From Desulfobacteraceae bacterium (GTDB taxonomy: Bacteria > Desulfobacterota > Desulfobacteria > Desulfobacterales > Desulfosarcinaceae): a DNA stretch of 64,000 nucleotides. A program made the position numbers and the translations under genes. The stretch covers positions 2,391 to 66,390 of the forward strand of contig JASFER010000001.1 in the NCBI GenBank assembly GCA_050124755.1. Reading direction: 5' to 3'. Numbering within the stretch: the first letter of the stretch is position 1; every line of letters begins with the position of its first letter. Positions 1 through 64,000 of the stretch are shown here, one piece after another. The notes under the pieces were generated by a model, which did no database searches, was not told the origin of the DNA, and saw nothing but the letters and a program-made list of their open reading frames with translations.

Positions 1-318
1 GGAGACCACCGCCACATCGTTGCTGGGATTTTTACCGCCGATAATGGTGTTGTAGAATGCGTCATCGTCCTGTGTTTTAAGGTCGGCGTCGGTGATTCCC
101 AAGGTGTGGCCGCCAAACTCCATTTCCAGGACCATGGTTAATAGATAGGCGTCGATGCTTTGGGTAACCGGCGTATCGTGATGGGACAATTGAACGTCGG
201 TAATGATGCCGCCAAAGGCTTTCATAATATGGAGGCCGATCTCTTGCAGTGTGCTGTAGGTCAATACCGCTCCCAGGCGAACGATGTTCAATTGTTCGAT
301 ATTGCCGATCATGGGCAT
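1..318 (-). CDS. Partial CDS (N-terminal 106 aa; gene runs off the window start). Tentatively an archaemetzincin-like Zn-metallopeptidase.
   Basis: The reverse complement of 1..318 is an open frame starting at ATG (318) preceded by AAGGAG. The translation MPMIGNIEQLNIVRLGAV...LGITDADL...AFYNTIIGGKNPSNDVAVVS resembles the N-terminal region of archaemetzincins (xGxTxxDL ... FG ... vAVxS). The catalytic HExxH region would lie outside the window. The ORF is absent from the track because it is open-ended. Confidence 0.45.
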   Translation of the reverse strand, partial: MPMIGNIEQLNIVRLGAVLTYSTLQEIGLHIMKAFGGIITDVQLSHHDTPVTQSIDAYLLTMVLEMEFGGHTLGITDADLKTQDDDAFYNTIIGGKNPSNDVAVVS

Positions 319-389
319 GACTCCTTTGGCCGATCGTTTATTCAAGTATACTATCCTTGTTGGTGGATCGACAAGCCCAAACCCATTTA

Positions 390-558
390 TTGCATTATTT
401 AAACCTGGTCCTTCTATGGGGCATATGGAATGTCCAATATCGAACAAGGAACCGCAGAATATCGAAGTAAGGTATTCTGTCATTTACAATCATAATGGCA
501 GAGCGCAGCGATTCCACACTTCGGCACTCAACATTCCTTGTTCGATATTCTGCGGTTC
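390..558 (-). repeat. Palindromic intergenic element, copy D. The core is inverted relative to copies A-C and the arm sequence is diverged.
   Basis: The left flank TTGCATTATTTAAACCTGGTCCT matches the left flank of copies A and B. The arms GAACCGCAGAATATCGAA... and ...TTCGATATTCTGCGGTTC are inverted repeats. The loop GGTATTCTGTC...ATGGCAGAGCGCAGCGAT matches the reverse complement of the core of copies A-C. Confidence 0.7.
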
Positions 559-573
559 ACTGCCCTGGATGCT

Positions 574-1035
574 TTACTGGGCCAGATCGGCTATGTCGGC
601 TTTTAGAATATCGATGATGTCGCCGGGGGCGATTTTGACCATGATGCCGCGTTGGCCGGCGTTGATCATGACGGCCTCATTGGGGGGCAGGGAGGCGTCC
701 ATGACGGCTTTGAGAGGGTTTTTTGTTCCAAATGGACTGATGCCGCCTACCAAATAACCGGTTAGACGCTGGGCAGTGGTCGTGTCGGCCATGGCGGCGC
801 GTTTGGCGTTGCAGGCTTTGGCTACCTTTTTCATGGAGACTTGACGGTCTCCGGGCATCATGACCAATGCATATCGATGGCTGTCCAAGGCCACCACCAG
901 GGTTTTAATGGTCTGACCCAGGGGAAAACCAACAGCCCGGGCTGCATACTCGGCGCCTTTTTCTTTGTGGTCGTACTTGACCGTTTGATGTGTAATGCGA
1001 TTTTGTTTGAGAAATTGGATGCCCCGGGTCGTCAT
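574..1035 (-). CDS. ybaK: Cys-tRNA(Pro)/Cys-tRNA(Cys) deacylase, YbaK/EbsC family
   Basis: 153 aa. The sequence has typical YbaK features (..KTLVV..., GYLVGGISPFG..., INAGQRG) and an AAGGTGA ribosome-binding site upstream. Confidence 0.8.
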   Translation of the reverse strand: MTTRGIQFLKQNRITHQTVKYDHKEKGAEYAARAVGFPLGQTIKTLVVALDSHRYALVMMPGDRQVSMKKVAKACNAKRAAMADTTTAQRLTGYLVGGISPFGTKNPLKAVMDASLPPNEAVMINAGQRGIMVKIAPGDIIDILKADIADLAQ

Positions 1036-1070
1036 GTTTTCACCTTAACCCTTTAATCGCCATGCGCCGA

Positions 1071-2807
1071 TTATGTTGGCGCTTTAAATAAAAACATCGA
1101 AATAAACCGCGGGTCCAAATCTTTCTTCTTCACCCTGCCCAATTCACTTTCGATATGGACGAACAATTGCTCCAATGCCGGAGCCATGCGTTCTGAAATA
1201 TCATCGGCCGCCAACCCGCTGCTGGTCTCCAGCCAGCCAAGGAACAGTTCCCGCATGGTGTCGGTGATTTTTCGGGGTTCGGTATCCGGCACCCACAGCT
1301 CATCGAAGAGCCGGCGGAACTGGTCCATGGTCAGCGGCCGGGGAGCTTTTTTCTTTCCCTCAATATTCAGATGGTGGTTGGCCCACAAGGTTAGCAGGAC
1401 GTTTTCGTAGGTGATCAGCCCCTCGTTTTGTTGAGGGCTGATTACCACGTTCATCAGCGAAAGCAGGTCGTCAAAGGCAATCACGTGGCTTAATCGGGTC
1501 TCGGTTTCCTGGATATCTTCCAGTGAGGCGAACTCACGATAGAGAACCCCTGTCACATAATTATCGTAGTAGAGTGGTTTTTTGATCAACAAGCCGCCCA
1601 GCACCCCCATCAATGTTTCACCCCAAAAGCTCAAGGGTAATCCTTCGTTCGCATACCAACTGGCGTGTTGCCATTTTTGGGCGCGCCACTTTAAAGCGAG
1701 GGCGCAGCCGTAGCCCACTCTGAAAATATCCGACAACAGGTGCTTTTGGATCAGGCTGGCATTGGCGTAGGGGGGCTTTCCCTCTGTTTCCATGGCCGTT
1801 TTTTCCAGTCCTATGGAGATATAGTCGCTGACTTTCTGGACAATCTTCGATAGCGCATGCTTGTCACGAATGTGATGCCGGTCGGCTGAAATGACTTGGT
1901 TGCAAAGTCCCGCAAATTCGGCTTGCAGTTTTTGCAGTGCCCCTTCGTCGTGGATCTGTGCCAGGGTTTGGGAAAACAGGTTGGCATCCTCTGAAGGCTC
2001 TTCCGGGAAGATGGGAAATGGGATGGTGTCCACGATACGGCCGTCATATGCCTCGGCCTTGGTTTTGCGATTCAGCAGGTCGGCCGCTTTGAGCGGTTGG
2101 TAAACCCCTATGGCTTCGTCAAAGGGCAGCAATCCTTTTTCTGCCAGGCGCACATTGCGCCGGCGAAATAGCTCTTCTTCGGCTTCGGAAGGTATGATGC
2201 TCGTGGATGTCAGCAGGAAATTGCGGTATAGCGTGAAATCATAAACACTGATGCGATTGAGCAGATCCTTGATAAAAAGATCTCGCTCTTCCTGGCTTTT
2301 TTTCTGCGCCTTGGGGTAGGGGCGCAGTCGGACGTAACAGGTTTGATCTTCGCTAAAGAAATCGTCACCGACCTCTCCCGGGTCCTCCTCGTATTCGCGG
2401 ATGTGCAGCTCGACGTTCCGAGACAGGTACAAGGCCATCTCGTCCTGCTTATCATTGCAAATCCAGCGGGTGAACCGGTCGGCATCCGCTTTGCGCAGAC
2501 GGTCCAACCATCGGGTCATCTGGTGGGTGTTCATCTGATCCCGGTCCCACCCCTCCATGTCCAGCATATACTCCCACTGTTCGTTTGAAGCCAGGCCCAG
2601 GACCGCAAGGGCATCTTCCGGACCGATGTGGTGCACGAGAAAATAGAGATCTTCCTCGGACATGGATTGAACCAAGGTCACCGGATAAGGATGCTCCGTA
2701 ATGGCATCCAGCGCCTTCTCAGGCGGCAGGTTCAAAATAGTGCGCCGGTCTTGGGCCAGCGTTTTTTCACGTGTTTGTTTTTTTAGAGCGTTTGTTTCGT
2801 CATTCAT
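1071..2807 (-). CDS. Conserved hypothetical protein, 578 aa, function unknown
   Basis: A long uninterrupted ORF whose composition matches its neighbours. No catalytic motif was recognised. The acidic N-terminal region is vaguely MgtE_N-like. Confidence 0.75.
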   Translation of the reverse strand: MNDETNALKKQTREKTLAQDRRTILNLPPEKALDAITEHPYPVTLVQSMSEEDLYFLVHHIGPEDALAVLGLASNEQWEYMLDMEGWDRDQMNTHQMTRWLDRLRKADADRFTRWICNDKQDEMALYLSRNVELHIREYEEDPGEVGDDFFSEDQTCYVRLRPYPKAQKKSQEERDLFIKDLLNRISVYDFTLYRNFLLTSTSIIPSEAEEELFRRRNVRLAEKGLLPFDEAIGVYQPLKAADLLNRKTKAEAYDGRIVDTIPFPIFPEEPSEDANLFSQTLAQIHDEGALQKLQAEFAGLCNQVISADRHHIRDKHALSKIVQKVSDYISIGLEKTAMETEGKPPYANASLIQKHLLSDIFRVGYGCALALKWRAQKWQHASWYANEGLPLSFWGETLMGVLGGLLIKKPLYYDNYVTGVLYREFASLEDIQETETRLSHVIAFDDLLSLMNVVISPQQNEGLITYENVLLTLWANHHLNIEGKKKAPRPLTMDQFRRLFDELWVPDTEPRKITDTMRELFLGWLETSSGLAADDISERMAPALEQLFVHIESELGRVKKKDLDPRFISMFLFKAPT

Positions 2808-2900
2808 CGGTTACGATCGCCGTTTGTTGTTTCAATAGGGCCTAATATAATGCAAATCTCAATGATCTCAATAGGAAAGGATGGTTTGTTTAAAAAGAAA

Positions 2901-4130
2901 TCAACGATCCTTTGCTTGCCACGGCGCAAACTTTAAAAGCAGCAGCATTCCCGGAACCGCGATCAGGGTGCAGAAAATGAAAAAACCGGTCCATCCCATG
3001 AATTGCGCCATAAACCCTGTCCCGGATGAGGCCACCACTCTGGGGATGCCCATCAAGCTGGTCAAGAGCGCATACTGGGTAGCTGTGAACTTTTTGTTGG
3101 TGATACTGGCCATAAAAGCGGCATAGGCAGCCGTTCCCATGCCGGAGCTGAGGTTTTCAAAGCCGATGACCACGGCCAGCATGGAGATGTTATGTCCCAT
3201 CCGGGCTAAAACGGCAAAGCCGGCTGTGGAAACGGCCTGCAACACCCCGAAGATCCACAAGCTTTTATTGATACCCAGTTTGAGCATCAGAAGTCCGCCG
3301 ATGAACCCGCCGCTGATAATGGCCCAGAAACCAACCAGTTTAACCAGGGCGCCAACTTCGGTTTTTGTGAATTGAAGGTCCACATAAAAGGGGGCCGTCA
3401 TCGAACTGGCCATGGTATCGCCGATTTTGTAAAGCAGAATGAAGGCCAGTATCCAAATCGCATTAGAGCGGCTGAAGTATTCCACAAAGGGTTCAATGAC
3501 CGCCTCTTTCATGGTTTTGGGCGTGCCGAACGGCGTGGGGGGCTCGGGGGTGAGCAAGGTGGTGATCAATCCCGGCAGCAGGCACCCGGCCATCAAGGCA
3601 TACACCCAGGCAAAAGGCATGTGATCGGCCAGAATCAGTCCCCCCCCGGCCGCCAGCAGCATGCCGATGCGGTAGCCGGCGATGTAAAGGGATGATCCCA
3701 GGCCCAGTTCTTCATCCGCCAGGTCTTCTCGACGGTAGGCATCGATGACGATGTCCTGGGAGGCGCTGAAGAGGGTGACAAAAAAAGCCGCCAGTGCCAC
3801 CAGCCATGGAGCTTTTGCCGGGTTGGTCCGGCCTAGATAGAAGATGGACAGCATGAGGGACGACTGGAAAATGAGCATCCAGCCCCGTCGCCGGCCAAAG
3901 GCGGCCAGGCTGAAGCGGTCCAGCAGGGGGGCTTGCAGAAATTTAAGCGTGTATGGCAACCCCACCAAAGCAAACAAACCGATGACGGCCAAATCCACCC
4001 CTTCTTCACGCATCCAGGTTTTGAGGACAAAGCTGGTGAGTTCCAGAGGCAGGCCGGCTGCATAGCCCATGATCAGCGCCACCGCCATGCGACGGCTGAA
4101 GAGGACTTTTATGATGGACGTTTTGGGCAT
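2901..4130 (-). CDS. ampG: AmpG-family muropeptide/MFS permease
   Basis: 409 aa and polytopic. The N-terminus ...ALIMGYAAGLPLELTSFVLKTWMREEGVDLAVIGLFALVGLPYTLKFLQAPLLDRF is a typical AmpG signature. Confidence 0.8.
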   Translation of the reverse strand: MPKTSIIKVLFSRRMAVALIMGYAAGLPLELTSFVLKTWMREEGVDLAVIGLFALVGLPYTLKFLQAPLLDRFSLAAFGRRRGWMLIFQSSLMLSIFYLGRTNPAKAPWLVALAAFFVTLFSASQDIVIDAYRREDLADEELGLGSSLYIAGYRIGMLLAAGGGLILADHMPFAWVYALMAGCLLPGLITTLLTPEPPTPFGTPKTMKEAVIEPFVEYFSRSNAIWILAFILLYKIGDTMASSMTAPFYVDLQFTKTEVGALVKLVGFWAIISGGFIGGLLMLKLGINKSLWIFGVLQAVSTAGFAVLARMGHNISMLAVVIGFENLSSGMGTAAYAAFMASITNKKFTATQYALLTSLMGIPRVVASSGTGFMAQFMGWTGFFIFCTLIAVPGMLLLLKFAPWQAKDR

Positions 4131-4137
4131 TATATTC

Positions 4138-4179
4138 GTTCATGGTTCATGGTTCAGAGTTCATGGTTCAGCGTCAGGG
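4138..4179. repeat. Six tandem heptamers (GTTCATG GTTCATG GTTCAGA GTTCATG GTTCAGC GTCAGGG) immediately upstream of the ampG start
   Basis: Read directly from the sequence. The array begins 8 nt upstream of the ampG ATG (4130, minus strand). Confidence 0.85.
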
Positions 4180-4559
4180 CCCAAGGCGTATGGAGCGTTT
4201 TTTTGTTTGAGGCTAGGACTCTAAAATTGATTATACAATTTAAATCGTTAGCGCTAACAACAAGTACCAGTTGATTAAACTTTGGAACAAGGGTTCTTTT
4301 CAAATGGTTGGTAAATGAGCGGCCCCAGAGATGGGACAACTGGGGCCGTTGATGCAAACATATTTTAATTCAGTTTAATAACCACGATAATACGAATTAT
4401 TAGCTTTTTAAGCGAGTTCTGCAGACTCTTTATCCAGTGAAAAATCCACTGCAGAACTGATATAAAGATCATCGCGACTCCTTTCTGTCTGCGGCAATAT
4501 CCTGAGTTGCCGCTTGACATAAGGCCCTCTGCTTGCTACGTGTAACAAGTTATAGAAAA

Positions 4560-4663
4560 GCTGGTCTGAAGCGTCAGGCCAGTTGCCCTTGATGGCCTTG
4601 GCCGAGGCCATTACAAGGAGTTTATTTAAGAGAGTCACCACAATTGCTGGTGACTCTTTTTTA
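4560..4663 (+). ncRNA. Candidate small RNA of about 100 nt (5' end uncertain)
   Basis: A plus-strand intrinsic terminator lies at 4631..4663, yet there is no plus-strand CDS upstream. Two further hairpins precede it: CTGGTCTGA-AGCG-TCAGGCCAG, and CCTTGATGGCC..GGCCATTACAAGG. A possible -10 box TATAGA lies at 4551..4556. The region sits between the convergent-to-divergent genes ampG and pckG. Confidence 0.35.
4631..4663 (+). terminator. Rho-independent terminator
   Basis: A perfect 10-bp stem (AGAGTCACCA / TGGTGACTCT) with a 7-nt loop is followed by TTTTTT on the plus strand. On the minus strand, 50 nt past the pckG stop, the same hairpin has no U-tract. Confidence 0.8.
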
Positions 4664-4711
4664 TGTGCAAGGCCCTCCGGCGCCTGTGGTTTCGGTTGCA
4701 ACATATGGTTT

Positions 4712-6682
4712 CTAGTTGCCAGCCGCTCGAACCTCCAGTTGCGCGGGTGAAACGATGGGGCCGACCGTATCTTTCAAAGCCATCAAACCTTTCCTTTGTT
4801 CTTTCAGAATTTCAAAAAGCTTGGCCGGCAGGTTCTCCTCCTTGCCGTAGGCTTCCAGTTGCAGATCGATGCGGGCCACGATGTTGTCCACATAGAGGGA
4901 GAACTGTTTGTTGTAAAGCTCCTGGCTGTAATTTTTGTTGATAATCTCTTTGAACAGGGTTTTGAGATCGTCGTATTTGGGAAGATATCCGATGGGGGTG
5001 TCGATGGCCTCCACATCGTTGTGCGCCCTGCGCTCCAGCCAGGCCAGCCAGACCTTTACATCGCGTTTTTCCCCCAGTAATTTTTTGTCTTTTCCGCCCC
5101 GGGCCTCGTGGGTGAGAAAATAATTGAGGCCGGCCATGACCGGTCTTTTTTCAGGGGCGATTTTGTCACTGCCGAAGAAATTGAACTGGGCGTCCATGTA
5201 ATCGCCCAAAGCACCGGGGATAAAGGGCGCATTGGCCCAGGGGGCGCGTTTGACGCCGGTGGCCCCCACTTCGGTGGCGGTGGCGGCGGATACAATGCAG
5301 GCGCCGATAACCACCCCCTGATCGGTGTCTTTGGCGGCCCATAGCGGCGGCATGGTATCGCTGTCCCGGCCGGAGTAGGTGATCACGCGGGTCTCCACCC
5401 CGGCCGGATTTTCCGCCTCTTCGGAGTAGTTTCCCAGGGACGAAGATGTCAAGGTGCAACGGGCGTTGGGATGGGACAGGGGCACGAGCTTGCCTTTTTC
5501 ATCGGTTTTTCCTTTGAACCACTCGCCTTGAAAATTGCGTCCTTTTTCAGGCGGGGTTTCGCCGTTGCCGACCCAATGGGGCTTGCCCTCGTCGTCGATG
5601 AGGACATTGGACCAAATCACTTCGGTACCGGGTTCCCGCAGGCACTTCATCAGCAAAGGATCACCTTCCTGGTTGACGTCTTCCACGATACCGAAGATTC
5701 CGTTTTCCGGGTTGATGGAACGAACGGTGCCGTCCTGAGCGATCCACATCTGGGCCAGGTCGTCTCCCACAAAGTGGTTGCCGGCCATGGCCGTGGTGGT
5801 TTTGCCGCAGCCGCTGGGGGCGGCGCCGGTTACCCAGGTGACCCTGCCGTTGGGGCCGTCGATGCCGGTAATGAACATGTGCTCGGACAGCTCAAAGGCC
5901 CGTTTTTCGTAAACCGAGCGGTCCACGCTGAATCGGTGGTTGCCCTTTTTCAGCAGCAAGGTGTTGCCGGCATAGGTGCAGTTGAAACTGTAGGTGGTGC
6001 GCCAGGCCCGGTCCATCAATACCCTGGCATTGGGCAGGTCTTCGGGGCGATTGAGACCTTCGCTGTGGATGTTGGTGTAGCAATGACCGGCCCGTTCCAC
6101 CTCTTTCTCGAAATCGGCGTAGATGTTGCGGTAGAGCAATTCGGCGCTGTGGGCGACATAGGCGGAACTGGTAATTTCGATGGCCGGATTGGCCACTTGG
6201 GCGCCCACCGGACCTCGGGAATAAAAACCCACAATCATTATCATGCCGGCCATGATGCCCCCCATGCCTTTTTGAACGGTCTCAAGGGCTTGCTTTCGGG
6301 ACATGCGCAGGGCCAACGAACTCACCAGTTCATCATCGTTGGCGATATAATACGTACGATCGATGATGCGGCCCTGCTCTTCTTTGAGATCATAGTGAAT
6401 GGTGTGCCCTTCCATGGCAAGTGGGGTTTCCTCATTTTTTTGGATGGCCAAATCACGCACGAACTGTTTGTCCTGATCCGAGCCGGTGTTGACGTAAACG
6501 CTGTCCGGTTGGCACATCACAACCGCATTGGCAATGATTCGCAATAAATGCCGGTCTTTAATGAATTGAATGCGTTGAAAATGTTCAGCGTCCGTTTTTT
6601 CTTTGAGCAGTGGTAAAGCAGCATCGGCCGTCCTGACCTTTCCGATCTCTTCAACGATGTGGATTCCTTGTCCAAATTTCAT
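4712..6682 (-). CDS. pckG: Phosphoenolpyruvate carboxykinase, GTP-type
   Basis: 656 aa. It carries the kinase-1a P-loop GAAPSGCGKTT, and its overall length and architecture fit GTP-PEPCK. An AAGGAG ribosome-binding site lies upstream. Confidence 0.75.
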   Translation of the reverse strand: MKFGQGIHIVEEIGKVRTADAALPLLKEKTDAEHFQRIQFIKDRHLLRIIANAVVMCQPDSVYVNTGSDQDKQFVRDLAIQKNEETPLAMEGHTIHYDLKEEQGRIIDRTYYIANDDELVSSLALRMSRKQALETVQKGMGGIMAGMIMIVGFYSRGPVGAQVANPAIEITSSAYVAHSAELLYRNIYADFEKEVERAGHCYTNIHSEGLNRPEDLPNARVLMDRAWRTTYSFNCTYAGNTLLLKKGNHRFSVDRSVYEKRAFELSEHMFITGIDGPNGRVTWVTGAAPSGCGKTTTAMAGNHFVGDDLAQMWIAQDGTVRSINPENGIFGIVEDVNQEGDPLLMKCLREPGTEVIWSNVLIDDEGKPHWVGNGETPPEKGRNFQGEWFKGKTDEKGKLVPLSHPNARCTLTSSSLGNYSEEAENPAGVETRVITYSGRDSDTMPPLWAAKDTDQGVVIGACIVSAATATEVGATGVKRAPWANAPFIPGALGDYMDAQFNFFGSDKIAPEKRPVMAGLNYFLTHEARGGKDKKLLGEKRDVKVWLAWLERRAHNDVEAIDTPIGYLPKYDDLKTLFKEIINKNYSQELYNKQFSLYVDNIVARIDLQLEAYGKEENLPAKLFEILKEQRKGLMALKDTVGPIVSPAQLEVRAAGN

Positions 6683-6763
6683 TTACGACTCCTTTATGAA
6701 AATCACTGTTAAACAGGGTGCGGTTCATCGAATTTACGGCAAATAGGATTGGATTTGATGGGA

Positions 6764-7426
6764 TCAGCCATCATTTGCGCCTCCCATGCACCCCAAGGGT
6801 TCGGTGGGCGGCGTGTGGCGTTCAAGCCACACCATGACCTTTTCGAATTCTGAGCAGAATTCGAAAAGGGCTTTTCCGCGGTGGCTCACCCGGCTTTTTT
6901 CTTCCATGGTCAGTTCCGCAAACGTTTTGTTTAATTCAGGATAGAAAAAGATGGGATCATAACCGAATCCATTGGTGCCGGCCGGTTGACGGGCAATTAA
7001 GCCTTCGCATCGGGCTTCATAGGTAAGGGCCGGTCCGGTGGGGACAGCCAGTGAGATGACACATTCAAAACGGGCCTTTCGATTTTCCGTATCGCCAAGC
7101 GCATCCAGTAATTTTTGGCAACGTTGCTCGTCTGTCGCATCGTCACCCGCATAGCGCGCCGAAAGAACCCCTGGAGCGCCATCCAGCGCATCAACCACCA
7201 ATCCGGAATCATCCGCCAAAGCCGGAAATCCAAGGTAACGTGCTGTTAAACTTGCCTTTTTGTAGGCATTGGCCTCGAACGTCTCCCCATCTTCAACGAT
7301 GGGCGGAATGGGGCCGAAGTCATCGAGGTTGCGGATATCGACGGGGTAATCTTTCAGCAACCCTATGATTTCATTTGTTTTCCCATGATTATGGGTCGCC
7401 AGGACAAGGATGGTCCGTTGTGGCAT
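6764..7426 (-). CDS. rdgB: Non-canonical purine NTP (dITP/XTP) pyrophosphatase, RdgB/HAM1 family
   Basis: Motifs ILVLATHNHGKTNE, LADDSGL and NGFGYDPIF are present. Confidence 0.85.
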   Translation of the reverse strand: MPQRTILVLATHNHGKTNEIIGLLKDYPVDIRNLDDFGPIPPIVEDGETFEANAYKKASLTARYLGFPALADDSGLVVDALDGAPGVLSARYAGDDATDEQRCQKLLDALGDTENRKARFECVISLAVPTGPALTYEARCEGLIARQPAGTNGFGYDPIFFYPELNKTFAELTMEEKSRVSHRGKALFEFCSEFEKVMVWLERHTPPTEPLGCMGGANDG

Positions 7427-7532
7427 GCCTACCTCTATGTATACGTTTATTTACGTTCTTATAAATAGGTTTGTGACGAAGGCTTATAAAGGATGGACAA
7501 AAAGTTGTAAAGACGAATTTGTGTTTTTTGTC

Positions 7533-7652
7533 GGGCGGATGGTGAAATGCGGTGGCCTCCAAAATGGCATCCGGCAATCCCCACAGACCCGGAAGATAAG
7601 CGCCGATGCCTGCGTGGGTCGTCCCGATGACGTTGACTTCCGCTTCCACCAT
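7533..7652 (-). pseudogene. Remnant of an HDOD-domain gene (about 40 codons survive)
   Basis: VEAEVNVIGTTHAGIGAYLPGLWGLPDAILEATAFHHPPD aligns by eye at 29/40 identities with VEAEEKVIGTNHSCIGAYLLGLWGLPEAILDATAFHHSHH near the C-terminus of the 404-aa HDOD protein at 46304..47518. Homology ends exactly where repeat copy A begins. Confidence 0.7.
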
Positions 7653-7668
7653 GGAAATGACCTTTTTA

Positions 7669-7840
7669 TTGCATCATTAAAACCTGGTCCTCAGGGTCAG
7701 GTCTGAGACCATTGGCTTTGCCTTCAAAGCAGGGTTCGGAGGGTATAACGTTATTGAACGATGAACATCGAACGTCCAACATCGAACGTCCAATGATGAG
7801 ATCGCTTCGCTCCGCCATCTTATCAATCGGCAGAATACCT
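7669..7840 (+). repeat. Palindromic intergenic element, copy A (right arm missing)
   Basis: About 170 nt are near-identical to copy B. The shared parts are the left flank with its terminator-like hairpin, the left arm TGAACATCGAACGTCCAACATCGAACGTCCAA (7762..7793), and the core GATGAGATCGCTTCGCTCCGCCATCTTATCAATCGGCAGAATACC. Confidence 0.8.
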
Positions 7841-7952
7841 TTCTCGATGGGCCGTATGTAACTGCTTGCTTTTGCGGGGAACATGCATGAAAATGGTGCA
7901 TAACTGATAACAAGTTATAAGATATCGGGTATTTTTTCAATAGGACAACGCA

Positions 7953-8564
7953 TTGCTTGTAGCCGGCTTAACAGGTGGAATTGCATCAGGAAAATCAACT
8001 GTTTCCGCATTTTTTCAAAAAGCGGGGGCGCAAATTATCGATGCGGATATCATCGCCCGCCAGGTGGCGGCGCCGGGATTGCCTGCATGGAAAGCCATTC
8101 AATCAGCTTTCGGAGATGATGTGATCCATTCCGACGGCACCATAGATCGATCCTCGCTCGGGGAACTGGTTTTCAACGATAGGCGGCTGCGCCGGCAATT
8201 GGAAGGGATCATTCATCCCCATGTGCGATTGCAAATCAATCGGGAATTGTTAAGGTTGAGGAGAACCACACCCCATGCCGTGGTTATTCAAGACATCCCC
8301 CTATTGCTGGAGACGGGTATGACCGAAGGATTGGCGGAGATCATCGTTGTATATACCCCTCCTGAGCTTCAACTCAAGCGGTTGATGCTCAGAGACGGTA
8401 TTGACTTGAACGCCGCCAGAGCGCGTTTGGACGCCCAAATGCCCATGGCGGAAAAATGCCGCCGCGCCACCATCGTGATAGACAACCGCGGCGCGCTTTC
8501 AGCGACCCGACAGCAGACTTTAAAGATATACGCGGACCTTGCTCGAAGAGCGCGTCATTCGTAA
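7953..8564 (+). CDS. coaE: Dephospho-CoA kinase
   Basis: The P-loop GLTGGIASGKST is at the N-terminus. The start codon is apparently TTG. Confidence 0.8.
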   Translation: MLVAGLTGGIASGKSTVSAFFQKAGAQIIDADIIARQVAAPGLPAWKAIQSAFGDDVIHSDGTIDRSSLGELVFNDRRLRRQLEGIIHPHVRLQINRELLRLRRTTPHAVVIQDIPLLLETGMTEGLAEIIVVYTPPELQLKRLMLRDGIDLNAARARLDAQMPMAEKCRRATIVIDNRGALSATRQQTLKIYADLARRARHS

Positions 8565-8593
8565 GATTTTAAAACTTAATACTCAATTTCAAA

Positions 8594-8622
8594 TTGACAG
8601 AAGCCATTTGTTTCTCTATAGA
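8594..8622 (+). promoter_or_regulatory. Sigma70-type promoter candidate for the HD-GYP gene
   Basis: TTGACA (8594..8599), a 17-nt spacer, then TATAGA (8617..8622). It lies about 85 nt upstream of the ATG at 8707. Confidence 0.45.
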
Positions 8623-8706
8623 AGAAAGCTGTTTAAGATTGGCATAGGTGTTCGATGCTGTTCTAACAACTAGTTGTTGACCCGCTCAATCGAGAGGAAA
8701 CTCCCC

Positions 8707-9336
8707 ATGGCTCAGGCTGCAGAGGCGTTGACGGTTCCCACCCCCACTTTTGGCAACGATACACGCGCTCTATTGCTCATGGCATCTGCGTTGGGACTGA
8801 AAGATAAGTATACCCATGCCCATGCCCACCGTGTGGCGGCCTATTCTAAAAGATTGGCCATTCGCGCAGGTCTTCCCATGCAGGAAGTGATGCAGGTGAC
8901 CATGGGTGGAATGCTGCACGACGTAGGCAAACTGGCGTTGAGTGATCGGATTTTCAGCAACCAAAAGGCGGCGCTGTCTCAAGAGATGCTTTGGGAGGTG
9001 CGCCATCATCCCATCATTGGTGCTGCGCTGCTGAAAAAAGTCGCCTGCGGCAAGACCATATCCGATGCCGTGCTCTTTCATCATGAGCGCATGGATGGCC
9101 GGGGCTACCCTTTTGGCCTTAAAGGGAATGCCATTCCACTGAGCGCCAAAATCGTCAGTATTGCCGATTGCTTCGACGCCATGACCACAGACCGCCCTTA
9201 TCAAAAGCGAAAAGAATGCAACGTGGCTATTTCAATGTTGGACGAGGCCTCGGGAACGAGTTTCTGCCAAGATCTAGTTGCTTTGTTTATCGACGAGATT
9301 CGATATAAGGGTATGGTTCATCATTTTATACCCTGA
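8707..9336 (+). CDS. Stand-alone HD-GYP domain phosphodiesterase (c-di-GMP specific family)
   Basis: Motifs HDVGKLAL and HHERMDGRGYPFGLKG are present. The ATG at 8707 follows GAGGA, although the ORF is open from 8674. The 3' end overlaps convergent panC by 11 nt. Confidence 0.8.
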   Translation: MAQAAEALTVPTPTFGNDTRALLLMASALGLKDKYTHAHAHRVAAYSKRLAIRAGLPMQEVMQVTMGGMLHDVGKLALSDRIFSNQKAALSQEMLWEVRHHPIIGAALLKKVACGKTISDAVLFHHERMDGRGYPFGLKGNAIPLSAKIVSIADCFDAMTTDRPYQKRKECNVAISMLDEASGTSFCQDLVALFIDEIRYKGMVHHFIP

Positions 9337-10174
9337 TTCTAATATTATCGATCAATCGCGTGCCGCTCAGTTTTACGGCTATAGCGATCAGGATTTCGCC
9401 ATCCAACCAAGAGACGTCTGACAGGGTTTGCGCATCCACAATGGCGATGTAATCGATGACGGCGTCCGGCACTGCACGAATGTTTGCTTCGATGTGCCGG
9501 AGAATCGCTTCAGCTTGGCGTTCACCTTTACTGATCATATCCCGTGCTTTAAAGAGCGATTGGGAGAGCACCACTGCATCGGCTCGATGTTGAGGAGACA
9601 AGTAGGTGTTGCGTGAACTCATGGCCAAACCGTCGGCTTCTCGAACGATAGGGCATACAACCACTTCCAGGTCGAAGTCCAGGTCTTTGACCATTTGTTG
9701 GATGATGGCTACTTGCTGGGCATCTTTTTGACCGAAATAGGCCCTGTCCGGAGACACCAAATGAAATAGTTTTGTGACGATGGTGGTGACACCGCGAAAA
9801 TGGACGGGCCTTGATCTTCCGCACAACACCTGGCTCATGGGGCCTTCAACGTTCACATAAGTGGTATAACCTTCCGGATAAAGCTGCTCAATGCTTGGAA
9901 AATAGGCCAAGTCCACATTCTCCGCGGCCATCAGCGCTTTGTCTCGCGCGAAATCCCGGGGATAGGCATCAAGATCTTCATTGGGGCCGAATTGGGTGGG
10001 ATTGACAAAAATGCTCACCACAACCACGTCATTGTCCTGCCGGGCTTGGCGCATCAATGACAGGTGACCCTCGTGAAGGTATCCCATGGTGGGTACAAAT
10101 CCAATGGACTGCCCTTTCCGGCGGGCTTTTTTAACGGCCTTGCGCAGTTCACTATTTGCTTCAATGATCTCCAT
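9326..10174 (-). CDS. panC: Pantoate--beta-alanine ligase
   Basis: The motif PTMGYLHEGHLSL and the overall PanC pattern are present. Confidence 0.9.
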   Translation of the reverse strand: MEIIEANSELRKAVKKARRKGQSIGFVPTMGYLHEGHLSLMRQARQDNDVVVVSIFVNPTQFGPNEDLDAYPRDFARDKALMAAENVDLAYFPSIEQLYPEGYTTYVNVEGPMSQVLCGRSRPVHFRGVTTIVTKLFHLVSPDRAYFGQKDAQQVAIIQQMVKDLDFDLEVVVCPIVREADGLAMSSRNTYLSPQHRADAVVLSQSLFKARDMISKGERQAEAILRHIEANIRAVPDAVIDYIAIVDAQTLSDVSWLDGEILIAIAVKLSGTRLIDNIRIRV

Positions 10175-10223
10175 TCAACCAAGCTCCATTCTCTTAGACG
10201 GCAATTAAACCTAATTTAGGGGG

Positions 10224-11060
10224 TTAACGCAATTTTGCCAGCAATTCTTCATCCATGTGGAACGTGTGCTCTTCGGCAGGAAAGGTACTTTTGCGGACTT
10301 CATCGATATATTGTTTAACAGCGGAAACAGTTGCGTCGCCGCCGGAGGTGTACGTTTTGACAAACTTGGGTCTCATCTGGCGAAACATACCCAGCAAATC
10401 CTGAATCACCAATACCTGACCGTCGCACTGGGCACCGGCACCGATACCAATGGTAGGGATATCGAGTTTTTCAGTAATGATGCGGGCCAGACCGTCGGGG
10501 ACGCACTCCAGCACGATACCAAAAACACCGGCATCCTGCAGCAATAAGGCATCATCGATAATTTTACGGGCGGTTTCCAGATCTTTGCCCTGCAGCCTGA
10601 AACCTCCCATGGCGTTCACAGATTGAGGGGTTAGCCCTAGATGACCCAGAACGGGGATCTGCGCTTTGAGAATAGCTCTGGTTTTATCGATAATCGATTG
10701 GCCGCCCTCTAATTTGACGGCTTGTGCGCCGCCCTCTTGCACCAAGCGGCCGGCATTGCGCACGGCCTCTTCCGTGCTGACATGATAGGAGAGAAAAGGC
10801 ATGTCTCCGATCAAAAAAGCGTTAGAAGTACCACGGGCCACTGCTTTGGTGTGGTGGATCATGTCATCCATGGTTACCTTGAGCGTATTCTCGTATCCCA
10901 ACATCACCATGCCCAGCGAGTCACCCACCAACAGGCAATCCACACCTGCTTCATCCAGCAGTGAGGCGGTTGTGTAATCGTAAGCGGTCAGCATGGTGAT
11001 GCGTTCGCCCTTTTCTTTGGCGGATTTGAAGGATTGGATCGTAAATTGGGTTCCAGCCAT
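10224..11060 (-). CDS. panB: 3-methyl-2-oxobutanoate hydroxymethyltransferase
   Basis: Typical PanB sequence: MLTAYDY, LVGDSLGMV, KLEGG. Confidence 0.9.
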   Translation of the reverse strand: MAGTQFTIQSFKSAKEKGERITMLTAYDYTTASLLDEAGVDCLLVGDSLGMVMLGYENTLKVTMDDMIHHTKAVARGTSNAFLIGDMPFLSYHVSTEEAVRNAGRLVQEGGAQAVKLEGGQSIIDKTRAILKAQIPVLGHLGLTPQSVNAMGGFRLQGKDLETARKIIDDALLLQDAGVFGIVLECVPDGLARIITEKLDIPTIGIGAGAQCDGQVLVIQDLLGMFRQMRPKFVKTYTSGGDATVSAVKQYIDEVRKSTFPAEEHTFHMDEELLAKLR

Positions 11061-11074
11061 GATAGCATTCCTTT

Positions 11075-11944
11075 CTATTTCTTTTTCAACAATTGTTTGA
11101 TCGCAGCCGCCTGATCCGTTGCTTGCAGCGTTTCTTTAGTGGCTAGATCAAGGGTTTTCAACCCTAAAAACACATAGATCGATTTAATATCGTCCAAGCC
11201 CTGCCTGTTTAGGGCTTCCAAGTGCTTTTCAATAGTACCCCTATCGCCACGGGCGATGGGGCCGGTGAGGGCGCGGGCCGGCCCCAATTGGGCAATGTTG
11301 GCCAGTGTGCCGTCAATGAGCGGACGCATGGCCTGAAAGCCTTCCTGGGGATCGATGCCGGCGTTTTCTAAAGCACAGATGCCGCTCGCCATAAGGGTCA
11401 CCAAATAGTTGGATAAAACACAGGCAGACAGATGGTAAAGGCTTTTGTATTCAGCGGATAGGGTAAAATATGGATTGCCGATTTGGGAGAGTAGCTCCAA
11501 TATGGGTTCCAGACCGGTTTTATCTCCTTCGATGCTGAAGTAGGTATTGGGCAGATCGGCCAAAGCTTTTTCTTCATCGGCAAAGGCCTGCAGCGGATGC
11601 AGGCTGAAGACTTTCGCCCCTCGATGCCGGGCTTCGGCTAATATGCTTGAGCTATGTGACCCGCTCATGTGCCCCACCAGATGCCGGGGTCCGATGCAAT
11701 TTTGCCGGCATAGCTCACGGCACATGTCGGCGATTTGATCGTCCCGCGTGGTGATGAGTAAGATGTCGCTTTGGGTTGCCACCGCAGCGCCGTTTGGAAA
11801 GGATCGGCTTTGGGTGCTGCCGGCGGCATGGGCCACTTTTTCCGGATGGCGGTCGAAGTATCCGCTGATAAATAGGCCTTTGCTGTGCAGATAGCGGCCA
11901 AAAGCCGTGGCCACCTTTCCGGCACCGATGAAACCAATGCGCAT
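11075..11944 (-). CDS. Rossmann-fold / DUF2520-type oxidoreductase, a candidate PanG-type ketopantoate reductase
   Basis: MRIGFIGAGKVATAFG (GxGxxG) sits at the predicted start (M37 of the track ORF). The C-terminal region LTGPIARGD is typical of DUF2520. The gene is immediately upstream of panB-panC on the same strand. Confidence 0.6.
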   Translation of the reverse strand: MRIGFIGAGKVATAFGRYLHSKGLFISGYFDRHPEKVAHAAGSTQSRSFPNGAAVATQSDILLITTRDDQIADMCRELCRQNCIGPRHLVGHMSGSHSSSILAEARHRGAKVFSLHPLQAFADEEKALADLPNTYFSIEGDKTGLEPILELLSQIGNPYFTLSAEYKSLYHLSACVLSNYLVTLMASGICALENAGIDPQEGFQAMRPLIDGTLANIAQLGPARALTGPIARGDRGTIEKHLEALNRQGLDDIKSIYVFLGLKTLDLATKETLQATDQAAAIKQLLKKK

Positions 11945-12201
11945 TGTTTGTTCTCCGTAGAATAATCGATAATCAGTAGGATAGTCATGGTGGGTCGACG
12001 GCGTCAAGCAATAGAACCGGCAGGAATTGAAAAAATCGGGTTTCGTGTCCAAGTTGATGGCGTTTAACCTTTTCCTGTATCACCGGTGGTGATATAATCT
12101 TTTGAAATTTCGACCTTCTTGATTGTTCAAGAAAATTCAAGTGGCAATTGCCGACTTTTGTAGCGGTCATGTGCGATTAGCAGAGAGTTTTCGTTTAGGC
12201 G

Positions 12202-13923
12202 ATGGATGATTATACCCTCAGATTCGATGCACCATCCGGATTCCATGTCATCGGAAAGGGATCTCTTGGAGGAAAAGCCAGGGGCTTGGCCTTTCTCCAT
12301 GGATTGTTGCACACATCCTCCCAATTAAAAGATGATTTCCCGGATGTGAAAATCGGCATTCCCAAAACATTGGTTATTGCCAGTTCGGTATTTGTTGCTT
12401 TTGTTTCAGAAAATGGCTTGGCATCTTTGAGCCGTGAAGATATTGCCGATGAACTTGTGGCTTCGGAATTCTTGAAGGGGCATTTGCCGCTCCAGCTTAA
12501 AACCGCTCTTCGCAGCTACTTGGAAGATCATCAATATCCTCTGGCAGTGCGCTCTTCGGGAATGTTTGAGGATGCCCGCAACCATTCATATGCAGGTTTA
12601 TACCACACATATATGCTTTCCAATGATCAGCCTGACACCGATATTCGTCTGGACAACCTGGTGCAAGCCATCAAGCTGGTTTTTGCATCCACATTTTATC
12701 AAGGACCCAAGGCCTATGCCAAGCGGGTTGGACATCGATTAGAAACCGGCCGGATGGCTGTGATCATTCAACAAGTCGCGGGCACGTCCCATGGGAATTA
12801 TTACTACCCGGCTATCTCAGGAGTGGCTCAGTCCCGCAATTACTACCCCCCGGTGGGTATGAAGCCGGAGGAGGGGGTCGCCACCATTGCCTTGGGATTG
12901 GGAAAGCAGGTGGTGTCAGGAGAGAGGGCCTTACGATTTTGTCCGAAATATCCAAAACGCTTGCTCCAAAGAAGCAGTGTGGAACAGATGTTGGCGTATT
13001 CCCAGCGTCGTTTTTATGCTTTACAGATGAATGCACCAAATGCATTGGGTACCAACGGCAGCGACCATGTCGTTCGGCGATTGATCAATGATGCCGTTGA
13101 TGATGCTCCCGTTAAACAGTTGGCTGGAACGTATGTGTTGGCTGAACACCGCATTAAGGACACCGCTCAAATCGAAGGGCCAAAGGTGCTGACATTTGCC
13201 GGTGTGCTCAAATATGATCTTTTCCCGTTATCAAATATTTTGATTGAATTTCTCGCATTGGGAGAAGCCTCTTTGAATGTGCCGGTAGAAATGGAGTTTG
13301 CCGCGGATATAGCTTCATCAAAAGACAATGCTTCCCGGTTTTATCTGCTTCAAATGCGCCCGATGACGGCTTCCAAGGCAAACGTCAAGGTCACCATCAG
13401 CCCGGAAGAGCAAAGCGCGTCGCTTTGCTACACCCGGCATGCCATGGGAAATCATGACCGTCAGCACATCTCAGAGATTGTATACGTCAAGCCCGATGAT
13501 TTCGATCCTGCAAAAACCCGCGCTATCGCCAGACAGGTGGCGGAGATCAACGCTCATGTCGAAGGCCGGTTTCGCCGATATCTACTGGTGGGGCCGGGGC
13601 GATGGGGCTCTGCAGATCCATGGCTGGGGATTCCGGTCCGCTGGGCGGATATTTCCAATGTGGCGGCGATCATAGAGACGGTATCGGAGAAACTCAACGT
13701 GGAACCTTCCATCGGCACCCATTTTTTTCACAATCTGGTTTCATTGGGCATCAGTTATTTGAGTGTAACCGTGGGGGAACCCGATCATTTTAACTGGGAT
13801 TGGTTAATCCGGCAGAAGGTGAAGCAGGAGACGGAATTCGTCGCCCGTGTAGAATTGGTCGAATCCATTTCGCTAAAAGTTGATGGAAGAACTTCAACCG
13901 GAGTAATACTGGTAGCGCAATGA
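12202..13923 (+). CDS. PEP/pyruvate-binding (PPDK_N-like ATP-grasp) domain protein without a recognisable phosphohistidine swivel domain
   Basis: The N-terminus has GKGSLGGKARGLAFL and LAVRSSGMFED. The C-terminal 240 aa contain GPGRWGSADPWLGIPVRW but no TSH-type phosphohistidine motif. Confidence 0.65.
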   Translation: MDDYTLRFDAPSGFHVIGKGSLGGKARGLAFLHGLLHTSSQLKDDFPDVKIGIPKTLVIASSVFVAFVSENGLASLSREDIADELVASEFLKGHLPLQLKTALRSYLEDHQYPLAVRSSGMFEDARNHSYAGLYHTYMLSNDQPDTDIRLDNLVQAIKLVFASTFYQGPKAYAKRVGHRLETGRMAVIIQQVAGTSHGNYYYPAISGVAQSRNYYPPVGMKPEEGVATIALGLGKQVVSGERALRFCPKYPKRLLQRSSVEQMLAYSQRRFYALQMNAPNALGTNGSDHVVRRLINDAVDDAPVKQLAGTYVLAEHRIKDTAQIEGPKVLTFAGVLKYDLFPLSNILIEFLALGEASLNVPVEMEFAADIASSKDNASRFYLLQMRPMTASKANVKVTISPEEQSASLCYTRHAMGNHDRQHISEIVYVKPDDFDPAKTRAIARQVAEINAHVEGRFRRYLLVGPGRWGSADPWLGIPVRWADISNVAAIIETVSEKLNVEPSIGTHFFHNLVSLGISYLSVTVGEPDHFNWDWLIRQKVKQETEFVARVELVESISLKVDGRTSTGVILVAQ

Positions 13924-14010
13924 AGCTGTTTTAAGCATATATTGCATAAAATAACGGTATGTTTCGTATTATTAAAGGTAGTTCTTAATTTTTTTGGAAA
14001 GGACATCTCC

Positions 14011-15360
14011 ATGAACCAGATTATTCAGCTCGTTAAAGACAAAGACCCTGAGCAAAGAGAATTTCATCAGGCCGTAACCGAGGTCGTCGAGACGATATCG
14101 GCGGTGATGGACCAGAATCCGGAATACCGAAGCGCCAAGATACTGGAACGTCTGGTGGAACCGGAACGGGTCATTCACTTCCGTGTCCCATGGGTTGATG
14201 ACCAAGGTGATATCCATGTCAACCGGGGGTTCCGCGTAGAGATGAACAGTGCTATTGGGCCTTACAAAGGTGGTTTGCGGTTCCATCCCTCCGTTAATTT
14301 GGGCATCCTCAAATTCCTGGCATTTGAACAAGTGTTCAAGAATGCCTTGACGACTTTGCCCATGGGCGGCGGCAAAGGTGGATCGGATTTCGACCCCAAG
14401 GGTAAATCAGACAATGAAGTGATGCGTTTTTGCCAGAGTTTCATGGCCGAGTTGTTTCGCCATATCGGGCCAGATACCGATGTACCGGCCGGTGATATAG
14501 GCGTGGGAGCCAGGGAAATCGGCTATCTGTTCGGCATGTATAAGAAACTGCGTAATGAGTTTACCGGTGTGCTGACCGGCAAGAGCCTCAATTGGGGCGG
14601 CAGCTTGATACGGCCGGAGGCCACGGGGTACGGATCGGTATACTTTGCCGCCGAGATGCTGAACACACAGCAGAAAAGTTTTGAAGGCCTGACCTGCCTG
14701 GTATCCGGAGCCGGCAATGTGGCCCAGCATACTATGGAGAAACTGATAGCGATGGGTGCTATCCCGGTAACTTTTTCAGACTCCACCGGTTACATTTATG
14801 ATGAGGCCGGCGTTGATGAGGAAAAGCTGGCCTATATCAAAGAACTGAAGAACATGCGGCGCGGTCGGGTCAGCGAATACGTTGATCAATATGCGGATGC
14901 CGTATACACAGATCTGGATCTCCAGGCGGATAAAAATCCATTATGGAATCATAAGGCGGACTGCGCCTTTCCCAGCGCAACACAAAATGAAATTAGCGCC
15001 GTTGACGCTCAGAATATGGTGAATAACGGTGTTTTTTTGGTCTGCGAGGGCGCCAATATGCCCACCGTACCCGAAGGCATTGATATCTTTTTGGACAACA
15101 ACGTGCTTTTCGGACCGGGTAAAGCGGCCAATGCCGGCGGCGTTTCCGTTTCAGGCCTGGAGATGACACAGAACAGCATGCGTCTGTCCTGGACCCGTGA
15201 AGAGGTGGACCAGCGCCTCCGGATGATCATGAAGAGCATCCACCAGACCTGCATCGATGCATCGATGCAGTATAACATGCCGGGTAATTATGTGGCTGGG
15301 GCCAATATTGCGGGATTTGTTAAAGTGGTGGATGCCATGATCGATCAGGGTGTGGTCTAA
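14011..15360 (+). CDS. gdhA: NADP-specific glutamate dehydrogenase
   Basis: Motifs LPMGGGKGGSDFDPKGKS, VPAGDIGVG and GANMPT are present. The start was chosen at M24 of the track ORF (MNQIIQLVKDK...). Confidence 0.9.
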   Translation: MNQIIQLVKDKDPEQREFHQAVTEVVETISAVMDQNPEYRSAKILERLVEPERVIHFRVPWVDDQGDIHVNRGFRVEMNSAIGPYKGGLRFHPSVNLGILKFLAFEQVFKNALTTLPMGGGKGGSDFDPKGKSDNEVMRFCQSFMAELFRHIGPDTDVPAGDIGVGAREIGYLFGMYKKLRNEFTGVLTGKSLNWGGSLIRPEATGYGSVYFAAEMLNTQQKSFEGLTCLVSGAGNVAQHTMEKLIAMGAIPVTFSDSTGYIYDEAGVDEEKLAYIKELKNMRRGRVSEYVDQYADAVYTDLDLQADKNPLWNHKADCAFPSATQNEISAVDAQNMVNNGVFLVCEGANMPTVPEGIDIFLDNNVLFGPGKAANAGGVSVSGLEMTQNSMRLSWTREEVDQRLRMIMKSIHQTCIDASMQYNMPGNYVAGANIAGFVKVVDAMIDQGVV

Positions 15361-15425
15361 TATAGTATTATTCATTTTCCCGGTTATCCATAAAGCTCAA
15401 GTTGCAGGTATCGGATTTTATGCCA

Positions 15426-15450
15426 GGCCGGCGCAGAGGCCGGCCCTACG
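15426..15450 (-). repeat. REP-like GC-rich hairpin, copy 1
   Basis: GGCCGGCGCAGAGGCCGGCCCTACG is the reverse complement of 61300..61324 at 24/25 positions. A second, unrelated hairpin, GGTCGGGCTCTGTCCCGACC, lies at 15493..15512. Confidence 0.75.
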
Positions 15451-15557
15451 CTAATCACTCCGATCCCTGGCGTTTTGAGGGTTCCCGCGCAGGGTCGGGC
15501 TCTGTCCCGACCGGTGGGGATAAACCCTGCTTGCTTAATCTTTCAAGATAACCGCGT

Positions 15558-17573
15558 TCATTTTTTCAATTGAATGGCATGATCAGCCATGTCGCATATT
15601 TCGCCAAACTGGAAGCGGGCGGCCAGCTTTTTCAATAAACCGCCAATGGATGGATGGGTGGATTGAATCTGATAGATGCAATCGTTGATTTTTTTCATGT
15701 CAAGCATTAAAGCGCTCTGTCTTAACTGATTGAGAAGGGGGGGGGATATTTCAGACAAAGCCTCTATTGTCACATGGGAATCATTCAATAACGGCTGAGA
15801 GTCTCTTTGGGGTGATTTATCTGAGAAGAATTTCAGGTTCAGATGCCTGGCCATGGCTGCAAATAGGGCGTCCTCCTCAAAAGGCTTGCGGATGAAGTCA
15901 TCGCATCCCGCCGAAAGAATTTCCTTGCGTTCTTCTTTATAAGCATGTGCGGTCAGGGCGATGATCGGAACTTTTCTTCCTTTTTCAGTGGCCTTGATAA
16001 TTTTGGTGGCAGCCTTTCCGTCCATGATCGGCATGCGGATGTCCATAAATATCAGGTGGGGCATCCACTTCAAAAAAAGCGCCACCGCTTTGCGGCCATC
16101 TTCTGCCTCCTTCACCTCGAATCCGACATCAAGCAACAGCCTGGTCAGCAGCAGTCGGCTGGTTTGATTATCATCAACGACCAGTATTCTTTTGGTGTCC
16201 TTTTCCGGATAAAAACCGATCATATGATGGGGTGAACCTTGGTCCCGTACATCAGCTTCAGTGGCCTGCCCGGCTAAGATGTGGAATGCAAAGCTGGCTC
16301 CTTTGCCTTGGCGATTGGCCGCTGAAATCTGGCCTCCCATCAGGTGCACAAAGTTACGGCTGATGGTCAATCCCAAACCTGAACCGCTGTCATCGGGTCC
16401 ATCTGTGCGCCCTTTGACAAAAGGTTCAAAAATTTTTTCCAGGAGCTTTGTTTCAATCCCCGGCCCAGTGTCCTGGACTTCAAAGAAAAGCTTGATGGGG
16501 TGGCGAACACCTAGCAGATTATCCGATTTTTGTTTTGTATCGACCGGGCGCGACCAAACCCTGATTTCAATGGATCCGCTCTCAACAAATTTCAGACTGT
16601 TGCCCACTAAATTGATGAGTATTTGTCTGAGCTTGCCCTCATCGCATTGGATATGGCTCGGTGTGTCCGGAGCCATTTTCAGCGAAAACGTCAGCCCTCG
16701 GGCAAGGGCCTTGCTTTTGAACATTTCAGCGGTCCTCCGCATAAAGCGGCAAAGGTCGATAACCGTGAGATTTAATGATTCCCGCCCCGCGTCGATTTTG
16801 GACATGTCCAGCACATCATTGATCAAGGTTAGCAGGTGCTTGCCGCTTTGATGAATCAACTCCAGGTTCTCAGCCTGTTTTTCAGTCAGGTTGGGGTCAC
16901 GGTCCATTAGCTGGCTAAAGCCCAATATGGCGTTGAGGGGGGTGCGCAGTTCATGGGACATGTGAGACAGGAACGTCCCTTTGGCTTCGTTGGCGGCCTC
17001 AGCCTGTTCTTTGGTTTGAGTCAGCTCCGCCGTTCGTTCTCTTACGATTTCTTCAAGTGTATCGAGTATATCGCCCAAATCGCGGTCGCTGATGTCCTCA
17101 TCCGGAAATAAAATCGACTCCAGTCTCAGCCGCAAAAGCTTTTCACTTTTGTGTATCCATTGAAGATCCAGGAAGGTTCTCACTTTTGATAGAAGTTCGA
17201 TTTCCTGGATCGGCTTTGCAATGAAGTCGACGCCACCGGCTTGAAAAGCCCGAACTCGGGTGGCCTTTTTTTCATAGGGCCCAATAAAGATGATGGGGAT
17301 ATCCTTACGGTCGCTTCTGCATTTGAGGTGTTGCCACACTTCAAATCCATCCACCGGCGGCATGTGTATATTGAGAATGATTAATTGCGGAGCGATTTGC
17401 CGAGCCGCTTGAAGCGCCGATTGGCTGTTATGGGCTGAACGTGCCCGGTAGCCGTGGCTTGTCAGCAACTTGGTCAGCCGATCCAGGTCATCCGATTCAT
17501 TGTCCACCACTAGAATATTAGCACCGCCGAGGCTGGTTGGTAACGCTTTTTGTTCGACTGATCCTGGATGCAT
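15558..17573 (-). CDS. Hybrid sensor histidine kinase with architecture (pseudo-)REC - HisKA - HATPase - REC - HPt
   Basis: H-box [13 protein letters not shown]-boxes DTGPGI and GSGLGL, a second REC ([11 protein letters not shown]) and a helical C-terminal HPt-like tail are present. The start was chosen at M8, which follows GAGGAG. Confidence 0.85.
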
Positions 17574-17680
17574 GATTAAGATCTCCTCAAACACGATTGC
17601 AGCGAGCCGAACCGCGTGTGGCCATTTTTGCGAATACTACAAAAACCATCTTTTTTCTGCAAGTTTTCGTCAGTTCCACG

Positions 17681-18103
17681 TCATGAGTTAATCAATTTGT
17701 CATATGCTGCTTGAATCTCTTTAAAGCGTTGTTCAGCGAGCTTTTGGAATTCATCGCCCAAATGGGCCACTTTATCAGGGTGGTATTGGCTGGCCAGTTT
17801 GCGGTATGCCGCACGGATTTCCTTTTGATCGGCATCAGGAGGAATATTTAAAATTTCAAATGGTGTACGCACCGTTTTTTCGGCAGCCTGGCTGCTATTG
17901 GTATGTGATTGGTCGTCCGTATATTGCCGATCGCCAAAAGGAGGGGGGCCGGGGGTGCGGAATTGGCCGATTTTGGATAAGTACCTGAAGAGCAGTGCGA
18001 TGATGACAAGATCGTCCAACCAGCCAAGCGCATGCAGGCCTGGAATGAGGTCCCACGGCGAAAGCAGATAGATCAGGGCGAGTATGATCCAAATCCATTT
18101 CAT
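17681..18103 (-). CDS. Membrane-anchored protein with an N-terminal DUF1232-like (YkvA) region and a C-terminal J domain
   Basis: The N-terminus reads LSPWDLIPGLHALGWLDDLVI. The C-terminus reads FEILNIPPDADQKEIRAAYRKLASQYHPDK, which contains the HPD motif. Confidence 0.7.
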   Translation of the reverse strand: MKWIWIILALIYLLSPWDLIPGLHALGWLDDLVIIALLFRYLSKIGQFRTPGPPPFGDRQYTDDQSHTNSSQAAEKTVRTPFEILNIPPDADQKEIRAAYRKLASQYHPDKVAHLGDEFQKLAEQRFKEIQAAYDKLINS

Positions 18104-18120
18104 GGCTATCCATCCGTGAG

Positions 18121-18516
18121 TTACTCCCAGCGGTTTCCACCCTTATGGCGGAGGTCAATCACATCAACCTCCCCGCGATCGTTAATCAACATATTGAGGA
18201 GCCAGCTGACCAAACTGATGATCAAAGCGCCGAAAACAGCTGGCCAGAAGCCGTTCACCTCAAACCCGCCAATGACGCCGGAGGCCATTTTGAGCATGAC
18301 GGCGTTGATCACAAATGTGAATAATCCCAAGGAAAGTATATTGATGGGTAGCGTCAGGATTAATGCAATGGGCCGGAAGAAAGCGTTTAATATACCCAAT
18401 ATCGCCGCGGCACTGACGGCAGACATGAAGCCGCTGACCTGTATGCCTTCCAGCATGTATGAAGCCAACAATATGGCACCGGTCAATGTTAACCAGCGCA
18501 GCGCAATTCCGCGCAT
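18121..18516 (-). CDS. Small 4-TM membrane protein, 'phage holin 4 / DUF360'-like
   Basis: 131 aa. The pattern ...AAILGILNAFFRPIALILTLPINILSLGLFTFVINAVML... is typical of this family. Confidence 0.55.
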   Translation of the reverse strand: MRGIALRWLTLTGAILLASYMLEGIQVSGFMSAVSAAAILGILNAFFRPIALILTLPINILSLGLFTFVINAVMLKMASGVIGGFEVNGFWPAVFGALIISLVSWLLNMLINDRGEVDVIDLRHKGGNRWE

Positions 18517-18642
18517 TTATATCCTCCTTGGGTTTGGGTTCCAATCTACTATAAATACGATTACAGGCAAACCGCTCTTAAGATAGGTTGTCAGGGGCGG
18601 GTTGGCAAGCTGTCAAAAGACGGATCATGTTTAAAAGCATCG

Positions 18643-19008
18643 CTAATCAATCAGTTGTTTTACGGCATCCAGTAAATGATTTCGATCGACAGGCTTGATA
18701 AAGGTGCGTAAGGCGCCTAATTTCTTTGCCAGATGAAGGTAGTCATCCGGGCGGTTGCGCCCTCCTCCAGAGATGGCAATGACTTTGACATCCGGATATT
18801 CCGCGCGCAGTTTTAAAATGGTCTCAATGCCTTCCATATCAGGCATGATCAGGTCTGTAACTACCACATCAAACGGTTTGCACTTGTAAAGTTGAATGCC
18901 GATACGGCCATTGGATGCGGTGCCAACCTCATAGCCGGCGCGTTCAAATGTTTGCTTGAGCATATTCATCACAAATTCATCATCTTCGATAATCAAGATG
19001 CTATACAT
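18643..19008 (-). CDS. Single-domain response regulator (CheY-like)
   Basis: Motifs ILIIEDDE, VVVTDLIMPDMEG and IKP are present. The start was chosen at the second ATG, which follows GGGGAG. Confidence 0.8.
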   Translation of the reverse strand: MYSILIIEDDEFVMNMLKQTFERAGYEVGTASNGRIGIQLYKCKPFDVVVTDLIMPDMEGIETILKLRAEYPDVKVIAISGGGRNRPDDYLHLAKKLGALRTFIKPVDRNHLLDAVKQLID

Positions 19009-19115
19009 GGCCGGCTCCCCCATGGTGACAAATTAGACAATGAAGGTATAATTCGCAAAAAGTTGGTTTTAACTGTAGGTGCTATATCTTGATTGTAGGC
19101 TGAATAATGATCAAC

Positions 19116-19145
19116 TATATACCTGCTTGACATTTGTTTCGTCAA
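19116..19145 (-). promoter_or_regulatory. Sigma70-type promoter candidate for the CheY-like gene
   Basis: On the minus strand: TTGACG (19145..19140), an 18-nt spacer, then TATATA (19121..19116). Confidence 0.3.
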
Positions 19146-19239
19146 TAAGAAGTGTGGTTAAAAACGCATATGGTAACGTCATCCCCTTCAAGGCCGGATC
19201 CTCTGGACCCGGATGCATCACTATCCCCACCCGCCGGAC

Positions 19240-19629
19240 TTAGGATGGGATGAGGATCCTGGTGTGGCAGTCCGGATCTTTTTTATTGTGGGGGATGGTG
19301 TTCAAGGCTATGAGGATGATGTTGTTTTTTCCCGTATTTTTAATGGCATGAGCGGTACCGGGGGGAAATGTAAATTTCCAAACCGCTTTCGAGGGAACAT
19401 TGACATCCCTGATCTGGTTGTCTTGCTCATATCTGACCAGGGCGGGACCTTCAACAGCCACAAGTTCCTTGCCCAAGTAGTGACTGTGGTTACCGCGTAT
19501 GGCACCGGGCTGAGAGATAACCACATGAAGATTGCGATAAACATTCAAGTCATCTTGCACCAGGGGCTCAAATACGACACCCCGCTGATCTTCATGAAGG
19601 ACAATGGATTCAATGTCAACCTGTGTCAT
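19240..19629 (-). CDS. Cupin-fold protein (sugar epimerase/WbuC-like)
   Basis: 129 aa with the cupin-like segments RGNHSH and PPGTAHAIKNTG. Its ATG overlaps the stop of the upstream methylase gene (ATGA). Confidence 0.5.
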   Translation of the reverse strand: MTQVDIESIVLHEDQRGVVFEPLVQDDLNVYRNLHVVISQPGAIRGNHSHYLGKELVAVEGPALVRYEQDNQIRDVNVPSKAVWKFTFPPGTAHAIKNTGKNNIILIALNTIPHNKKDPDCHTRILIPS

Positions 19630-20411
19630 TTTCCACTTTCCTCCTTTGAATGGGGCCTCCCGGCGCTACGAACGCCATCATCATAGCTCTTTCCGGCATA
19701 CCAGTTGATTTGGCGGCAGATGCCGCGGATGATACTCACTTCCCCGGCCCGGAGCTGCATTCTGGTGAAAAAAAGCCTGAGCTTATTCATCCAATAATCA
19801 GGATTGTCGGGTTGGATATAATTGATTCGGACCAAAATTTCTTTGACTTGTGCATACATGCCATCCAATTCATGACGGCTGGCCAGGCGGGGCTTAAAAG
19901 GTTTGGGTTCAGGCAAGGTGGCCTTGAATAGCTCATAACATAGCACCATCACCGCATGGGCTAAATTGAGCGAGGTGAACTGTGATGTGGGAATGTTGAC
20001 CAATAGATGACATTGCCGAATTTCCACATTGCTCAAACCGCGATCTTCAGGCCCAAACAGCAGCGCCACCTGATTGTTTTTCGAGATGGGGATGATCGTT
20101 TGGGCCATTTGGATCGGTGAGCAGACCGATTGGCGCTCGCCTCCCAACCTTGCGGTAGTGCCTACGACATAGTTGAAAGGTGCCAGTGCTTTTGGCAGGG
20201 CGTCGAATCGGGTGATGCCTTCGACCACCTTCTTTGCGGCATGGGTGGCCAGGGTTAAGATCCGCTCCATGTCAAAGTTTTCCGGGTCCACCACAATCAA
20301 ACGATCGATGCCCATGTTACAAGCCGCACGGGCGGCTGACCCGATATTTTCAGGGTACCGGGGTTTGTTTAAAATAATGGCAACGTTCTTCAGGTGGATC
20401 CGGTTGGACAT
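19626..20411 (-). CDS. SpoU/TrmH-family RNA 2'-O-methyltransferase (TrmJ-like)
   Basis: Motifs YPENIGSAARA, ALLFGPEDRGLSN and LNLAHAV are present. Confidence 0.75.
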   Translation of the reverse strand: MSNRIHLKNVAIILNKPRYPENIGSAARAACNMGIDRLIVVDPENFDMERILTLATHAAKKVVEGITRFDALPKALAPFNYVVGTTARLGGERQSVCSPIQMAQTIIPISKNNQVALLFGPEDRGLSNVEIRQCHLLVNIPTSQFTSLNLAHAVMVLCYELFKATLPEPKPFKPRLASRHELDGMYAQVKEILVRINYIQPDNPDYWMNKLRLFFTRMQLRAGEVSIIRGICRQINWYAGKSYDDGVRSAGRPHSKEESGK

Positions 20412-20824
20412 TATACCCGCTCAAAAGCGTTAAAGAAATAACCGGTCTCAAAAGCAGCCGTTTCCGGCGCGTCCGAGCCGTGGACCACATTTTTTTCAAT
20501 GTCAGTGGCAAAGTCGCGCCGAATGGTGCCTTCGGCCGCTTCTTTGTAATTGGTGGCACCCATCATTTCACGCCAGCGGCTGATGGCATTTTCGCCTTCA
20601 AGGATCACCACCACCACTGGACCGGAGGTCATAAAGTCGGTCAGACTGTCAAAGAAGGGTCGCTCCTTGTGAACAGCATAAAAGCCCTGGGCCTGGGGTT
20701 TGGTCATTTGGATCATTTTCATGGCCTTGATTTTCAGGCCGTTGCCCTCGATGCGCTTGACAACATCGCCGATGAGACCGCGGGATACGCCATCGGGTTT
20801 TACGATAGCCAACGTTGTTTCCAT
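20411..20824 (-). CDS. ndk: Nucleoside-diphosphate kinase
   Basis: [14 protein letters not shown] N-terminus ([11 protein letters not shown]) and the motif NVVHGSD. The stop overlaps the start of the next gene (TAATG). Confidence 0.9.
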
Positions 20825-20922
20825 GGGTAGGTGTTCCTTTCGTTATAAATAATAATAGGATGTCAATTTGGCCGCTGGTGTAACAGAAGGATTATGGCAA
20901 GTCAACTCGTGTACAATCCGCA

Positions 20923-21057
20923 AGCGTATTAAATCATTAAACGATGAACATCGAACGTTCAACATCGAACGTCCAATGATAAGATCGATTCGCTCCACCA
21001 TCTTATCAATCGACAGAATACCTTGTTGGACGTTGAACGTTGGACGTTCGATGTTCA
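20923..21057 (+). repeat. Palindromic intergenic element, copy C (hairpin module only)
   Basis: The arms at 20945..20976 and 21026..21057 are inverted repeats tiled by TTGGACG/TTGAACG heptamers. The core GATAAGATCGATTCGCTCCACCATCTTATCAATCGACAGAATACC is near-identical to the core of copies A and B. Confidence 0.8.
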
Positions 21058-21131
21058 ATCTTAGCGCTTATGGGATTTATCCCCGCCCCGCGTTTGCTTC
21101 ACCGAGAATCGCCGCCTTGGTGGCGTTAGGG

Positions 21132-21161
21132 TTGACATCAAGTCTGTCGGGATTTAATAAT
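21132..21161 (+). promoter_or_regulatory. Sigma70-type promoter candidate
   Basis: TTGACA (21132..21137), an 18-nt spacer, then AATAAT (21156..21161). It lies upstream of the zinc-ribbon gene. Confidence 0.35.
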
Positions 21162-21226
21162 TCCGTCATATTAGACACCTATGATCGTTTGTCCGGTCTT
21201 ATACCAGTATAAGAATGAGGTACACT

Positions 21227-21718
21227 ATGCCCATATATGAATTCTATTGCGACGATTGCAATACCATTTTCAATTTCTTTTCCAAAACCATCAATACGAC
21301 CAAACGCCCCAAGTGCCCTCAATGCCGCACCAAAACTTTAAGCCGCCAAATGTCGGCTTTTGCCATCGCCGGAAAGACCAAGGAAGGTGGTGACATGGAT
21401 GATTTGCCCATTGACGAGAGCAAAATGGAACAGGCCATGCAAATGCTGGCCGGCGAAGCCGAAAGCATCAATGAAGATGATCCCAGACAGGCCGCCAACC
21501 TTATGCGCAAGTTGACCCAAATGACCGGATTGGAGTTGGGCTCCGGAATGGAGGAGGCCTTGCAGCGCATGGAGGGTGGTGAGGACCCGGAACAGATCGA
21601 GGCTGAGATGGGGGAGATACTTGAAAATGAAGACCCTTTTCAGCTGGCGTCCAAAAAGGGAGGCAGAGTGTCAAAGCGCCCGGCGCCTAAAAAAGACGAT
21701 ACCCTGTATGATTTATAA
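21227..21718 (+). CDS. FmdB-family zinc-ribbon protein with an acidic C-terminal tail
   Basis: MPIYEFYCDDCNTIF...CPQC is the FmdB CxxC...CxxC signature. The start follows GAGGT. Confidence 0.7.
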   Translation: MPIYEFYCDDCNTIFNFFSKTINTTKRPKCPQCRTKTLSRQMSAFAIAGKTKEGGDMDDLPIDESKMEQAMQMLAGEAESINEDDPRQAANLMRKLTQMTGLELGSGMEEALQRMEGGEDPEQIEAEMGEILENEDPFQLASKKGGRVSKRPAPKKDDTLYDL

Positions 21719-21733
21719 AAAAGGAGAATAACC

Positions 21734-22258
21734 ATGGACCCATCGATTCGATCCAAAATCGAGATCCGGCAGGGGGATATTACCCGGCTTTGCGTAGATG
21801 CCATCGTCAATGCCGCCAACACCAGTCTTTTGGGCGGTGGCGGCGTAGACGGCGCCATCCATCGGGCGGCCGGACCTGAGCTTTTAGCCGAGTGCCGCAC
21901 CATCGGCGGATGTCCCACTGGAGAGGCACGCATTACCAAAGGGTATGGGCTGCCGGCCAAATACGTGATTCACACGGTAGGGCCGGTCTATAGCGGCCGC
22001 CCTCAGGATCCGCAGCTGCTCCAATCGTGTTATATGAACAGCCTTCAGTTGGCCTTGGACCGCAACGTTCAGAGTATTGCCTTTCCGGCCATCAGTTGCG
22101 GTGTTTATGGATACCCCATCGCCGATGCCGCCAAAATTGCCTTGAGAACGGCTATCGCTTTTTTAAGTGAGAACCCGGCGGTGACACGCATCGTTTTTGT
22201 CCTGTTTTCCAAATCGGATCAGGCGGTTTATGAGGAGGTTTTTGAATCTTTGCACTAA
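21734..22258 (+). CDS. Macro-domain protein (O-acetyl-ADP-ribose deacetylase, YmdB-like)
   Basis: Motifs IVNAANTSLLGGGGVDGAIHRAAG and AFPAISCGVYGYP are present. Confidence 0.85.
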   Translation: MDPSIRSKIEIRQGDITRLCVDAIVNAANTSLLGGGGVDGAIHRAAGPELLAECRTIGGCPTGEARITKGYGLPAKYVIHTVGPVYSGRPQDPQLLQSCYMNSLQLALDRNVQSIAFPAISCGVYGYPIADAAKIALRTAIAFLSENPAVTRIVFVLFSKSDQAVYEEVFESLH

Positions 22259-22492
22259 AAATGACTTGCTGCTTTGGAGAGGCCCTTGACATTGCGTGAG
22301 CTTTCAGATAACCGCATCATCTTGTCGTTCAGTTTTTTTGAACTGAATTGACAATCGCGCTGCGGTGGTTAGCTTGGAAACTCAATGAGCCTAAATTGTT
22401 TCTATTCCGGCATTGGGACTCAGCGCCATTATGCATCGAAAGCTCGTCGGCTGGTGATGACATGCAGCTCAATTTTTTTTAAGGAGGATATC

Positions 22493-22816
22493 ATGCTCGA
22501 AGTAACACCTGCGGCCACTGAACAAATCGCAGCCTATTTTAGTGACAAAGAGGTTCGCCCCGTTCGAATCTTTTTGAACGAAGGCGGATGAGGCGGCCCC
22601 GGCCTGGCCATGGCTCTGGATGAGCCCAATGACGCAGACGAACAATTTGAAGTGGACGGTTATCAGTACATCGTCAACAAAGAGTTCCTTGAACGTGCGA
22701 AGCCCATTAAAGTCGATTTCCACATGTATGGGTTTAAACTCGACTGCGGTATCGATTTCAACACCGGTGGTGGTTGCTCCTGCAGTTCCGCCCAAAAAAG
22801 CCAATGCGGCTGCTGA
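22493..22816 (+). CDS. HesB/IscA-like selenoprotein, 107 aa, with Sec encoded by the in-frame TGA at 22589..22591
   Basis: Track ORFs 22385..22591 and 22610..22816 are in the same frame and separated only by the TGA. The joined sequence ...VRIFLNEGG-U-GGPGLAMALDEP... places the TGA where IscA/HesB proteins carry the GGC(S)G cysteine. AGGAGG lies 6 nt before the ATG at 22493, and a strong terminator follows the gene. Confidence 0.7.
22589..22630 (+). promoter_or_regulatory. UGA recoding site plus a candidate bacterial SECIS hairpin
   Basis: A stem GGCUC(22612..22616)/GAGCC(22622..22626) with apical loop UGGAU can be extended with a bulge (CAUGGCUC...GAGCC-C-AAUG). It starts about 20 nt after the UGA. 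Confidence 0.45.
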
Positions 22817-22840
22817 TTGTAAAAAAGATTTAGATTCTGT

Positions 22841-22881
22841 GAGGCGGTATCCGGCACGGCCCGATACCGCCTCTTTCTCTT
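22841..22881 (+). terminator. Rho-independent terminator of the selenoprotein gene
   Basis: A perfect 11-bp stem (GAGGCGGTATC / GATACCGCCTC) with an 11-nt loop is followed by TTTCTCTT. Confidence 0.8.
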
Positions 22882-22938
22882 TACGGCTGTGAAATAATCG
22901 CTTTTCCGCTCCCCCACATGACATAAGGAGGTATCTCC

Positions 22939-23655
22939 ATGGCATTGGTGGATTTTCAGGTGGAGGGCCATGTCGCCCTGGTAAGCCTGAACGACGGCGA
23001 AAACCGGTTCAATCCGACCTTTTTGGATGCGCTCTTAAGCGCCATGGATGAAATTGAGCACGGCACCCAAGCGACCACCATGGTGGTTCGCAGCTCCCAT
23101 GAAAAAATATTTTGCAACGGGATCGATCTTGAGTGGCTCCTCCAGATCATGCAGCAGCAAGATATGGCAACCGCCAAACGCTTTTTTTACCAACTCAATG
23201 TATTGCTCAAACGCATGGTAACCTACCCGTTGGTCACCGTTGCCGCCATCACCGGGCACGCTTTTGCCGGCGGGGCGATTTTCAGCAGCACATTCGATTT
23301 TCGCTTTATGCGTTCGGACCGGGGTTACTTTTGTCTACCCGAAATCGATCTGGGCATGCCGTTTCTGCCGGGCATGAATGCCATCTTGCGCAGCGCCATT
23401 CCGGAGACCGTGTTGCGTGAAATGCAGTTGACCGGCGTACGGCTCACCGCCCAGATGTGTCAAGGCCACCAGATTGTCAAGGGGGCGTTTCATATAGATG
23501 AGTTGATGGATGAAGCGCTTCAGTTTGCCCGGCAGGTCAATAAAAAGCGTCCCATCATCAAAGAGACCAAAGCCAGATTGAACAAAACCATCGTGCACGC
23601 CATTGACGTGGAGGATCCGCCCTATATCGAATCCGGACAATACCATTTAGGATAA
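22939..23655 (+). CDS. Enoyl-CoA hydratase/isomerase (crotonase) family protein
   Basis: A crotonase-fold pattern is present (FCNGIDL, ITGHAFAGGAIF). Confidence 0.7.
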   Translation: MALVDFQVEGHVALVSLNDGENRFNPTFLDALLSAMDEIEHGTQATTMVVRSSHEKIFCNGIDLEWLLQIMQQQDMATAKRFFYQLNVLLKRMVTYPLVTVAAITGHAFAGGAIFSSTFDFRFMRSDRGYFCLPEIDLGMPFLPGMNAILRSAIPETVLREMQLTGVRLTAQMCQGHQIVKGAFHIDELMDEALQFARQVNKKRPIIKETKARLNKTIVHAIDVEDPPYIESGQYHLG

Positions 23656-23684
23656 CGTTCGTTTGCACCGTAAAGGAGGTTGGG

Positions 23685-24584
23685 ATGAAGGTTGTCGTCA
23701 CCGGAGGATCCGGCTTTGTCGGGACCCATTTAAGCCGCCAATTGTTGGACGCCGGACACGAGGTGCTTTCCTTTGGAACGCGTGCCATCTATCAGCGCAT
23801 CGATCATCCCGCATTTACCTATCAATCGGCAGACACCACCCGGCCGGGTGATTGGCAACAGGGCATCGCCGATGCGGATGTGATCTACAATCTGGCCGGT
23901 GGGACCATTTTTCAGCGCTGGACCAAACGATACAAGCAACAAATTTACAATAGCCGTATTTTAACCACGCGCCATCTGGTGGCGGCTCTGACGCAGGCCT
24001 CCCGGAAGGTCCTTGTCAGCACGTCGGCTGTTGGGTATTATGGCGACTGCGGCGATACCGAGTTGACGGAAGCGTCCCCCCTGGGGGACGATTTTCTGGC
24101 CGAAGTTTCACGCGATTGGGAGGCCGAGGCCATGGGGGCGGAAGCCAAAGGTGCACGTGTGGCCATTGCCCGTTTTGGTGTCGTGTTGGGAACCGGCGGC
24201 GGGGCTTTGGCGAAAATGATTCCCGCGTTCCGCTTCTTTGTGGGCGGGCCGTTGGGGACCGGCCGACAGTGGTTCCCGTGGATTCATATGCATGATCTCG
24301 TAGGAGCCCTTGAATTCTTAGCATTCACCGAAAGCTTAAGCGGGCCTTTTAACCTAACGGCCCCCAACCCCGTGCGCAACAAAGAGATGGCTGCAATCCT
24401 CGGTAAAGTGCTGGGGCGTCCTGCAGTGTTGGCTGCACCAGCATTTATGCTCAAATTGGCGATGGGCGAATTTTCCGGCGTATTGCTGGGGAGTCAGCGG
24501 GCATTGCCGTCCCAACTGCTTAAGGCCGGTTATGACTTCGCTTTTCCAAACATTGAAGCTGCTTTGGAGAACTTGTTCCATTGA
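23685..24584 (+). CDS. YfcH-like NAD-dependent epimerase family protein (SDR fold with a DUF1731-type C-terminus)
   Basis: The N-terminus is VTGGSGFVG. The C-terminus ...LKAGYDFAFPNIEAALENL is typical of the family. Confidence 0.7.
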   Translation: MKVVVTGGSGFVGTHLSRQLLDAGHEVLSFGTRAIYQRIDHPAFTYQSADTTRPGDWQQGIADADVIYNLAGGTIFQRWTKRYKQQIYNSRILTTRHLVAALTQASRKVLVSTSAVGYYGDCGDTELTEASPLGDDFLAEVSRDWEAEAMGAEAKGARVAIARFGVVLGTGGGALAKMIPAFRFFVGGPLGTGRQWFPWIHMHDLVGALEFLAFTESLSGPFNLTAPNPVRNKEMAAILGKVLGRPAVLAAPAFMLKLAMGEFSGVLLGSQRALPSQLLKAGYDFAFPNIEAALENLFH

Positions 24585-24601
24585 GTCGATATACCTAGAC
24601 G

Positions 24602-26233
24602 ATGACAGTATCCGCTTACGAAACCATTGTGGCCTATCATGAGGCCACCAAGCACCATTTTCACCGCTATGCCCGATCGGCCGGCTATATGGATTGGGCC
24701 AACCAGCCCAACCCTTTCAGGTACTATGAGGGCGCGGAACAAGTTTCGCTTGGGATCCCTGATACGGATCCCGCCTTATCTTATACTGATCTTTACACAC
24801 CTGCGTATAAAGCCGGCAAGCCTTTAAATGTAAATACACTATCCACCTTCTTGGCATTGTCTCTGGGCCTATCGGCCTGGAAAAAGGCCGGCACCAGCCG
24901 CTGGTCTTTGCGCATCAATCCCTCTTCAGGGAACCTTCACCCCACTGAGGCCTATTTGATTCTTCCGACGGTCCCGGACATGGAGGGGGGTGTTTTCCAC
25001 TACTTCTCCTATGCGCACGCCTTGGAGCGGCGAGCGGATTTGCCCAAGGGACATTGGCCCCGTGTTATTGATCACCTCGGAGGTTCAGGTTTCATGGTGG
25101 CTTTGAGCACCATTTTCTGGCGAGAGTCCTGGAAGTACGGCGAACGCGCCTATCGTTATTGCAACCTGGACGCCGGGCACGCCGTGGCGGCCTTGTCCTT
25201 TGCGGCACGACTTCACAACTGGACATTGACCTGCCTGAACGGTGCAGGGGATGGCCAGATTGGCGACTTGCTGGGCTTTGATCAAACAGCGTGGCGCCCT
25301 TTGGAAGAAGAAGTCCCTGAACTGATATGCTGGGTGTCCAAAAATAGTCCTGATTCCCATATGTCGCGAGCACTCCCGGACGAACTAGTGCGCCCCTTTG
25401 CGGATCAGAAGTATTTCGGTGTTCCTAACCAACTCAGTCGACAGCCTGTGGATTGGTCCATCATTACCCGGGCCTCCAACGCCATTGAAAAACCGAGGAC
25501 AGCACCTGTATCAGAAGATTTTGCGGCTGCTTATCAGTCCACTTATCTATTCAAAGAGACACCGGCAGCCCAAGTTATCCGACAGCGGCGCAGCGCAGTA
25601 AACTATGATCCGCAACAATCCATTTCCCTGGAAGTATTTCAATCCATCCTGAGCCATACCTTGTCCCGAACCGGTGTTCCCCCTTTCAGCGTTGACGTGA
25701 TGCCCTCCAGTGTCCATTTACTCCTGTTCGTTCATCGCGTGGATGATTTGGTCCCGGGGCTCTATCTATTGGCCCGCCGGTCTGACCATGTGAATTTCAT
25801 GAGATCCAATTGGCGGAAAGATTTCCTTTGGCAGCGCGTGTGGTTCGACTTTCCGCTTTACTGTTTAATAGAGATGGATGCCACTGCAGTTGCCATGGAC
25901 TTGAGCTGCCGTCAGGAGATCGCCGGTGACAGCGCTTTTGCCGTGGCCATGATAGCGAATTTTAAAGAACATCTGCGCCAGGCGCCATATAAATACCGTC
26001 ACTTGCACTGGGAGTGCGGCATGATCGGCCAAGTACTCTACCTGGAAGCCGAGGCCCACGGCATACGGGGAACGGGTATCGGTTGCTTTTTTGACGATCC
26101 GGTCCATCAATTGTTGGGCATAACGGATAGCGCTTTTCAAACGCTTTACCACTTCACTGTGGGGCATCCCATAGAAGATACACGGCTGGAGACCCTGCCG
26201 GCCTACCACCATTTGGATATGGCGGGCAGTTGA
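24602..26233 (+). CDS. SagB/ThcOx-type double nitroreductase-fold protein
   Basis: 543 aa with two nitroreductase-like halves. The signatures are N-terminal YHEATKH, SSGNLHP and ...RYCNLDAGH, then RRS..Y in the second half and GTGIGCFFDD near the C-terminus. Confidence 0.6.
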   Translation: MTVSAYETIVAYHEATKHHFHRYARSAGYMDWANQPNPFRYYEGAEQVSLGIPDTDPALSYTDLYTPAYKAGKPLNVNTLSTFLALSLGLSAWKKAGTSRWSLRINPSSGNLHPTEAYLILPTVPDMEGGVFHYFSYAHALERRADLPKGHWPRVIDHLGGSGFMVALSTIFWRESWKYGERAYRYCNLDAGHAVAALSFAARLHNWTLTCLNGAGDGQIGDLLGFDQTAWRPLEEEVPELICWVSKNSPDSHMSRALPDELVRPFADQKYFGVPNQLSRQPVDWSIITRASNAIEKPRTAPVSEDFAAAYQSTYLFKETPAAQVIRQRRSAVNYDPQQSISLEVFQSILSHTLSRTGVPPFSVDVMPSSVHLLLFVHRVDDLVPGLYLLARRSDHVNFMRSNWRKDFLWQRVWFDFPLYCLIEMDATAVAMDLSCRQEIAGDSAFAVAMIANFKEHLRQAPYKYRHLHWECGMIGQVLYLEAEAHGIRGTGIGCFFDDPVHQLLGITDSAFQTLYHFTVGHPIEDTRLETLPAYHHLDMAGS

Positions 26234-26251
26234 ATGGAAACAGGCTACTCG

Positions 26252-27355
26252 CTAAACCTGTTTAAGCTCAGATTCTGTTTTAATGCAATTTTTACCGCTG
26301 TTTTTTGCTAAATACATAGCTCTATCGGCACGGGTTAACAGGACTTCAATCTTGTCAGCCTGCCGAAATTGAGCCACACCCCCAGATACGGTCACGGCCA
26401 AAGAAGGTGCTACATCCTTGAAATCAATCGCCTCAACCACCTTTCGGACTCTTTCAGCTGCGATTTTTGCGCCTTCAAGATTGGTCCCCATGGCCAGGAG
26501 AATGAACTCCTCCCCGCCAAATCGGGCAAAAAGATCCGAAGCTCTCAACTGTGACTGGATCGTCGATGAAAACCGTTTAAGAACGATATCACCGATGTGA
26601 TGTCCCCTTTTGTCGTTTATATCTTTAAAATCATCCAGATCAAAAAAACAGATGCAAAAGCCCATATTGATGCGGTTTGCTATCGCTTTTTGTCGATTAA
26701 GCATCATGATCATATGCCGTCTGTTGAGCAATCCGGTAAGCTCATCGGTGGTAGCCATCCGCTCCATTTTTTCCATGGCTTGGGCCAGTTCCGCATTTCG
26801 TTGGTGGAGCCGGCGCTGCACGAGACTGACTTCATTGCTTACCAGGGAAAAAGCGACAATGATGAGCACGAACGCCATGGCAACAACAATTTCGTTTTCA
26901 AGGGAAATTGAATTCGGATACTGCAGATGCACTAAATATATGACGAAGAGGTAGCCTGTAACGGTGAGCATAGCAGTAGCGATATATTGACGCGCGGTCA
27001 TTCTGAAAGCACCGTAAATCAGGATAATCGGAAAGAACATCATCATCAGAGGACGAAAATGATCCATAAAGAAAAGTGTTATGAGCAGCGCAAAATTAGA
27101 CCAGATCACCTGCTCCCGGGTCATGCTGGGATCAGCGAATCGCAGGTTGAAGCCTGTGCGAATAGCCAAATATATAGTTATATGACCGGTCCACAAAGCG
27201 ACCATTAAAATAGTGAAGCCTGGAATTTCCAACCTAAATCCATCTGCAAGGAACACAATGAGTGCAACGATGGACTGGATTACACCCCCGCCCATCGCCT
27301 GAAGAACGCGCTTGACGCGCAGTTGTTGATGAGGGTCTATTTTGTGAATGAACAT
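26252..27355 (-). CDS. Membrane-anchored diguanylate cyclase (GGDEF)
   Basis: A polytopic N-terminal domain of about 170 aa is followed by DELTGLLNRR, DLDDFKDINDKRGH and the active site GGEEF. Confidence 0.85.
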   Translation of the reverse strand: MFIHKIDPHQQLRVKRVLQAMGGGVIQSIVALIVFLADGFRLEIPGFTILMVALWTGHITIYLAIRTGFNLRFADPSMTREQVIWSNFALLITLFFMDHFRPLMMMFFPIILIYGAFRMTARQYIATAMLTVTGYLFVIYLVHLQYPNSISLENEIVVAMAFVLIIVAFSLVSNEVSLVQRRLHQRNAELAQAMEKMERMATTDELTGLLNRRHMIMMLNRQKAIANRINMGFCICFFDLDDFKDINDKRGHHIGDIVLKRFSSTIQSQLRASDLFARFGGEEFILLAMGTNLEGAKIAAERVRKVVEAIDFKDVAPSLAVTVSGGVAQFRQADKIEVLLTRADRAMYLAKNSGKNCIKTESELKQV

Positions 27356-27415
27356 ATCTGAAATCAGCCCAAATCCTGGATTGGGTTTGTTAATCCAAAT
27401 TTTACGACCTTCCGA

Positions 27416-27985
27416 TTAAGCGGTAGCTTCAATCTGGAGTTCCGGTGCAGCTGGAAGCCGGTCGAAGGATAGATCTGCCAGTTCTTTTTCAAACAGATAG
27501 ATCAGATGAAACGCTGTACCTTTCTGATTGTAAAAAACGCCGTATTGGGGTGATTCGGCCATCAAACGGATACCGTTTCCGACGGATGTGAGATAGCGTC
27601 TCTTCTTGCGGTAGTGTTTATACAATTTTTGTACGTTAAATCCTTTGCCGCAATCAGTGACCCGGATCATAAGCCCCTGGCTCCCCAAAAGAAAACGGAC
27701 GGTGATCGGCTTGAGGGTATTGCGATGATGGGCGTGACCAAAAGCATTGGACATGGCCTCGTGGAAAAGGCTTTTTTCGCCAATCAGATCGGAAGGAAGA
27801 GATGGCAGCCGCGATTCCAGAAACGCCGCGATCTTGAGCTCGTAGCGGTAAAGCCAATCATATCCGGGCCCATATGGGGATTTCGGACACGGGCGAAAAT
27901 GACCGGGAATGACCTGATCCTCCCGAATGATTTCAGTAGACTCCAAAACATCGCAGGCTTGATCTAAGTTTAAGTCAAAGAGCAT
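27416..27985 (-). CDS. HATPase_c-like ATP-binding protein (RsbW/SpoIIAB-type anti-sigma kinase-like), tentative
   Basis: The N-box-like segment EAMSNAFGHAHH and the G-box-like segment VTDCGKGF are present. No partner STAS gene was seen. Confidence 0.4.
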   Translation of the reverse strand: MLFDLNLDQACDVLESTEIIREDQVIPGHFRPCPKSPYGPGYDWLYRYELKIAAFLESRLPSLPSDLIGEKSLFHEAMSNAFGHAHHRNTLKPITVRFLLGSQGLMIRVTDCGKGFNVQKLYKHYRKKRRYLTSVGNGIRLMAESPQYGVFYNQKGTAFHLIYLFEKELADLSFDRLPAAPELQIEATA

Positions 27986-28099
27986 GTTCCTTCCATTCCT
28001 ATGGGGTTTAGTTTATATTAAAAAAGGTACCTGACCTTTCATCGGCCATGCGCCCGATAACTTTATACAGAATAACGGAATGGGGTATCCCCCAGAAGG

Positions 28100-28141
28100 C
28101 AAAACGCAACAAACCAACAGGCCACCCGCCTAGCGGGTGGC
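28100..28141 (-). terminator. Rho-independent terminator of dnaK
   Basis: A 9-bp stem GCCACCCGC/GCGGGTGGC (28121..28141) is followed on the minus strand by the T-rich CTGTTGGTTTGTTGCGTTTT. Confidence 0.65.
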
Positions 28142-28156
28142 TTGTTGAAATTAGGA

Positions 28157-30070
28157 TCAGGCCACCTCTTCAAAATCCGCATCGACAACATCATCGTCGT
28201 TGGCGGAACGGCTGCCAGCCGCGCCTGGGCCGTTGCCGGCTTGGTATCCGGCTCCGCTGCCGGGATTGTTACGGCTGTATGCCGCCTGGGCCATGGTGTG
28301 GGCGATCCGGGTCAGCTGCTCGGTGAGCTGGCGCATACGGTCGCCGTCTTCTCCCTGCATGGCGGTTTTGAGCTCAGACACTGCAGCCTCTGCCCGGCTG
28401 CGGCTTGCGGCATCCAGATGCGTGCCCATTTCCGCCATGGCTTTTTCCACGGCATAGATTTGTGCGTCGGCTGCGTTGCGGGCTTCCACCAGCTCCTTTT
28501 TCTTCCGGTCTTCAGAAGCGTGAACTTGCGCATCGCTGATCAGCCGGTCGATCTCATCCTGGGTCAGGCCGCTGGAAGCGGTGATTTGAATCGATTGAGC
28601 CCTGCCGGTGGCCGTGTCCTTGGCCGAAACGTTGACGATTCCGTTGGCATCGATGTCGAAGGTCACTTCGATTTGGGGAACCCCGCGAGGGGCCGGCTGT
28701 ATGCCCACCAACTCGAAACGCCCCAGGGTCTTGTTGTCCGCGGCCATTTCCCGCTCCCCTTGAAGCACGTGAACGGTAACCGAGGGCTGATTGTCTTCGG
28801 CCGTTGAAAAGACCTCGCTTTTCTTCGCCGGGATGGTGGTGTTTTTTTCAATCAGACGGGTCATCACCCCCCCCAGGGTTTCGATGCCCAGTGAGAGGGG
28901 GGTCACATCCAGAAGCAGCACATCTTTCAGGTCGCCTTTGAGTACGGCGCCCTGGATAGCGGCGCCCATGGCCACCACCTCGTCGGGATTGACACCTTTA
29001 TCGGGCTCCTTGCCAAAGATTGCGCGAACGCGCTGCTGAACGGCGGGCATGCGCGTCATGCCCCCCACCAGGATCACATCGTCGATCCGGTCTGCATTGA
29101 GCCCGGCATCCTTCAGCGCCGTTCTGCAAGGTCCTTCCAAACGGTCCAGCAGACCGGCGACCAGGCCTTCCAGCCGGCTGCGCGTGATTTTGATGTTCAG
29201 GTGCTTGGGGCCCGTGGCGTCCGCGGTGATAAAAGGCAGGTTCACCTCGGTCTCCATGGTGGTGGAGAGCTCCATCTTGGCTTTTTCGGCGGCCTCTTTC
29301 AGGCGCTGGAGGGCCATGGGATCTTTGCGCAGATCAACCCCCTGATCCCTTTTGAACGCGTCGGCAAGGTCGTCGATCAGGCGCAGGTCAAAATCCTCCC
29401 CCCCCAGGTGGGTGTCGCCGTTGGTGGATTTGACCTCGAATACACCATCGCCGATTTCCAGAATGGAGACGTCGAAGGTGCCGCCCCCCAGATCGAAAAC
29501 CGCCACCTTGCCTTCGGTGCGCTTATCCAGACCATAAGCCAAAGCGGCGGCCGTGGGTTCGTTGATGATCCGCCGGACGTTCAGTCCGGCAATTTTGCCG
29601 GCGTCTTTGGTCGCCTGGCGCTGGCTGTCGTCAAAATAGGCCGGCACGGTGATGACCGCGTCGGTCACCTTTTCCCCCAGATACGCTTCGGCCGCTTTGC
29701 GCAAGGCCGATAGAATCTGGGCCGAAATCTCGGCCGGGCTGTAAGATTTGCCGTTGAGATGGATGTGGGCATCACCGTTGGCCGCCGCTTCGATCTTATA
29801 GGGCAAAATTTCGCGGTCATTGCGGACCTGGGATGAATCGTACTTGCGCCCGATCAGCCGTTTTACGCCGAATACGGTGTTCTCGGGATTGGTGACCGCC
29901 TGGCGTTTGGCGATCTGACCCACCAGCCGTTCACCACTGTTTGAAATGGCGTAAATGGATGGCGTGGTCCGCCCGCCCTCAGGATTGGTGATCACCTTGG
30001 CTTCACCATTATCCATGATGGCCACACAAGAATTGGTGGTTCCCAAATCAATTCCAATAATCTTTCCCAT
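28157..30070 (-). CDS. dnaK: Molecular chaperone DnaK (Hsp70)
   Basis: [27 protein letters not shown] and [11 protein letters not shown] are present. The start was chosen at M20 of the track ORF. No grpE or dnaJ gene is adjacent. Confidence 0.95.
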
Positions 30071-30204
30071 CGTTGTGTCTCCCTTTAAAAAAAGTTGTTT
30101 ATGCTGCTGTTGGCTGTCTTTTATCAAGCCAGTCTATTACTAAAAATCATACATTTAAATAGTAATGCATTAATTAATCATGTAAAGATGGCGGGGCCAC
30201 TTTA

Positions 30205-30409
30205 TTGCATAAAAAAACCTGGTCTTCAGGGCCAGGTCTGATGCCATTGGTTTTGCCTTCTAATCAGGGTTCGGGGCGTATAACCTTATTGAAAGATGAA
30301 CATCGAACGCCCAACGTCGAACATCCAATGATGAGATCGCTTCGCTCCGCCATCTTATCAATCGACAGAATACCATGTTGGACGTTGGACGTTGGACGTT
30401 CGATGTTCA
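30205..30409 (+). repeat. Palindromic intergenic element, copy B (the most complete copy)
   Basis: The flank with its terminator hairpin spans 30205..30240. The left arm (30297..30328) and right arm (30378..30409) are complementary at 29/32 positions. The right arm is TTGGACG x3 followed by TTCGATGTTCA. The core is 49 nt (30329..30377). Confidence 0.85.
30211..30240 (-). terminator. Rho-independent terminator (minus strand) forming the distal end of element copy B
   Basis: The minus strand reads CAGACCTGGCCCTGAAGACCAGGTTTTTTT, an 8-bp stem followed by U7. It lies downstream of the ATPase gene that ends at 30524. Confidence 0.7.
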
Positions 30410-30523
30410 AGGTTTACCCAAGATATCACCCATCCCCTTACAGGGGTTCAATCAAAGCCGGGTCCTTGGGACCCGGCTTTTTACTCTTGGTTTGATGAGA
30501 TTGAGATGGCTGGCCGGAGGGGC

Positions 30524-32926
30524 TTAGTCTTGGGGCACGGTGCGGCAGTGGGGGCAGAATCGCCAATCGTCGACCATGAATTTGCCGCACTTTTTGCACA
30601 GTCTGGTCACCGAAGCACCGCAATACGGGCAATAGGGATAGCGTTCTTCGAGAATGCTGTCGCAGTGCTCACAGGGAATTTCTATGGTGTTCTGGGGGCC
30701 GAATACCCGCAGCACTTCCTCACACGTGGTCATGCCGGCTTCAACCTTTCGAATGGCATCGTCCAGCAAGGTGGTCATGCCTGATTGCCGGGCTGAGCGC
30801 ATCAGCTCGGTTTCCGATGCATTGCTCCTGATCATGCGGCGCATCTCACTGTCCACAAGGAAGATTTCAAAGATGCCCAGGCGTCCTTTGTAGCCGCTGT
30901 CATGGCATTTTCGACATCCCGCGCCTTTTTGAGCTTTGATTTCGCGGTTATAAATTTTCAAGGCGTGGCGAACATGGGGCGGGGGCTCATCGTCGGTTTT
31001 GCAATGGGGACAAATGCGGCGAACCAATCGTTGGGCGATAATGCCGATCATGGCATCGGCGATCACATAGGATTTAATGCCCATGTCCAGCAGCCTGGTA
31101 ATGGAAGCAATGGCGCTGTTGGTGTGCAACGTGCTTAGCACCAGGTGGCCGGTCAAGGCTGCGTGAAAGGCCACCTCAGCGGTTTCAAAGTCGCGGATTT
31201 CACCCAGCATGATCACATTGGGATCCTGCCTCAAAATGGAACGCAACACCATGGAAAAGCTGAGACCGATCTTGTCTTTGACACTAACCTGCTCAGCCAT
31301 GTTCATGTAATATTCCACCGGATCTTCGATGGTGGTAAAATTTTTGGTAATCTTGGCGCCTTTGCGCAACAGCGAATACAGCGTGCTGGTTTTGCCGCTG
31401 CCTGTCGGGCCGGTGGTGAGTACGATGCCCTGGGGCATGTCGATGATGCGCATGGCTTTTTTAAGGTCTGCTTCTACGAGTCCGATATCGGCGACATCCC
31501 GAATGGCGGCGTTCTTATCCAGAATGCGAAAGACCACTTTTTCGCCGTTGATGGTGGGAAGGGTGGAGATGCGCATATCCACCATGCGCGAGGAGGTTTT
31601 GACGGTGATGCGCCCGTCCTGGGGCCGCCGTCGTTCGGCAATATCCAGGTCGCTCATGATTTTGATGCGCGATACCATGGGCATGTGTATATGCACGGGG
31701 ATATGCAGTTTGTCTTCCAGTAAGTCATCAATGCGATAGCGCACCATGGTATACTTGGTTTTGGGCTCGATATGGACATCAGAGGCCCCGTGCCGCAACG
31801 CATCGGAGATGATGGCGTTGACGATACGAATTGCAGGCGGTTGTTCCGTTGCTTTGAGGAGATCACCCAGGTCGGTGTGCTCATCATCTTCTTCAATGAT
31901 GATTTCAATGGTCTCGGTGGGGTCATCGATATCGATTTCTCCAACGACCTGTTCGAGTTGATCCTCTTCGCCGTAGATATCGGTCAATTTTTGGATGATC
32001 TCCTTTTGTGTCGCCACAACCGGTTGAACGGTCAGGCCGGTGATAAATTTGAGATCATCCAGCTTATTAAAGTCCGTGGGATCGGCCATGGCAACAATCA
32101 GCGTGCTGCCGGTCTTTTTGAGCGGCACCAAAATGTTCTTCTCGCAGACTTCTTTGGGGATCAATGCCGCCAGTGCTTCGGATACATTGAATTCATTTGG
32201 AGAAACGCGATGGATGCGACATGCGTTCTCGATCACTTTCAGTATGGTGGCTTCGTCCACCGCATCCATGTCCGCTAAAATTTTGGGCAACACTTTGTGG
32301 GTGCTTTTTTGAATACGCAACGCTTTATCCAACGCCTGTTGTTGAATATGGCCCTGGCGTACCAGGTGATTGCCCAGATGACTGTGGTGCGCATTGAGGA
32401 ACCGGCTCAGGCGCTTGAGCTCATTCTTCTGAGCGGATGTTTTCTGTTTCAGGGCTTTGTTCTCCTGAATCAGGTCGTACTGTTCCAAAGCCAGGCTCAC
32501 AGTTAATCGCAGGTCTTCGTCGTTCCAGGGTTTGGTAATAAATTTATAGACAGCGCCGTCGTTCACCGCCCCCATCACCGCATTCACATCCGCATAGCCG
32601 GTGAGCATGATACGAATGGTGGCCGGGTAGCGCTTTTTGACTTCCCGAAGCAAATCCGTACCGTTCATACCGGGCATGCGATGGTCGGAGATGACCACCT
32701 GAACCGGGTTTTCAGCCATAACGGACAGCGCTTGTGGTGCTGATTCGGCGGTCAGCAATCCATAGTTTTCCTGGCGGAAAATGCGCAGCATGGCCCTGAG
32801 AACGTGGGGTTCATCATCGACAAACAGAATCTGATATTTTTTGGGGGCAGCACCGGTCTGATCTTCATCCGAAACCGCCGGGGCGTCATGATCTTTATTT
32901 AAAAATAATGCGGCTAATCGCGACAT
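30524..32926 (-). CDS. REC-fused GspE/PilB-family secretion ATPase: REC + MshEN-like/T2SSE_N domain + AAA ATPase + C-terminal double zinc ribbon
   Basis: The REC domain has FVDDE, VVISDHRMPGMNG and KPWNDEDL. An MshEN-like motif is HLGNHLVRQGHIQQQALDKALRIQ. The Walker A is GPTGSGKTST, and the GspE tetracysteine is CPHC...CRKC. An extra tail reads CEHC..CPYC..CKKC..CPHC. Confidence 0.85.
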   Translation of the reverse strand: MSRLAALFLNKDHDAPAVSDEDQTGAAPKKYQILFVDDEPHVLRAMLRIFRQENYGLLTAESAPQALSVMAENPVQVVISDHRMPGMNGTDLLREVKKRYPATIRIMLTGYADVNAVMGAVNDGAVYKFITKPWNDEDLRLTVSLALEQYDLIQENKALKQKTSAQKNELKRLSRFLNAHHSHLGNHLVRQGHIQQQALDKALRIQKSTHKVLPKILADMDAVDEATILKVIENACRIHRVSPNEFNVSEALAALIPKEVCEKNILVPLKKTGSTLIVAMADPTDFNKLDDLKFITGLTVQPVVATQKEIIQKLTDIYGEEDQLEQVVGEIDIDDPTETIEIIIEEDDEHTDLGDLLKATEQPPAIRIVNAIISDALRHGASDVHIEPKTKYTMVRYRIDDLLEDKLHIPVHIHMPMVSRIKIMSDLDIAERRRPQDGRITVKTSSRMVDMRISTLPTINGEKVVFRILDKNAAIRDVADIGLVEADLKKAMRIIDMPQGIVLTTGPTGSGKTSTLYSLLRKGAKITKNFTTIEDPVEYYMNMAEQVSVKDKIGLSFSMVLRSILRQDPNVIMLGEIRDFETAEVAFHAALTGHLVLSTLHTNSAIASITRLLDMGIKSYVIADAMIGIIAQRLVRRICPHCKTDDEPPPHVRHALKIYNREIKAQKGAGCRKCHDSGYKGRLGIFEIFLVDSEMRRMIRSNASETELMRSARQSGMTTLLDDAIRKVEAGMTTCEEVLRVFGPQNTIEIPCEHCDSILEERYPYCPYCGASVTRLCKKCGKFMVDDWRFCPHCRTVPQD

Positions 32927-32928
32927 AT

Positions 32929-34335
32929 TTACCCCTTTGCCGCCGGCAGGTGAACCGTAAAGCGGCTGCCTTTGCCGGATTCGCTCTGCACCTTGATTTG
33001 TCCTGCATGCTTTGCAATCAGCTGATAGACCAAGTGGAGTCCCAGACCCGTCCCTTGCCCCACGGCTTTGGTTGTGAAAAAAGGATCAAATATTTTGGCC
33101 ATGTTTTCCGCGGCAATTCCGGTGCCTGTATCTATAATGCCGACAGCCACGCGGTCATTGGCGGTTCGGGTAGTGATCTCCAAGGTCCCCTCAGCGTCCA
33201 TGGCCTCGAGTGCGTTGACAATGAGGTTGAACCACACCTGGCTGATCTCTTGCGGGTATCCGATGATCATGGGGACCGGATGAAAGACCCTGTTGACCGA
33301 AATTCCGGGGGCCACGCGATTTTGAACGATGGTCAAGACAGCATCAATGCTTTCATGGACATTGATGGGTTCTTGCTGGTATTCGCCGGGACGTGCCGCC
33401 GTTTTTAAATCCTGAACGATTTTTTGGATGCGCTTGGCGCCGGTGAGGGACTCGGATATCAGGACGGGCAGGTCGGCCAGCAAGAACGCTCCATCCAGTT
33501 CGTTTTCTTTGGCTTCAATGGTTTTGCATTGGGATCGAATGGCCGATAAACATCCATTGTGGGCGTCATCGCCGCAAAGCGCCGTCAGATGCCGGTATTG
33601 TTGCATCAGGGCGTCAAGGTCATCCCCGTAATCCTTCAACGTGTTCAGGTTGCTGAGAATAAAGCCCAATGGATTGTTGATTTCATGAGCCATACCGGCC
33701 GACAATTGACCGATGGCGGCCATCTTCTCCTGTTGCATCATATGGGCGTGGGCGATTCGAATCTCTTCGGTTTTGTTTTGAACTTCAATTTCAAGATTAG
33801 CGGACAGGTTGCGGTATTTCTCTTCAGATCGGGCAAGCTGTTCCGCCTTGTTTTTAATTTCCGCATAAGATTCTTCCACCACTAAGCCGTGCAGGCCGGA
33901 TGTCAGCATGGTCTGATGTTTCAGGCGTATCAGCTGTTTGAGTAAATTTGCGCCGGCGCGGCTCTTTTCAATGATTCGCTCTTGAGCGTTGTCTGGAACG
34001 CGGACAGCCATGTACCCCATTACTTCCAACTCATATTCTATGGGAAGGAGCAGGAAGCGCACACCGTTACCCATTTTGATGGTCGTTTGGCCTTCCGGCC
34101 GGTCTTGCATAATTTTGGTTTCGAGTTTATCGGTCTGGCCGTGGCGCCAGGGTCCGAATTGATCGTGTATCGTGCCGTTTGCGGTATATAGCGCCCATTG
34201 CTCCGGCAGCAGCGGCGACAATTCATGGGTGATGCGCTCCAGCAAATCCTTGGGCAGCAGTTCACTGATTTGATACTCGCGATCAAAAGGCTCGACCTCG
34301 ATATGTTCACTTACAAAAGACGTCATCTTTATCAC
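32929..34335 (-). CDS. Cytoplasmic sensor histidine kinase with an uncharacterised N-terminal domain of about 170 aa, a coiled coil, HisKA and HATPase
   Basis: H-box GMAHEINNPLGFI, N-box NLIVNALEAM and G-boxes DTGTGI and GTGLGL are present. No TM segment is evident. A 2-nt gap separates it from the downstream ATPase gene. Confidence 0.85.
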   Translation of the reverse strand: MIKMTSFVSEHIEVEPFDREYQISELLPKDLLERITHELSPLLPEQWALYTANGTIHDQFGPWRHGQTDKLETKIMQDRPEGQTTIKMGNGVRFLLLPIEYELEVMGYMAVRVPDNAQERIIEKSRAGANLLKQLIRLKHQTMLTSGLHGLVVEESYAEIKNKAEQLARSEEKYRNLSANLEIEVQNKTEEIRIAHAHMMQQEKMAAIGQLSAGMAHEINNPLGFILSNLNTLKDYGDDLDALMQQYRHLTALCGDDAHNGCLSAIRSQCKTIEAKENELDGAFLLADLPVLISESLTGAKRIQKIVQDLKTAARPGEYQQEPINVHESIDAVLTIVQNRVAPGISVNRVFHPVPMIIGYPQEISQVWFNLIVNALEAMDAEGTLEITTRTANDRVAVGIIDTGTGIAAENMAKIFDPFFTTKAVGQGTGLGLHLVYQLIAKHAGQIKVQSESGKGSRFTVHLPAAKG

Positions 34336-34343
34336 TCTGACGG

Positions 34344-34994
34344 TTATGGCTGCGGCGCAATGACGGACAGGAACTTTTCTTCCGTCAGTCCGTGCCGATC
34401 AGCCAGATCATAGCTTTGATCAAGTATTTTAAACATGCTTTTCAATGCCTGTACGAATGTCTGTCGCACACCACGGCCGTAAAGGGCGCTGCCGAACACC
34501 AGCGGGAGCCCCGTCGGTTTCCAGCGGCTGAGCACTTCGTCTTCGCTGACGATATGATTCAGATCCCGCTTATTGAATTGGATCACCAGCGGCAGGTTCA
34601 AGAAATCAAGTCCCACCCGTCCGGCATTTTTTTCCAGGTTGTCAAAGCTCTCAAAGTTGCTGATGGCTTGATTGATCTGAGAATCGGCAACAAAAATGAC
34701 GCCGTCCGCTCTGGACAGCACCGCTTTGCGCGTGGCGTCATGGGCCACCTGTCCAGGCACGGTGTATAATTTGATTTTAACCTTCAGCCCGTTGTTGCCT
34801 TTTATCAGCAGCGGCAGAAAATCGAAAAACAGCGTCCGGTCCCCCTTGGTTTCGAAAGCCATGAAGTCCCCGCAATGTTCGGCCTTCAGCATGTCGTGCA
34901 GTCGCATCAGGTTTGTGGTTTTGCCGCTAAGCGCAGGGCCGTAATACACGATCTTTGCCGTCAGACGATTTGCTTTGGAATCAAATTCGGCCAT
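34344..34994 (-). CDS. MglA-type Ras-like small GTPase
   Basis: G1 is GPALSGKTT, the MglA-specific G3 is LYTVPGQV, G4 is FNKRD, and RTLFFDFLPL is present. The start was chosen at M28 of the track ORF (after GGAAAG). An 8-nt gap separates it from the kinase gene. Confidence 0.8.
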   Translation of the reverse strand: MAEFDSKANRLTAKIVYYGPALSGKTTNLMRLHDMLKAEHCGDFMAFETKGDRTLFFDFLPLLIKGNNGLKVKIKLYTVPGQVAHDATRKAVLSRADGVIFVADSQINQAISNFESFDNLEKNAGRVGLDFLNLPLVIQFNKRDLNHIVSEDEVLSRWKPTGLPLVFGSALYGRGVRQTFVQALKSMFKILDQSYDLADRHGLTEEKFLSVIAPQP

Positions 34995-35280
34995 TTGTAT
35001 TCTTTCCACTTTTCTTGTGGGCCGGAACTGTTTTTCAGGTCGTAGGCAATTAAGGCATTTTTCACAAGGATGCATCAGGTTCGCTGTTTCCGCCCGCGGT
35101 AGCGATCTTCATACATCTATATTGGTCGTTCACGGTAAAGACTTTAACAATGAACTTGAAATAGACGGCCTGCGGTTTTGAAATCAGTGCTTAAGATTTG
35201 CCGCAAGGAGACGATGATATTGAAAGACAATTATTTACTTTTTACAGACTTCAGAAATAAAACAGCAGGAGTTATGGCGC

Positions 35281-35784
35281 ATGCATCTTCACTCAATACT
35301 CATCGTGGATGACGAGCGTATGATTCTTAAGGCGATACAACGCACTTTACGTCATGAAAAGTATAATCTCATAACTGCCGACAGCCCGCAAGAGGGGCTC
35401 AGGTTGCTGGAAGGTCGTGATTTTGACATGGTGATCAGCGATCACAACATGCCGCAGATGACCGGCTTGGAGTTTTTGAAAAGAGTCAAGGCCGATCACC
35501 CCGGCACCCTGACGATCATGCTCACGGGACAGAAGGAGATTGAAGTCGCCGTACAGGCCATCAACCTGGCCGGGGTTTACAAATTCATTATGAAGCCTTG
35601 GGATGACGATGATCTTAAAATTACGATCCGGCGGGCTTTAGAGTCGTTGGATTTGGTGCGTGAACGCGACACCTTGACCGAACGCATTAAAGAGCGCGAC
35701 GCCATCTTGCGCAATTTGGAAAAAGCGCATCCGGGAATCACGCAAGTGGACAAGGATGAAGAAGGCTATCTGATCTTGGAGTAA
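35281..35784 (+). CDS. Stand-alone response regulator (REC plus a coiled-coil tail of about 45 aa)
   Basis: Motifs IVDDE, MVISDHNMPQMTG and YKFIMKPWDDDDL are present. Confidence 0.85.
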   Translation: MHLHSILIVDDERMILKAIQRTLRHEKYNLITADSPQEGLRLLEGRDFDMVISDHNMPQMTGLEFLKRVKADHPGTLTIMLTGQKEIEVAVQAINLAGVYKFIMKPWDDDDLKITIRRALESLDLVRERDTLTERIKERDAILRNLEKAHPGITQVDKDEEGYLILE

Positions 35785-35798
35785 AAGATGAGAATACA

Positions 35799-36614
35799 CT
35801 AGGGCATCAGCGTTATGATAACGCCTTTCCCGTTGAATTTTCCCGACAAAGGTACGATCGTTGCGTTGTAATCTGATGCCTGTCGGGTTTTACCTTCATG
35901 CAGGACTTGTTGTCCTGTGTCCATGGCTTTTGATACGGCTCCCATCACATCCGACTCAAAATATTGGCTGAGCGGTACACCGATTTTCATGCTTGTGCCG
36001 TTCACGATGCTTTTGGCCATCTCGTTGGCCAGCACAATAACACCGTCATTGTCAACGCCCAGTACGGCAATCGGCATTTTCTCAAGAATCGCATCCGATA
36101 ACTCCAAGGCGTGGTTTTTGATTGCGATTTCCCTTGTTCGCGCTGCAACCGCATCTTCGAGTTTGTCATTGATCTGTCGCAGCTCCCGGTTCTGCCGAAT
36201 GACGGTTTCATCCAGATGCCGGTTGGCTTTGATCAAATCGTACTGGTCCAACGCCTGTCGAATTTCTAGTTTAAGATTATGGTCATTCCAAGGTTTGAGA
36301 AAAAACTTGTAAATATGGCCTTTATTGATCGATTCGGTGATCGTATCCACTTCCGTGTAACCGGTTAAAATAACGCGCAGCATATCCGGATACTTCTCTT
36401 TCACTGCAGCCATAAGTTCGGTGCCGCTCATCTCAGGCATGCGTTGATCCGAAATAATCAGATGAACTTCATTTTCCTCAAGCAGCTTAAAGGCCTCCTC
36501 CGTGCTGGAGGTCAATAACAAATGATAGTTCTCTTTGCGCAGCAGGCGTCTCAGCGCCTGCAAAATACTGGGTTCATCATCTACGCAGAGGATGGTGTGT
36601 CGAATCTCGCCCAT
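35799..36614 (-). CDS. Response regulator, REC + coiled coil + PAS-like domain
   Basis: Motifs CVDDE, LIISDQRMPEMSG and YKFFLKPWNDHNL are present. The C-terminal region MPIAVLGVDNDGVIVLANEMA is PAS-like. Confidence 0.8.
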   Translation of the reverse strand: MGEIRHTILCVDDEPSILQALRRLLRKENYHLLLTSSTEEAFKLLEENEVHLIISDQRMPEMSGTELMAAVKEKYPDMLRVILTGYTEVDTITESINKGHIYKFFLKPWNDHNLKLEIRQALDQYDLIKANRHLDETVIRQNRELRQINDKLEDAVAARTREIAIKNHALELSDAILEKMPIAVLGVDNDGVIVLANEMAKSIVNGTSMKIGVPLSQYFESDVMGAVSKAMDTGQQVLHEGKTRQASDYNATIVPLSGKFNGKGVIITLMP

Positions 36615-36620
36615 TGTTGA

Positions 36621-37532
36621 TTATTCCTCCATCAGTATTTGACACGCCTGTTTGATATCATCCTTTAATTCGGGGATCCATTGATCGGCTGAAGTGATTT
36701 GGTGCTTCAGCAGCCGACGCGCGCCGACGCTGATCGGTGGCCATTCCTTGGCTGGTGAACCGTTTTCCAAATAGACATGCGACAGCGCATCCGCCGCGTG
36801 TACGATGTACACCAGGTTGTCCGCGGAACCATTTGAGGTGCATGTGTGATGGCCGCCGATAACGCTGGGCATGGGATCGGGCAGATGCCATCGTCTGGCC
36901 AGTTGGGCGCCGAGATCCGTATGATTCAATGGAAAGTGGCGATGTTCGGCTTCCCAGAAAGTGAGTTGCTGGCCAAGCATTGTTTCCCACACCGCCTGAA
37001 ACCGGTCGCTAAAATAGTGGGCCATGACGATTTTGCCGATATCATGAATGATTCCGGCGGTGAATACTTCTTCACGATAGTGGTGGCCGGTCTGCTGATC
37101 CAGATATTTGCTGATCACGGCAACACCGATGGCATGGCGCCAAAACTCCCATATATCGAATCCTTTTATTGTCTTATTCATTTTCAGAGCATTGATCACA
37201 TCAATGGATAGGACAGCGTTGCGCACCGTATTGAAGCCGAGCAGCATCAAGGCGTGTTGCACACTGGAAACCCTGGAATTTAAGCCGAAAAAGGCTGAAT
37301 TGACCAGCTTCAACATCTTGGTCACAATCGATTGATCATATTGGATGATTTCAGCCACATCCTGGGCAGGCATGTTGATGTCCTGCAGGGTGCGGCTGAG
37401 TTTCATGGCCACTGTGGAAAGGGTGGGCAACTCGTGAACCGCATCGAGTTGCCGCAGGAATTTTTCTGCGCTTAACGCCTTTTCGCTTGCAGCGGCATCG
37501 TGGATATTGCTGATCCCGGTTTGAGGTGTCAT
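36621..37532 (-). CDS. HDOD domain protein
   Basis: Motifs LPTLSTVAMKL and IIHDIGKIV and the overall HDOD layout are present. Its ATG overlaps the stop of the upstream REC-HD-GYP gene by 4 nt. Confidence 0.8.
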   Translation of the reverse strand: MTPQTGISNIHDAAASEKALSAEKFLRQLDAVHELPTLSTVAMKLSRTLQDINMPAQDVAEIIQYDQSIVTKMLKLVNSAFFGLNSRVSSVQHALMLLGFNTVRNAVLSIDVINALKMNKTIKGFDIWEFWRHAIGVAVISKYLDQQTGHHYREEVFTAGIIHDIGKIVMAHYFSDRFQAVWETMLGQQLTFWEAEHRHFPLNHTDLGAQLARRWHLPDPMPSVIGGHHTCTSNGSADNLVYIVHAADALSHVYLENGSPAKEWPPISVGARRLLKHQITSADQWIPELKDDIKQACQILMEE

Positions 37533-38935
37533 TTGGTTTTCTCCGTCGTTTCGTTCCCTGCGGGTATGGAAACCACCAGTTTATCGGGAAGCATGCCTCT
37601 TTCGCCGATGCTTTGAATGGTTTGGGCCGTTGTTTCTTTCAGCCTTGTGCCTTTGGTGAGCAACAAGCGTCCGTCATTGAGACGCAGATCTTCCATCAAG
37701 ACCATCCCGGCTTTAATTGCTTTCAGGCTGATGGCATGGGAAGGATCGATATTCCTGGATTTACGAATCACCTTTATCAAGGCGGTCACCACGTCCATAT
37801 CGTATTTGCGGTTGCTTTCGATAAGCAGTTTTTTCTCCGCCGCCTCTTCGATGGTCACCTCCGGATCATCGGTGACGGTAAAACTTTTCCAAACGGAAGC
37901 ATCAAAATGCCGGCGGGTATAACGGACGAGTTTGCGCGCATCCCGCGGCCAGGTTGACGTGATACCCAGATAATCCGAAACGGCTAAAATAATTCTGGAA
38001 CCCAGCGGTATCTGGGATTTTTTGAGGCCGTTCGGAAATCCTTGGCCATTGACATATTCATGGTGGAAAAGAACGATTTCTCCCACGTCGGCCAGCTTAT
38101 CCACGCTGTCAAGGATAACCGATCCAATAACCGGATGTTCTCTGAACAAGCGGTACTGCGCGTCACTCATTTGTTTGACGTCTTTGCCCTGCAACTCGTC
38201 AGGCAACCCGAGCAATCCGATATCATGGATCATGCCGGCCATTTCGATCTTATCCAGTTCGGCTGCGCTCAGAGGGAACTCCTCCGCCACCTTGCGCGAC
38301 AGTTGGGCAACCTGCCGCATCTGTTTACCCAGAGCCGGTTTTACGCTTTCTACAAGGGCCGTCAGCAACCGAATGGAATCCATGAAGCTGGCTTCCAGCA
38401 TGCGGTTGATTCTTTCCAAGGCCTTGTTTTGTGCAATGACTTGGGTGGTGCGCTCTTTGACTTTGCATTCCAGATTTTTATTGAGGTCACTCAGTTTTGC
38501 ATTTTGCGCCGCGGTCAGCGCCGTCAGACGCTTGTTCTCAGATACCAGTTCATAATGCTCCAAAGATTGCGCCACCTGAAGCAACAGATCGTTATCGTTC
38601 CAGGGCTTGGTCAAATAGCGGTGAATTTCACCTTTGTTGACCGCCTGTATGACGGCCTCCAAATCAGAGTATCCCGTCAGCAAATAACGGATGGCCTCCG
38701 GGCAGATGGCTTTGGATTTTTCCAGGAACTGGGCCCCGTTCATTTCGGGCATGCGCTGATCCGAAATGATCATTGAAACCGGTTTTTCAAGCTGGTGGAG
38801 TTTTTCAAGGCCTTTCAGGCCGCTTTCGGCTGTCAGAATGTGATACCCTTCTTTGCGAAACAAGCGGTGCAGGGCTCTGGTGATGGCTTTTTCGTCATCG
38901 ACCAGCAATAAAGTATGTTCTTTTTGTAATGCCAA
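37529..38935 (-). CDS. Response regulator, REC + HD-GYP-type domain (GFP variant) + C-terminal extension of about 110 aa
   Basis: Motifs LVDDE, MIISDQRMPEMNG, TKPWNDNDL and MIHDIGLLGLP are present. HHEYVNGQGFPNGLKK shows GFP in place of GYP. Confidence 0.8.
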   Translation of the reverse strand: MALQKEHTLLLVDDEKAITRALHRLFRKEGYHILTAESGLKGLEKLHQLEKPVSMIISDQRMPEMNGAQFLEKSKAICPEAIRYLLTGYSDLEAVIQAVNKGEIHRYLTKPWNDNDLLLQVAQSLEHYELVSENKRLTALTAAQNAKLSDLNKNLECKVKERTTQVIAQNKALERINRMLEASFMDSIRLLTALVESVKPALGKQMRQVAQLSRKVAEEFPLSAAELDKIEMAGMIHDIGLLGLPDELQGKDVKQMSDAQYRLFREHPVIGSVILDSVDKLADVGEIVLFHHEYVNGQGFPNGLKKSQIPLGSRIILAVSDYLGITSTWPRDARKLVRYTRRHFDASVWKSFTVTDDPEVTIEEAAEKKLLIESNRKYDMDVVTALIKVIRKSRNIDPSHAISLKAIKAGMVLMEDLRLNDGRLLLTKGTRLKETTAQTIQSIGERGMLPDKLVVSIPAGNETTEKTK

Positions 38936-39019
38936 AATATCACTCCACGACCATCAGGGCTGTGCACCTGAAATACATTAAGTTGGATATTATAGCGACC
39001 GCTGCCGTATGTCTCATCA

Positions 39020-40747
39020 TCAGCAATCTTCCAGCCTGTCGAAAGCGTCTGTCGGTATTTTTATGGTAAAGGTGGTCCCCTTGCCCACCGTGCTGTCCGC
39101 TTCTATGTTACCGTTATGTTTTTTCACGATATTATAGGCAATATTCATCCCCAAACCGGTCCCTTTGCCCACGTCTTTGGTGGTAAAAAAGGGATCGAAG
39201 ATTTTACGCAGATTCTCTTTTGGTATGCCGCAACCGGTGTCGCTGATCTTGATTTCCACATGGCCGTTCAACTGTTGTGTTTTGACGACAATCTCTCCCT
39301 TTTTTTCGATAGCCTGGGCGGCATTAACCAAAATGTTCATAAATACTTGATTGAGTTGTTGTGGATAACCTTTCACCGGCGGAATGTCGCCAAGATCCTT
39401 CTTCACTTTGGCTTTATATTTGATTTCGTTGTTGACCACATTTAATGTGGACTCCAGCCCTTTATTGATATCAATAGATTTAATTTTGTCTTCGCCGGGA
39501 TGGGCGAAATCTTTCAGATCCATGACGATTTTTTTGATACGGTCGGTGCCTTCCCGACAATCGCCGATCAGATCGTTGATATCGTCCAGCAAAAATTCCA
39601 GATCGATATCATTTTCAACGGCAGATATCTTTTGAGCACTTTGCATTAAAGGTTCAGGAATCCGGTCGTTAAATTCAACACTGCCCAGATCGGTTATCAA
39701 TTGACGATATTTTTCAATCAAATGGGCGATGTCGCTTTGATAATCCACGAGCGTTTTTAAATTGCTGCTGATAAAACCTGTGGGATTATTGATTTCGTGG
39801 GCTACACCGGCCGCAAGTTGACCGATGGAAGCCATTTTTTCGGAATGAAGCATCTGGGCCTGTGTATTTTCCAGTTGTTTCAGGGTGTTTTTCAGTTCGG
39901 TGTTCTGGTTTTCGATCTTGGCCGTGTTGGCCATCAATTGTTCATTCAACAAATGGATTTGTTCGGTCTTGCGCCGGTCCTCGCTGACATCCTGGGCAAG
40001 CACGACCACCTTAAATAGATCATCCAACTCATTTCGTACGGGCTGGCAGCTGACTTTTAGAAATGTCTCTTCGCCATTGCCACTTTTGACGACAACCAGC
40101 TCGTTTGCCTCGGAGCCGTTTTCAAAAACATGGCTCACCAAAGACTGAAGACCTTCATCCCGAAGGAAATTGTTTTCCGAGATGGCGTGATCTAAACAAT
40201 GTTTGCCCACGACCTCTTGCGGACGGCATTTCAGTCGATTGGTAAACGCTTTATTGACAGTGACAATCTTCATATCCCGGTCCAGGGAGACGATCTCCTC
40301 GCCAAGAGAATCAATGACAATCCGCAACTTGTTGCGGCTTTCGATAATCGTTTTGGCCATGCTATGATAGCGCTCCTCAAGATCGATCACACGTATGCCG
40401 TTCATCACACGGGCCTTGAATTCTTCAAGGTCGAATGGTTTTGGGATGTAGTCATCGGCGCCGGCCCTGAATACATCCACAATGTCTTCCTTGCGGTTTT
40501 TGGCCGTCAGCATGATGAAATAGATATATCTTTTAAAGGCTTCTGAACGAATCTTTTTGCACAGCTCCAATCCATTCAGTCCCGGCATCACCCAATCGCA
40601 GATGACAATCTTGGTCTTTTTGGCATTGAGGATTTCCCAGGCCTGTTGCCCGTCTTCAGCTTCGATTATCGTATGGCCCATTGCCTCCAGTGCATTTTTC
40701 AGCATGAGGCGGAAAATATTTTCATCTTCGACAATTAAAATTTCCAT
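39020..40747 (-). CDS. Hybrid histidine kinase, REC + PAS + HisKA + HATPase
   Basis: Motifs ILIVEDE, IVICDWVMPGLNG, H-box GVAHEINNPTGFI and G-boxes DTGCGI and GTGLGM are present. The ORF is open to 40759; the start MEILIVEDE was preferred. Confidence 0.85.
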   Translation of the reverse strand: MEILIVEDENIFRLMLKNALEAMGHTIIEAEDGQQAWEILNAKKTKIVICDWVMPGLNGLELCKKIRSEAFKRYIYFIMLTAKNRKEDIVDVFRAGADDYIPKPFDLEEFKARVMNGIRVIDLEERYHSMAKTIIESRNKLRIVIDSLGEEIVSLDRDMKIVTVNKAFTNRLKCRPQEVVGKHCLDHAISENNFLRDEGLQSLVSHVFENGSEANELVVVKSGNGEETFLKVSCQPVRNELDDLFKVVVLAQDVSEDRRKTEQIHLLNEQLMANTAKIENQNTELKNTLKQLENTQAQMLHSEKMASIGQLAAGVAHEINNPTGFISSNLKTLVDYQSDIAHLIEKYRQLITDLGSVEFNDRIPEPLMQSAQKISAVENDIDLEFLLDDINDLIGDCREGTDRIKKIVMDLKDFAHPGEDKIKSIDINKGLESTLNVVNNEIKYKAKVKKDLGDIPPVKGYPQQLNQVFMNILVNAAQAIEKKGEIVVKTQQLNGHVEIKISDTGCGIPKENLRKIFDPFFTTKDVGKGTGLGMNIAYNIVKKHNGNIEADSTVGKGTTFTIKIPTDAFDRLEDC

Positions 40748-41012
40748 AGACGCTTCCATTAAAAAGCAATCTTATAAATGTGTTGCACCAATAAGTAGAA
40801 TACTATTCAAATTTCAGGGCTTGGGATTCAATTCGGGAGAGGAGATGTTCAGAAAGATTTGCAGATTCAAGTTGACTGATTGTTTTTTCGTATAGCTTTG
40901 TACTCAACTAGTGAACACAAAATTATCACAACTTCTGTTTCCTAACATCGACCTTTTTTGCGTTAACTTTAGCGCATTCTGTTATCTGTTATGAAACCGG
41001 TTATCGATGGGC

Positions 41013-43622
41013 TCAAGCCGCCGAGCGCTTGTCCAACGCTCCGCGAATGGCGGCAGACAGCTTATCCCGGACCAAAGGTTTGTACATCAAAGCCCGGGCG
41101 CCGATATTTGAAGCCATCTGTTCGCTGATATTTGCACTATATCCGGTACATAAGAGAACAGGCAGGTCGGGACGAATTTTCATCATCTCCTTGGCCATAT
41201 CAGGGCCGGCCATCTGAGGCATGGTGACATCGGAAATAACCAGATCAAATTGTTCCGGAGCATTGCGGAACTGTTCCAGCGCCGCGACGGGATTGTTGTT
41301 AGTCGTCACATGGTATCCCATTTTGGAGAGCAATTGAGATATCATGCGCGTTAGAAGCGATTCATCATCAACAAAAAGAATGTGTTCGCCTCCTCCGACA
41401 ATGGCGTTTGGCTGTTGTTGGACCTGTAAATTCTTTATTTTAACGGCCGGCAGGTAAATGTTGAAAGTTGATCCCTGTCCGACAACACTGTCGACACAAA
41501 CGGCCCCGTTTAAACTTCTGACGATACCCTGGACCACCGAAAGCCCCATTCCGGATCCTTCGCCCTGGGCTTTAGTGGTAAAGTAAGGATCAAAGATGCG
41601 CTCCAAGGTTTCCGCCGACATGCCGTGCCCGGAGTCCGCGACCTTGAGCAATGCATAGTGACCTTCTTTCAGACTTGTCTCACAAGGCGCATTGCCGGGA
41701 GTAATATCGATCATTGAAAGAGCGATGGTCAGGACACCGCCGCTATCTCGCATGGCATGGCTGGCATTGGTGCAAAGATTGACGATGATCTGATGCACTT
41801 GCGTCGGATCGGCAAGAACAGTGGGATTGGCATCCAACTCGGTTCGGATCTCGATGTTCGTGGGCAGCGTTGCGCGCATTAGATTGCGGCTCTCTTTTAC
41901 GATGTTGGTCAAGTTCAGTGGATGTTTTTTAATTTCGGTTTGGCGGGCAAAAGTCAATATTTGGCGCACAAGCTCGGCCGCGCGCTGGGCGCCCGCGATA
42001 GCCTGTTGAAGGTTATCTTGCTGGCTGGTATCCGTGATCGCATCTTCCAGGGCCAATTCACAATATCCAATGATGGCATAAAGAATATTGTTAAAATCAT
42101 GTGCAATTCCTCCGGCCAGCGTGCCCAGAGCCTCCATTTTGTGGGCTTGCCGCAGCTGGGTCTCCAATTTATGTTTTTCATCCTCAATCTTTTTGCGATC
42201 GGTGATGTCAATAAGGGCGCCGTCAATATAAGCGGTCCCTGTTTTTTGGTCCACAGTGCGATTCAGATGGACGGCGCCCCATATGGGCGTGCCGTCTTGG
42301 CGTTTAAAACGAAGTTCCAGGCGTTGTATGTTATCCGATGCCTTAAACCAGTCCATCATATAATCGTATTGTTCCGGATGGTCATATAACCGGCAAATGG
42401 GCACATTCATCATCTCATCCTGGGAATCGTAACCGAAAATGGAAACCATTTTGGGATTGGCAAACAGAAAGCGCCCATCAATGGTTCTTCGGAACAGACC
42501 AATGGGAATATTGTCCTGCAGCGAACGCAGTTGGGCCTCGCTCTTCTGCAGCGCATCGGCCATTTGCCGGCGTTCTTCGATCTGTTCTTGCAGATTTTCA
42601 TTGGCATTTTTCAAATCCCTGGTGCGCCGGCGGACTTTGGACAAAACCTTATTGAAAGCCTGGGCGAAGTAGAGAAATTCGGCGTGCCGGACCTCGGCGG
42701 TGTCCAGATCCGAGTGCCCATCGGTGGCAGCGATATGATGGGCATTTTTAGCCAGGGCATCCAGTGCACAAGTGACTCTTTTCAGAATCAAAAAAGAGAT
42801 CGTAAAGGTCAAAATCAAAAGCGGTATGCACAGCAAAACCAGTTTTGTCACCATTGACCACCGATGATGTCGGTATTGTTGGTTGTCAACGATAAAATAC
42901 ACAGACGGAAATTCCTGCATGCCCATAAGCTGGGGATAGCGCCCATCCGAAGCGTGCTGATGTTGATTTCGGGTCAGTTCGGAAGTGATCCAGTGCGATG
43001 TCATGTACAACGGCCGATGGGTGAACACGTCTGTTAAGTGCTCCTCTTGCCTGTAAACAAGGGATAGATCGCTGAACGCCGCCAACAGTTCCAAACAATG
43101 CGGGTCCTTGCTCAGATCATAAACCCCCACGGCATGTCCTTCAACCCGGTCTTGATGGATGATGGGCGTAAAATAGACAAAGGTATGCTGATTAACCGCC
43201 TTCTGGGTTACGCCACCCGGCTGCAGTGCAAGCAGCTGCGTATCATTTAGAAATCCATGATCGTCACCGGGTTGCGGATAATAGCGGCCCTCCGGGCTGC
43301 GCACGTAAAAGGTGCTGCCCATGGACTGGGGGTAGAACGCATTGATGCTTTCGGCAATTTTAGAGTGCATCCCGAGAAACAGCGCAATCCTGATATTGTT
43401 GTTGAACCGGATCTCTTCGACCCTGGAATGGGTGTAATTCAGCCTGTTGGTTAAATGCAGGCGCAATTCCGCTTGTTGCGCATTGATCCGACCGATCTGC
43501 TCCTGTTGCATGGACTGGTCCAGCATTGCGAACAAAAAACCGATCACAACGGCCAAGGAGAGGCCTTCCAGGAGAAAGACCATGACGAGTAAAAAACGTC
43601 TGAAAGTCGGCGGTCTTTTCAT
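41013..43622 (-). CDS. Membrane sensor hybrid histidine kinase: periplasmic domain between 2 TM segments, HAMP-like region, PAS, HisKA, HATPase, REC
   Basis: TM segments lie at the N-terminus and near residue 260. The H-box is GGIAHDFNNIL, the G-boxes are DSGHGM and GSGMGL, and the C-terminal REC has LVISDVTMPQMAG. Confidence 0.85.
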   Translation of the reverse strand: MKRPPTFRRFLLVMVFLLEGLSLAVVIGFLFAMLDQSMQQEQIGRINAQQAELRLHLTNRLNYTHSRVEEIRFNNNIRIALFLGMHSKIAESINAFYPQSMGSTFYVRSPEGRYYPQPGDDHGFLNDTQLLALQPGGVTQKAVNQHTFVYFTPIIHQDRVEGHAVGVYDLSKDPHCLELLAAFSDLSLVYRQEEHLTDVFTHRPLYMTSHWITSELTRNQHQHASDGRYPQLMGMQEFPSVYFIVDNQQYRHHRWSMVTKLVLLCIPLLILTFTISFLILKRVTCALDALAKNAHHIAATDGHSDLDTAEVRHAEFLYFAQAFNKVLSKVRRRTRDLKNANENLQEQIEERRQMADALQKSEAQLRSLQDNIPIGLFRRTIDGRFLFANPKMVSIFGYDSQDEMMNVPICRLYDHPEQYDYMMDWFKASDNIQRLELRFKRQDGTPIWGAVHLNRTVDQKTGTAYIDGALIDITDRKKIEDEKHKLETQLRQAHKMEALGTLAGGIAHDFNNILYAIIGYCELALEDAITDTSQQDNLQQAIAGAQRAAELVRQILTFARQTEIKKHPLNLTNIVKESRNLMRATLPTNIEIRTELDANPTVLADPTQVHQIIVNLCTNASHAMRDSGGVLTIALSMIDITPGNAPCETSLKEGHYALLKVADSGHGMSAETLERIFDPYFTTKAQGEGSGMGLSVVQGIVRSLNGAVCVDSVVGQGSTFNIYLPAVKIKNLQVQQQPNAIVGGGEHILFVDDESLLTRMISQLLSKMGYHVTTNNNPVAALEQFRNAPEQFDLVISDVTMPQMAGPDMAKEMMKIRPDLPVLLCTGYSANISEQMASNIGARALMYKPLVRDKLSAAIRGALDKRSAA

Positions 43623-43624
43623 TT

Positions 43625-44677
43625 TTAACGGTTTGTTGCTCCTGCTTCGGCCAAATCAGTTGATGCCACGTTTTGGTATAAATTGTCCGCCCCGCTGATC
43701 AACTCGAAGGGCGGCTCAAAACCCACCAGTTCCGCCGCCTTAAGGTTGACATCCACGGAGAGCTTGACACCCACATCCATGGGCAGGGCGGCAGGCGGGG
43801 TTCCTTCAAGGATTTTAACGGCATATTGGGCGCACTGGCGGCCGAAGCGTTCGGCATCTTTGCCGATCCCCATCACCAGGCCCTTTTGGATATTGGTGGG
43901 ATCTCCTGCACTGACAATCCGGTGTTCCAAAAACGCCGCCATAAACACGTCAAATTCTTTGGTAAAAGTGTTGGAGGTCTGAACAAAAAAGGCATCTACC
44001 CGGGGGCAGACCGCCGCCAGGGCCGATTGCATATTGCTGCGGATTTGATCCCGCGGAAAGCGAACCCGGTTCTCATCCCTGAGGGGGAATCCCTCGTGGA
44101 TGAATTTAAAACCAATTTCTTTGGATAATTTGCGAATCTGGCGGATTCCGGCTTCATGACTGGGCGAACCTTTCAGATAGATCATGCCCAGGCTTTTGAA
44201 CGAGACAAAATGATGCATCAGGCGAACGACTTTGGTGTAATATTCGGGGGTTTCCACGCCTGTATAATTGGCTCCGGAACTCTTCCAGTCTTTGACGATA
44301 CCGGCATTTTGAGGATCGCCGACAATGGTATACACGATGGGCGTTTTTTTCTCGGCTTTGACCATTCGTTTGGTGGAATGGGTGCCGATGGTAAAAATCA
44401 GATCGATATCCGATCTTGCGGCCAGTTCGTTGATCTTGGATTCCAAGGCGCCGATATCGCTGCGGGCATTAAAATCATCCACAATGTCAAAATCGGCCTT
44501 ATTACCTAATATGCTCAAATTACTGATAAAAGCGTCATGGGCCTGCTGAAAGGGCAAAAATTGCTGATGTTGAACAACAGCAATCGTGTAACGGGGGCCC
44601 GCTTGCACCGCTCCTGCAATTAAAACCAGGATCAGCGTTAGAAGGATGTAAAATGGACGGTGTCTTCCTTTTTCCAT
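43625..44677 (-). CDS. Periplasmic ABC-type substrate-binding protein ('ABC_sub_bind' family) without cognate permease or ATPase genes
   Basis: It has a signal-peptide-like N-terminus. The pattern IAVVQHQQ...IFTIGTHSTK...GANYTGV is typical of this family. A 2-nt gap separates it from the downstream sensor kinase gene. Confidence 0.6.
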   Translation of the reverse strand: MEKGRHRPFYILLTLILVLIAGAVQAGPRYTIAVVQHQQFLPFQQAHDAFISNLSILGNKADFDIVDDFNARSDIGALESKINELAARSDIDLIFTIGTHSTKRMVKAEKKTPIVYTIVGDPQNAGIVKDWKSSGANYTGVETPEYYTKVVRLMHHFVSFKSLGMIYLKGSPSHEAGIRQIRKLSKEIGFKFIHEGFPLRDENRVRFPRDQIRSNMQSALAAVCPRVDAFFVQTSNTFTKEFDVFMAAFLEHRIVSAGDPTNIQKGLVMGIGKDAERFGRQCAQYAVKILEGTPPAALPMDVGVKLSVDVNLKAAELVGFEPPFELISGADNLYQNVASTDLAEAGATNR

Positions 44678-45158
44678 AGCATGTCTCCAATTTCATGAAT
44701 ACTAAAGTAAATCTGACACATATGGGATGAGACCCAAGTCTCTCCACAATATGGCGTCGATAATGAATCCGTGTGAAGTGTGGCCGGTGGAGTGTGATAT
44801 GCGTCAACTGCCAATCGAAAGGAGATGCGATTCAACTGTTTTTATTTTACAACCAAGCCATCGGCCATCAATGGTTTTTTCTTAAGTTTTTTTACTAACC
44901 CACGAAAAGTCCGGCAGCAGGCGTTCGGTCAAATGATTAAGTTTGTAACATTATAAAAATTTTTAAAGTAACATGATTTATGATCGATAGTTCTATCAAG
45001 TTGGTTTAAGTGATCTATTCGGCTTGAAGCTCTATGTGTTTTGCCACTCAAATGCCCTATCCGCAGTTATTTTGAAATTGAGCACAGATCAACTTTCTAC
45101 TGGTTAAGCCGATTCAGCCGCCATAAAACGGCTAATAATAACGCCATAGGAGAAGTCT

Positions 45159-46307
45159 ATGCCTAATATCTTGATCGTGGATGACAATCTGCTGGGACAA
45201 AATATGATGTGCCGGGTTTTAAGTCGAAAAGGCTATGATACAATGTCGGCATCCGACGGGCAGACTGCTCTGGATATAATAATTGCCAAAACACCGGATT
45301 TGGTCCTGTTGGACATTAATATGCCGGGTATGGACGGATTTGAAGTTACCAGCCGGATAAAAAGCAATCCCGAAACAAGCAGCATACCGGTTATCTTGAT
45401 CACCGGCCTTGACACCGTCGACAACCACGTCAGGGCATTGGATATGGGCGCGGACGATTTTATTTCGAAAACCGCCGCCCATGCCGAAATCATTGCCAGG
45501 GTGCGCGCGCATCTCAGAATCAAGGAATTGAACGACCGGATAAAAGCATACCAGCAAAATCTTGAAACACAGGTTGCGCTCAGAACCAAGCAGTTGAACC
45601 ACGCCTTGGAACAACTCAGAGATGCATCGCTGGATACCATTTTCAAACTGACCGCGGCCTCTGAATATCGGGACAACGAAACCGGTGCCCATATCAAGCG
45701 CATGAGCCATTACTCGGCCCTTATCGCCCAAAAAATGGAATTGAACGGCAAGACGGTGGAAACCATTCTTTATGCCGCCCCCATGCATGATATCGGCAAA
45801 ATCGGAATACCCGACAAGATCCTGTTAAAGCCCGGCAAACTGGACACCGAGGAGTGGGAGGTCATGAAAAAGCACACCACCATCGGGGCCGATATTTTGA
45901 AAGGATCCAATATCGGATTTGTCCGAATGGGTGAAACCATCGCGCGCACCCATCATGAAAAATGGGACGGCAGCGGTTACCCGTATGGCTTGAAGGGGAG
46001 ACAGATCCCATTGGCCGGACGCATCGTCGCACTGGCGGATGTTTTCGATGCCTTGACATCCAAACGGCCATACAAAGAGGCCTTTTCCATCGAAAAATCC
46101 AACCGGATCATTTTGGAAGGTCGCGGCAGGCACTTTGACCCGGACGTCGTAGATGCGTTTTTCTCCGTTCAGGATGCGATCTTGAGGATTAAAGAGACCT
46201 ATAAAGATGACCTGGAAAGCTTAATGTTAAAAATGAATCATTTGTCGGAGGCCATTTTCAAGGAATTGCCTCACGGCCAAGCCAATTCAGAAAGAGTATC
46301 CATATGA
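45159..46307 (+). CDS. Response regulator, REC + HD-GYP (RpfG family)
   Basis: Motifs ILIVDDN, LVLLDINMPGMDG, MHDIGKIGIP and HHEKWDGSGYPYGLKG are present. Confidence 0.9.
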   Translation: MPNILIVDDNLLGQNMMCRVLSRKGYDTMSASDGQTALDIIIAKTPDLVLLDINMPGMDGFEVTSRIKSNPETSSIPVILITGLDTVDNHVRALDMGADDFISKTAAHAEIIARVRAHLRIKELNDRIKAYQQNLETQVALRTKQLNHALEQLRDASLDTIFKLTAASEYRDNETGAHIKRMSHYSALIAQKMELNGKTVETILYAAPMHDIGKIGIPDKILLKPGKLDTEEWEVMKKHTTIGADILKGSNIGFVRMGETIARTHHEKWDGSGYPYGLKGRQIPLAGRIVALADVFDALTSKRPYKEAFSIEKSNRIILEGRGRHFDPDVVDAFFSVQDAILRIKETYKDDLESLMLKMNHLSEAIFKELPHGQANSERVSI

Positions 46308-47518
46308 CCCGGACCATTCTTTTTGTGGATGAAGAAAAATTCGTTCACAAAGCCCTCAAACGCAGTTTCCGAAAGATGCGCCAGGAGTGGGACATGCGTT
46401 TTGCCGCCGGCCCTTCAGAGGCCTTGGAGATTCTGGGCAATGAACCCATGGAGGTGATTGTCACCGAAACGGTTTTTCAAAACCAGAGCGGCTTGGATTT
46501 CTTGAAAATGGTCCGCCAGGGGCACCCTAACAGCGTACGCATCATCCTTTCCGGTTATTCGGACCAGGATGTGGTGCTGAAATCCGTTGATCTGGCCCAT
46601 CAATACCTGGCCAAGCCATGTGAGGATGATGACCTCAAAGCGACCATCAGCAGGGCCTTTATGATTAAAAAGTTGATAAGCCACCAAGGTCTCAGAGAAA
46701 TTGTATCCCGAATCGATTCATTGCCCACCCTGCCGGCGGTCTACATCGAATTGATGGAAGAACTCAAAACCGAAGATGCCTCCATTGAAAAGATCGGTGA
46801 TATCATCTCAAAGGATATTGGGCTTACCGCCAAGATATTGAAGATGGTGAACTCATCCTTTTTCGGCCTGCGCCAACAGATCACCTATCCAGCCAAAGCC
46901 GTAAGCATGCTGGGGCTCGACCTGGTCAAAGCCATGGCGCTGACGTCCGGGACTTTCGACAAATTCAAGCATTTGAAAGTCCCCGGATTCTCATTGGAGC
47001 GGATGTGGGAGCACGCCATGCTCACCAGTGCTTTTGCCAAAATTATCGCACAAGAAGGCGGGATCGACCGCCGGGGCGCCGATACGGTCTTTATGGCCGG
47101 CCTGCTGCATGACATCGGTAAATTGTTAATCGCCGCGCATCTTCCGGACAGCTTTGCCGTTATCAACAAACTGGCCGAAAAAATATCGATCCCCATCGTT
47201 GAGGCCGAAGAAAAGGTCATCGGTACAAACCATTCATGCATCGGCGCTTACCTCCTTGGCTTGTGGGGATTACCTGAGGCCATTCTCGATGCGACGGCAT
47301 TTCACCACAGTCATCATAACTGGTCGGAGGTAAAACTGAACCCAGCCGTCATCATCCATATCGCCGATGCATTGGCCGAATCCGGCGATAATCTCCATCA
47401 ACCCCAGGGAGTTATAGAAGGACTGAACTATGAATACATAGAAAAAGCCGGACTTCTGGCAGACCTGGAAGAGTGGAAAGCTAAATGCGTTAACTTTGTA
47501 ACAAATGGTACGATCTGA
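46304..47518 (+). CDS. Pseudo-receiver + HDOD domain protein
   Basis: The REC-like N-terminus reads FVDEE and VIVTETVF, so Glu occupies the phospho-acceptor position. The HDOD part has LPTLPAVYIEL and LLHDIGKLL. Its ATG overlaps the upstream stop (ATGA). Confidence 0.8.
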   Translation: MTRTILFVDEEKFVHKALKRSFRKMRQEWDMRFAAGPSEALEILGNEPMEVIVTETVFQNQSGLDFLKMVRQGHPNSVRIILSGYSDQDVVLKSVDLAHQYLAKPCEDDDLKATISRAFMIKKLISHQGLREIVSRIDSLPTLPAVYIELMEELKTEDASIEKIGDIISKDIGLTAKILKMVNSSFFGLRQQITYPAKAVSMLGLDLVKAMALTSGTFDKFKHLKVPGFSLERMWEHAMLTSAFAKIIAQEGGIDRRGADTVFMAGLLHDIGKLLIAAHLPDSFAVINKLAEKISIPIVEAEEKVIGTNHSCIGAYLLGLWGLPEAILDATAFHHSHHNWSEVKLNPAVIIHIADALAESGDNLHQPQGVIEGLNYEYIEKAGLLADLEEWKAKCVNFVTNGTI

Positions 47519-47640
47519 TAATCTCGATTTGCCAACATGCCAACTGATTCTTACGTTACTTTTTATAATTTCGCCATAGCGGTTTTCTTGGTCATAAGCG
47601 TTGCCCCGTCAAAGCGGCATTTCAGGCGCGGAGGGAGAAT

Positions 47641-49521
47641 ATGCCCAATCGACTAATACATGAAAAGAGCCCATATCTGTTGCAGCATGCAAACAATCCG
47701 GTGAATTGGTTCCCCTGGGGAGAAGAGGCTTTTGCTACGGCGCGCAAGGAGAATAAGCCGGTTTTTCTCTCAGTGGGATATGCCACCTGCCATTGGTGTC
47801 ATGTGATGGAGCGCGAGTCCTTTGAAGATGAAGAGGCCGCCGCCGCACTCAATAATGCCTTTGTGTGCATCAAGGTTGATCGTGAGGAGCGTCCCGACAT
47901 TGATGCCCTGTACATGACAGCCTGCCAGATGATTTCCGGCTCTGGTGGATGGCCGTTGAATGTCATCATGACACCGGATAAAAAACCCTTTTTTGCGGGT
48001 ACTTATATGCCCAGGCGCAGCCGGTTCGGCCGTCCAGGCCTCATGGAGGTGTGCCGGCAAATTCAGTCTCTCTGGCAAAACGATCCCAAACGCGTATTGG
48101 ACGCTGCCGACGGGATCACCGGCCACTTGGATCAAGCCTTAACCATTGCGTCGGACGACGGGGCTGATCTCACCATGGATCATTTGGATCAGGCCTTTGC
48201 CCAGATATCCCAAAGTTTTGACTCCCAATACGGGGGGTTTGATCCGGCACCTAAGTTTCCCACGCCCCACCGCCTGCTGTTTTTGTTGAAGCACCGCTTT
48301 CGCACCGGTAATGACCACGCCCTGAAGATGGTCACCCACACCCTCACTGCCATGCGCCGGGGTGGATTGTGGGATCATGTGGGCTTCGGTTTTCACCGCT
48401 ATTCCACAGACGCGCGTTGGCTTTTGCCCCATTTTGAGAAAATGCTCTATGATCAGGCCCTGTTGGCCAATGCCTATCTGGAGACTTACCATGTGACCTG
48501 CAACGCGTTCTTTGCCCGAACCGCCGAAGAGATCTTCACCTATGTCTTACGGGAGATGACCCATCCCCAGGGTGGTTTTTACACGGCCGAAGATGCCGAC
48601 AGCGAAGGCGAAGAAGGAAAATTCTATGTCTGGTCCTGGGATGAGTTTGACAAGATTTCGAGAGCGGCTGCGGAACGCATTCCTTGGTACGAGATTTTCA
48701 ATCTGCGGCCCGAAGGCAATTTCACCGATCAGGTCACCCATCAAAAGAGCGGGGACAACATTCCTCATCTGACGCGGTCTTGGGAGCGATGGGCAAACAC
48801 CCTGGATGTTGCGCCCCAATGGCTGACCGATCGGTGGGAAGTATTTCGTGACAAGCTGTTCCACCATCGCAAACAGCGGGTGCCGCCCTTGAAGGACGAC
48901 AAGGTGTTGACGGACTGGAACGGCTTGATGGTGGCAGCCTTGGCACTGGGGGCGCGGGTGCTGGGACGGCAACACTACGCCGTCGCCGCTGAGAAAGCCG
49001 TCACCTTTATTCAATCCCGGTTGACAGATGATAACGGCCGCCTGCAGCATCGCTATCGGGACGGCCAGGCCGCCATTGACGGGCAGGCCGGAGATTATGC
49101 CTTTTTGATCATGGGATTGATCGAATTGTACCGCACCACTTTCAAGACCCACCATCTGGCCTATGCCATTGCGTTGCAGCAAAAGATGGATACCGACTTT
49201 TGGGACAGCGACCGGGGCGGTTATTATTTGATTGATGCAGGAAATACAGAACTGCCTGTTCGACCCAAAGAGCTCTACGACGGCGCCATGCCTTCGGCCA
49301 ACTCCGTAGCCCTTTCCAATCTGATGCTGCTTGCCCGCCTGACCGGCAACCCGGATTGGGAAGCGCGCGCCCATCGGTTGACCCGCGCCTTTGCTTCAAC
49401 CGTCGCACGTCAGCCGGCGGCATTTACCCATTTTTTAAACGGATTGGACTTGGCCTTGCGTCCGGGCAGGGAAGTGGTGGCGACCGGGAACGAAGCAGGT
49501 GCCGACACCCGTGTCATTTAA
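47641..49521 (+). CDS. Thioredoxin-domain (DUF255) / six-hairpin glycosidase-like protein, YyaL family
   Basis: The N-terminus reads [29 protein letters not shown] and carries the CHWCH motif. The protein is 626 aa and appears C-terminally short for the family. Confidence 0.75.
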
Positions 49522-49582
49522 GAGACGTTGCAGACCGCCTGCGTGCCCCATTTGTCTACTAATTTCAAATAAGGACCGCTTC

Positions 49583-50398
49583 ATGCGTATCAAAGACCTC
49601 AGCCCTGAAGCACTGCGTCAATTCATCCAGGACCATCACGAAAAAGAGTATGCCCTCATCGATGTCCGCCAGCCCGGGGAGTACGAACATGGGCATATTC
49701 CCGGCGCTCGCCTGATTCCCCTGCCGGAATTGGTCCAAACCATGGAGGCGCTTCCCAGGGATAAAAAAATGGTGTTTTACTGCCACAGCGGTGCCAGATC
49801 CATGGCGGCTGCATCCATGGTGGCCGAAGAAAACATTGGCTCGGGCGATCTTCTCAATTTAGCCGGCGGCATGCTGGCATGGGATGGTGGGGTTGCCGAG
49901 GATTATCCCAATGCCCGGCTGTTTCCTTGGCAGGCAGCGCCTTCGGAGATGCTGAAAACAGCCATGAACCTGGAAAAAGGTGCACTTCACTTTTACACCC
50001 ACGTGAGTGAGCAATATCAAGATCAGCCATGGGTAAAGGTTTTTGTCCACCTGGCCAAGGAAGAACTGGGGCATGCCAGGACCGTTTACCGGTTCTGGCG
50101 GCAGATTGAGACGGACGGTGGTGAGTTCCACACGGTCTTTGAAGCCCTTTCCGGAGAAGTGCTGGAAGGGGGCATAAAACTCAGCGAGGCCATGAACAAG
50201 CTGGTCGATATCAAGAACCGGGTCTGCCTGCGTTTGATTGAAATGGCCTTGAGCATTGAATATGCCGCCTTTGATCTTTATCGCACCATGGCTGATCGCA
50301 TTACGGCCCCCGATGCCCAGGAGGCCTTCATCACCATCGCTCAGGCGGAAAAAGCCCACATGCGTTCATTGGCCAAGGCCATTGAGCATTGCGGCTAG
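49583..50398 (+). CDS. Rhodanese domain fused to a ferritin-like (rubrerythrin-type four-helix) domain
   Basis: The rhodanese part has DVRQPGEYEHGHIPGA and the active-site loop CHSGARS. The C-terminal half has E..H-type motifs (KEELGHARTV, AQAEKAHMRSL). The start was chosen at M29 of the track ORF. Confidence 0.6.
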   Translation: MRIKDLSPEALRQFIQDHHEKEYALIDVRQPGEYEHGHIPGARLIPLPELVQTMEALPRDKKMVFYCHSGARSMAAASMVAEENIGSGDLLNLAGGMLAWDGGVAEDYPNARLFPWQAAPSEMLKTAMNLEKGALHFYTHVSEQYQDQPWVKVFVHLAKEELGHARTVYRFWRQIETDGGEFHTVFEALSGEVLEGGIKLSEAMNKLVDIKNRVCLRLIEMALSIEYAAFDLYRTMADRITAPDAQEAFITIAQAEKAHMRSLAKAIEHCG

Positions 50399-50428
50399 CC
50401 CAGACCTTGTAAAAGAGAAGGGCATGCC

Positions 50429-51223
50429 ATGATCGGAGCCATTGCCGGTGATATCATCGGATCGGTTTATGAGCACCGCCCCGTCAAAACCAAAGATTTC
50501 CCTCTTTTCGGTCCTATGAGCCGATTCACTGACGATACGGTTTTGACGGTTGCTGTAGCGGACGCCATCATTTCCGGTAGACCCTACTTAGAGTCGATTC
50601 ACCGAATCGGCCGTCGTTATCCTGATGCCGGCTATGGCGGGACCTTTATCCGGTGGCTTTTTTCGAGTACGCCCAAACCGTACAACAGCTGGGGAAACGG
50701 CGCCGCCATGCGTGTCAGTCCGGTGGGATTTGCCTTCCGGTCAGAGGAGGATGTCCTTCGGCACGCCGAGATGTCGGCGGCCATATCCCACAATCATCCC
50801 GAGGGTATTAAAGGCGCGCAAGCCACGGCCTTGGCTGTGTTCCTGGCCCGCAGGGGAACGCCTAAGGAGGCGATTCGGGCCCGAATCGCGAGAGACTTTG
50901 GCTATCATTTAAATCGCACGGTGGAAGAAATCCGCCCCACCTACACCTTTGACATATCCTGTCAAGGAACGGTTCCGGAGGCCATCATCGCCTTTCTCGA
51001 CTCCGATTCCTACGAAGATGCCGTTCGAAATGCCGTTTCCCTCGGCGGTGACAGCGACACTCTGGCGTGTATCGCCGGCGGTATTGCTGAAGCCTTCTAT
51101 GGTGAAATCCCTAAAACGATTCAGGAGCGCGTGATGAATTGCCTGACGCCGGATTTGCGGAAGATAACGGAAGCATTTTGCACGGCTGTTCGTCAGGGAC
51201 ATCTCCCTTCCAAATCGATCTAA
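50429..51223 (+). CDS. ADP-ribosylglycohydrolase family protein
   Basis: Motifs GAIAGDIIGS, FTDDT, WGNGAAMR and GGDSDTLACIAG are present. Confidence 0.8.
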   Translation: MIGAIAGDIIGSVYEHRPVKTKDFPLFGPMSRFTDDTVLTVAVADAIISGRPYLESIHRIGRRYPDAGYGGTFIRWLFSSTPKPYNSWGNGAAMRVSPVGFAFRSEEDVLRHAEMSAAISHNHPEGIKGAQATALAVFLARRGTPKEAIRARIARDFGYHLNRTVEEIRPTYTFDISCQGTVPEAIIAFLDSDSYEDAVRNAVSLGGDSDTLACIAGGIAEAFYGEIPKTIQERVMNCLTPDLRKITEAFCTAVRQGHLPSKSI

Positions 51224-51233
51224 TATTTCACGC

Positions 51234-51272
51234 TTGGACATTCGACATTCCTCGTTCGATATTCTGCGGTTC
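51234..51272 (-). repeat. Fragment (single arm) of the palindromic element, copy E
   Basis: TTGGACATTCGACATTCCTCGTTCGATATTCTGCGGTTC matches the right arm of copy D (CATTCCTTGTTCGATATTCTGCGGTTC) and also carries a TTGGAC heptamer. Confidence 0.6.
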
Positions 51273-52246
51273 TATTGCTTTTCCCCCGGATTGAGCAACC
51301 GGTCGATATCCTTTTCGAACTTTTCCACGCGGCTTTTATGCAGAATGAACGCATATGGCGTGCCCGAGGAAACCGCCGGGAATTCAATGCTCTCTTCGCT
51401 CGCTTTTTTGAACACCGAGAGGGTATGATCCGCATTTTCTGAATTCAAGGTCACCGTCCAGGCGGGATTTTGCAGACCGTCCCTGGCATTGTCTTCCAGG
51501 TAGTCGTCGCATTTGAGCCTGGAGAGATCGTTGATCAGGCTTTCCACAACTGCTTGCCGGGCAACAGTGCCGTTTGAATCCATCCATTGAATTTTGGTTT
51601 GAGGGTTCTGCTCCTCTTTTTTCTCGTCGGTTGGTGTTTCTTTTTCCTGAAGCACTTCTTGCTTGGTTAAGGTGAGGTTTTGTTTGCCCTTGGCAATGGT
51701 CAGGCCTGTTATATCGCTTTTTTCATAAGCCAGCACCGTTTCATCGCGCAGATCATCCACCGTGTTGTCGAAAGTGAAGTGAAGGTTCCCCCGGGCATGG
51801 TAGACCTTGGGGTCATCAGCCAGCCGGACAAAAGTATGCTGGCTGGTGGGCGCCTGACGGCCGATGGCGAAATCGCGCAAAATCTCCTTGTCTGCAAAAG
51901 CCTGGACGCGCACCTTTTTATCGTCGGCAAGATCGTAGCGTTCGTAGTTTTCGGATTCGGAAACCAAGGCCGTGATGGACAGGTCCACAGCGGCCTTGAG
52001 CATGTTTTTAACCTTGATGCTATCCGCCTTGTAGGCTTTGGGGCCGAAGGTCCACTGATCGTCCTTTTTGTTGAGTTCAATGGTGCCGTCGCTTTTGCCG
52101 ATCACAAGGCGGTTGATTTTATTGCTCTCCACTTCCGACAACCGGGGCAGTTCGAAGTGGGTTTGGTCTTTGGAGCGCATCATCAGGTAGGCGCCCAAGG
52201 CTGCGATGACCAATAACAGAATCAGATACTCTTTTTTCAGTTTCAT
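51272..52246 (-). CDS. DUF4340-like protein (accessory component of GldG-type ABC clusters)
   Basis: It has an N-terminal TM anchor followed by a beta-rich repeat pattern. It is the last gene of the ABC/GldG cluster. Confidence 0.6.
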   Translation of the reverse strand: MKLKKEYLILLLVIAALGAYLMMRSKDQTHFELPRLSEVESNKINRLVIGKSDGTIELNKKDDQWTFGPKAYKADSIKVKNMLKAAVDLSITALVSESENYERYDLADDKKVRVQAFADKEILRDFAIGRQAPTSQHTFVRLADDPKVYHARGNLHFTFDNTVDDLRDETVLAYEKSDITGLTIAKGKQNLTLTKQEVLQEKETPTDEKKEEQNPQTKIQWMDSNGTVARQAVVESLINDLSRLKCDDYLEDNARDGLQNPAWTVTLNSENADHTLSVFKKASEESIEFPAVSSGTPYAFILHKSRVEKFEKDIDRLLNPGEKQ

Positions 52247-52270
52247 GGTGAACCTCGATGCTTGGGTTGT

Positions 52271-54454
52271 CTACGCGTGAAACAGCATTTGAATTCGTTT
52301 CCGACGGGTGTGGCGGCGCATCCAGACCAGAAGCCCGAATCCCACCACAAGAATGGGAAGTCCGACGATGTTGACGGTCTTGACGATGGTTTTGGTGGCC
52401 GGGGTGGTCTCCTCCAGAGGATTGGACTGCCGCACTTTGCTGCGCATGGCGGCTATGGATTCCCGGCCATTAAGAGCGTCGATCATGTTCAGGATAAACA
52501 CGGCATTGGTGCTGCGGCCATCTTCATCCAACAGTTGATCTTTCACAACTTCCGCAGACGCCACAATAAAAATTCTGGAGGGGGGACTTTGCTCCCGAAA
52601 AGCGCCTTTTTCCGTAATTTGAGAGAGATCGGTTTTGGCCTCTTCTTTGGGTTCATCCGCTTCACCCTCTTTTTTCTCCACCGGCTTTTCAGGCATGGGT
52701 TTGTCTTTGAAATAGCTGGTAAAGGTTCCCTCCAGCAGGTAAGCCAGCGGCAAACTGGCCATCTCTTTATCCGTGGCCGGCGGGCGCAGAAACATGGGGT
52801 TCAGGGTAATGCGATCCCGCATCTCCCAGGAACGCTTGGATGAGGCCAGAAGCTGATGGGCCGTGACCTTCTGCGCATCAAGGCGCTCGCGGTCCAACTC
52901 CAATGGCGATATTTTTAATGTGACCAAGGCCTTGATGCCTTTGATAAAATCCAGCTTCTGGTTGATTCGTTCATTTTCAATGATGGGGGCAAAATAGATG
53001 GGCTGTTCTCCTCCGCCCTGTTGTGGCGCCAGACGCTGGCGGTAGCACTTTTCGTCCAGCACCAGGGACTTTTTAATGCGCACGCCATAATGGGCCAACA
53101 GCTTTTCCAGGCCGGTATCCACAGGCACAAAGGTGGGCATTTGGTTGGCCATAAAGGGCTGCTGGCCGGGGGGCCGTTGCTCTTTGAAGATGTCTGCGAA
53201 AATAGCCAGATTGGTGCCGTGCATCAGTGCCTGATCGATTTGATAGAGGTCGTAGTCGGAGAATTTTTCCGTGGGCCGCGCGATAACCAGGCATTTGAGG
53301 CCGTCCGGAATGTTTCTCTCTTTCAGACTGATGGGTTTGAGTGTGTAGCTCCTGCTGACCAGCGAATTAAAACGGCCGATGGTCTCATCCGTTTGGGGGG
53401 CCATGGGGCCCAGGCTGAAGGTGGACAGGGTGCCGTGATCGGCCAAGTATCCCAGGTCCTCATTAATGTTCACCAGACGCTCCAGGTTGACGTTGATTTG
53501 CTCTTCAACAGTGGCCATGTCGGCCAGTTGGTATTGGGTGCCGAAAATGGGCAGCCGCAAAACCTGCAACAGGGGAATCACGCGAACATCTTGCTTGTAC
53601 TGGACAATCAACCCGATAAAGCCATTTCCAGGCTCAATGTTGGCCTTTTCGATGGCCGGCCAATTCAGCTCCATAATGTCCAGTTTTTCAATCTCCTTGC
53701 CCTGATCAGGCGTCATGGTGGGATCGATTCTGGAGAACGTAAGCTTGTTATAGGTCTTGGGATTCAGCTTATCGACGATCTCTTTGATCTGTTCGGAATA
53801 GGTTTTGAGCTGATTCAACCCCATGTAAGGGGCCACCTGGTTGATCGAAGAGGAGAGCACCAGTTTGATCTGGACGTTCTCTTCCAGTTTGAGCAAGGCG
53901 CTGACTTTGTTGTTGAGCTTTTGAATCGCCGTGGTCAGCCGGTATTCCAGTCTCTCCGTCGAGGTGATGGTCGGAATGCGTTCAATAATATCGCCGTGGA
54001 TGAGCACAAGACCCATATAGGCTTTTTTAAATTTGAGCTCATCTTGTTCGATCATCTGAATCTGAACCGGATTGATGCCATAGTCCCTGGCCATCTGGCG
54101 GTTTATCCCGGCGTCGTCACTGCCCATACCTTCGGTCTCGGCGCTCACGTTGTAAAAACGGTAATTGAAGTATTTATTGCTGTGCAGGCTGTACTCCTTG
54201 AGCATGTCTTGCAGATATTTTTCGGTGTTGTTATGGGGCGCAGGCAGATCCTTGGTGAAAAAAACCTTAATGGTCAGCGGTTCGGATAGGGTGGACACTA
54301 CTTGTTTGCTGACATCGGACAGGGAGTAGATTCCGTTTTTTGTCAGATCCCCTCTGAAAAAGAGGGTCAAACCCGCCACATTGATGAGCACGAGGACCAC
54401 GATATACAACAATAGTTTAATATATTTGGCATACCTTTCGGAGGTGGCATTCAT
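52271..54454 (-). CDS. GldG-like ABC-transport auxiliary component
   Basis: 727 aa with N- and C-terminal TM anchors. The N-terminus LTKNGIYSLSDVSKQVVSTLSEPLTIKVFFT is typical of GldG. Confidence 0.7.
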   Translation of the reverse strand: MNATSERYAKYIKLLLYIVVLVLINVAGLTLFFRGDLTKNGIYSLSDVSKQVVSTLSEPLTIKVFFTKDLPAPHNNTEKYLQDMLKEYSLHSNKYFNYRFYNVSAETEGMGSDDAGINRQMARDYGINPVQIQMIEQDELKFKKAYMGLVLIHGDIIERIPTITSTERLEYRLTTAIQKLNNKVSALLKLEENVQIKLVLSSSINQVAPYMGLNQLKTYSEQIKEIVDKLNPKTYNKLTFSRIDPTMTPDQGKEIEKLDIMELNWPAIEKANIEPGNGFIGLIVQYKQDVRVIPLLQVLRLPIFGTQYQLADMATVEEQINVNLERLVNINEDLGYLADHGTLSTFSLGPMAPQTDETIGRFNSLVSRSYTLKPISLKERNIPDGLKCLVIARPTEKFSDYDLYQIDQALMHGTNLAIFADIFKEQRPPGQQPFMANQMPTFVPVDTGLEKLLAHYGVRIKKSLVLDEKCYRQRLAPQQGGGEQPIYFAPIIENERINQKLDFIKGIKALVTLKISPLELDRERLDAQKVTAHQLLASSKRSWEMRDRITLNPMFLRPPATDKEMASLPLAYLLEGTFTSYFKDKPMPEKPVEKKEGEADEPKEEAKTDLSQITEKGAFREQSPPSRIFIVASAEVVKDQLLDEDGRSTNAVFILNMIDALNGRESIAAMRSKVRQSNPLEETTPATKTIVKTVNIVGLPILVVGFGLLVWMRRHTRRKRIQMLFHA

Positions 54455-54467
54455 ACGATATTCCCCT

Positions 54468-55172
54468 TTACTTTTTTTCCAGCATCACTAGGTGGGTGGC
54501 GTACAACCCCATAAACATCATACTTAAAAAATAGACAATATCGCGGGTATCAACAATCCCTTTGGCGATGTTCTCAAAATGGATGGCGGAGCTCAGGTAA
54601 GCAAATACGCCCAGGGTTGAGTGTGGAAAGAAGAAGAGCATTCTGTCGATGATGGAAAGAAGGAAGCAAATCACCATGCCGACAATCAGTGCAATGATCT
54701 GGTTGCGAGTCAGCGATGATGCAAACAAACCAATAGCCACGTAGGCTGCACCCAATAGAATGGATCCAAGGTAGGAGCCGGCCACCACTCCCCAGTCCAG
54801 ATCTCCAAAAAAGCTGATAAAGATGGGATAAGCCAGGGTGGGGATCAAAATGGCCGCTACAAAGGCCACGCCAGCCAGAAATTTACCCACAATAATGTCC
54901 CGGAAAGTGACCGGCATGGTGAGCAGGATTTCGTAAGATCCAACATTGAGTTCTTCCGAAAACAGCCGCATAGTGATGGCGGGCACTACAAAGGCAAAAA
55001 TAAAGGGCAGCAGATTGAAAAAAAGCCGCAGGTCGACTTGACCGTAAATAAAAAACTTCGAAAAAAACAGCCATCCGGTCACAAAGAGAAAAATGGCAAT
55101 GACGATATAGGCAATGGGCGATATAAAATAGTCCTTAAACTCTTTGTTGAAGATAAGCCATGTCTGACGCAT
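54468..55172 (-). CDS. ABC-2 type transporter permease (GldF-like)
   Basis: 234 aa with 6 predicted TM segments. The N-terminus is FKDYFISPIAYIV. Confidence 0.7.
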   Translation of the reverse strand: MRQTWLIFNKEFKDYFISPIAYIVIAIFLFVTGWLFFSKFFIYGQVDLRLFFNLLPFIFAFVVPAITMRLFSEELNVGSYEILLTMPVTFRDIIVGKFLAGVAFVAAILIPTLAYPIFISFFGDLDWGVVAGSYLGSILLGAAYVAIGLFASSLTRNQIIALIVGMVICFLLSIIDRMLFFFPHSTLGVFAYLSSAIHFENIAKGIVDTRDIVYFLSMMFMGLYATHLVMLEKK

Positions 55173-55173
55173 A

Positions 55174-56112
55174 TCAATTCTCCCTGGTCAGCTCGCGGAA
55201 TATGGTTTCAAGTGTTTTGGTTTCCTGGTGAAGATCCACAAGCAGCCAATCGGTGGCTTTGATGGCTGTATACATATCCGCTCTGGGATCGCTGTGATCT
55301 TCGGGCAAAACACTAATTCTGAGTAGCCCTGGATCGTCGCTGGGTGTCTGCGAGACTTTCTTGACCCCCTTGACGGCCTCCAAGGTGGAACGAACCGTAT
55401 CAAAATCCGCCTCGAGCAATTCAATCTGGATCTGGTCGGCTTGACCGTTTTGGGTTTTGATATCCTGGGTGCTGCCGTCGGCGATGATTTTGCCTTTGTT
55501 GATGATGACAATGCGGTCGCAAGTGGCTTCCGCTTCGCTGAGGATATGGGTGGAGAGGATGACCGTTTTTTCTTTGCCGATTTTACGGATAATTTCTCTG
55601 ATATCCACAATTTGATTGGGATCCAGGCCGGAGGTGGGTTCATCCAGCACCAGTATCTCCGGATCGCTCATCATGGCATGGGCCAGTCCCACACGCTGCT
55701 TGAGGCCTTTGGAGAGGGTCTCGATGGTTTTGTGCATGATATCGCGCAGTCCGCACATATCGGCCAATTTCCGCAAACGCTGCTCCTTGGCTGATCCCTG
55801 AAGACCGCGGATTTTAGCCACATGATCCAGATAATCATATACCAGCATGCCTTTATACAAAGGCGCGGATTCCGGCAGGTAGCCGATCAGGCGTTTAACC
55901 GCCAGCGGGTTTTCGTGCACCGATATATCTTTGACACGAATATCTCCCGCCGAAGGATTAAAATATCCGGTCAGCATGCGCAGCGTTGTGGTCTTGCCGG
56001 CACCGTTGGGGCCCAGCAAGCCGATGATCTCCCCCTTTTCGACATCGAGGTTGATCTGATCCACCGCGCAAAAATCATCGTAGTATTTGGTCAGCTTTTC
56101 CACATGGATCAT
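55174..56112 (-). CDS. ABC transporter ATP-binding protein (GldA-like)
   Basis: Walker A GPNGAGKTT, signature LSKGLKQR and Walker B ILVLDEPTSGLD are present. The start was chosen at M15 (after GGGAGA). Confidence 0.9.
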   Translation of the reverse strand: MIHVEKLTKYYDDFCAVDQINLDVEKGEIIGLLGPNGAGKTTTLRMLTGYFNPSAGDIRVKDISVHENPLAVKRLIGYLPESAPLYKGMLVYDYLDHVAKIRGLQGSAKEQRLRKLADMCGLRDIMHKTIETLSKGLKQRVGLAHAMMSDPEILVLDEPTSGLDPNQIVDIREIIRKIGKEKTVILSTHILSEAEATCDRIVIINKGKIIADGSTQDIKTQNGQADQIQIELLEADFDTVRSTLEAVKGVKKVSQTPSDDPGLLRISVLPEDHSDPRADMYTAIKATDWLLVDLHQETKTLETIFRELTREN

Positions 56113-56364
56113 AACCGTTCTCCCTAATTCGTAAAGCAGGCGATTGATACACAAGGCTTATCGGTCTATCGATTCCAACCACACCGGCACTAAATTAAAA
56201 TTAGCGTATTTTCAATGGGGTGTAAGGTGTATCGAACAACTTCACCGATGGCAATCACCTGATTACAGCTTTCGCTGCCTTGAATGGACAGCCTTTTTTA
56301 ATTCAGATTACGGCAGGTGTCAACAGATGGATTGAATGGAACGTGCAAGCGCCGCCAGACCAGG

Positions 56365-56667
56365 TCAGGGGATCGATGCAGGTCCGCCATTCACATGGAA
56401 CCAAGGGCCATGAATGCGCGAATGTCTGCATCGTGGGCATTTACTGGGCGTTGAGAGGCGTTTGCGGTCTTTAAAGGTATAACCGCAGCTTTCACAATAG
56501 GCTGGTTGGACCTGCCAAAGCATTCCACGGGCCACAACAGATTTGGCCACATGGGGCAAATGGGCGACCACCTCCTTTTCACTGATTCTCAGTGCTTGGG
56601 ATAGGTCCCGCCGATCCATTGGCGCATTTTGCAATACGTCAATCATTTTTTGGCGAAGTGTATTCAA
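56365..56667 (-). CDS. Small HTH + zinc-ribbon transcriptional regulator (tentative)
   Basis: 100 aa. The winged-helix-like N-terminus (RRDLSQALRISEKEVVAHL) is followed by CESC...CPRC. Confidence 0.45.
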   Translation of the reverse strand: MNTLRQKMIDVLQNAPMDRRDLSQALRISEKEVVAHLPHVAKSVVARGMLWQVQPAYCESCGYTFKDRKRLSTPSKCPRCRHSRIHGPWFHVNGGPASIP

Positions 56668-56692
56668 ATGGCCCCTTTAATTATTGATCAAC

Positions 56693-57154
56693 TTAGAGAT
56701 TGGTTCCCAACCACAAAATAACCCCTTTGATGCAAGGGCAAAGGGTGTGAATGCAATCTTCATAGGCCGAAAACGGGCCGCCGTACGGATCAGCGATATC
56801 ATGTGCCGGTGTTTGCATGTTGAACTCACTGATCATGATCGGTTTTTTGTGTTTCCAGACCAGCAGACCGTTGACTTTGCGAACATGTGCGGCCTCCATG
56901 GTTAGGATCAAATCGGACTCCCGTGCGATCGCGCTGGTAACTTGCCGCGCTCTGTGATGGTGGATATCGATGCCGATCCTATCCATCGCCTTCAACGCAT
57001 GGGATTCGGCATGATGGCCGTGCAGTGCGTGGGTGCCGGCGGAACTCACTTCGACGCGCGACTTTAGATCAACCGGCAAATAGTGGTTCAAGAGGCCGGC
57101 GGCCATGGGGCTGCGGCAGATGTTGCCGGTGCATACCATCAGAACTTTAAACAT
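56693..57154 (-). CDS. Low-molecular-weight protein tyrosine phosphatase
   Basis: The CX5R(S) loop VCTGNICRSPMA is at the N-terminus, and the DP loop is DIADPYG. Confidence 0.85.
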   Translation of the reverse strand: MFKVLMVCTGNICRSPMAAGLLNHYLPVDLKSRVEVSSAGTHALHGHHAESHALKAMDRIGIDIHHHRARQVTSAIARESDLILTMEAAHVRKVNGLLVWKHKKPIMISEFNMQTPAHDIADPYGGPFSAYEDCIHTLCPCIKGVILWLGTNL

Positions 57155-57193
57155 ATATTTGCTTTCCAGTTTCGATCATGGGCTCATGGGTTT

Positions 57194-58045
57194 TTATAGC
57201 ATTGTTGCCGGTTTTTTGCCAAACAAGGCTATCTCTTTCATCCGATGGGCCTGCCATCGAATGACGGATTGCCATCTCATCAATTTGGCCAACAGCGATC
57301 TTTGAAAACCCCGATGATGTTTTTCCATCTTTTTTAGCAACATGAACGCCTCACCGTTGATCCAGCCTGGAAGACCTCCTGAAAGCTCGTAAATTTTGCG
57401 GACCTGATCGCCTGAAAACGGGTTCTTTCGGATGATGCCGGCGACTCTGAGGCGATGTTGCAGATAGTCGGCGGTTTGTTTCTCTGTCAGGGGCACCATA
57501 TAGATTTTGTCGATGACGGACATCGGTGGTAGCCAACGGGCGATTTCGGCAAAACGTTTGCGCATATCAGGCTCGGCAAATAATACAATGCTTTTGAATT
57601 TCGGTTGCTTATCTGGCCTGAAAGCTGACTGCAGCAGTTTTTTCAGCTCGTTGGCAGTGAGTTGATGGGCATCGTCGATGATGATTGACGGCGGATGGTT
57701 TTTTTGGGTGCGGTAGACCACGCGATTGGTTAAATTGCGCCAGCGGCTCCGACAATCTTTGCTTTCGGGTGATAGCTTGATTCGGCACGCCTGCCAAGCG
57801 TTACCGGCGCTGGAGATGAATTCGTTCATTAAGGTGGTTTTGCCGCTGCCCCTTTCACCAATCACCACGATGACCAAGCTGCGGCCTCCCACCATGTTGT
57901 TGAGGATGGACAAACGCTGTTTGATGAGCGGCGATTGGAAAAAGAATCGATTGCTCTCTTTAGGACCGGGACTGGCTTGATCTAAACCAAGGATGGCCGG
58001 TAGAGGCACGGATAGACGTTTAATGCTTTGCGCATTTGTCGGCAT
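57194..58045 (-). CDS. ExeA-like AAA ATPase (AAA_22 type)
   Basis: Walker A GERGSGKTT and Walker B IIIDDAH are present. The ORF is open to 58123, and the start is uncertain (M1 or M27). Confidence 0.65.
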   Translation of the reverse strand: MPTNAQSIKRLSVPLPAILGLDQASPGPKESNRFFFQSPLIKQRLSILNNMVGGRSLVIVVIGERGSGKTTLMNEFISSAGNAWQACRIKLSPESKDCRSRWRNLTNRVVYRTQKNHPPSIIIDDAHQLTANELKKLLQSAFRPDKQPKFKSIVLFAEPDMRKRFAEIARWLPPMSVIDKIYMVPLTEKQTADYLQHRLRVAGIIRKNPFSGDQVRKIYELSGGLPGWINGEAFMLLKKMEKHHRGFQRSLLAKLMRWQSVIRWQAHRMKEIALFGKKPATML

Positions 58046-58223
58046 GTGTGACTGTCCTGGTGGTGCAATATTTGTCGGCCACTGCCTGCATGTCAAATTT
58101 GTGACGCCTACATTTCCATACAACTGAATATTTTTGTAGACGTTTTGTTGCAGCCTTCATGGTGAAAAACCCGTTTAACCTGCTTTTCACTAATAGATGG
58201 CCAATTCTTACACATAATTCTGC

Positions 58224-58239
58224 AGCAAGCTTCGTGCCA
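58224..58239 (-). promoter_or_regulatory. Sigma54 (-24/-12) promoter
   Basis: The minus strand reads TGGCACGAAGCTTGCT, which equals TGGCAC-N5-TTGCT with consensus spacing. It points at the ExeA-like / LMW-PTP / HTH gene string. Confidence 0.6.
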
Positions 58240-58496
58240 CTAAATATATTGCCAGGCGGTGTGTAAAATAGATCCGTATCAACGGCTTGAATTTGATCGG
58301 TGCTTGATCTTTTTGGTGAGCTCCTCTATATACAATGGGCACCCATTGCAGCTGATCATCATTCCATGGAATGCAATTAAATAAGGACCCCATCTGGTGG
58401 GATTCCGATTGACATATACCGAGTGGCATGACGAGCCAATGCAGATGACCCACCCACTCACCATATTTGTGTAAATGCTGTTATACGGAGTAATCT

Positions 58497-59642
58497 ATGG
58501 ACGACTACCGCATTTTATTTGTCGATGACGATAAAGATATTCTGATGATGGTTGAGCAATACCTGCAAATGCAGGGCTATGATATCACGACGGTGAACAG
58601 CGGTTTAAAGGCACTGGACCTGATCCGAGAGGAGGACGTCCACATTATTTTTACAGATTACAAAATGCCCGAATTTAATGGGTTGGAATTGCTGGCGGCA
58701 GTTAAGCAATATAGCCCTGACATCGAGGTGATCATCGTCACGGGTTACGGCTCTATGGAATCAGCGGTTCAGGCAATGAAATTCGGTTGTTATGATTATT
58801 TGCAGAAACCATTTAAACTGGATCACCTTAAACTGATCATTGACCGCATCATCGAGGAAAAGAAAGTCGAAGATAAGGCGGCACTGCTGCGCAAGCGTGC
58901 CCGGGGCCGCTATAAATTCGAGTCGTTGATCGGTATCAGCGCTCCCATGCAGCAAGTCTATGAGATGATTGAGACGGTGGTTCAGCAGAATCCCATGGTC
59001 TTGATTCAGGGTGAGAGCGGAACCGGTAAAGAATTGGTGGCCCGCACCATTCATGACTTGAGTGAACGCAATGAAATGCCCTTCGTACCGGTAAATTGCG
59101 GGAGTATCAGCGAAGGTGTGCCCGAGAAAGAGATGATTGGCCATGTTACGGCACTGATCAAAAAGGTGGACGGCGGCACGATCTACCTGGATGAGATTGC
59201 CGAGTTGACGCCCAGCCTGAGGCTCAGCATCCTTCAAGCCATTGAGATCGAGCAAAGAAAAAAAGGTATCAGTGCCAGGGTTGTGGCCGCCACCGGCAAA
59301 GAGTTAAAGGAGGTCATCGACAGTGGCGTAATGAAAAAAGACCTGTTCGATCTGCTCAATGCGGTTGTTGTGACCATGCCGCCGCTGAGAGAGCGGCGCG
59401 AGGACATTTGCTTACTGATTCATCATTTTATTTATCAGATTTGCACCCGGCAGAATAAGCGTATCATCAGTGTGTCACCTGAAGCACTGGATATTTTGAT
59501 GCGATATCACTGGCCCGGCAACCTGATTCAGCTTCAAAACGTTATTGAACGCGCACTGGCATTGGGCGTTGATGAACTTATCGGGCCGGACGACCTGCCG
59601 GCGGAAATTCAGACATTCAGCGAGATATCCAAAATCAGCTAG
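58497..59642 (+). CDS. NtrC-like REC + degenerate sigma54-interaction AAA+ domain, with no GAFTGA loop and no C-terminal HTH
   Basis: The REC has FVDDD and IIFTDYKMPEFNG. Walker A GESGTGKE, Walker B YLDEI, RVVAAT and PPLRERREDI are present. The segment between CGSISEG and GGTIYLDEI is about 11 aa too short and lacks GAFTGA. The protein ends about 30 aa after the AAA+ lid. Confidence 0.8.
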   Translation: MDDYRILFVDDDKDILMMVEQYLQMQGYDITTVNSGLKALDLIREEDVHIIFTDYKMPEFNGLELLAAVKQYSPDIEVIIVTGYGSMESAVQAMKFGCYDYLQKPFKLDHLKLIIDRIIEEKKVEDKAALLRKRARGRYKFESLIGISAPMQQVYEMIETVVQQNPMVLIQGESGTGKELVARTIHDLSERNEMPFVPVNCGSISEGVPEKEMIGHVTALIKKVDGGTIYLDEIAELTPSLRLSILQAIEIEQRKKGISARVVAATGKELKEVIDSGVMKKDLFDLLNAVVVTMPPLRERREDICLLIHHFIYQICTRQNKRIISVSPEALDILMRYHWPGNLIQLQNVIERALALGVDELIGPDDLPAEIQTFSEISKIS

Positions 59643-59650
59643 GGCTAAAC

Positions 59651-61285
59651 ATGCCCGATATCCTGCTCATACAACCCCCCATTCAAGACTTTTATCTTAC
59701 CGCCAAACGGACACTTCCTTACGGACTTGCCAGCATCGCCGCATCGCTGCGGGAAGCCGGGTTTACGGTGGGCATTTGCGATGGTCTCGCCACCACCAAA
59801 AGCCGTATCATACCGTGGCCCCGGCAGATGGAATTTCTGCAACCCTATTATGGCCAACCCGATGCATCACCCTTCGGGCTGTTCCATCATTTTCGCCATT
59901 TTGGCTACAGCCTTGATCACATTGCCCGTCAAGCCAAGGCATCGGGGGCCTTCCTCATTGGTATTTCATCACTTTTCAGCGCATACAGCGATATGGCGCT
60001 GGCCACCGCGGCGGCTGTCAAGAGGGTTCGTCCCGAGGTGCCCATCGTATTGGGCGGGCATCATCCAACGGCCATGCCCCGTGCCGTCATGCGGGATGCG
60101 GCGGTGGATTTCATTTTACGTGGAGATGGTGAGGTGGGACTTCCCGCACTCGCCCGGGCCTTGTCGAAAAAATTACCGCTGGATAATATACCGGGATTGG
60201 TGCGCAGAACGGAAGCCGGCCGTTTGGCCGTTGCGCCGCCGGCTATGGTGGAAAAATTGGACGATTTGCCTTTGCCGGCTTTTGATCTGATTGGATGGCG
60301 TCACTATCAACGTTCCGGCTTAGGCAGTATGGCACTTACCGCAACCCGCGGCTGTCCCATGCGGTGCACCTATTGTGCGGTCAATGCCGCCACCTATCAT
60401 GGTTTCCGACAACGTAGCATTTTTTCTGTGATGGCCGAGATTAAAGCGGCGTTTGACCTGATGCCCATGGGGTTTATCGATTTCGAAGACGAACACATCT
60501 GCGCCGATAAGCAGTGGGCGCTGGCGTTGATGACCCAAATCGCCCATGAACTCGGCCGCTGGCGTCCGGAATTAAGAGCGATGAACGGCCTGTACGCCCC
60601 CGATTTGGATGCCCAGTTGCTTCAAAGCATGCAAAAGGCGGGTTTTAAAACCCTGAATCTGGCCTTGATCACTACTGCAGCCTCGCAACTCAAACGTTTT
60701 GGGCGACCGGACATCACCAGGGACTTCGATCGTGTGCTTTACCTCGCCCGTCATAAGGGCATGCGCTGTGTGGCCTACCTCATCGTCGCGGGTCCGGAGC
60801 AAGATCCACATCAATCGCTTCGAGATCTATGCCACTTGGCCCAGCGCCGGGTCCTGGCCGGTGTATCGGTGTTCTATCCTGCTCCCGGAAGCGCTGATTT
60901 TGATTGGTGCCGGCGTTACAACATGTTGCCTGCGGATTTTACCCTGATGCGTTCCACGGCTTTACCTTTGGCCCACCGGACCGATCGTACGCAAACGGTG
61001 ACGCTGCTGCGTTTGGGGCGGGTCCTCAATTTTATGAAACATTTGCTGGACTTGGGGCACCCATTGCCCATGCCGTCCAAACCGCCGCGATGGATTGATC
61101 CAAAGGCGGATCGTCTTTCCATGGGAAAGCAATTGCTGGCTGCTTTTTTAGAAAATGGTGTCATTTGGGGGGTGGATAACGACGGAAATCTTTATCCACA
61201 CACCATAGATCATTCCCTGACACGCCGGTTTCTGAGTGAATGCAAGAAAATCACTTTAAGAGGAACAATACATCTGCATTGCTGA
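59651..61285 (+). CDS. B12-binding-domain radical SAM protein
   Basis: The N-terminus is a Rossmann-like, B12-binding-type domain (ILLIQPP...YGLASIAASLREAGF). The CxxxCxxC cluster motif is TATRGCPMRCTYCAV. An 8-nt gap separates it from the upstream gene. Confidence 0.8.
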   Translation: MPDILLIQPPIQDFYLTAKRTLPYGLASIAASLREAGFTVGICDGLATTKSRIIPWPRQMEFLQPYYGQPDASPFGLFHHFRHFGYSLDHIARQAKASGAFLIGISSLFSAYSDMALATAAAVKRVRPEVPIVLGGHHPTAMPRAVMRDAAVDFILRGDGEVGLPALARALSKKLPLDNIPGLVRRTEAGRLAVAPPAMVEKLDDLPLPAFDLIGWRHYQRSGLGSMALTATRGCPMRCTYCAVNAATYHGFRQRSIFSVMAEIKAAFDLMPMGFIDFEDEHICADKQWALALMTQIAHELGRWRPELRAMNGLYAPDLDAQLLQSMQKAGFKTLNLALITTAASQLKRFGRPDITRDFDRVLYLARHKGMRCVAYLIVAGPEQDPHQSLRDLCHLAQRRVLAGVSVFYPAPGSADFDWCRRYNMLPADFTLMRSTALPLAHRTDRTQTVTLLRLGRVLNFMKHLLDLGHPLPMPSKPPRWIDPKADRLSMGKQLLAAFLENGVIWGVDNDGNLYPHTIDHSLTRRFLSECKKITLRGTIHLHC

Positions 61286-61299
61286 AATGGCTGTAAAAA

Positions 61300-61331
61300 C
61301 GTAGGGCCGGCCTCCGCGCCGGCCGGTTTTA
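61300..61331 (+). terminator. REP-like GC hairpin (copy 2) acting as the terminator of the radical SAM gene
   Basis: CGTAGGGCCGGCCTCCGCGCCGGCC has a 7-bp stem GGCCGGC/GCCGGCC followed by GGTTTTA. It is the inverted match (24/25) of 15426..15450. Confidence 0.65.
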
Positions 61332-61382
61332 TTAACCCGGCAATTATTCAGAGGCAATAGTTGTATGTTAAGTTGTTTTACT

Positions 61383-61943
61383 CTAGGCGGTCAGCGCGCT
61401 CGCCAACAGTTTGGGCGGTATGATATCCGGATGAAAAGAGAGATAGGCAAAAAGGCGCGTTTCCAGGACACGGGTCTGATCCCATAGTACTTGCAACAGT
61501 TCTCGACGCTCTTTTGTCCTGGCGTAGCGCTGCAATATGTAGTTCATGCGGTCGTCCAGCGGCACCACGCGGTCGTGCAGAACGCGTTTGTCGGCATAGT
61601 TGACGATTTCCGCTTCATTGGGTTGGTCCGCCGCAAAATAGCAATCCAGCACCACATGCTGACGCACGATGTCGCCCACTTCCGGGAATCCCAGATTGCA
61701 AAGATATTCCCCGCCGGTTTGGGCGTGGTTTTCGCCGGTATTAAAACTTCTGGGTTTGGTGATGTCGTGGAGCAGGGCGGAGGCCCTGACCAGTTTCCGA
61801 TTGATATCGATCCCGGCGGCGATCAGCCCGTCTGTCAGCACCAGGGCCACCTGGCAAACCAGGCGGGAGTGGGCTTTAATGTGGTCCGGCATATTGACCG
61901 TGTTCAATAAATGCAGGCATTCTTTTTTAGGCGGAATCCGCAC
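61383..61943 (-). CDS. HD-superfamily (HDIG-type) phosphohydrolase
   Basis: The motifs HSRLV and LLHDITKP are present. The protein is 186 aa. Confidence 0.65.
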   Translation of the reverse strand: MRIPPKKECLHLLNTVNMPDHIKAHSRLVCQVALVLTDGLIAAGIDINRKLVRASALLHDITKPRSFNTGENHAQTGGEYLCNLGFPEVGDIVRQHVVLDCYFAADQPNEAEIVNYADKRVLHDRVVPLDDRMNYILQRYARTKERRELLQVLWDQTRVLETRLFAYLSFHPDIIPPKLLASALTA

Positions 61944-62175
61944 ACATCTTCTCCAACCGTTTAAGATTCACAACTTCTATATAACCGACGCTGCTGCAGC
62001 TTCACAAGGGTTATTTGCAATTGACACCAACCGGCCTTTTACCTAATATTCTACAAATACTCGCAGTTCTTCCGAATGTTGCGGCAACTGATTTTATTAG
62101 CTGACAATCCAATCCAAACATGTTGCGTTGTAGCGCCTGAAGGTGCTCACCGCGTGATATGCCATAAGGGAGGCC

Positions 62176-64000
62176 ATGAAGATACCCGAAACCCTCAACC
62201 TCGACTATTTGGATTCCCAATATCGACAATACAAGAGCGATCCCGGTTCCGTCAGCCGGGAGTGGCAAATCTTTTTTAACGGTTTTGACATCGGCTTGCA
62301 GCATCCGGCAGCCGATGCGGATGCCTGCGAGGATGCTTCGGCCGCCCAAGTTGCCGAGATGATCAACCGCTATCGCGAACTTGGCCATCTGCTGGCCTGC
62401 ATGGATCCTTTGAGTGCCTGCCCCACCTCCCATCCCATGCTGGAATTGACCGAATTCGGGCTGAGCAACGATGATTTCGGCAAGACCTTTTTCACGCCGC
62501 AATTCTCCTTTTTGGAAAAGGCGCCTCTCAAAGATATCCTGAACGTCCTTAAGCAGACATACTGCCGCAGTGTGGGTGTGGAGTACATGCACCTCCAGGA
62601 CCCGGATGAGCGCAGCTGGCTGCAGGCGCGCATGGAGCCGGTGCGCAACAAACCCGAACCGGATGATGGCGAGAAGCGGCGTATCCTGGAAAAACTCACT
62701 CATGCCGCCATGCTTGAGCAGTTCCTCAATAAAAAGTACCAGGCGGTCACACGTTTTTCCCTGGAGGGGGGCGACGCTTTGATTCCCATGCTGGATTCCA
62801 TGCTCCAGCATCTGGCCGGTCTGGGGGCCACGGAGGTGATCCTTGGAATGGCCCATCGGGGACGACTCAATGTACAGGTTAATATTTTAAACAAACCTTT
62901 TGAAGAACTCTTCGCCGAATTTGAAACCTGCTACGATGCGGGACAACTGATCGGCGATGGGGACGTCAAATATCACAATGGATATCTGTCCAACATCGAA
63001 CTGCCGGGCGGCAGGTCCATCTCGGCGTTTTTAGTGAATAATCCCAGCCATCTGGAAGCCGTCAATCCGGTGGTGGAGGGGATTGTGCGCGCCCGCCAGC
63101 AGATGCTGGGGGATGTGGATCGCAAACAGGTGATTCCGCTGCTGCTTCACGGAGACGCGGCTTTTGCCGGTCAGGGAATCGTCCCCGAGACCCTCAATAT
63201 GAGTCAGCTGGCCGGATACACCACCGGAGGGACCATCCATGTGGTCATCAACAACCAGATCGGCTATACCACTTTGCCGGAAGACGCCAGATCCACGCGC
63301 TATTCCACCGATGTGGCCAAAATGCTCATGGTCCCCATTTTCCATGTGCATGGTGAAGACCCGGAGTCCCTGATACACGTGGCCAAACTGGCGGCTGAGT
63401 ATCGCACCCGATTTGCCAAAGATGTGGTCATTGACCTGGTGTGCTACAGGCGCTACGGCCACAACGAAGGGGACGAGCCCTATTTCACCCAGCCCCGGAT
63501 GTACGATCGCATCAAAACACGTCCGTCACCCCATCTGCTTTACAGCCGACACCTGGAAGCTTCAGGGGTCATCGACGATCAGGTTATGCCGGGTCTCGAA
63601 GCCCAAGCCACAGCCAAGCTGGAGAGCGCTTACCAGGAGATCCACGGCAGCGCCTGCCTTTTTCCCCAGCCCAGTTGCTTCAAAGAGATGCAGGGCTACC
63701 ATGGCCGCTACAGCCATGATCCCGTAACAACTTCGGTGAGCAGAGAGCGGTTGTCTTCACTTGCGGAGCGGCTCAATACCCTGCCACCGGATTTTACACC
63801 CCACAACAAAATCAAAATGCTGTTGCGGCGGCGCCTGCAAAGCATTGAAAAAGGTGAAGGCATCGATTGGGCCAACGCGGAAGCGCTGGCATTCGCCAGT
63901 CTGCTCACGGAGGCCGTTCCCATCCGACTGAGCGGGCAGGATTGCCAGCGGGGGACATTCAGCCAGCGGCACAGCGTGCTTTTCGATCGGAAAACCGGCC
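62176..64000 (+). CDS. sucA: 2-oxoglutarate dehydrogenase E1 component (5' part; the gene runs off the window end)
   Basis: The ATG at 62176 follows GGGAGG. The frame stays open to 64000, which is why it is absent from the track. My own translation gives MKIPETLNLDYLDSQYRQYKSDPGSVSREWQIFFNGF..., ...HGDAAFAGQGIV... and ...GGTIHVVINNQIGYTT..., all classic SucA blocks. Confidence 0.9.
   Translation, partial: MKIPETLNLDYLDSQYRQYKSDPGSVSREWQIFFNGFDIGLQHPAADADACEDASAAQVAEMINRYRELGHLLACMDPLSACPTSHPMLELTEFGLSNDDFGKTFFTPQFSFLEKAPLKDILNVLKQTYCRSVGVEYMHLQDPDERSWLQARMEPVRNKPEPDDGEKRRILEKLTHAAMLEQFLNKKYQAVTRFSLEGGDALIPMLDSMLQHLAGLGATEVILGMAHRGRLNVQVNILNKPFEELFAEFETCYDAGQLIGDGDVKYHNGYLSNIELPGGRSISAFLVNNPSHLEAVNPVVEGIVRARQQMLGDVDRKQVIPLLLHGDAAFAGQGIVPETLNMSQLAGYTTGGTIHVVINNQIGYTTLPEDARSTRYSTDVAKMLMVPIFHVHGEDPESLIHVAKLAAEYRTRFAKDVVIDLVCYRRYGHNEGDEPYFTQPRMYDRIKTRPSPHLLYSRHLEASGVIDDQVMPGLEAQATAKLESAYQEIHGSACLFPQPSCFKEMQGYHGRYSHDPVTTSVSRERLSSLAERLNTLPPDFTPHNKIKMLLRRRLQSIEKGEGIDWANAEALAFASLLTEAVPIRLSGQDCQRGTFSQRHSVLFDRKTG

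What the first reader, a model, noticed from the sequence alone, without database searches (positions are those of the whole stretch)
58497..59642. NtrC-like protein that has lost the GAFTGA loop and the DNA-binding domain
The REC domain is intact (IIFTDYKMP), and the AAA+ core keeps Walker A (GESGTGKE), Walker B (YLDEI) and the R-finger region (RVVAAT...PPLRERREDI). Two internal segments are shortened. Where bacterial enhancer-binding proteins have ESELFGHEKGAFTGA....G.FE.A.GGTLFLDEI, this protein reads EKEMIGHVTALIKKVDGGTIYLDEI. The region between Walker B and RVVAAT is also about 8 aa short. The protein ends about 30 aa after the lid, with no Fis-type HTH. The GAFTGA loop is the established sigma54 contact, so the protein cannot be a classical activator. 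It may act as a phosphorylation-gated ATPase with another client, or as a dominant-negative partner of true EBPs.
Basis: partly seen in the sequence, partly recalled or inferred. Interest (0 to 1): 0.6.

Follow-up and report, generated by a model that had tools for sequence, protein, structure and literature searches.

The report
Receiver protein with disabled activator ATPase
This gene encodes a strongly conserved signalling protein that looks like an NtrC-type gene activator but has lost every part needed to switch genes on by itself; in related bacteria it sits directly behind a complete activator that has no signal receiver, which suggests the two act as a split pair.

Summary
The ORF (58497-59642 +, 381 aa) is real. 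It is REC + AAA+ + lid. The GAFTGA/L1 loop is removed by an 11-residue deletion, the L2 insertion by a 7-residue deletion, and there is no HTH.

Sensor II is Ile in 148/148 family members and Arg in 57/57 canonical EBPs of the same genome. The receiver catalytic residues and Walker A are invariant.

This is not decay. The family is monophyletic (100/100). It has hundreds of 90%-identity clusters and occurs in about 26 of 251 genomes, across nine GTDB families of the order.

In its sister subclade the gene lies -1 to 147 nt downstream of a stand-alone, fully canonical EBP (AAA+ with GAFTGA, plus HTH, no regulatory domain). This holds in 16 genomes and two metagenome contigs. I therefore read the protein as a phosphorylation-controlled, catalytically dead AAA+ subunit that regulates a true EBP in trans.

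The window's own lineage lacks that adjacent partner. There the gene faces a conserved sigma54 promoter and precedes a widespread B12-radical-SAM gene. Its client in this genome is unresolved. No described equivalent was found.

The parts
58497..59642 (+). Gene for the REC + degenerate AAA+ protein (381 aa, stop included)
   Evidence: ORF list; Pfam REC + Sigma54_activat + AAA_lid_14 with no HTH_8; more than 120 clusters at 75-100% identity, nearly all 381 aa
58512..58841 (+). Receiver domain (residues 6-115), with D10, D11, acceptor D54, T82 and K104
   Evidence: Pfam, 99.5 bits. All five catalytic residues are invariant in 147-148 of 148 family members. Best-conserved part between the two family branches (0.63 identity)
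58842..58925 (+). Helical linker between REC and AAA+ (residues 116-143), NtrC1/DctD-like in position
   Evidence: Alignment to NtrC1 1ny5 runs through the linker. Helices 108-123 and 127-136 appear in the model, at low confidence
59010..59033 (+). Walker A GESGTGKE (residues 172-179)
   Evidence: K178 is invariant in 148 of 148
59142..59153 (+). Site of the 11-residue deletion that removes the GAFTGA/L1 loop (H216-A219)
   Evidence: The same deletion is present in all 29 short-family rows of that alignment (26 genome loci + P0121/P0123/P0126). The model shows one continuous helix 210-224
59178..59195 (+). Walker B TIYLDE (residues 228-233)
   Evidence: D232 in 145 of 148 and E233 in 144 of 148
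59253..59267 (+). Site of the 7-residue deletion of the pre-sensor-I (L2) insertion (Q253-G257)
   Evidence: Walker B to sensor I is 27 residues against 34 in 50 of 50 EBPs of the genome. In the other family branch L2 keeps its length but not its sequence (0.18 identity)
59334..59354 (+). KKDLFDL in place of REDLYYR: K280 = NtrC1 R293, L286 = NtrC1 R299 (arginine finger)
   Evidence: Arg at the R299 position in 4 of 148 family members, against 57 of 57 canonical EBPs
59526..59528 (+). Ile344 in place of the sensor II arginine (NtrC1 R357; GNVREL reads GNLIQL here)
   Evidence: Ile in 148 of 148 family members, against Arg in 57 of 57 canonical EBPs
59592..59639 (+). Conserved C-terminal tail DLPAEIQTFSEISKIS, which replaces the linker and Fis-type HTH
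   Evidence: Between-branch identity 0.63. MAFFT aligns its end with the end of the HTH recognition helix of canonical paralogues, so it may be a remnant
58304..58332 (+). Sigma70-like promoter of the gene: TTGATC, 17 nt, TATATA
   Evidence: It is the only strongly conserved block of the intergenic region across seven loci of the family. Inferred; not shown by transcript data
58224..58239 (-). Consensus sigma54 -24/-12 promoter TGGCACGAAGCTTGCT, pointing away from the gene toward the ExeA-like ATPase / LMW-PTP / PF0610-like genes
   Evidence: It is the only exact match in the window. A GG-N10-GC element with at most 2 mismatches lies at the same place and strand in six of six loci of the window's family that were checked
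59651..61285 (+). B12-binding radical SAM gene, 8 nt downstream; a neighbour, not shown to be functionally linked
   Evidence: Pfam B12-binding + Radical_SAM. Terminator-like hairpin at 61305-61324. The orthologue occurs in 150 of 251 genomes of the order
57194..58123 (-). Divergent ExeA-like P-loop ATPase gene, downstream of the sigma54 promoter; a neighbour
   Evidence: Pfam AAA_16/AAA_22, and TIGR03015 far below its cut-off. Absent from loci L003 and L050

Best explanation
The protein is a phosphorylation-controlled regulatory subunit derived from an NtrC1-type sigma54 activator. I call it a 'pseudo-EBP'.

What it keeps: a fully competent receiver domain, the nucleotide pocket (Walker A and B), the lid and a conserved tail.

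What it has lost: everything an EBP needs to do work or to find DNA. That means the L1 GAFTGA loop, the L2 insertion, the trans arginine finger, the sensor II arginine and the HTH.

Most likely mechanism (inferred): its dead AAA+ module docks onto, or co-assembles into the ring of, a true EBP that has no sensory domain of its own. The phosphorylation state of the receiver then decides whether that EBP can form a productive ring. The input and output halves of an NtrC-type regulator would thus be split over two polypeptides.

Because it cannot donate an arginine finger or an L1 loop, each incorporated subunit should silence the neighbouring ATP site. I therefore lean (about 60:40) toward an anti-activator or attenuator role over an obligate co-activator role.

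Shown: the anatomy, the conservation, monophyly, and the tandem arrangement with a stand-alone EBP in the sister subclade.

Inferred: physical interaction, and the sign of regulation.

In the window's own lineage the adjacent partner is absent. The client there is unknown. It could be the unidentified activator of the conserved divergent sigma54 promoter.
For: - Anatomy and internal controls.
- REC residues and the Walker A lysine are invariant, while R299 and R357 are replaced in 144 of 148 and 148 of 148 members. NtrC1 R299 is the trans arginine finger, and L1/L2 contact sigma54 (review PMC7175178).
- Purifying selection: hundreds of 90%-identity clusters of fixed length in two branches. REC, the Walker A part, the lid and the tail are the best conserved. 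The L1, L2 and R-finger regions are the least conserved.
- Monophyly at 100/100 support.
- Tandem arrangement: the short gene follows a stand-alone EBP on the same strand, with gaps of -1 to 147 nt. This was seen in 12 loci with an intact partner. Coordinates show it in four more genomes. In a further genome (G249) the partner is truncated. Independently called genes show it on two metagenome/MAG contigs.
- That partner has a full Sigma54_activat domain (239 bits), GAFTGA, FREDLFYRL, GNVREL and HTH_8, and no N-terminal domain.
- The partner (ADJ) forms its own clade, whose branching matches that of the short genes.
- Mixed EBP rings containing L1-defective subunits form readily in vitro and keep partial activity (PMC3467059).
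- The fold is retained: the model matches NtrC1, NtrX and FleQ.
- The genome has rpoN and about 66 canonical EBPs.
Against: - No interaction has been tested. Adjacency is the only link.
- The window's subclade (family f1 plus G055) has no adjacent partner.
- The only related stand-alone EBP in the window's genome is the flagellar-cluster paralogue on contig C35. A genome of the same genus (G029, 97% complete) lacks both that gene and FliF, yet keeps the short gene at 87% identity.
- The closest canonical paralogue is also missing from the window's genus.
- The root of the family lies between the two subclades, so the pairing could be derived and not ancestral.
- The structure model is only moderately confident (pLDDT 72, pTM 0.53).
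Confidence: 0.45

Rival explanations
1. It is a phospho-switched nucleotide-binding protein whose client lies outside sigma54 transcription. Candidates are the downstream B12-radical SAM enzyme, the divergent ExeA-like ATPase / LMW-PTP module, or a protein not encoded nearby. The dead AAA+ domain would serve as a regulated docking platform.
For: - There is an 8-nt gap to the rSAM gene and a shared terminator.
- The short-gene-then-rSAM order is kept in the window's family and in G055.
- The rSAM lies 2.7-19 kb away in G021, G244, G130 and G175.
- The window's lineage has no adjacent EBP partner.
Against: - The rSAM orthologue occurs in 150 of 251 genomes, against about 26 for the short gene, so the rSAM does not need it.
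- G108 keeps the short gene without the rSAM, the ExeA-like ATPase or the LMW-PTP.
- The gap to the rSAM ranges from 8 to about 1000 nt.
- The ExeA-like gene is absent from L003.
- Most family members have no such neighbours.
Confidence: 0.2
2. It is a phosphate sink or decoy receiver. It would drain or buffer phosphoryl groups from a kinase that also serves a canonical NtrC-type paralogue. The AAA+ part would be kept only for folding or dimerisation.
For: - The receiver residues are invariant, and REC is the most conserved domain.
- No kinase gene is adjacent in any locus examined.
- A canonical sister paralogue exists in several genomes.
Against: - Walker A is invariant. The lid and the C-terminal tail are as conserved as REC. 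That is not expected for ballast.
- Ile at the sensor II position is fixed in 148 of 148 members, which looks like a selected state and not drift.
- The canonical paralogue is missing from the window's genus.
Confidence: 0.12
3. It is still a sigma54 activator that works through an unconventional contact, acting from solution on the divergent promoter as DNA-binding-domain-less FlgR and CtcC do.
For: - A consensus sigma54 promoter lies in the divergent intergenic region, where a cognate EBP gene would be expected. It is conserved in the family's loci.
Against: - L1/GAFTGA and L2 are both deleted, and the arginine finger and sensor II are gone.
- L1/L2 are the sigma54 and DNA contacts, and GAFTGA mutants generally fail to activate (PMC7175178).
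- Known EBPs without a DNA-binding domain keep GAFTGA (from established knowledge).
Confidence: 0.03
4. It is a decaying pseudogene or a strain-specific remnant.
For: The deletions and lost catalytic residues resemble decay when the sequence is viewed on its own.
Against: - The frame is intact and the length fixed (381 or 388-390 aa) in several hundred clusters, at 75-100% identity within each branch.
- The family is monophyletic across nine GTDB families, plus one genome from another order.
- Many positions are invariant.
Confidence: 0.01

Closest known systems
NtrC1 / DctD / NtrC4-type response-regulator EBPs (Aquifex aeolicus NtrC1, PDB 1ny5)
   Same: Best sequence match (248 bits) and best fold match. 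It has the same REC - helical linker - AAA+ - lid order. The receiver residues are intact, and Walker A and B are kept.
   Different: It has no L1 GAFTGA loop, no L2 and no HTH. R293, R299 and R357 are K, L and I. PF00158 scores about half of what a canonical EBP scores.
Two-EBP hetero-oligomers: HrpR/HrpS (Pseudomonas syringae), FleQ/FleT (Cereibacter sphaeroides), RedR1/RedR2
   Same: Two paralogous AAA+ proteins are encoded side by side and are thought to share one ring. FleT lacks both the regulatory and the DNA-binding domains (PMC7175178). HrpRS are strictly co-operative (PMC3105312, abstract).
   Different: In those pairs, as far as I know, both partners keep GAFTGA and the catalytic arginines. 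Here one partner is catalytically dead and carries the only sensory domain. The pair is adjacent only in the sister subclade, not in this window.
Trans-acting regulators of EBPs that lack sensory control: PspA-PspF, HrpV-HrpS, FleN-FleQ, NifL-NifA
   Same: A stand-alone or constitutively competent EBP is controlled by a separately encoded protein. The proposed role is equivalent to this.
   Different: Those regulators are not AAA+ paralogues of their targets and are not response regulators. Here the regulator would be a degenerate copy of the EBP fold, fused to a receiver.
GAFTGA-less EBP homologues TyrR, NtrX, VpsR, Caulobacter and Rhodobacter NtrC
   Same: They have an EBP-type AAA+ domain without a functional GAFTGA and do not activate through sigma54 (PMC6158489 and PMC12421884; NtrX 5m7n is among the top hits).
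   Different: All of them keep a DNA-binding domain and act as sigma70-dependent activators or repressors. This protein has none.
DNA-binding-domain-less EBPs FlgR (Helicobacter pylori) and CtcC (Chlamydia)
   Same: They are REC + AAA+ without an HTH (from established knowledge; not tested here).
   Different: They keep GAFTGA and the catalytic residues, and they activate sigma54 from solution.

Membership tests
Bacterial enhancer-binding proteins (sigma54 activators) | AAA+ domain that matches Pfam Sigma54_activat (PF00158) | tested here: met
   109 bits against a cut-off of 20.2. This is an outlier: about 66 EBPs of the genome score 195-254 bits.
Bacterial enhancer-binding proteins (sigma54 activators) | L1 loop with a GAFTGA-type motif (the sigma54 contact) | tested here: not met
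   An 11-residue deletion at that site. No equivalent loop appears in the model.
Bacterial enhancer-binding proteins (sigma54 activators) | L2 / pre-sensor-I insertion | tested here: not met
   A 7-residue deletion: 27 residues against 34 in 50 of 50 EBPs of the genome.
Bacterial enhancer-binding proteins (sigma54 activators) | Trans arginine finger (NtrC1 R299 / PspF R168) and sensor II arginine (NtrC1 R357) | tested here: not met
   L286 and I344. Canonical EBPs have Arg at both positions in 57 of 57. The role of R299 is taken from PMC7175178.
Bacterial enhancer-binding proteins (sigma54 activators) | Walker A and Walker B | tested here: met
   GESGTGKE and YLDE are present. K178 is invariant in the family.
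Bacterial enhancer-binding proteins (sigma54 activators) | ATP hydrolysis coupled to open-complex formation | not testable with these tools
   This needs ATPase and in vitro transcription assays.
Two-component response regulators | Receiver domain with the acidic pocket, acceptor Asp, and conserved Thr and Lys | tested here: met
   Pfam gives 99.5 bits. D10, D11, D54, T82 and K104 are invariant.
Two-component response regulators | A cognate histidine kinase | tested here: inconclusive
   No kinase gene lies next to the gene in the loci examined, so it is an orphan receiver. The genome encodes many kinases.
GAFTGA-less sigma70-type regulators (TyrR / NtrX / VpsR) | C-terminal DNA-binding domain | tested here: not met
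   No HTH_8 is found. The protein ends 8 residues after the lid match. The tail is 16 residues long.
Hetero-oligomeric EBP pairs (HrpR/S, FleQ/FleT) | A partner EBP gene adjacent and co-oriented | tested here: not met
   Not met in this window or its family. Met in the sister subclade: 16 genomes (plus G249, truncated partner) and 2 contigs.
Hetero-oligomeric EBP pairs (HrpR/S, FleQ/FleT) | Physical co-assembly of the two AAA+ proteins | not testable with these tools
   Only single-chain structure prediction is available. No interaction data exist.

The most novel reading that the evidence does not exclude
A previously undescribed class of two-component output. A receiver is fused to a catalytically dead EBP-type AAA+ module. 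That module inserts into, or caps, the ring of a separately encoded, sensor-less sigma54 activator. An NtrC-type regulator is thereby split into a 'signal' polypeptide and a 'motor + DNA-binding' polypeptide. In the window's lineage the module has been freed from its original partner and re-used on another client.
Probability: 0.35. Interest if true: 0.75.

Novelty: new variant of a known kind. Interest (0 to 1): 0.6.

Why it matters
- Databases uniformly label these proteins 'DNA-binding NtrC family response regulator' or 'sigma-54-dependent transcriptional regulator'. The protein can neither bind DNA through an HTH nor contact sigma54. Regulon predictions that count it as an activator are therefore wrong.
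- If the split-regulator reading holds, it adds a new way of putting a sigma54 activator under phosphorelay control: a pseudo-ATPase paralogue acting in trans.
- It would also be a natural experiment on how many dead subunits an EBP ring tolerates. That question has so far been studied only with engineered PspF mixtures.
- The family is abundant in marine-sediment sulfate reducers, whose genomes carry dozens of EBPs.

Tried and rejected
- **Pseudogene or decay.** Rejected on conservation.
- **A hidden GAFTGA-equivalent loop.** Rejected by the profile and PDB alignments, the same-genome length control and the model.
- **A specific functional link to the B12-rSAM.** Weakened. The orthologue is in 150 of 251 genomes and is absent from G108, which keeps the short gene.
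- **The flagellar-cluster stand-alone EBP (C35) as the universal partner in the window's family.** Rejected. G029 lacks it, and FliF, but keeps the short gene.
- **The closest canonical paralogue (P0124-like) as universal partner.** Rejected. It is missing from G000, G029 and G055.
- **An enhancer-like inverted repeat in the intergenic region.** Nothing convincing.
- **An RNA element in the long leader.** No Rfam match.
- **A sigma54 promoter common to the tandem-pair loci.** Only an inconsistent TGGCGACCTTTTTGCA inside a dsrE-like gene, in some loci.
- **Literature.** No description was found of a REC-AAA+ protein lacking GAFTGA, the arginine finger and the HTH. The searched library is incomplete.
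Full report
**1. The observation**

The ORF at 58497-59642 (+) is real. It is 381 aa long and is preceded by GGAG 7 nt upstream of the ATG. Pfam finds three domains: Response_reg at 6-115, Sigma54_activat at 144-292 and AAA_lid_14 at 298-373. It finds no HTH_8. NCBIfam models of AtoC, NtrX, NtrC and ZraR match only up to about position 390 of their roughly 450 positions, and all score far below their cut-offs.

In a phmmer alignment to Aquifex NtrC1 (1ny5) the query has 11 gap positions exactly where NtrC1 has EKGAFTGAVSSKEGFFEL. It has 7 more where NtrC1 has the pre-sensor-I FYRLGG insertion.

As an internal control I measured the same distances in every EBP of the window's own genome (6.4 Mb, 484 contigs, 92.8% complete).

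| Distance | Target | Other EBPs of the genome |
|---|---|---|
| Walker A to Walker B | 55 residues | 65-67 in 49 of 51 |
| Walker B to sensor I | 27 residues | 34 in 50 of 50 |
| Tail after the AAA+ match | 0 residues | 43-91 |

The genome has one rpoN and about 66 canonical EBPs that score 195-254 bits on PF00158. The target scores 109 bits.

**2.

RVVAAT is the sensor I strand, and PPLRER is the start of the lid. The printed NtrC1 numbering is consistent with F216 in GAFTGA and with E239 in Walker B. Using it, the equivalents in the target are:

- R293 is K280.
- R299, the trans arginine finger, is L286.
- R357, sensor II in GNVREL, is I344 in GNLIQL.
- The sensor I Asn is G267.

A review confirms that NtrC1 R299 (PspF R168) contacts the gamma-phosphate in trans. 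It also confirms that L1/L2 contact sigma54 and promoter DNA (PMC7175178).

I compared 148 family sequences with 57 canonical EBPs of the same genome:

| Position | Short family | Canonical EBPs |
|---|---|---|
| Sensor II | Ile in 148 of 148 | Arg in 57 of 57 |
| R299 position | Arg in 4 of 148 | Arg in 57 of 57 |
| R293 position | Arg in 7 of 148 | Arg in 56 of 57 |

By contrast, REC residues D10, D11, D54, T82 and K104 and the Walker A lysine are invariant. Walker B D and E are kept in 145 and 144 of 148. The module therefore still looks able to be phosphorylated and to bind nucleotide, but it does not look able to hydrolyse ATP the way an EBP ring does.

**3. It is a conserved family, not decay**

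- More than 120 clusters at 75-100% identity are nearly all exactly 381 aa. Those with a source name carry Desulfobacteraceae, Desulfosarcinaceae or Desulfatitalea labels.
- A second branch of 388-390 aa is equally rich and includes an Olavius symbiont.
- In the 50%-identity library only a handful of clusters are short (P0121, P0123, P0126, P0130). The next relatives are full-length canonical EBPs with GAFTGA and an HTH, at 45-47% identity.
- In 251 genomes sampled across the order, 26 carry a short member, in nine GTDB families.
- In about 380 other genomes of the phylum, one more carrier was found.
- All short-family rows aligned share the same 11-residue L1 deletion, the lack of an HTH and the tail DLPxEIxTFGEISK. 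L2 is deleted only in the window's subclade and is length-preserved but scrambled elsewhere.
- A maximum-likelihood tree gives the short family 100/100 support. It splits into the window's subclade (family f1 plus G055) and all the rest.
- Between the two branches, REC (0.63 identity), the Walker A part (0.57), the lid (0.57) and the tail (0.63) are the best conserved. The former L1, L2 and R-finger regions are the least conserved (0.18-0.34).
- An AlphaFold model (pLDDT 72, pTM 0.53) keeps the REC and AAA+ folds. It has one continuous helix where L1 would be inserted. Its best PDB matches are NtrC1, NtrX, NtrC4, LuxO, VpsR and FleQ.

**4. Context: the key new result**

Outside the window's subclade, the short gene lies directly downstream of a second EBP-like gene on the same strand. 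The gap is -1 to 147 nt in 12 loci with an intact partner. Coordinates show the same arrangement in G211, G230, G109 and G030. In G249 the partner is truncated. Two public contigs with independent gene calls and Pfam hits show the same pair.

This partner, which I call 'ADJ', is a complete EBP of about 330-345 aa:

- Sigma54_activat scores 239 bits over 167 of 168 profile positions.
- It has GAFTGA, EFERVGG, FREDLFYRL, GNVREL, the lid and HTH_8.
- The AAA+ domain starts at about residue 12, so it has no regulatory domain.

Taken together, the two genes contain exactly the parts of one NtrC-type regulator plus one extra, dead AAA+ module. The ADJ tree branches in the same order as the short-gene tree, as expected for a unit inherited together.

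**5. The window's own lineage differs**

The genome has one relative of ADJ, on contig C35. The tree places it in a separate 'SOLO' clade. SOLO sits in a conserved flagellar cluster: FlaF, FlbT and flagellin on one side, then SOLO, a second EBP, FlgB/C, FliE, FliF, FliG and FliH.

G029 belongs to the same genus and is 97% complete. It has no SOLO and no FliF, yet it keeps the short gene at 87% identity. The closest canonical paralogue is also missing from this genus. No universal partner can therefore be named for the window.

Locally, two intergenic elements are conserved across the family's loci:

- a sigma70-like promoter for the gene itself (TTGATC, 17 nt, TATATA; 58304-58332);
- on the opposite strand, a consensus sigma54 promoter (TGGCACGAAGCTTGCT; 58224-58239) that drives the ExeA-like ATPase / LMW-PTP / PF0610-like genes.

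This is the place where a cognate EBP gene would normally sit. It may mean that the ancestor controlled that promoter, or that the present protein modulates whichever EBP does.

The downstream B12-radical SAM gene starts 8 nt after the stop codon. Its orthologue is present in 150 of 251 genomes, and it is absent from G108, which keeps the short gene. I treat this adjacency as synteny and not as a functional link.

**6. Mechanism**

I propose that the protein is a phosphorylation-controlled pseudo-EBP. It would act in trans on a true, sensor-less EBP through AAA+ to AAA+ contacts. Its REC-linker region resembles that of NtrC1, in which the unphosphorylated receiver holds the AAA+ domains in an off-state dimer. 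Phosphorylation would then free the dead AAA+ module to join or cap the partner's ring.

A subunit with no arginine finger cannot complete its neighbour's ATP site, and one without L1 adds no sigma54 contact. I therefore favour attenuation. However, engineered PspF rings with half their L1 loops disabled keep about 55% of activity (PMC3467059), so a structural co-activator role like that of HrpR/HrpS cannot be excluded.

Sensor-less EBPs characterised so far are controlled by separate proteins: PspA for PspF, HrpV for HrpS, FleN for FleQ and NifL for NifA. This fits the need for such a regulator.

None of this mechanism has been tested. It rests on anatomy and on gene order in the sister subclade.

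**7. Comparison and novelty**

Four kinds of relative are known:

- EBPs that lack GAFTGA but keep a DNA-binding domain: TyrR, NtrX, VpsR and Caulobacter NtrC.
- EBPs that lack a DNA-binding domain but keep GAFTGA: FlgR and CtcC (from established knowledge).
- FleT, which lacks both the R and D domains.
- Paired EBPs: HrpR/S, FleQ/FleT and RedR1/R2.

A survey of 37 Desulfovibrio vulgaris EBPs reports none like this one (PMC4641369). I found no description of a receiver-fused EBP module that lacks L1, L2, the arginine finger, sensor II and the HTH. I also found none of its pairing with a stand-alone EBP. I class it as a new variant of a known kind.

**8. Limits**

- Only single-chain structure prediction was available.
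- The root position within the family leaves open whether the pairing is ancestral.

Noticed in passing
own genome contig C35:4674-5798 (outside the window): A stand-alone EBP (AAA+ with GAFTGA, plus HTH_8, no regulatory domain) sits in a conserved flagellar cluster: FlaF, FlbT and flagellin, then this EBP, a 232-aa ORF, a second EBP with an atypical receiver, then FlgB/C, FliE, FliF, FliG and FliH. It is probably the flagellar master regulator. It is the paralogue of the partner that accompanies the short gene in other families.
   Followed up: partly
own genome contigs C16:25475-25939, C58:4640-4813 and C99:10975-11475 (outside the window): These are three further degenerate EBP-like ORFs. 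They have no Walker B or no GAFTGA, and their PF00158 scores are 40-139 bits. The genome therefore holds several non-canonical EBP relatives.
   Followed up: no
P0179 (representative library, 401 aa): This protein keeps GAFTGA. It nevertheless shares the short family's Ile at sensor II, Phe at the arginine-finger position, a scrambled L2, the missing HTH and the tail DLPHEISTFGEIFH. It may be an intermediate, which would show that the catalytic arginines and the HTH were lost before L1. Its place in the tree is unsure because of a long branch.
   Followed up: partly
L074 (G039) 3961-6953; L075 (G118) about 7496-10289: In two genomes the canonical sister paralogue (REC-AAA-HTH) is itself followed by a stand-alone EBP of the same group. 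A two-EBP module may therefore predate the degeneration.
   Followed up: partly
L083 7187-11558; L084 7273-11702; also L039, L040 and L036: In one branch the tandem pair is followed by OmpA (opposite strand), then MarR, DsrE2-like, TusA and DsrM/DsrK-like genes. This is a sulfur-trafficking cluster that could be the pair's target. No consistent sigma54 promoter was found there.
   Followed up: partly
window 59651-61285: This B12-binding radical SAM protein has no close curated family. Its best NCBIfam hits score 87-92 bits against cut-offs of 575-750. An orthologue is present in 150 of 251 genomes of the order, so it is a widespread enzyme of unknown function.
   Followed up: partly
window 56365-57154 (-): An LMW phosphotyrosine phosphatase gene and a PF0610-like HTH / zinc-ribbon gene follow the ExeA-like ATPase gene downstream of the sigma54 promoter. 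Next to them lies a GldG-type ABC transporter (ABC_tran, ABC2_membrane, ABC_transp_aux, DUF4340). This synteny is conserved in the family's loci.
   Followed up: no
L036 (G249) 10913-11608: In this genome the partner EBP next to the short gene is truncated to 231 aa, with a 417-nt gap. It may be a broken partner beside an intact short gene.
   Followed up: no
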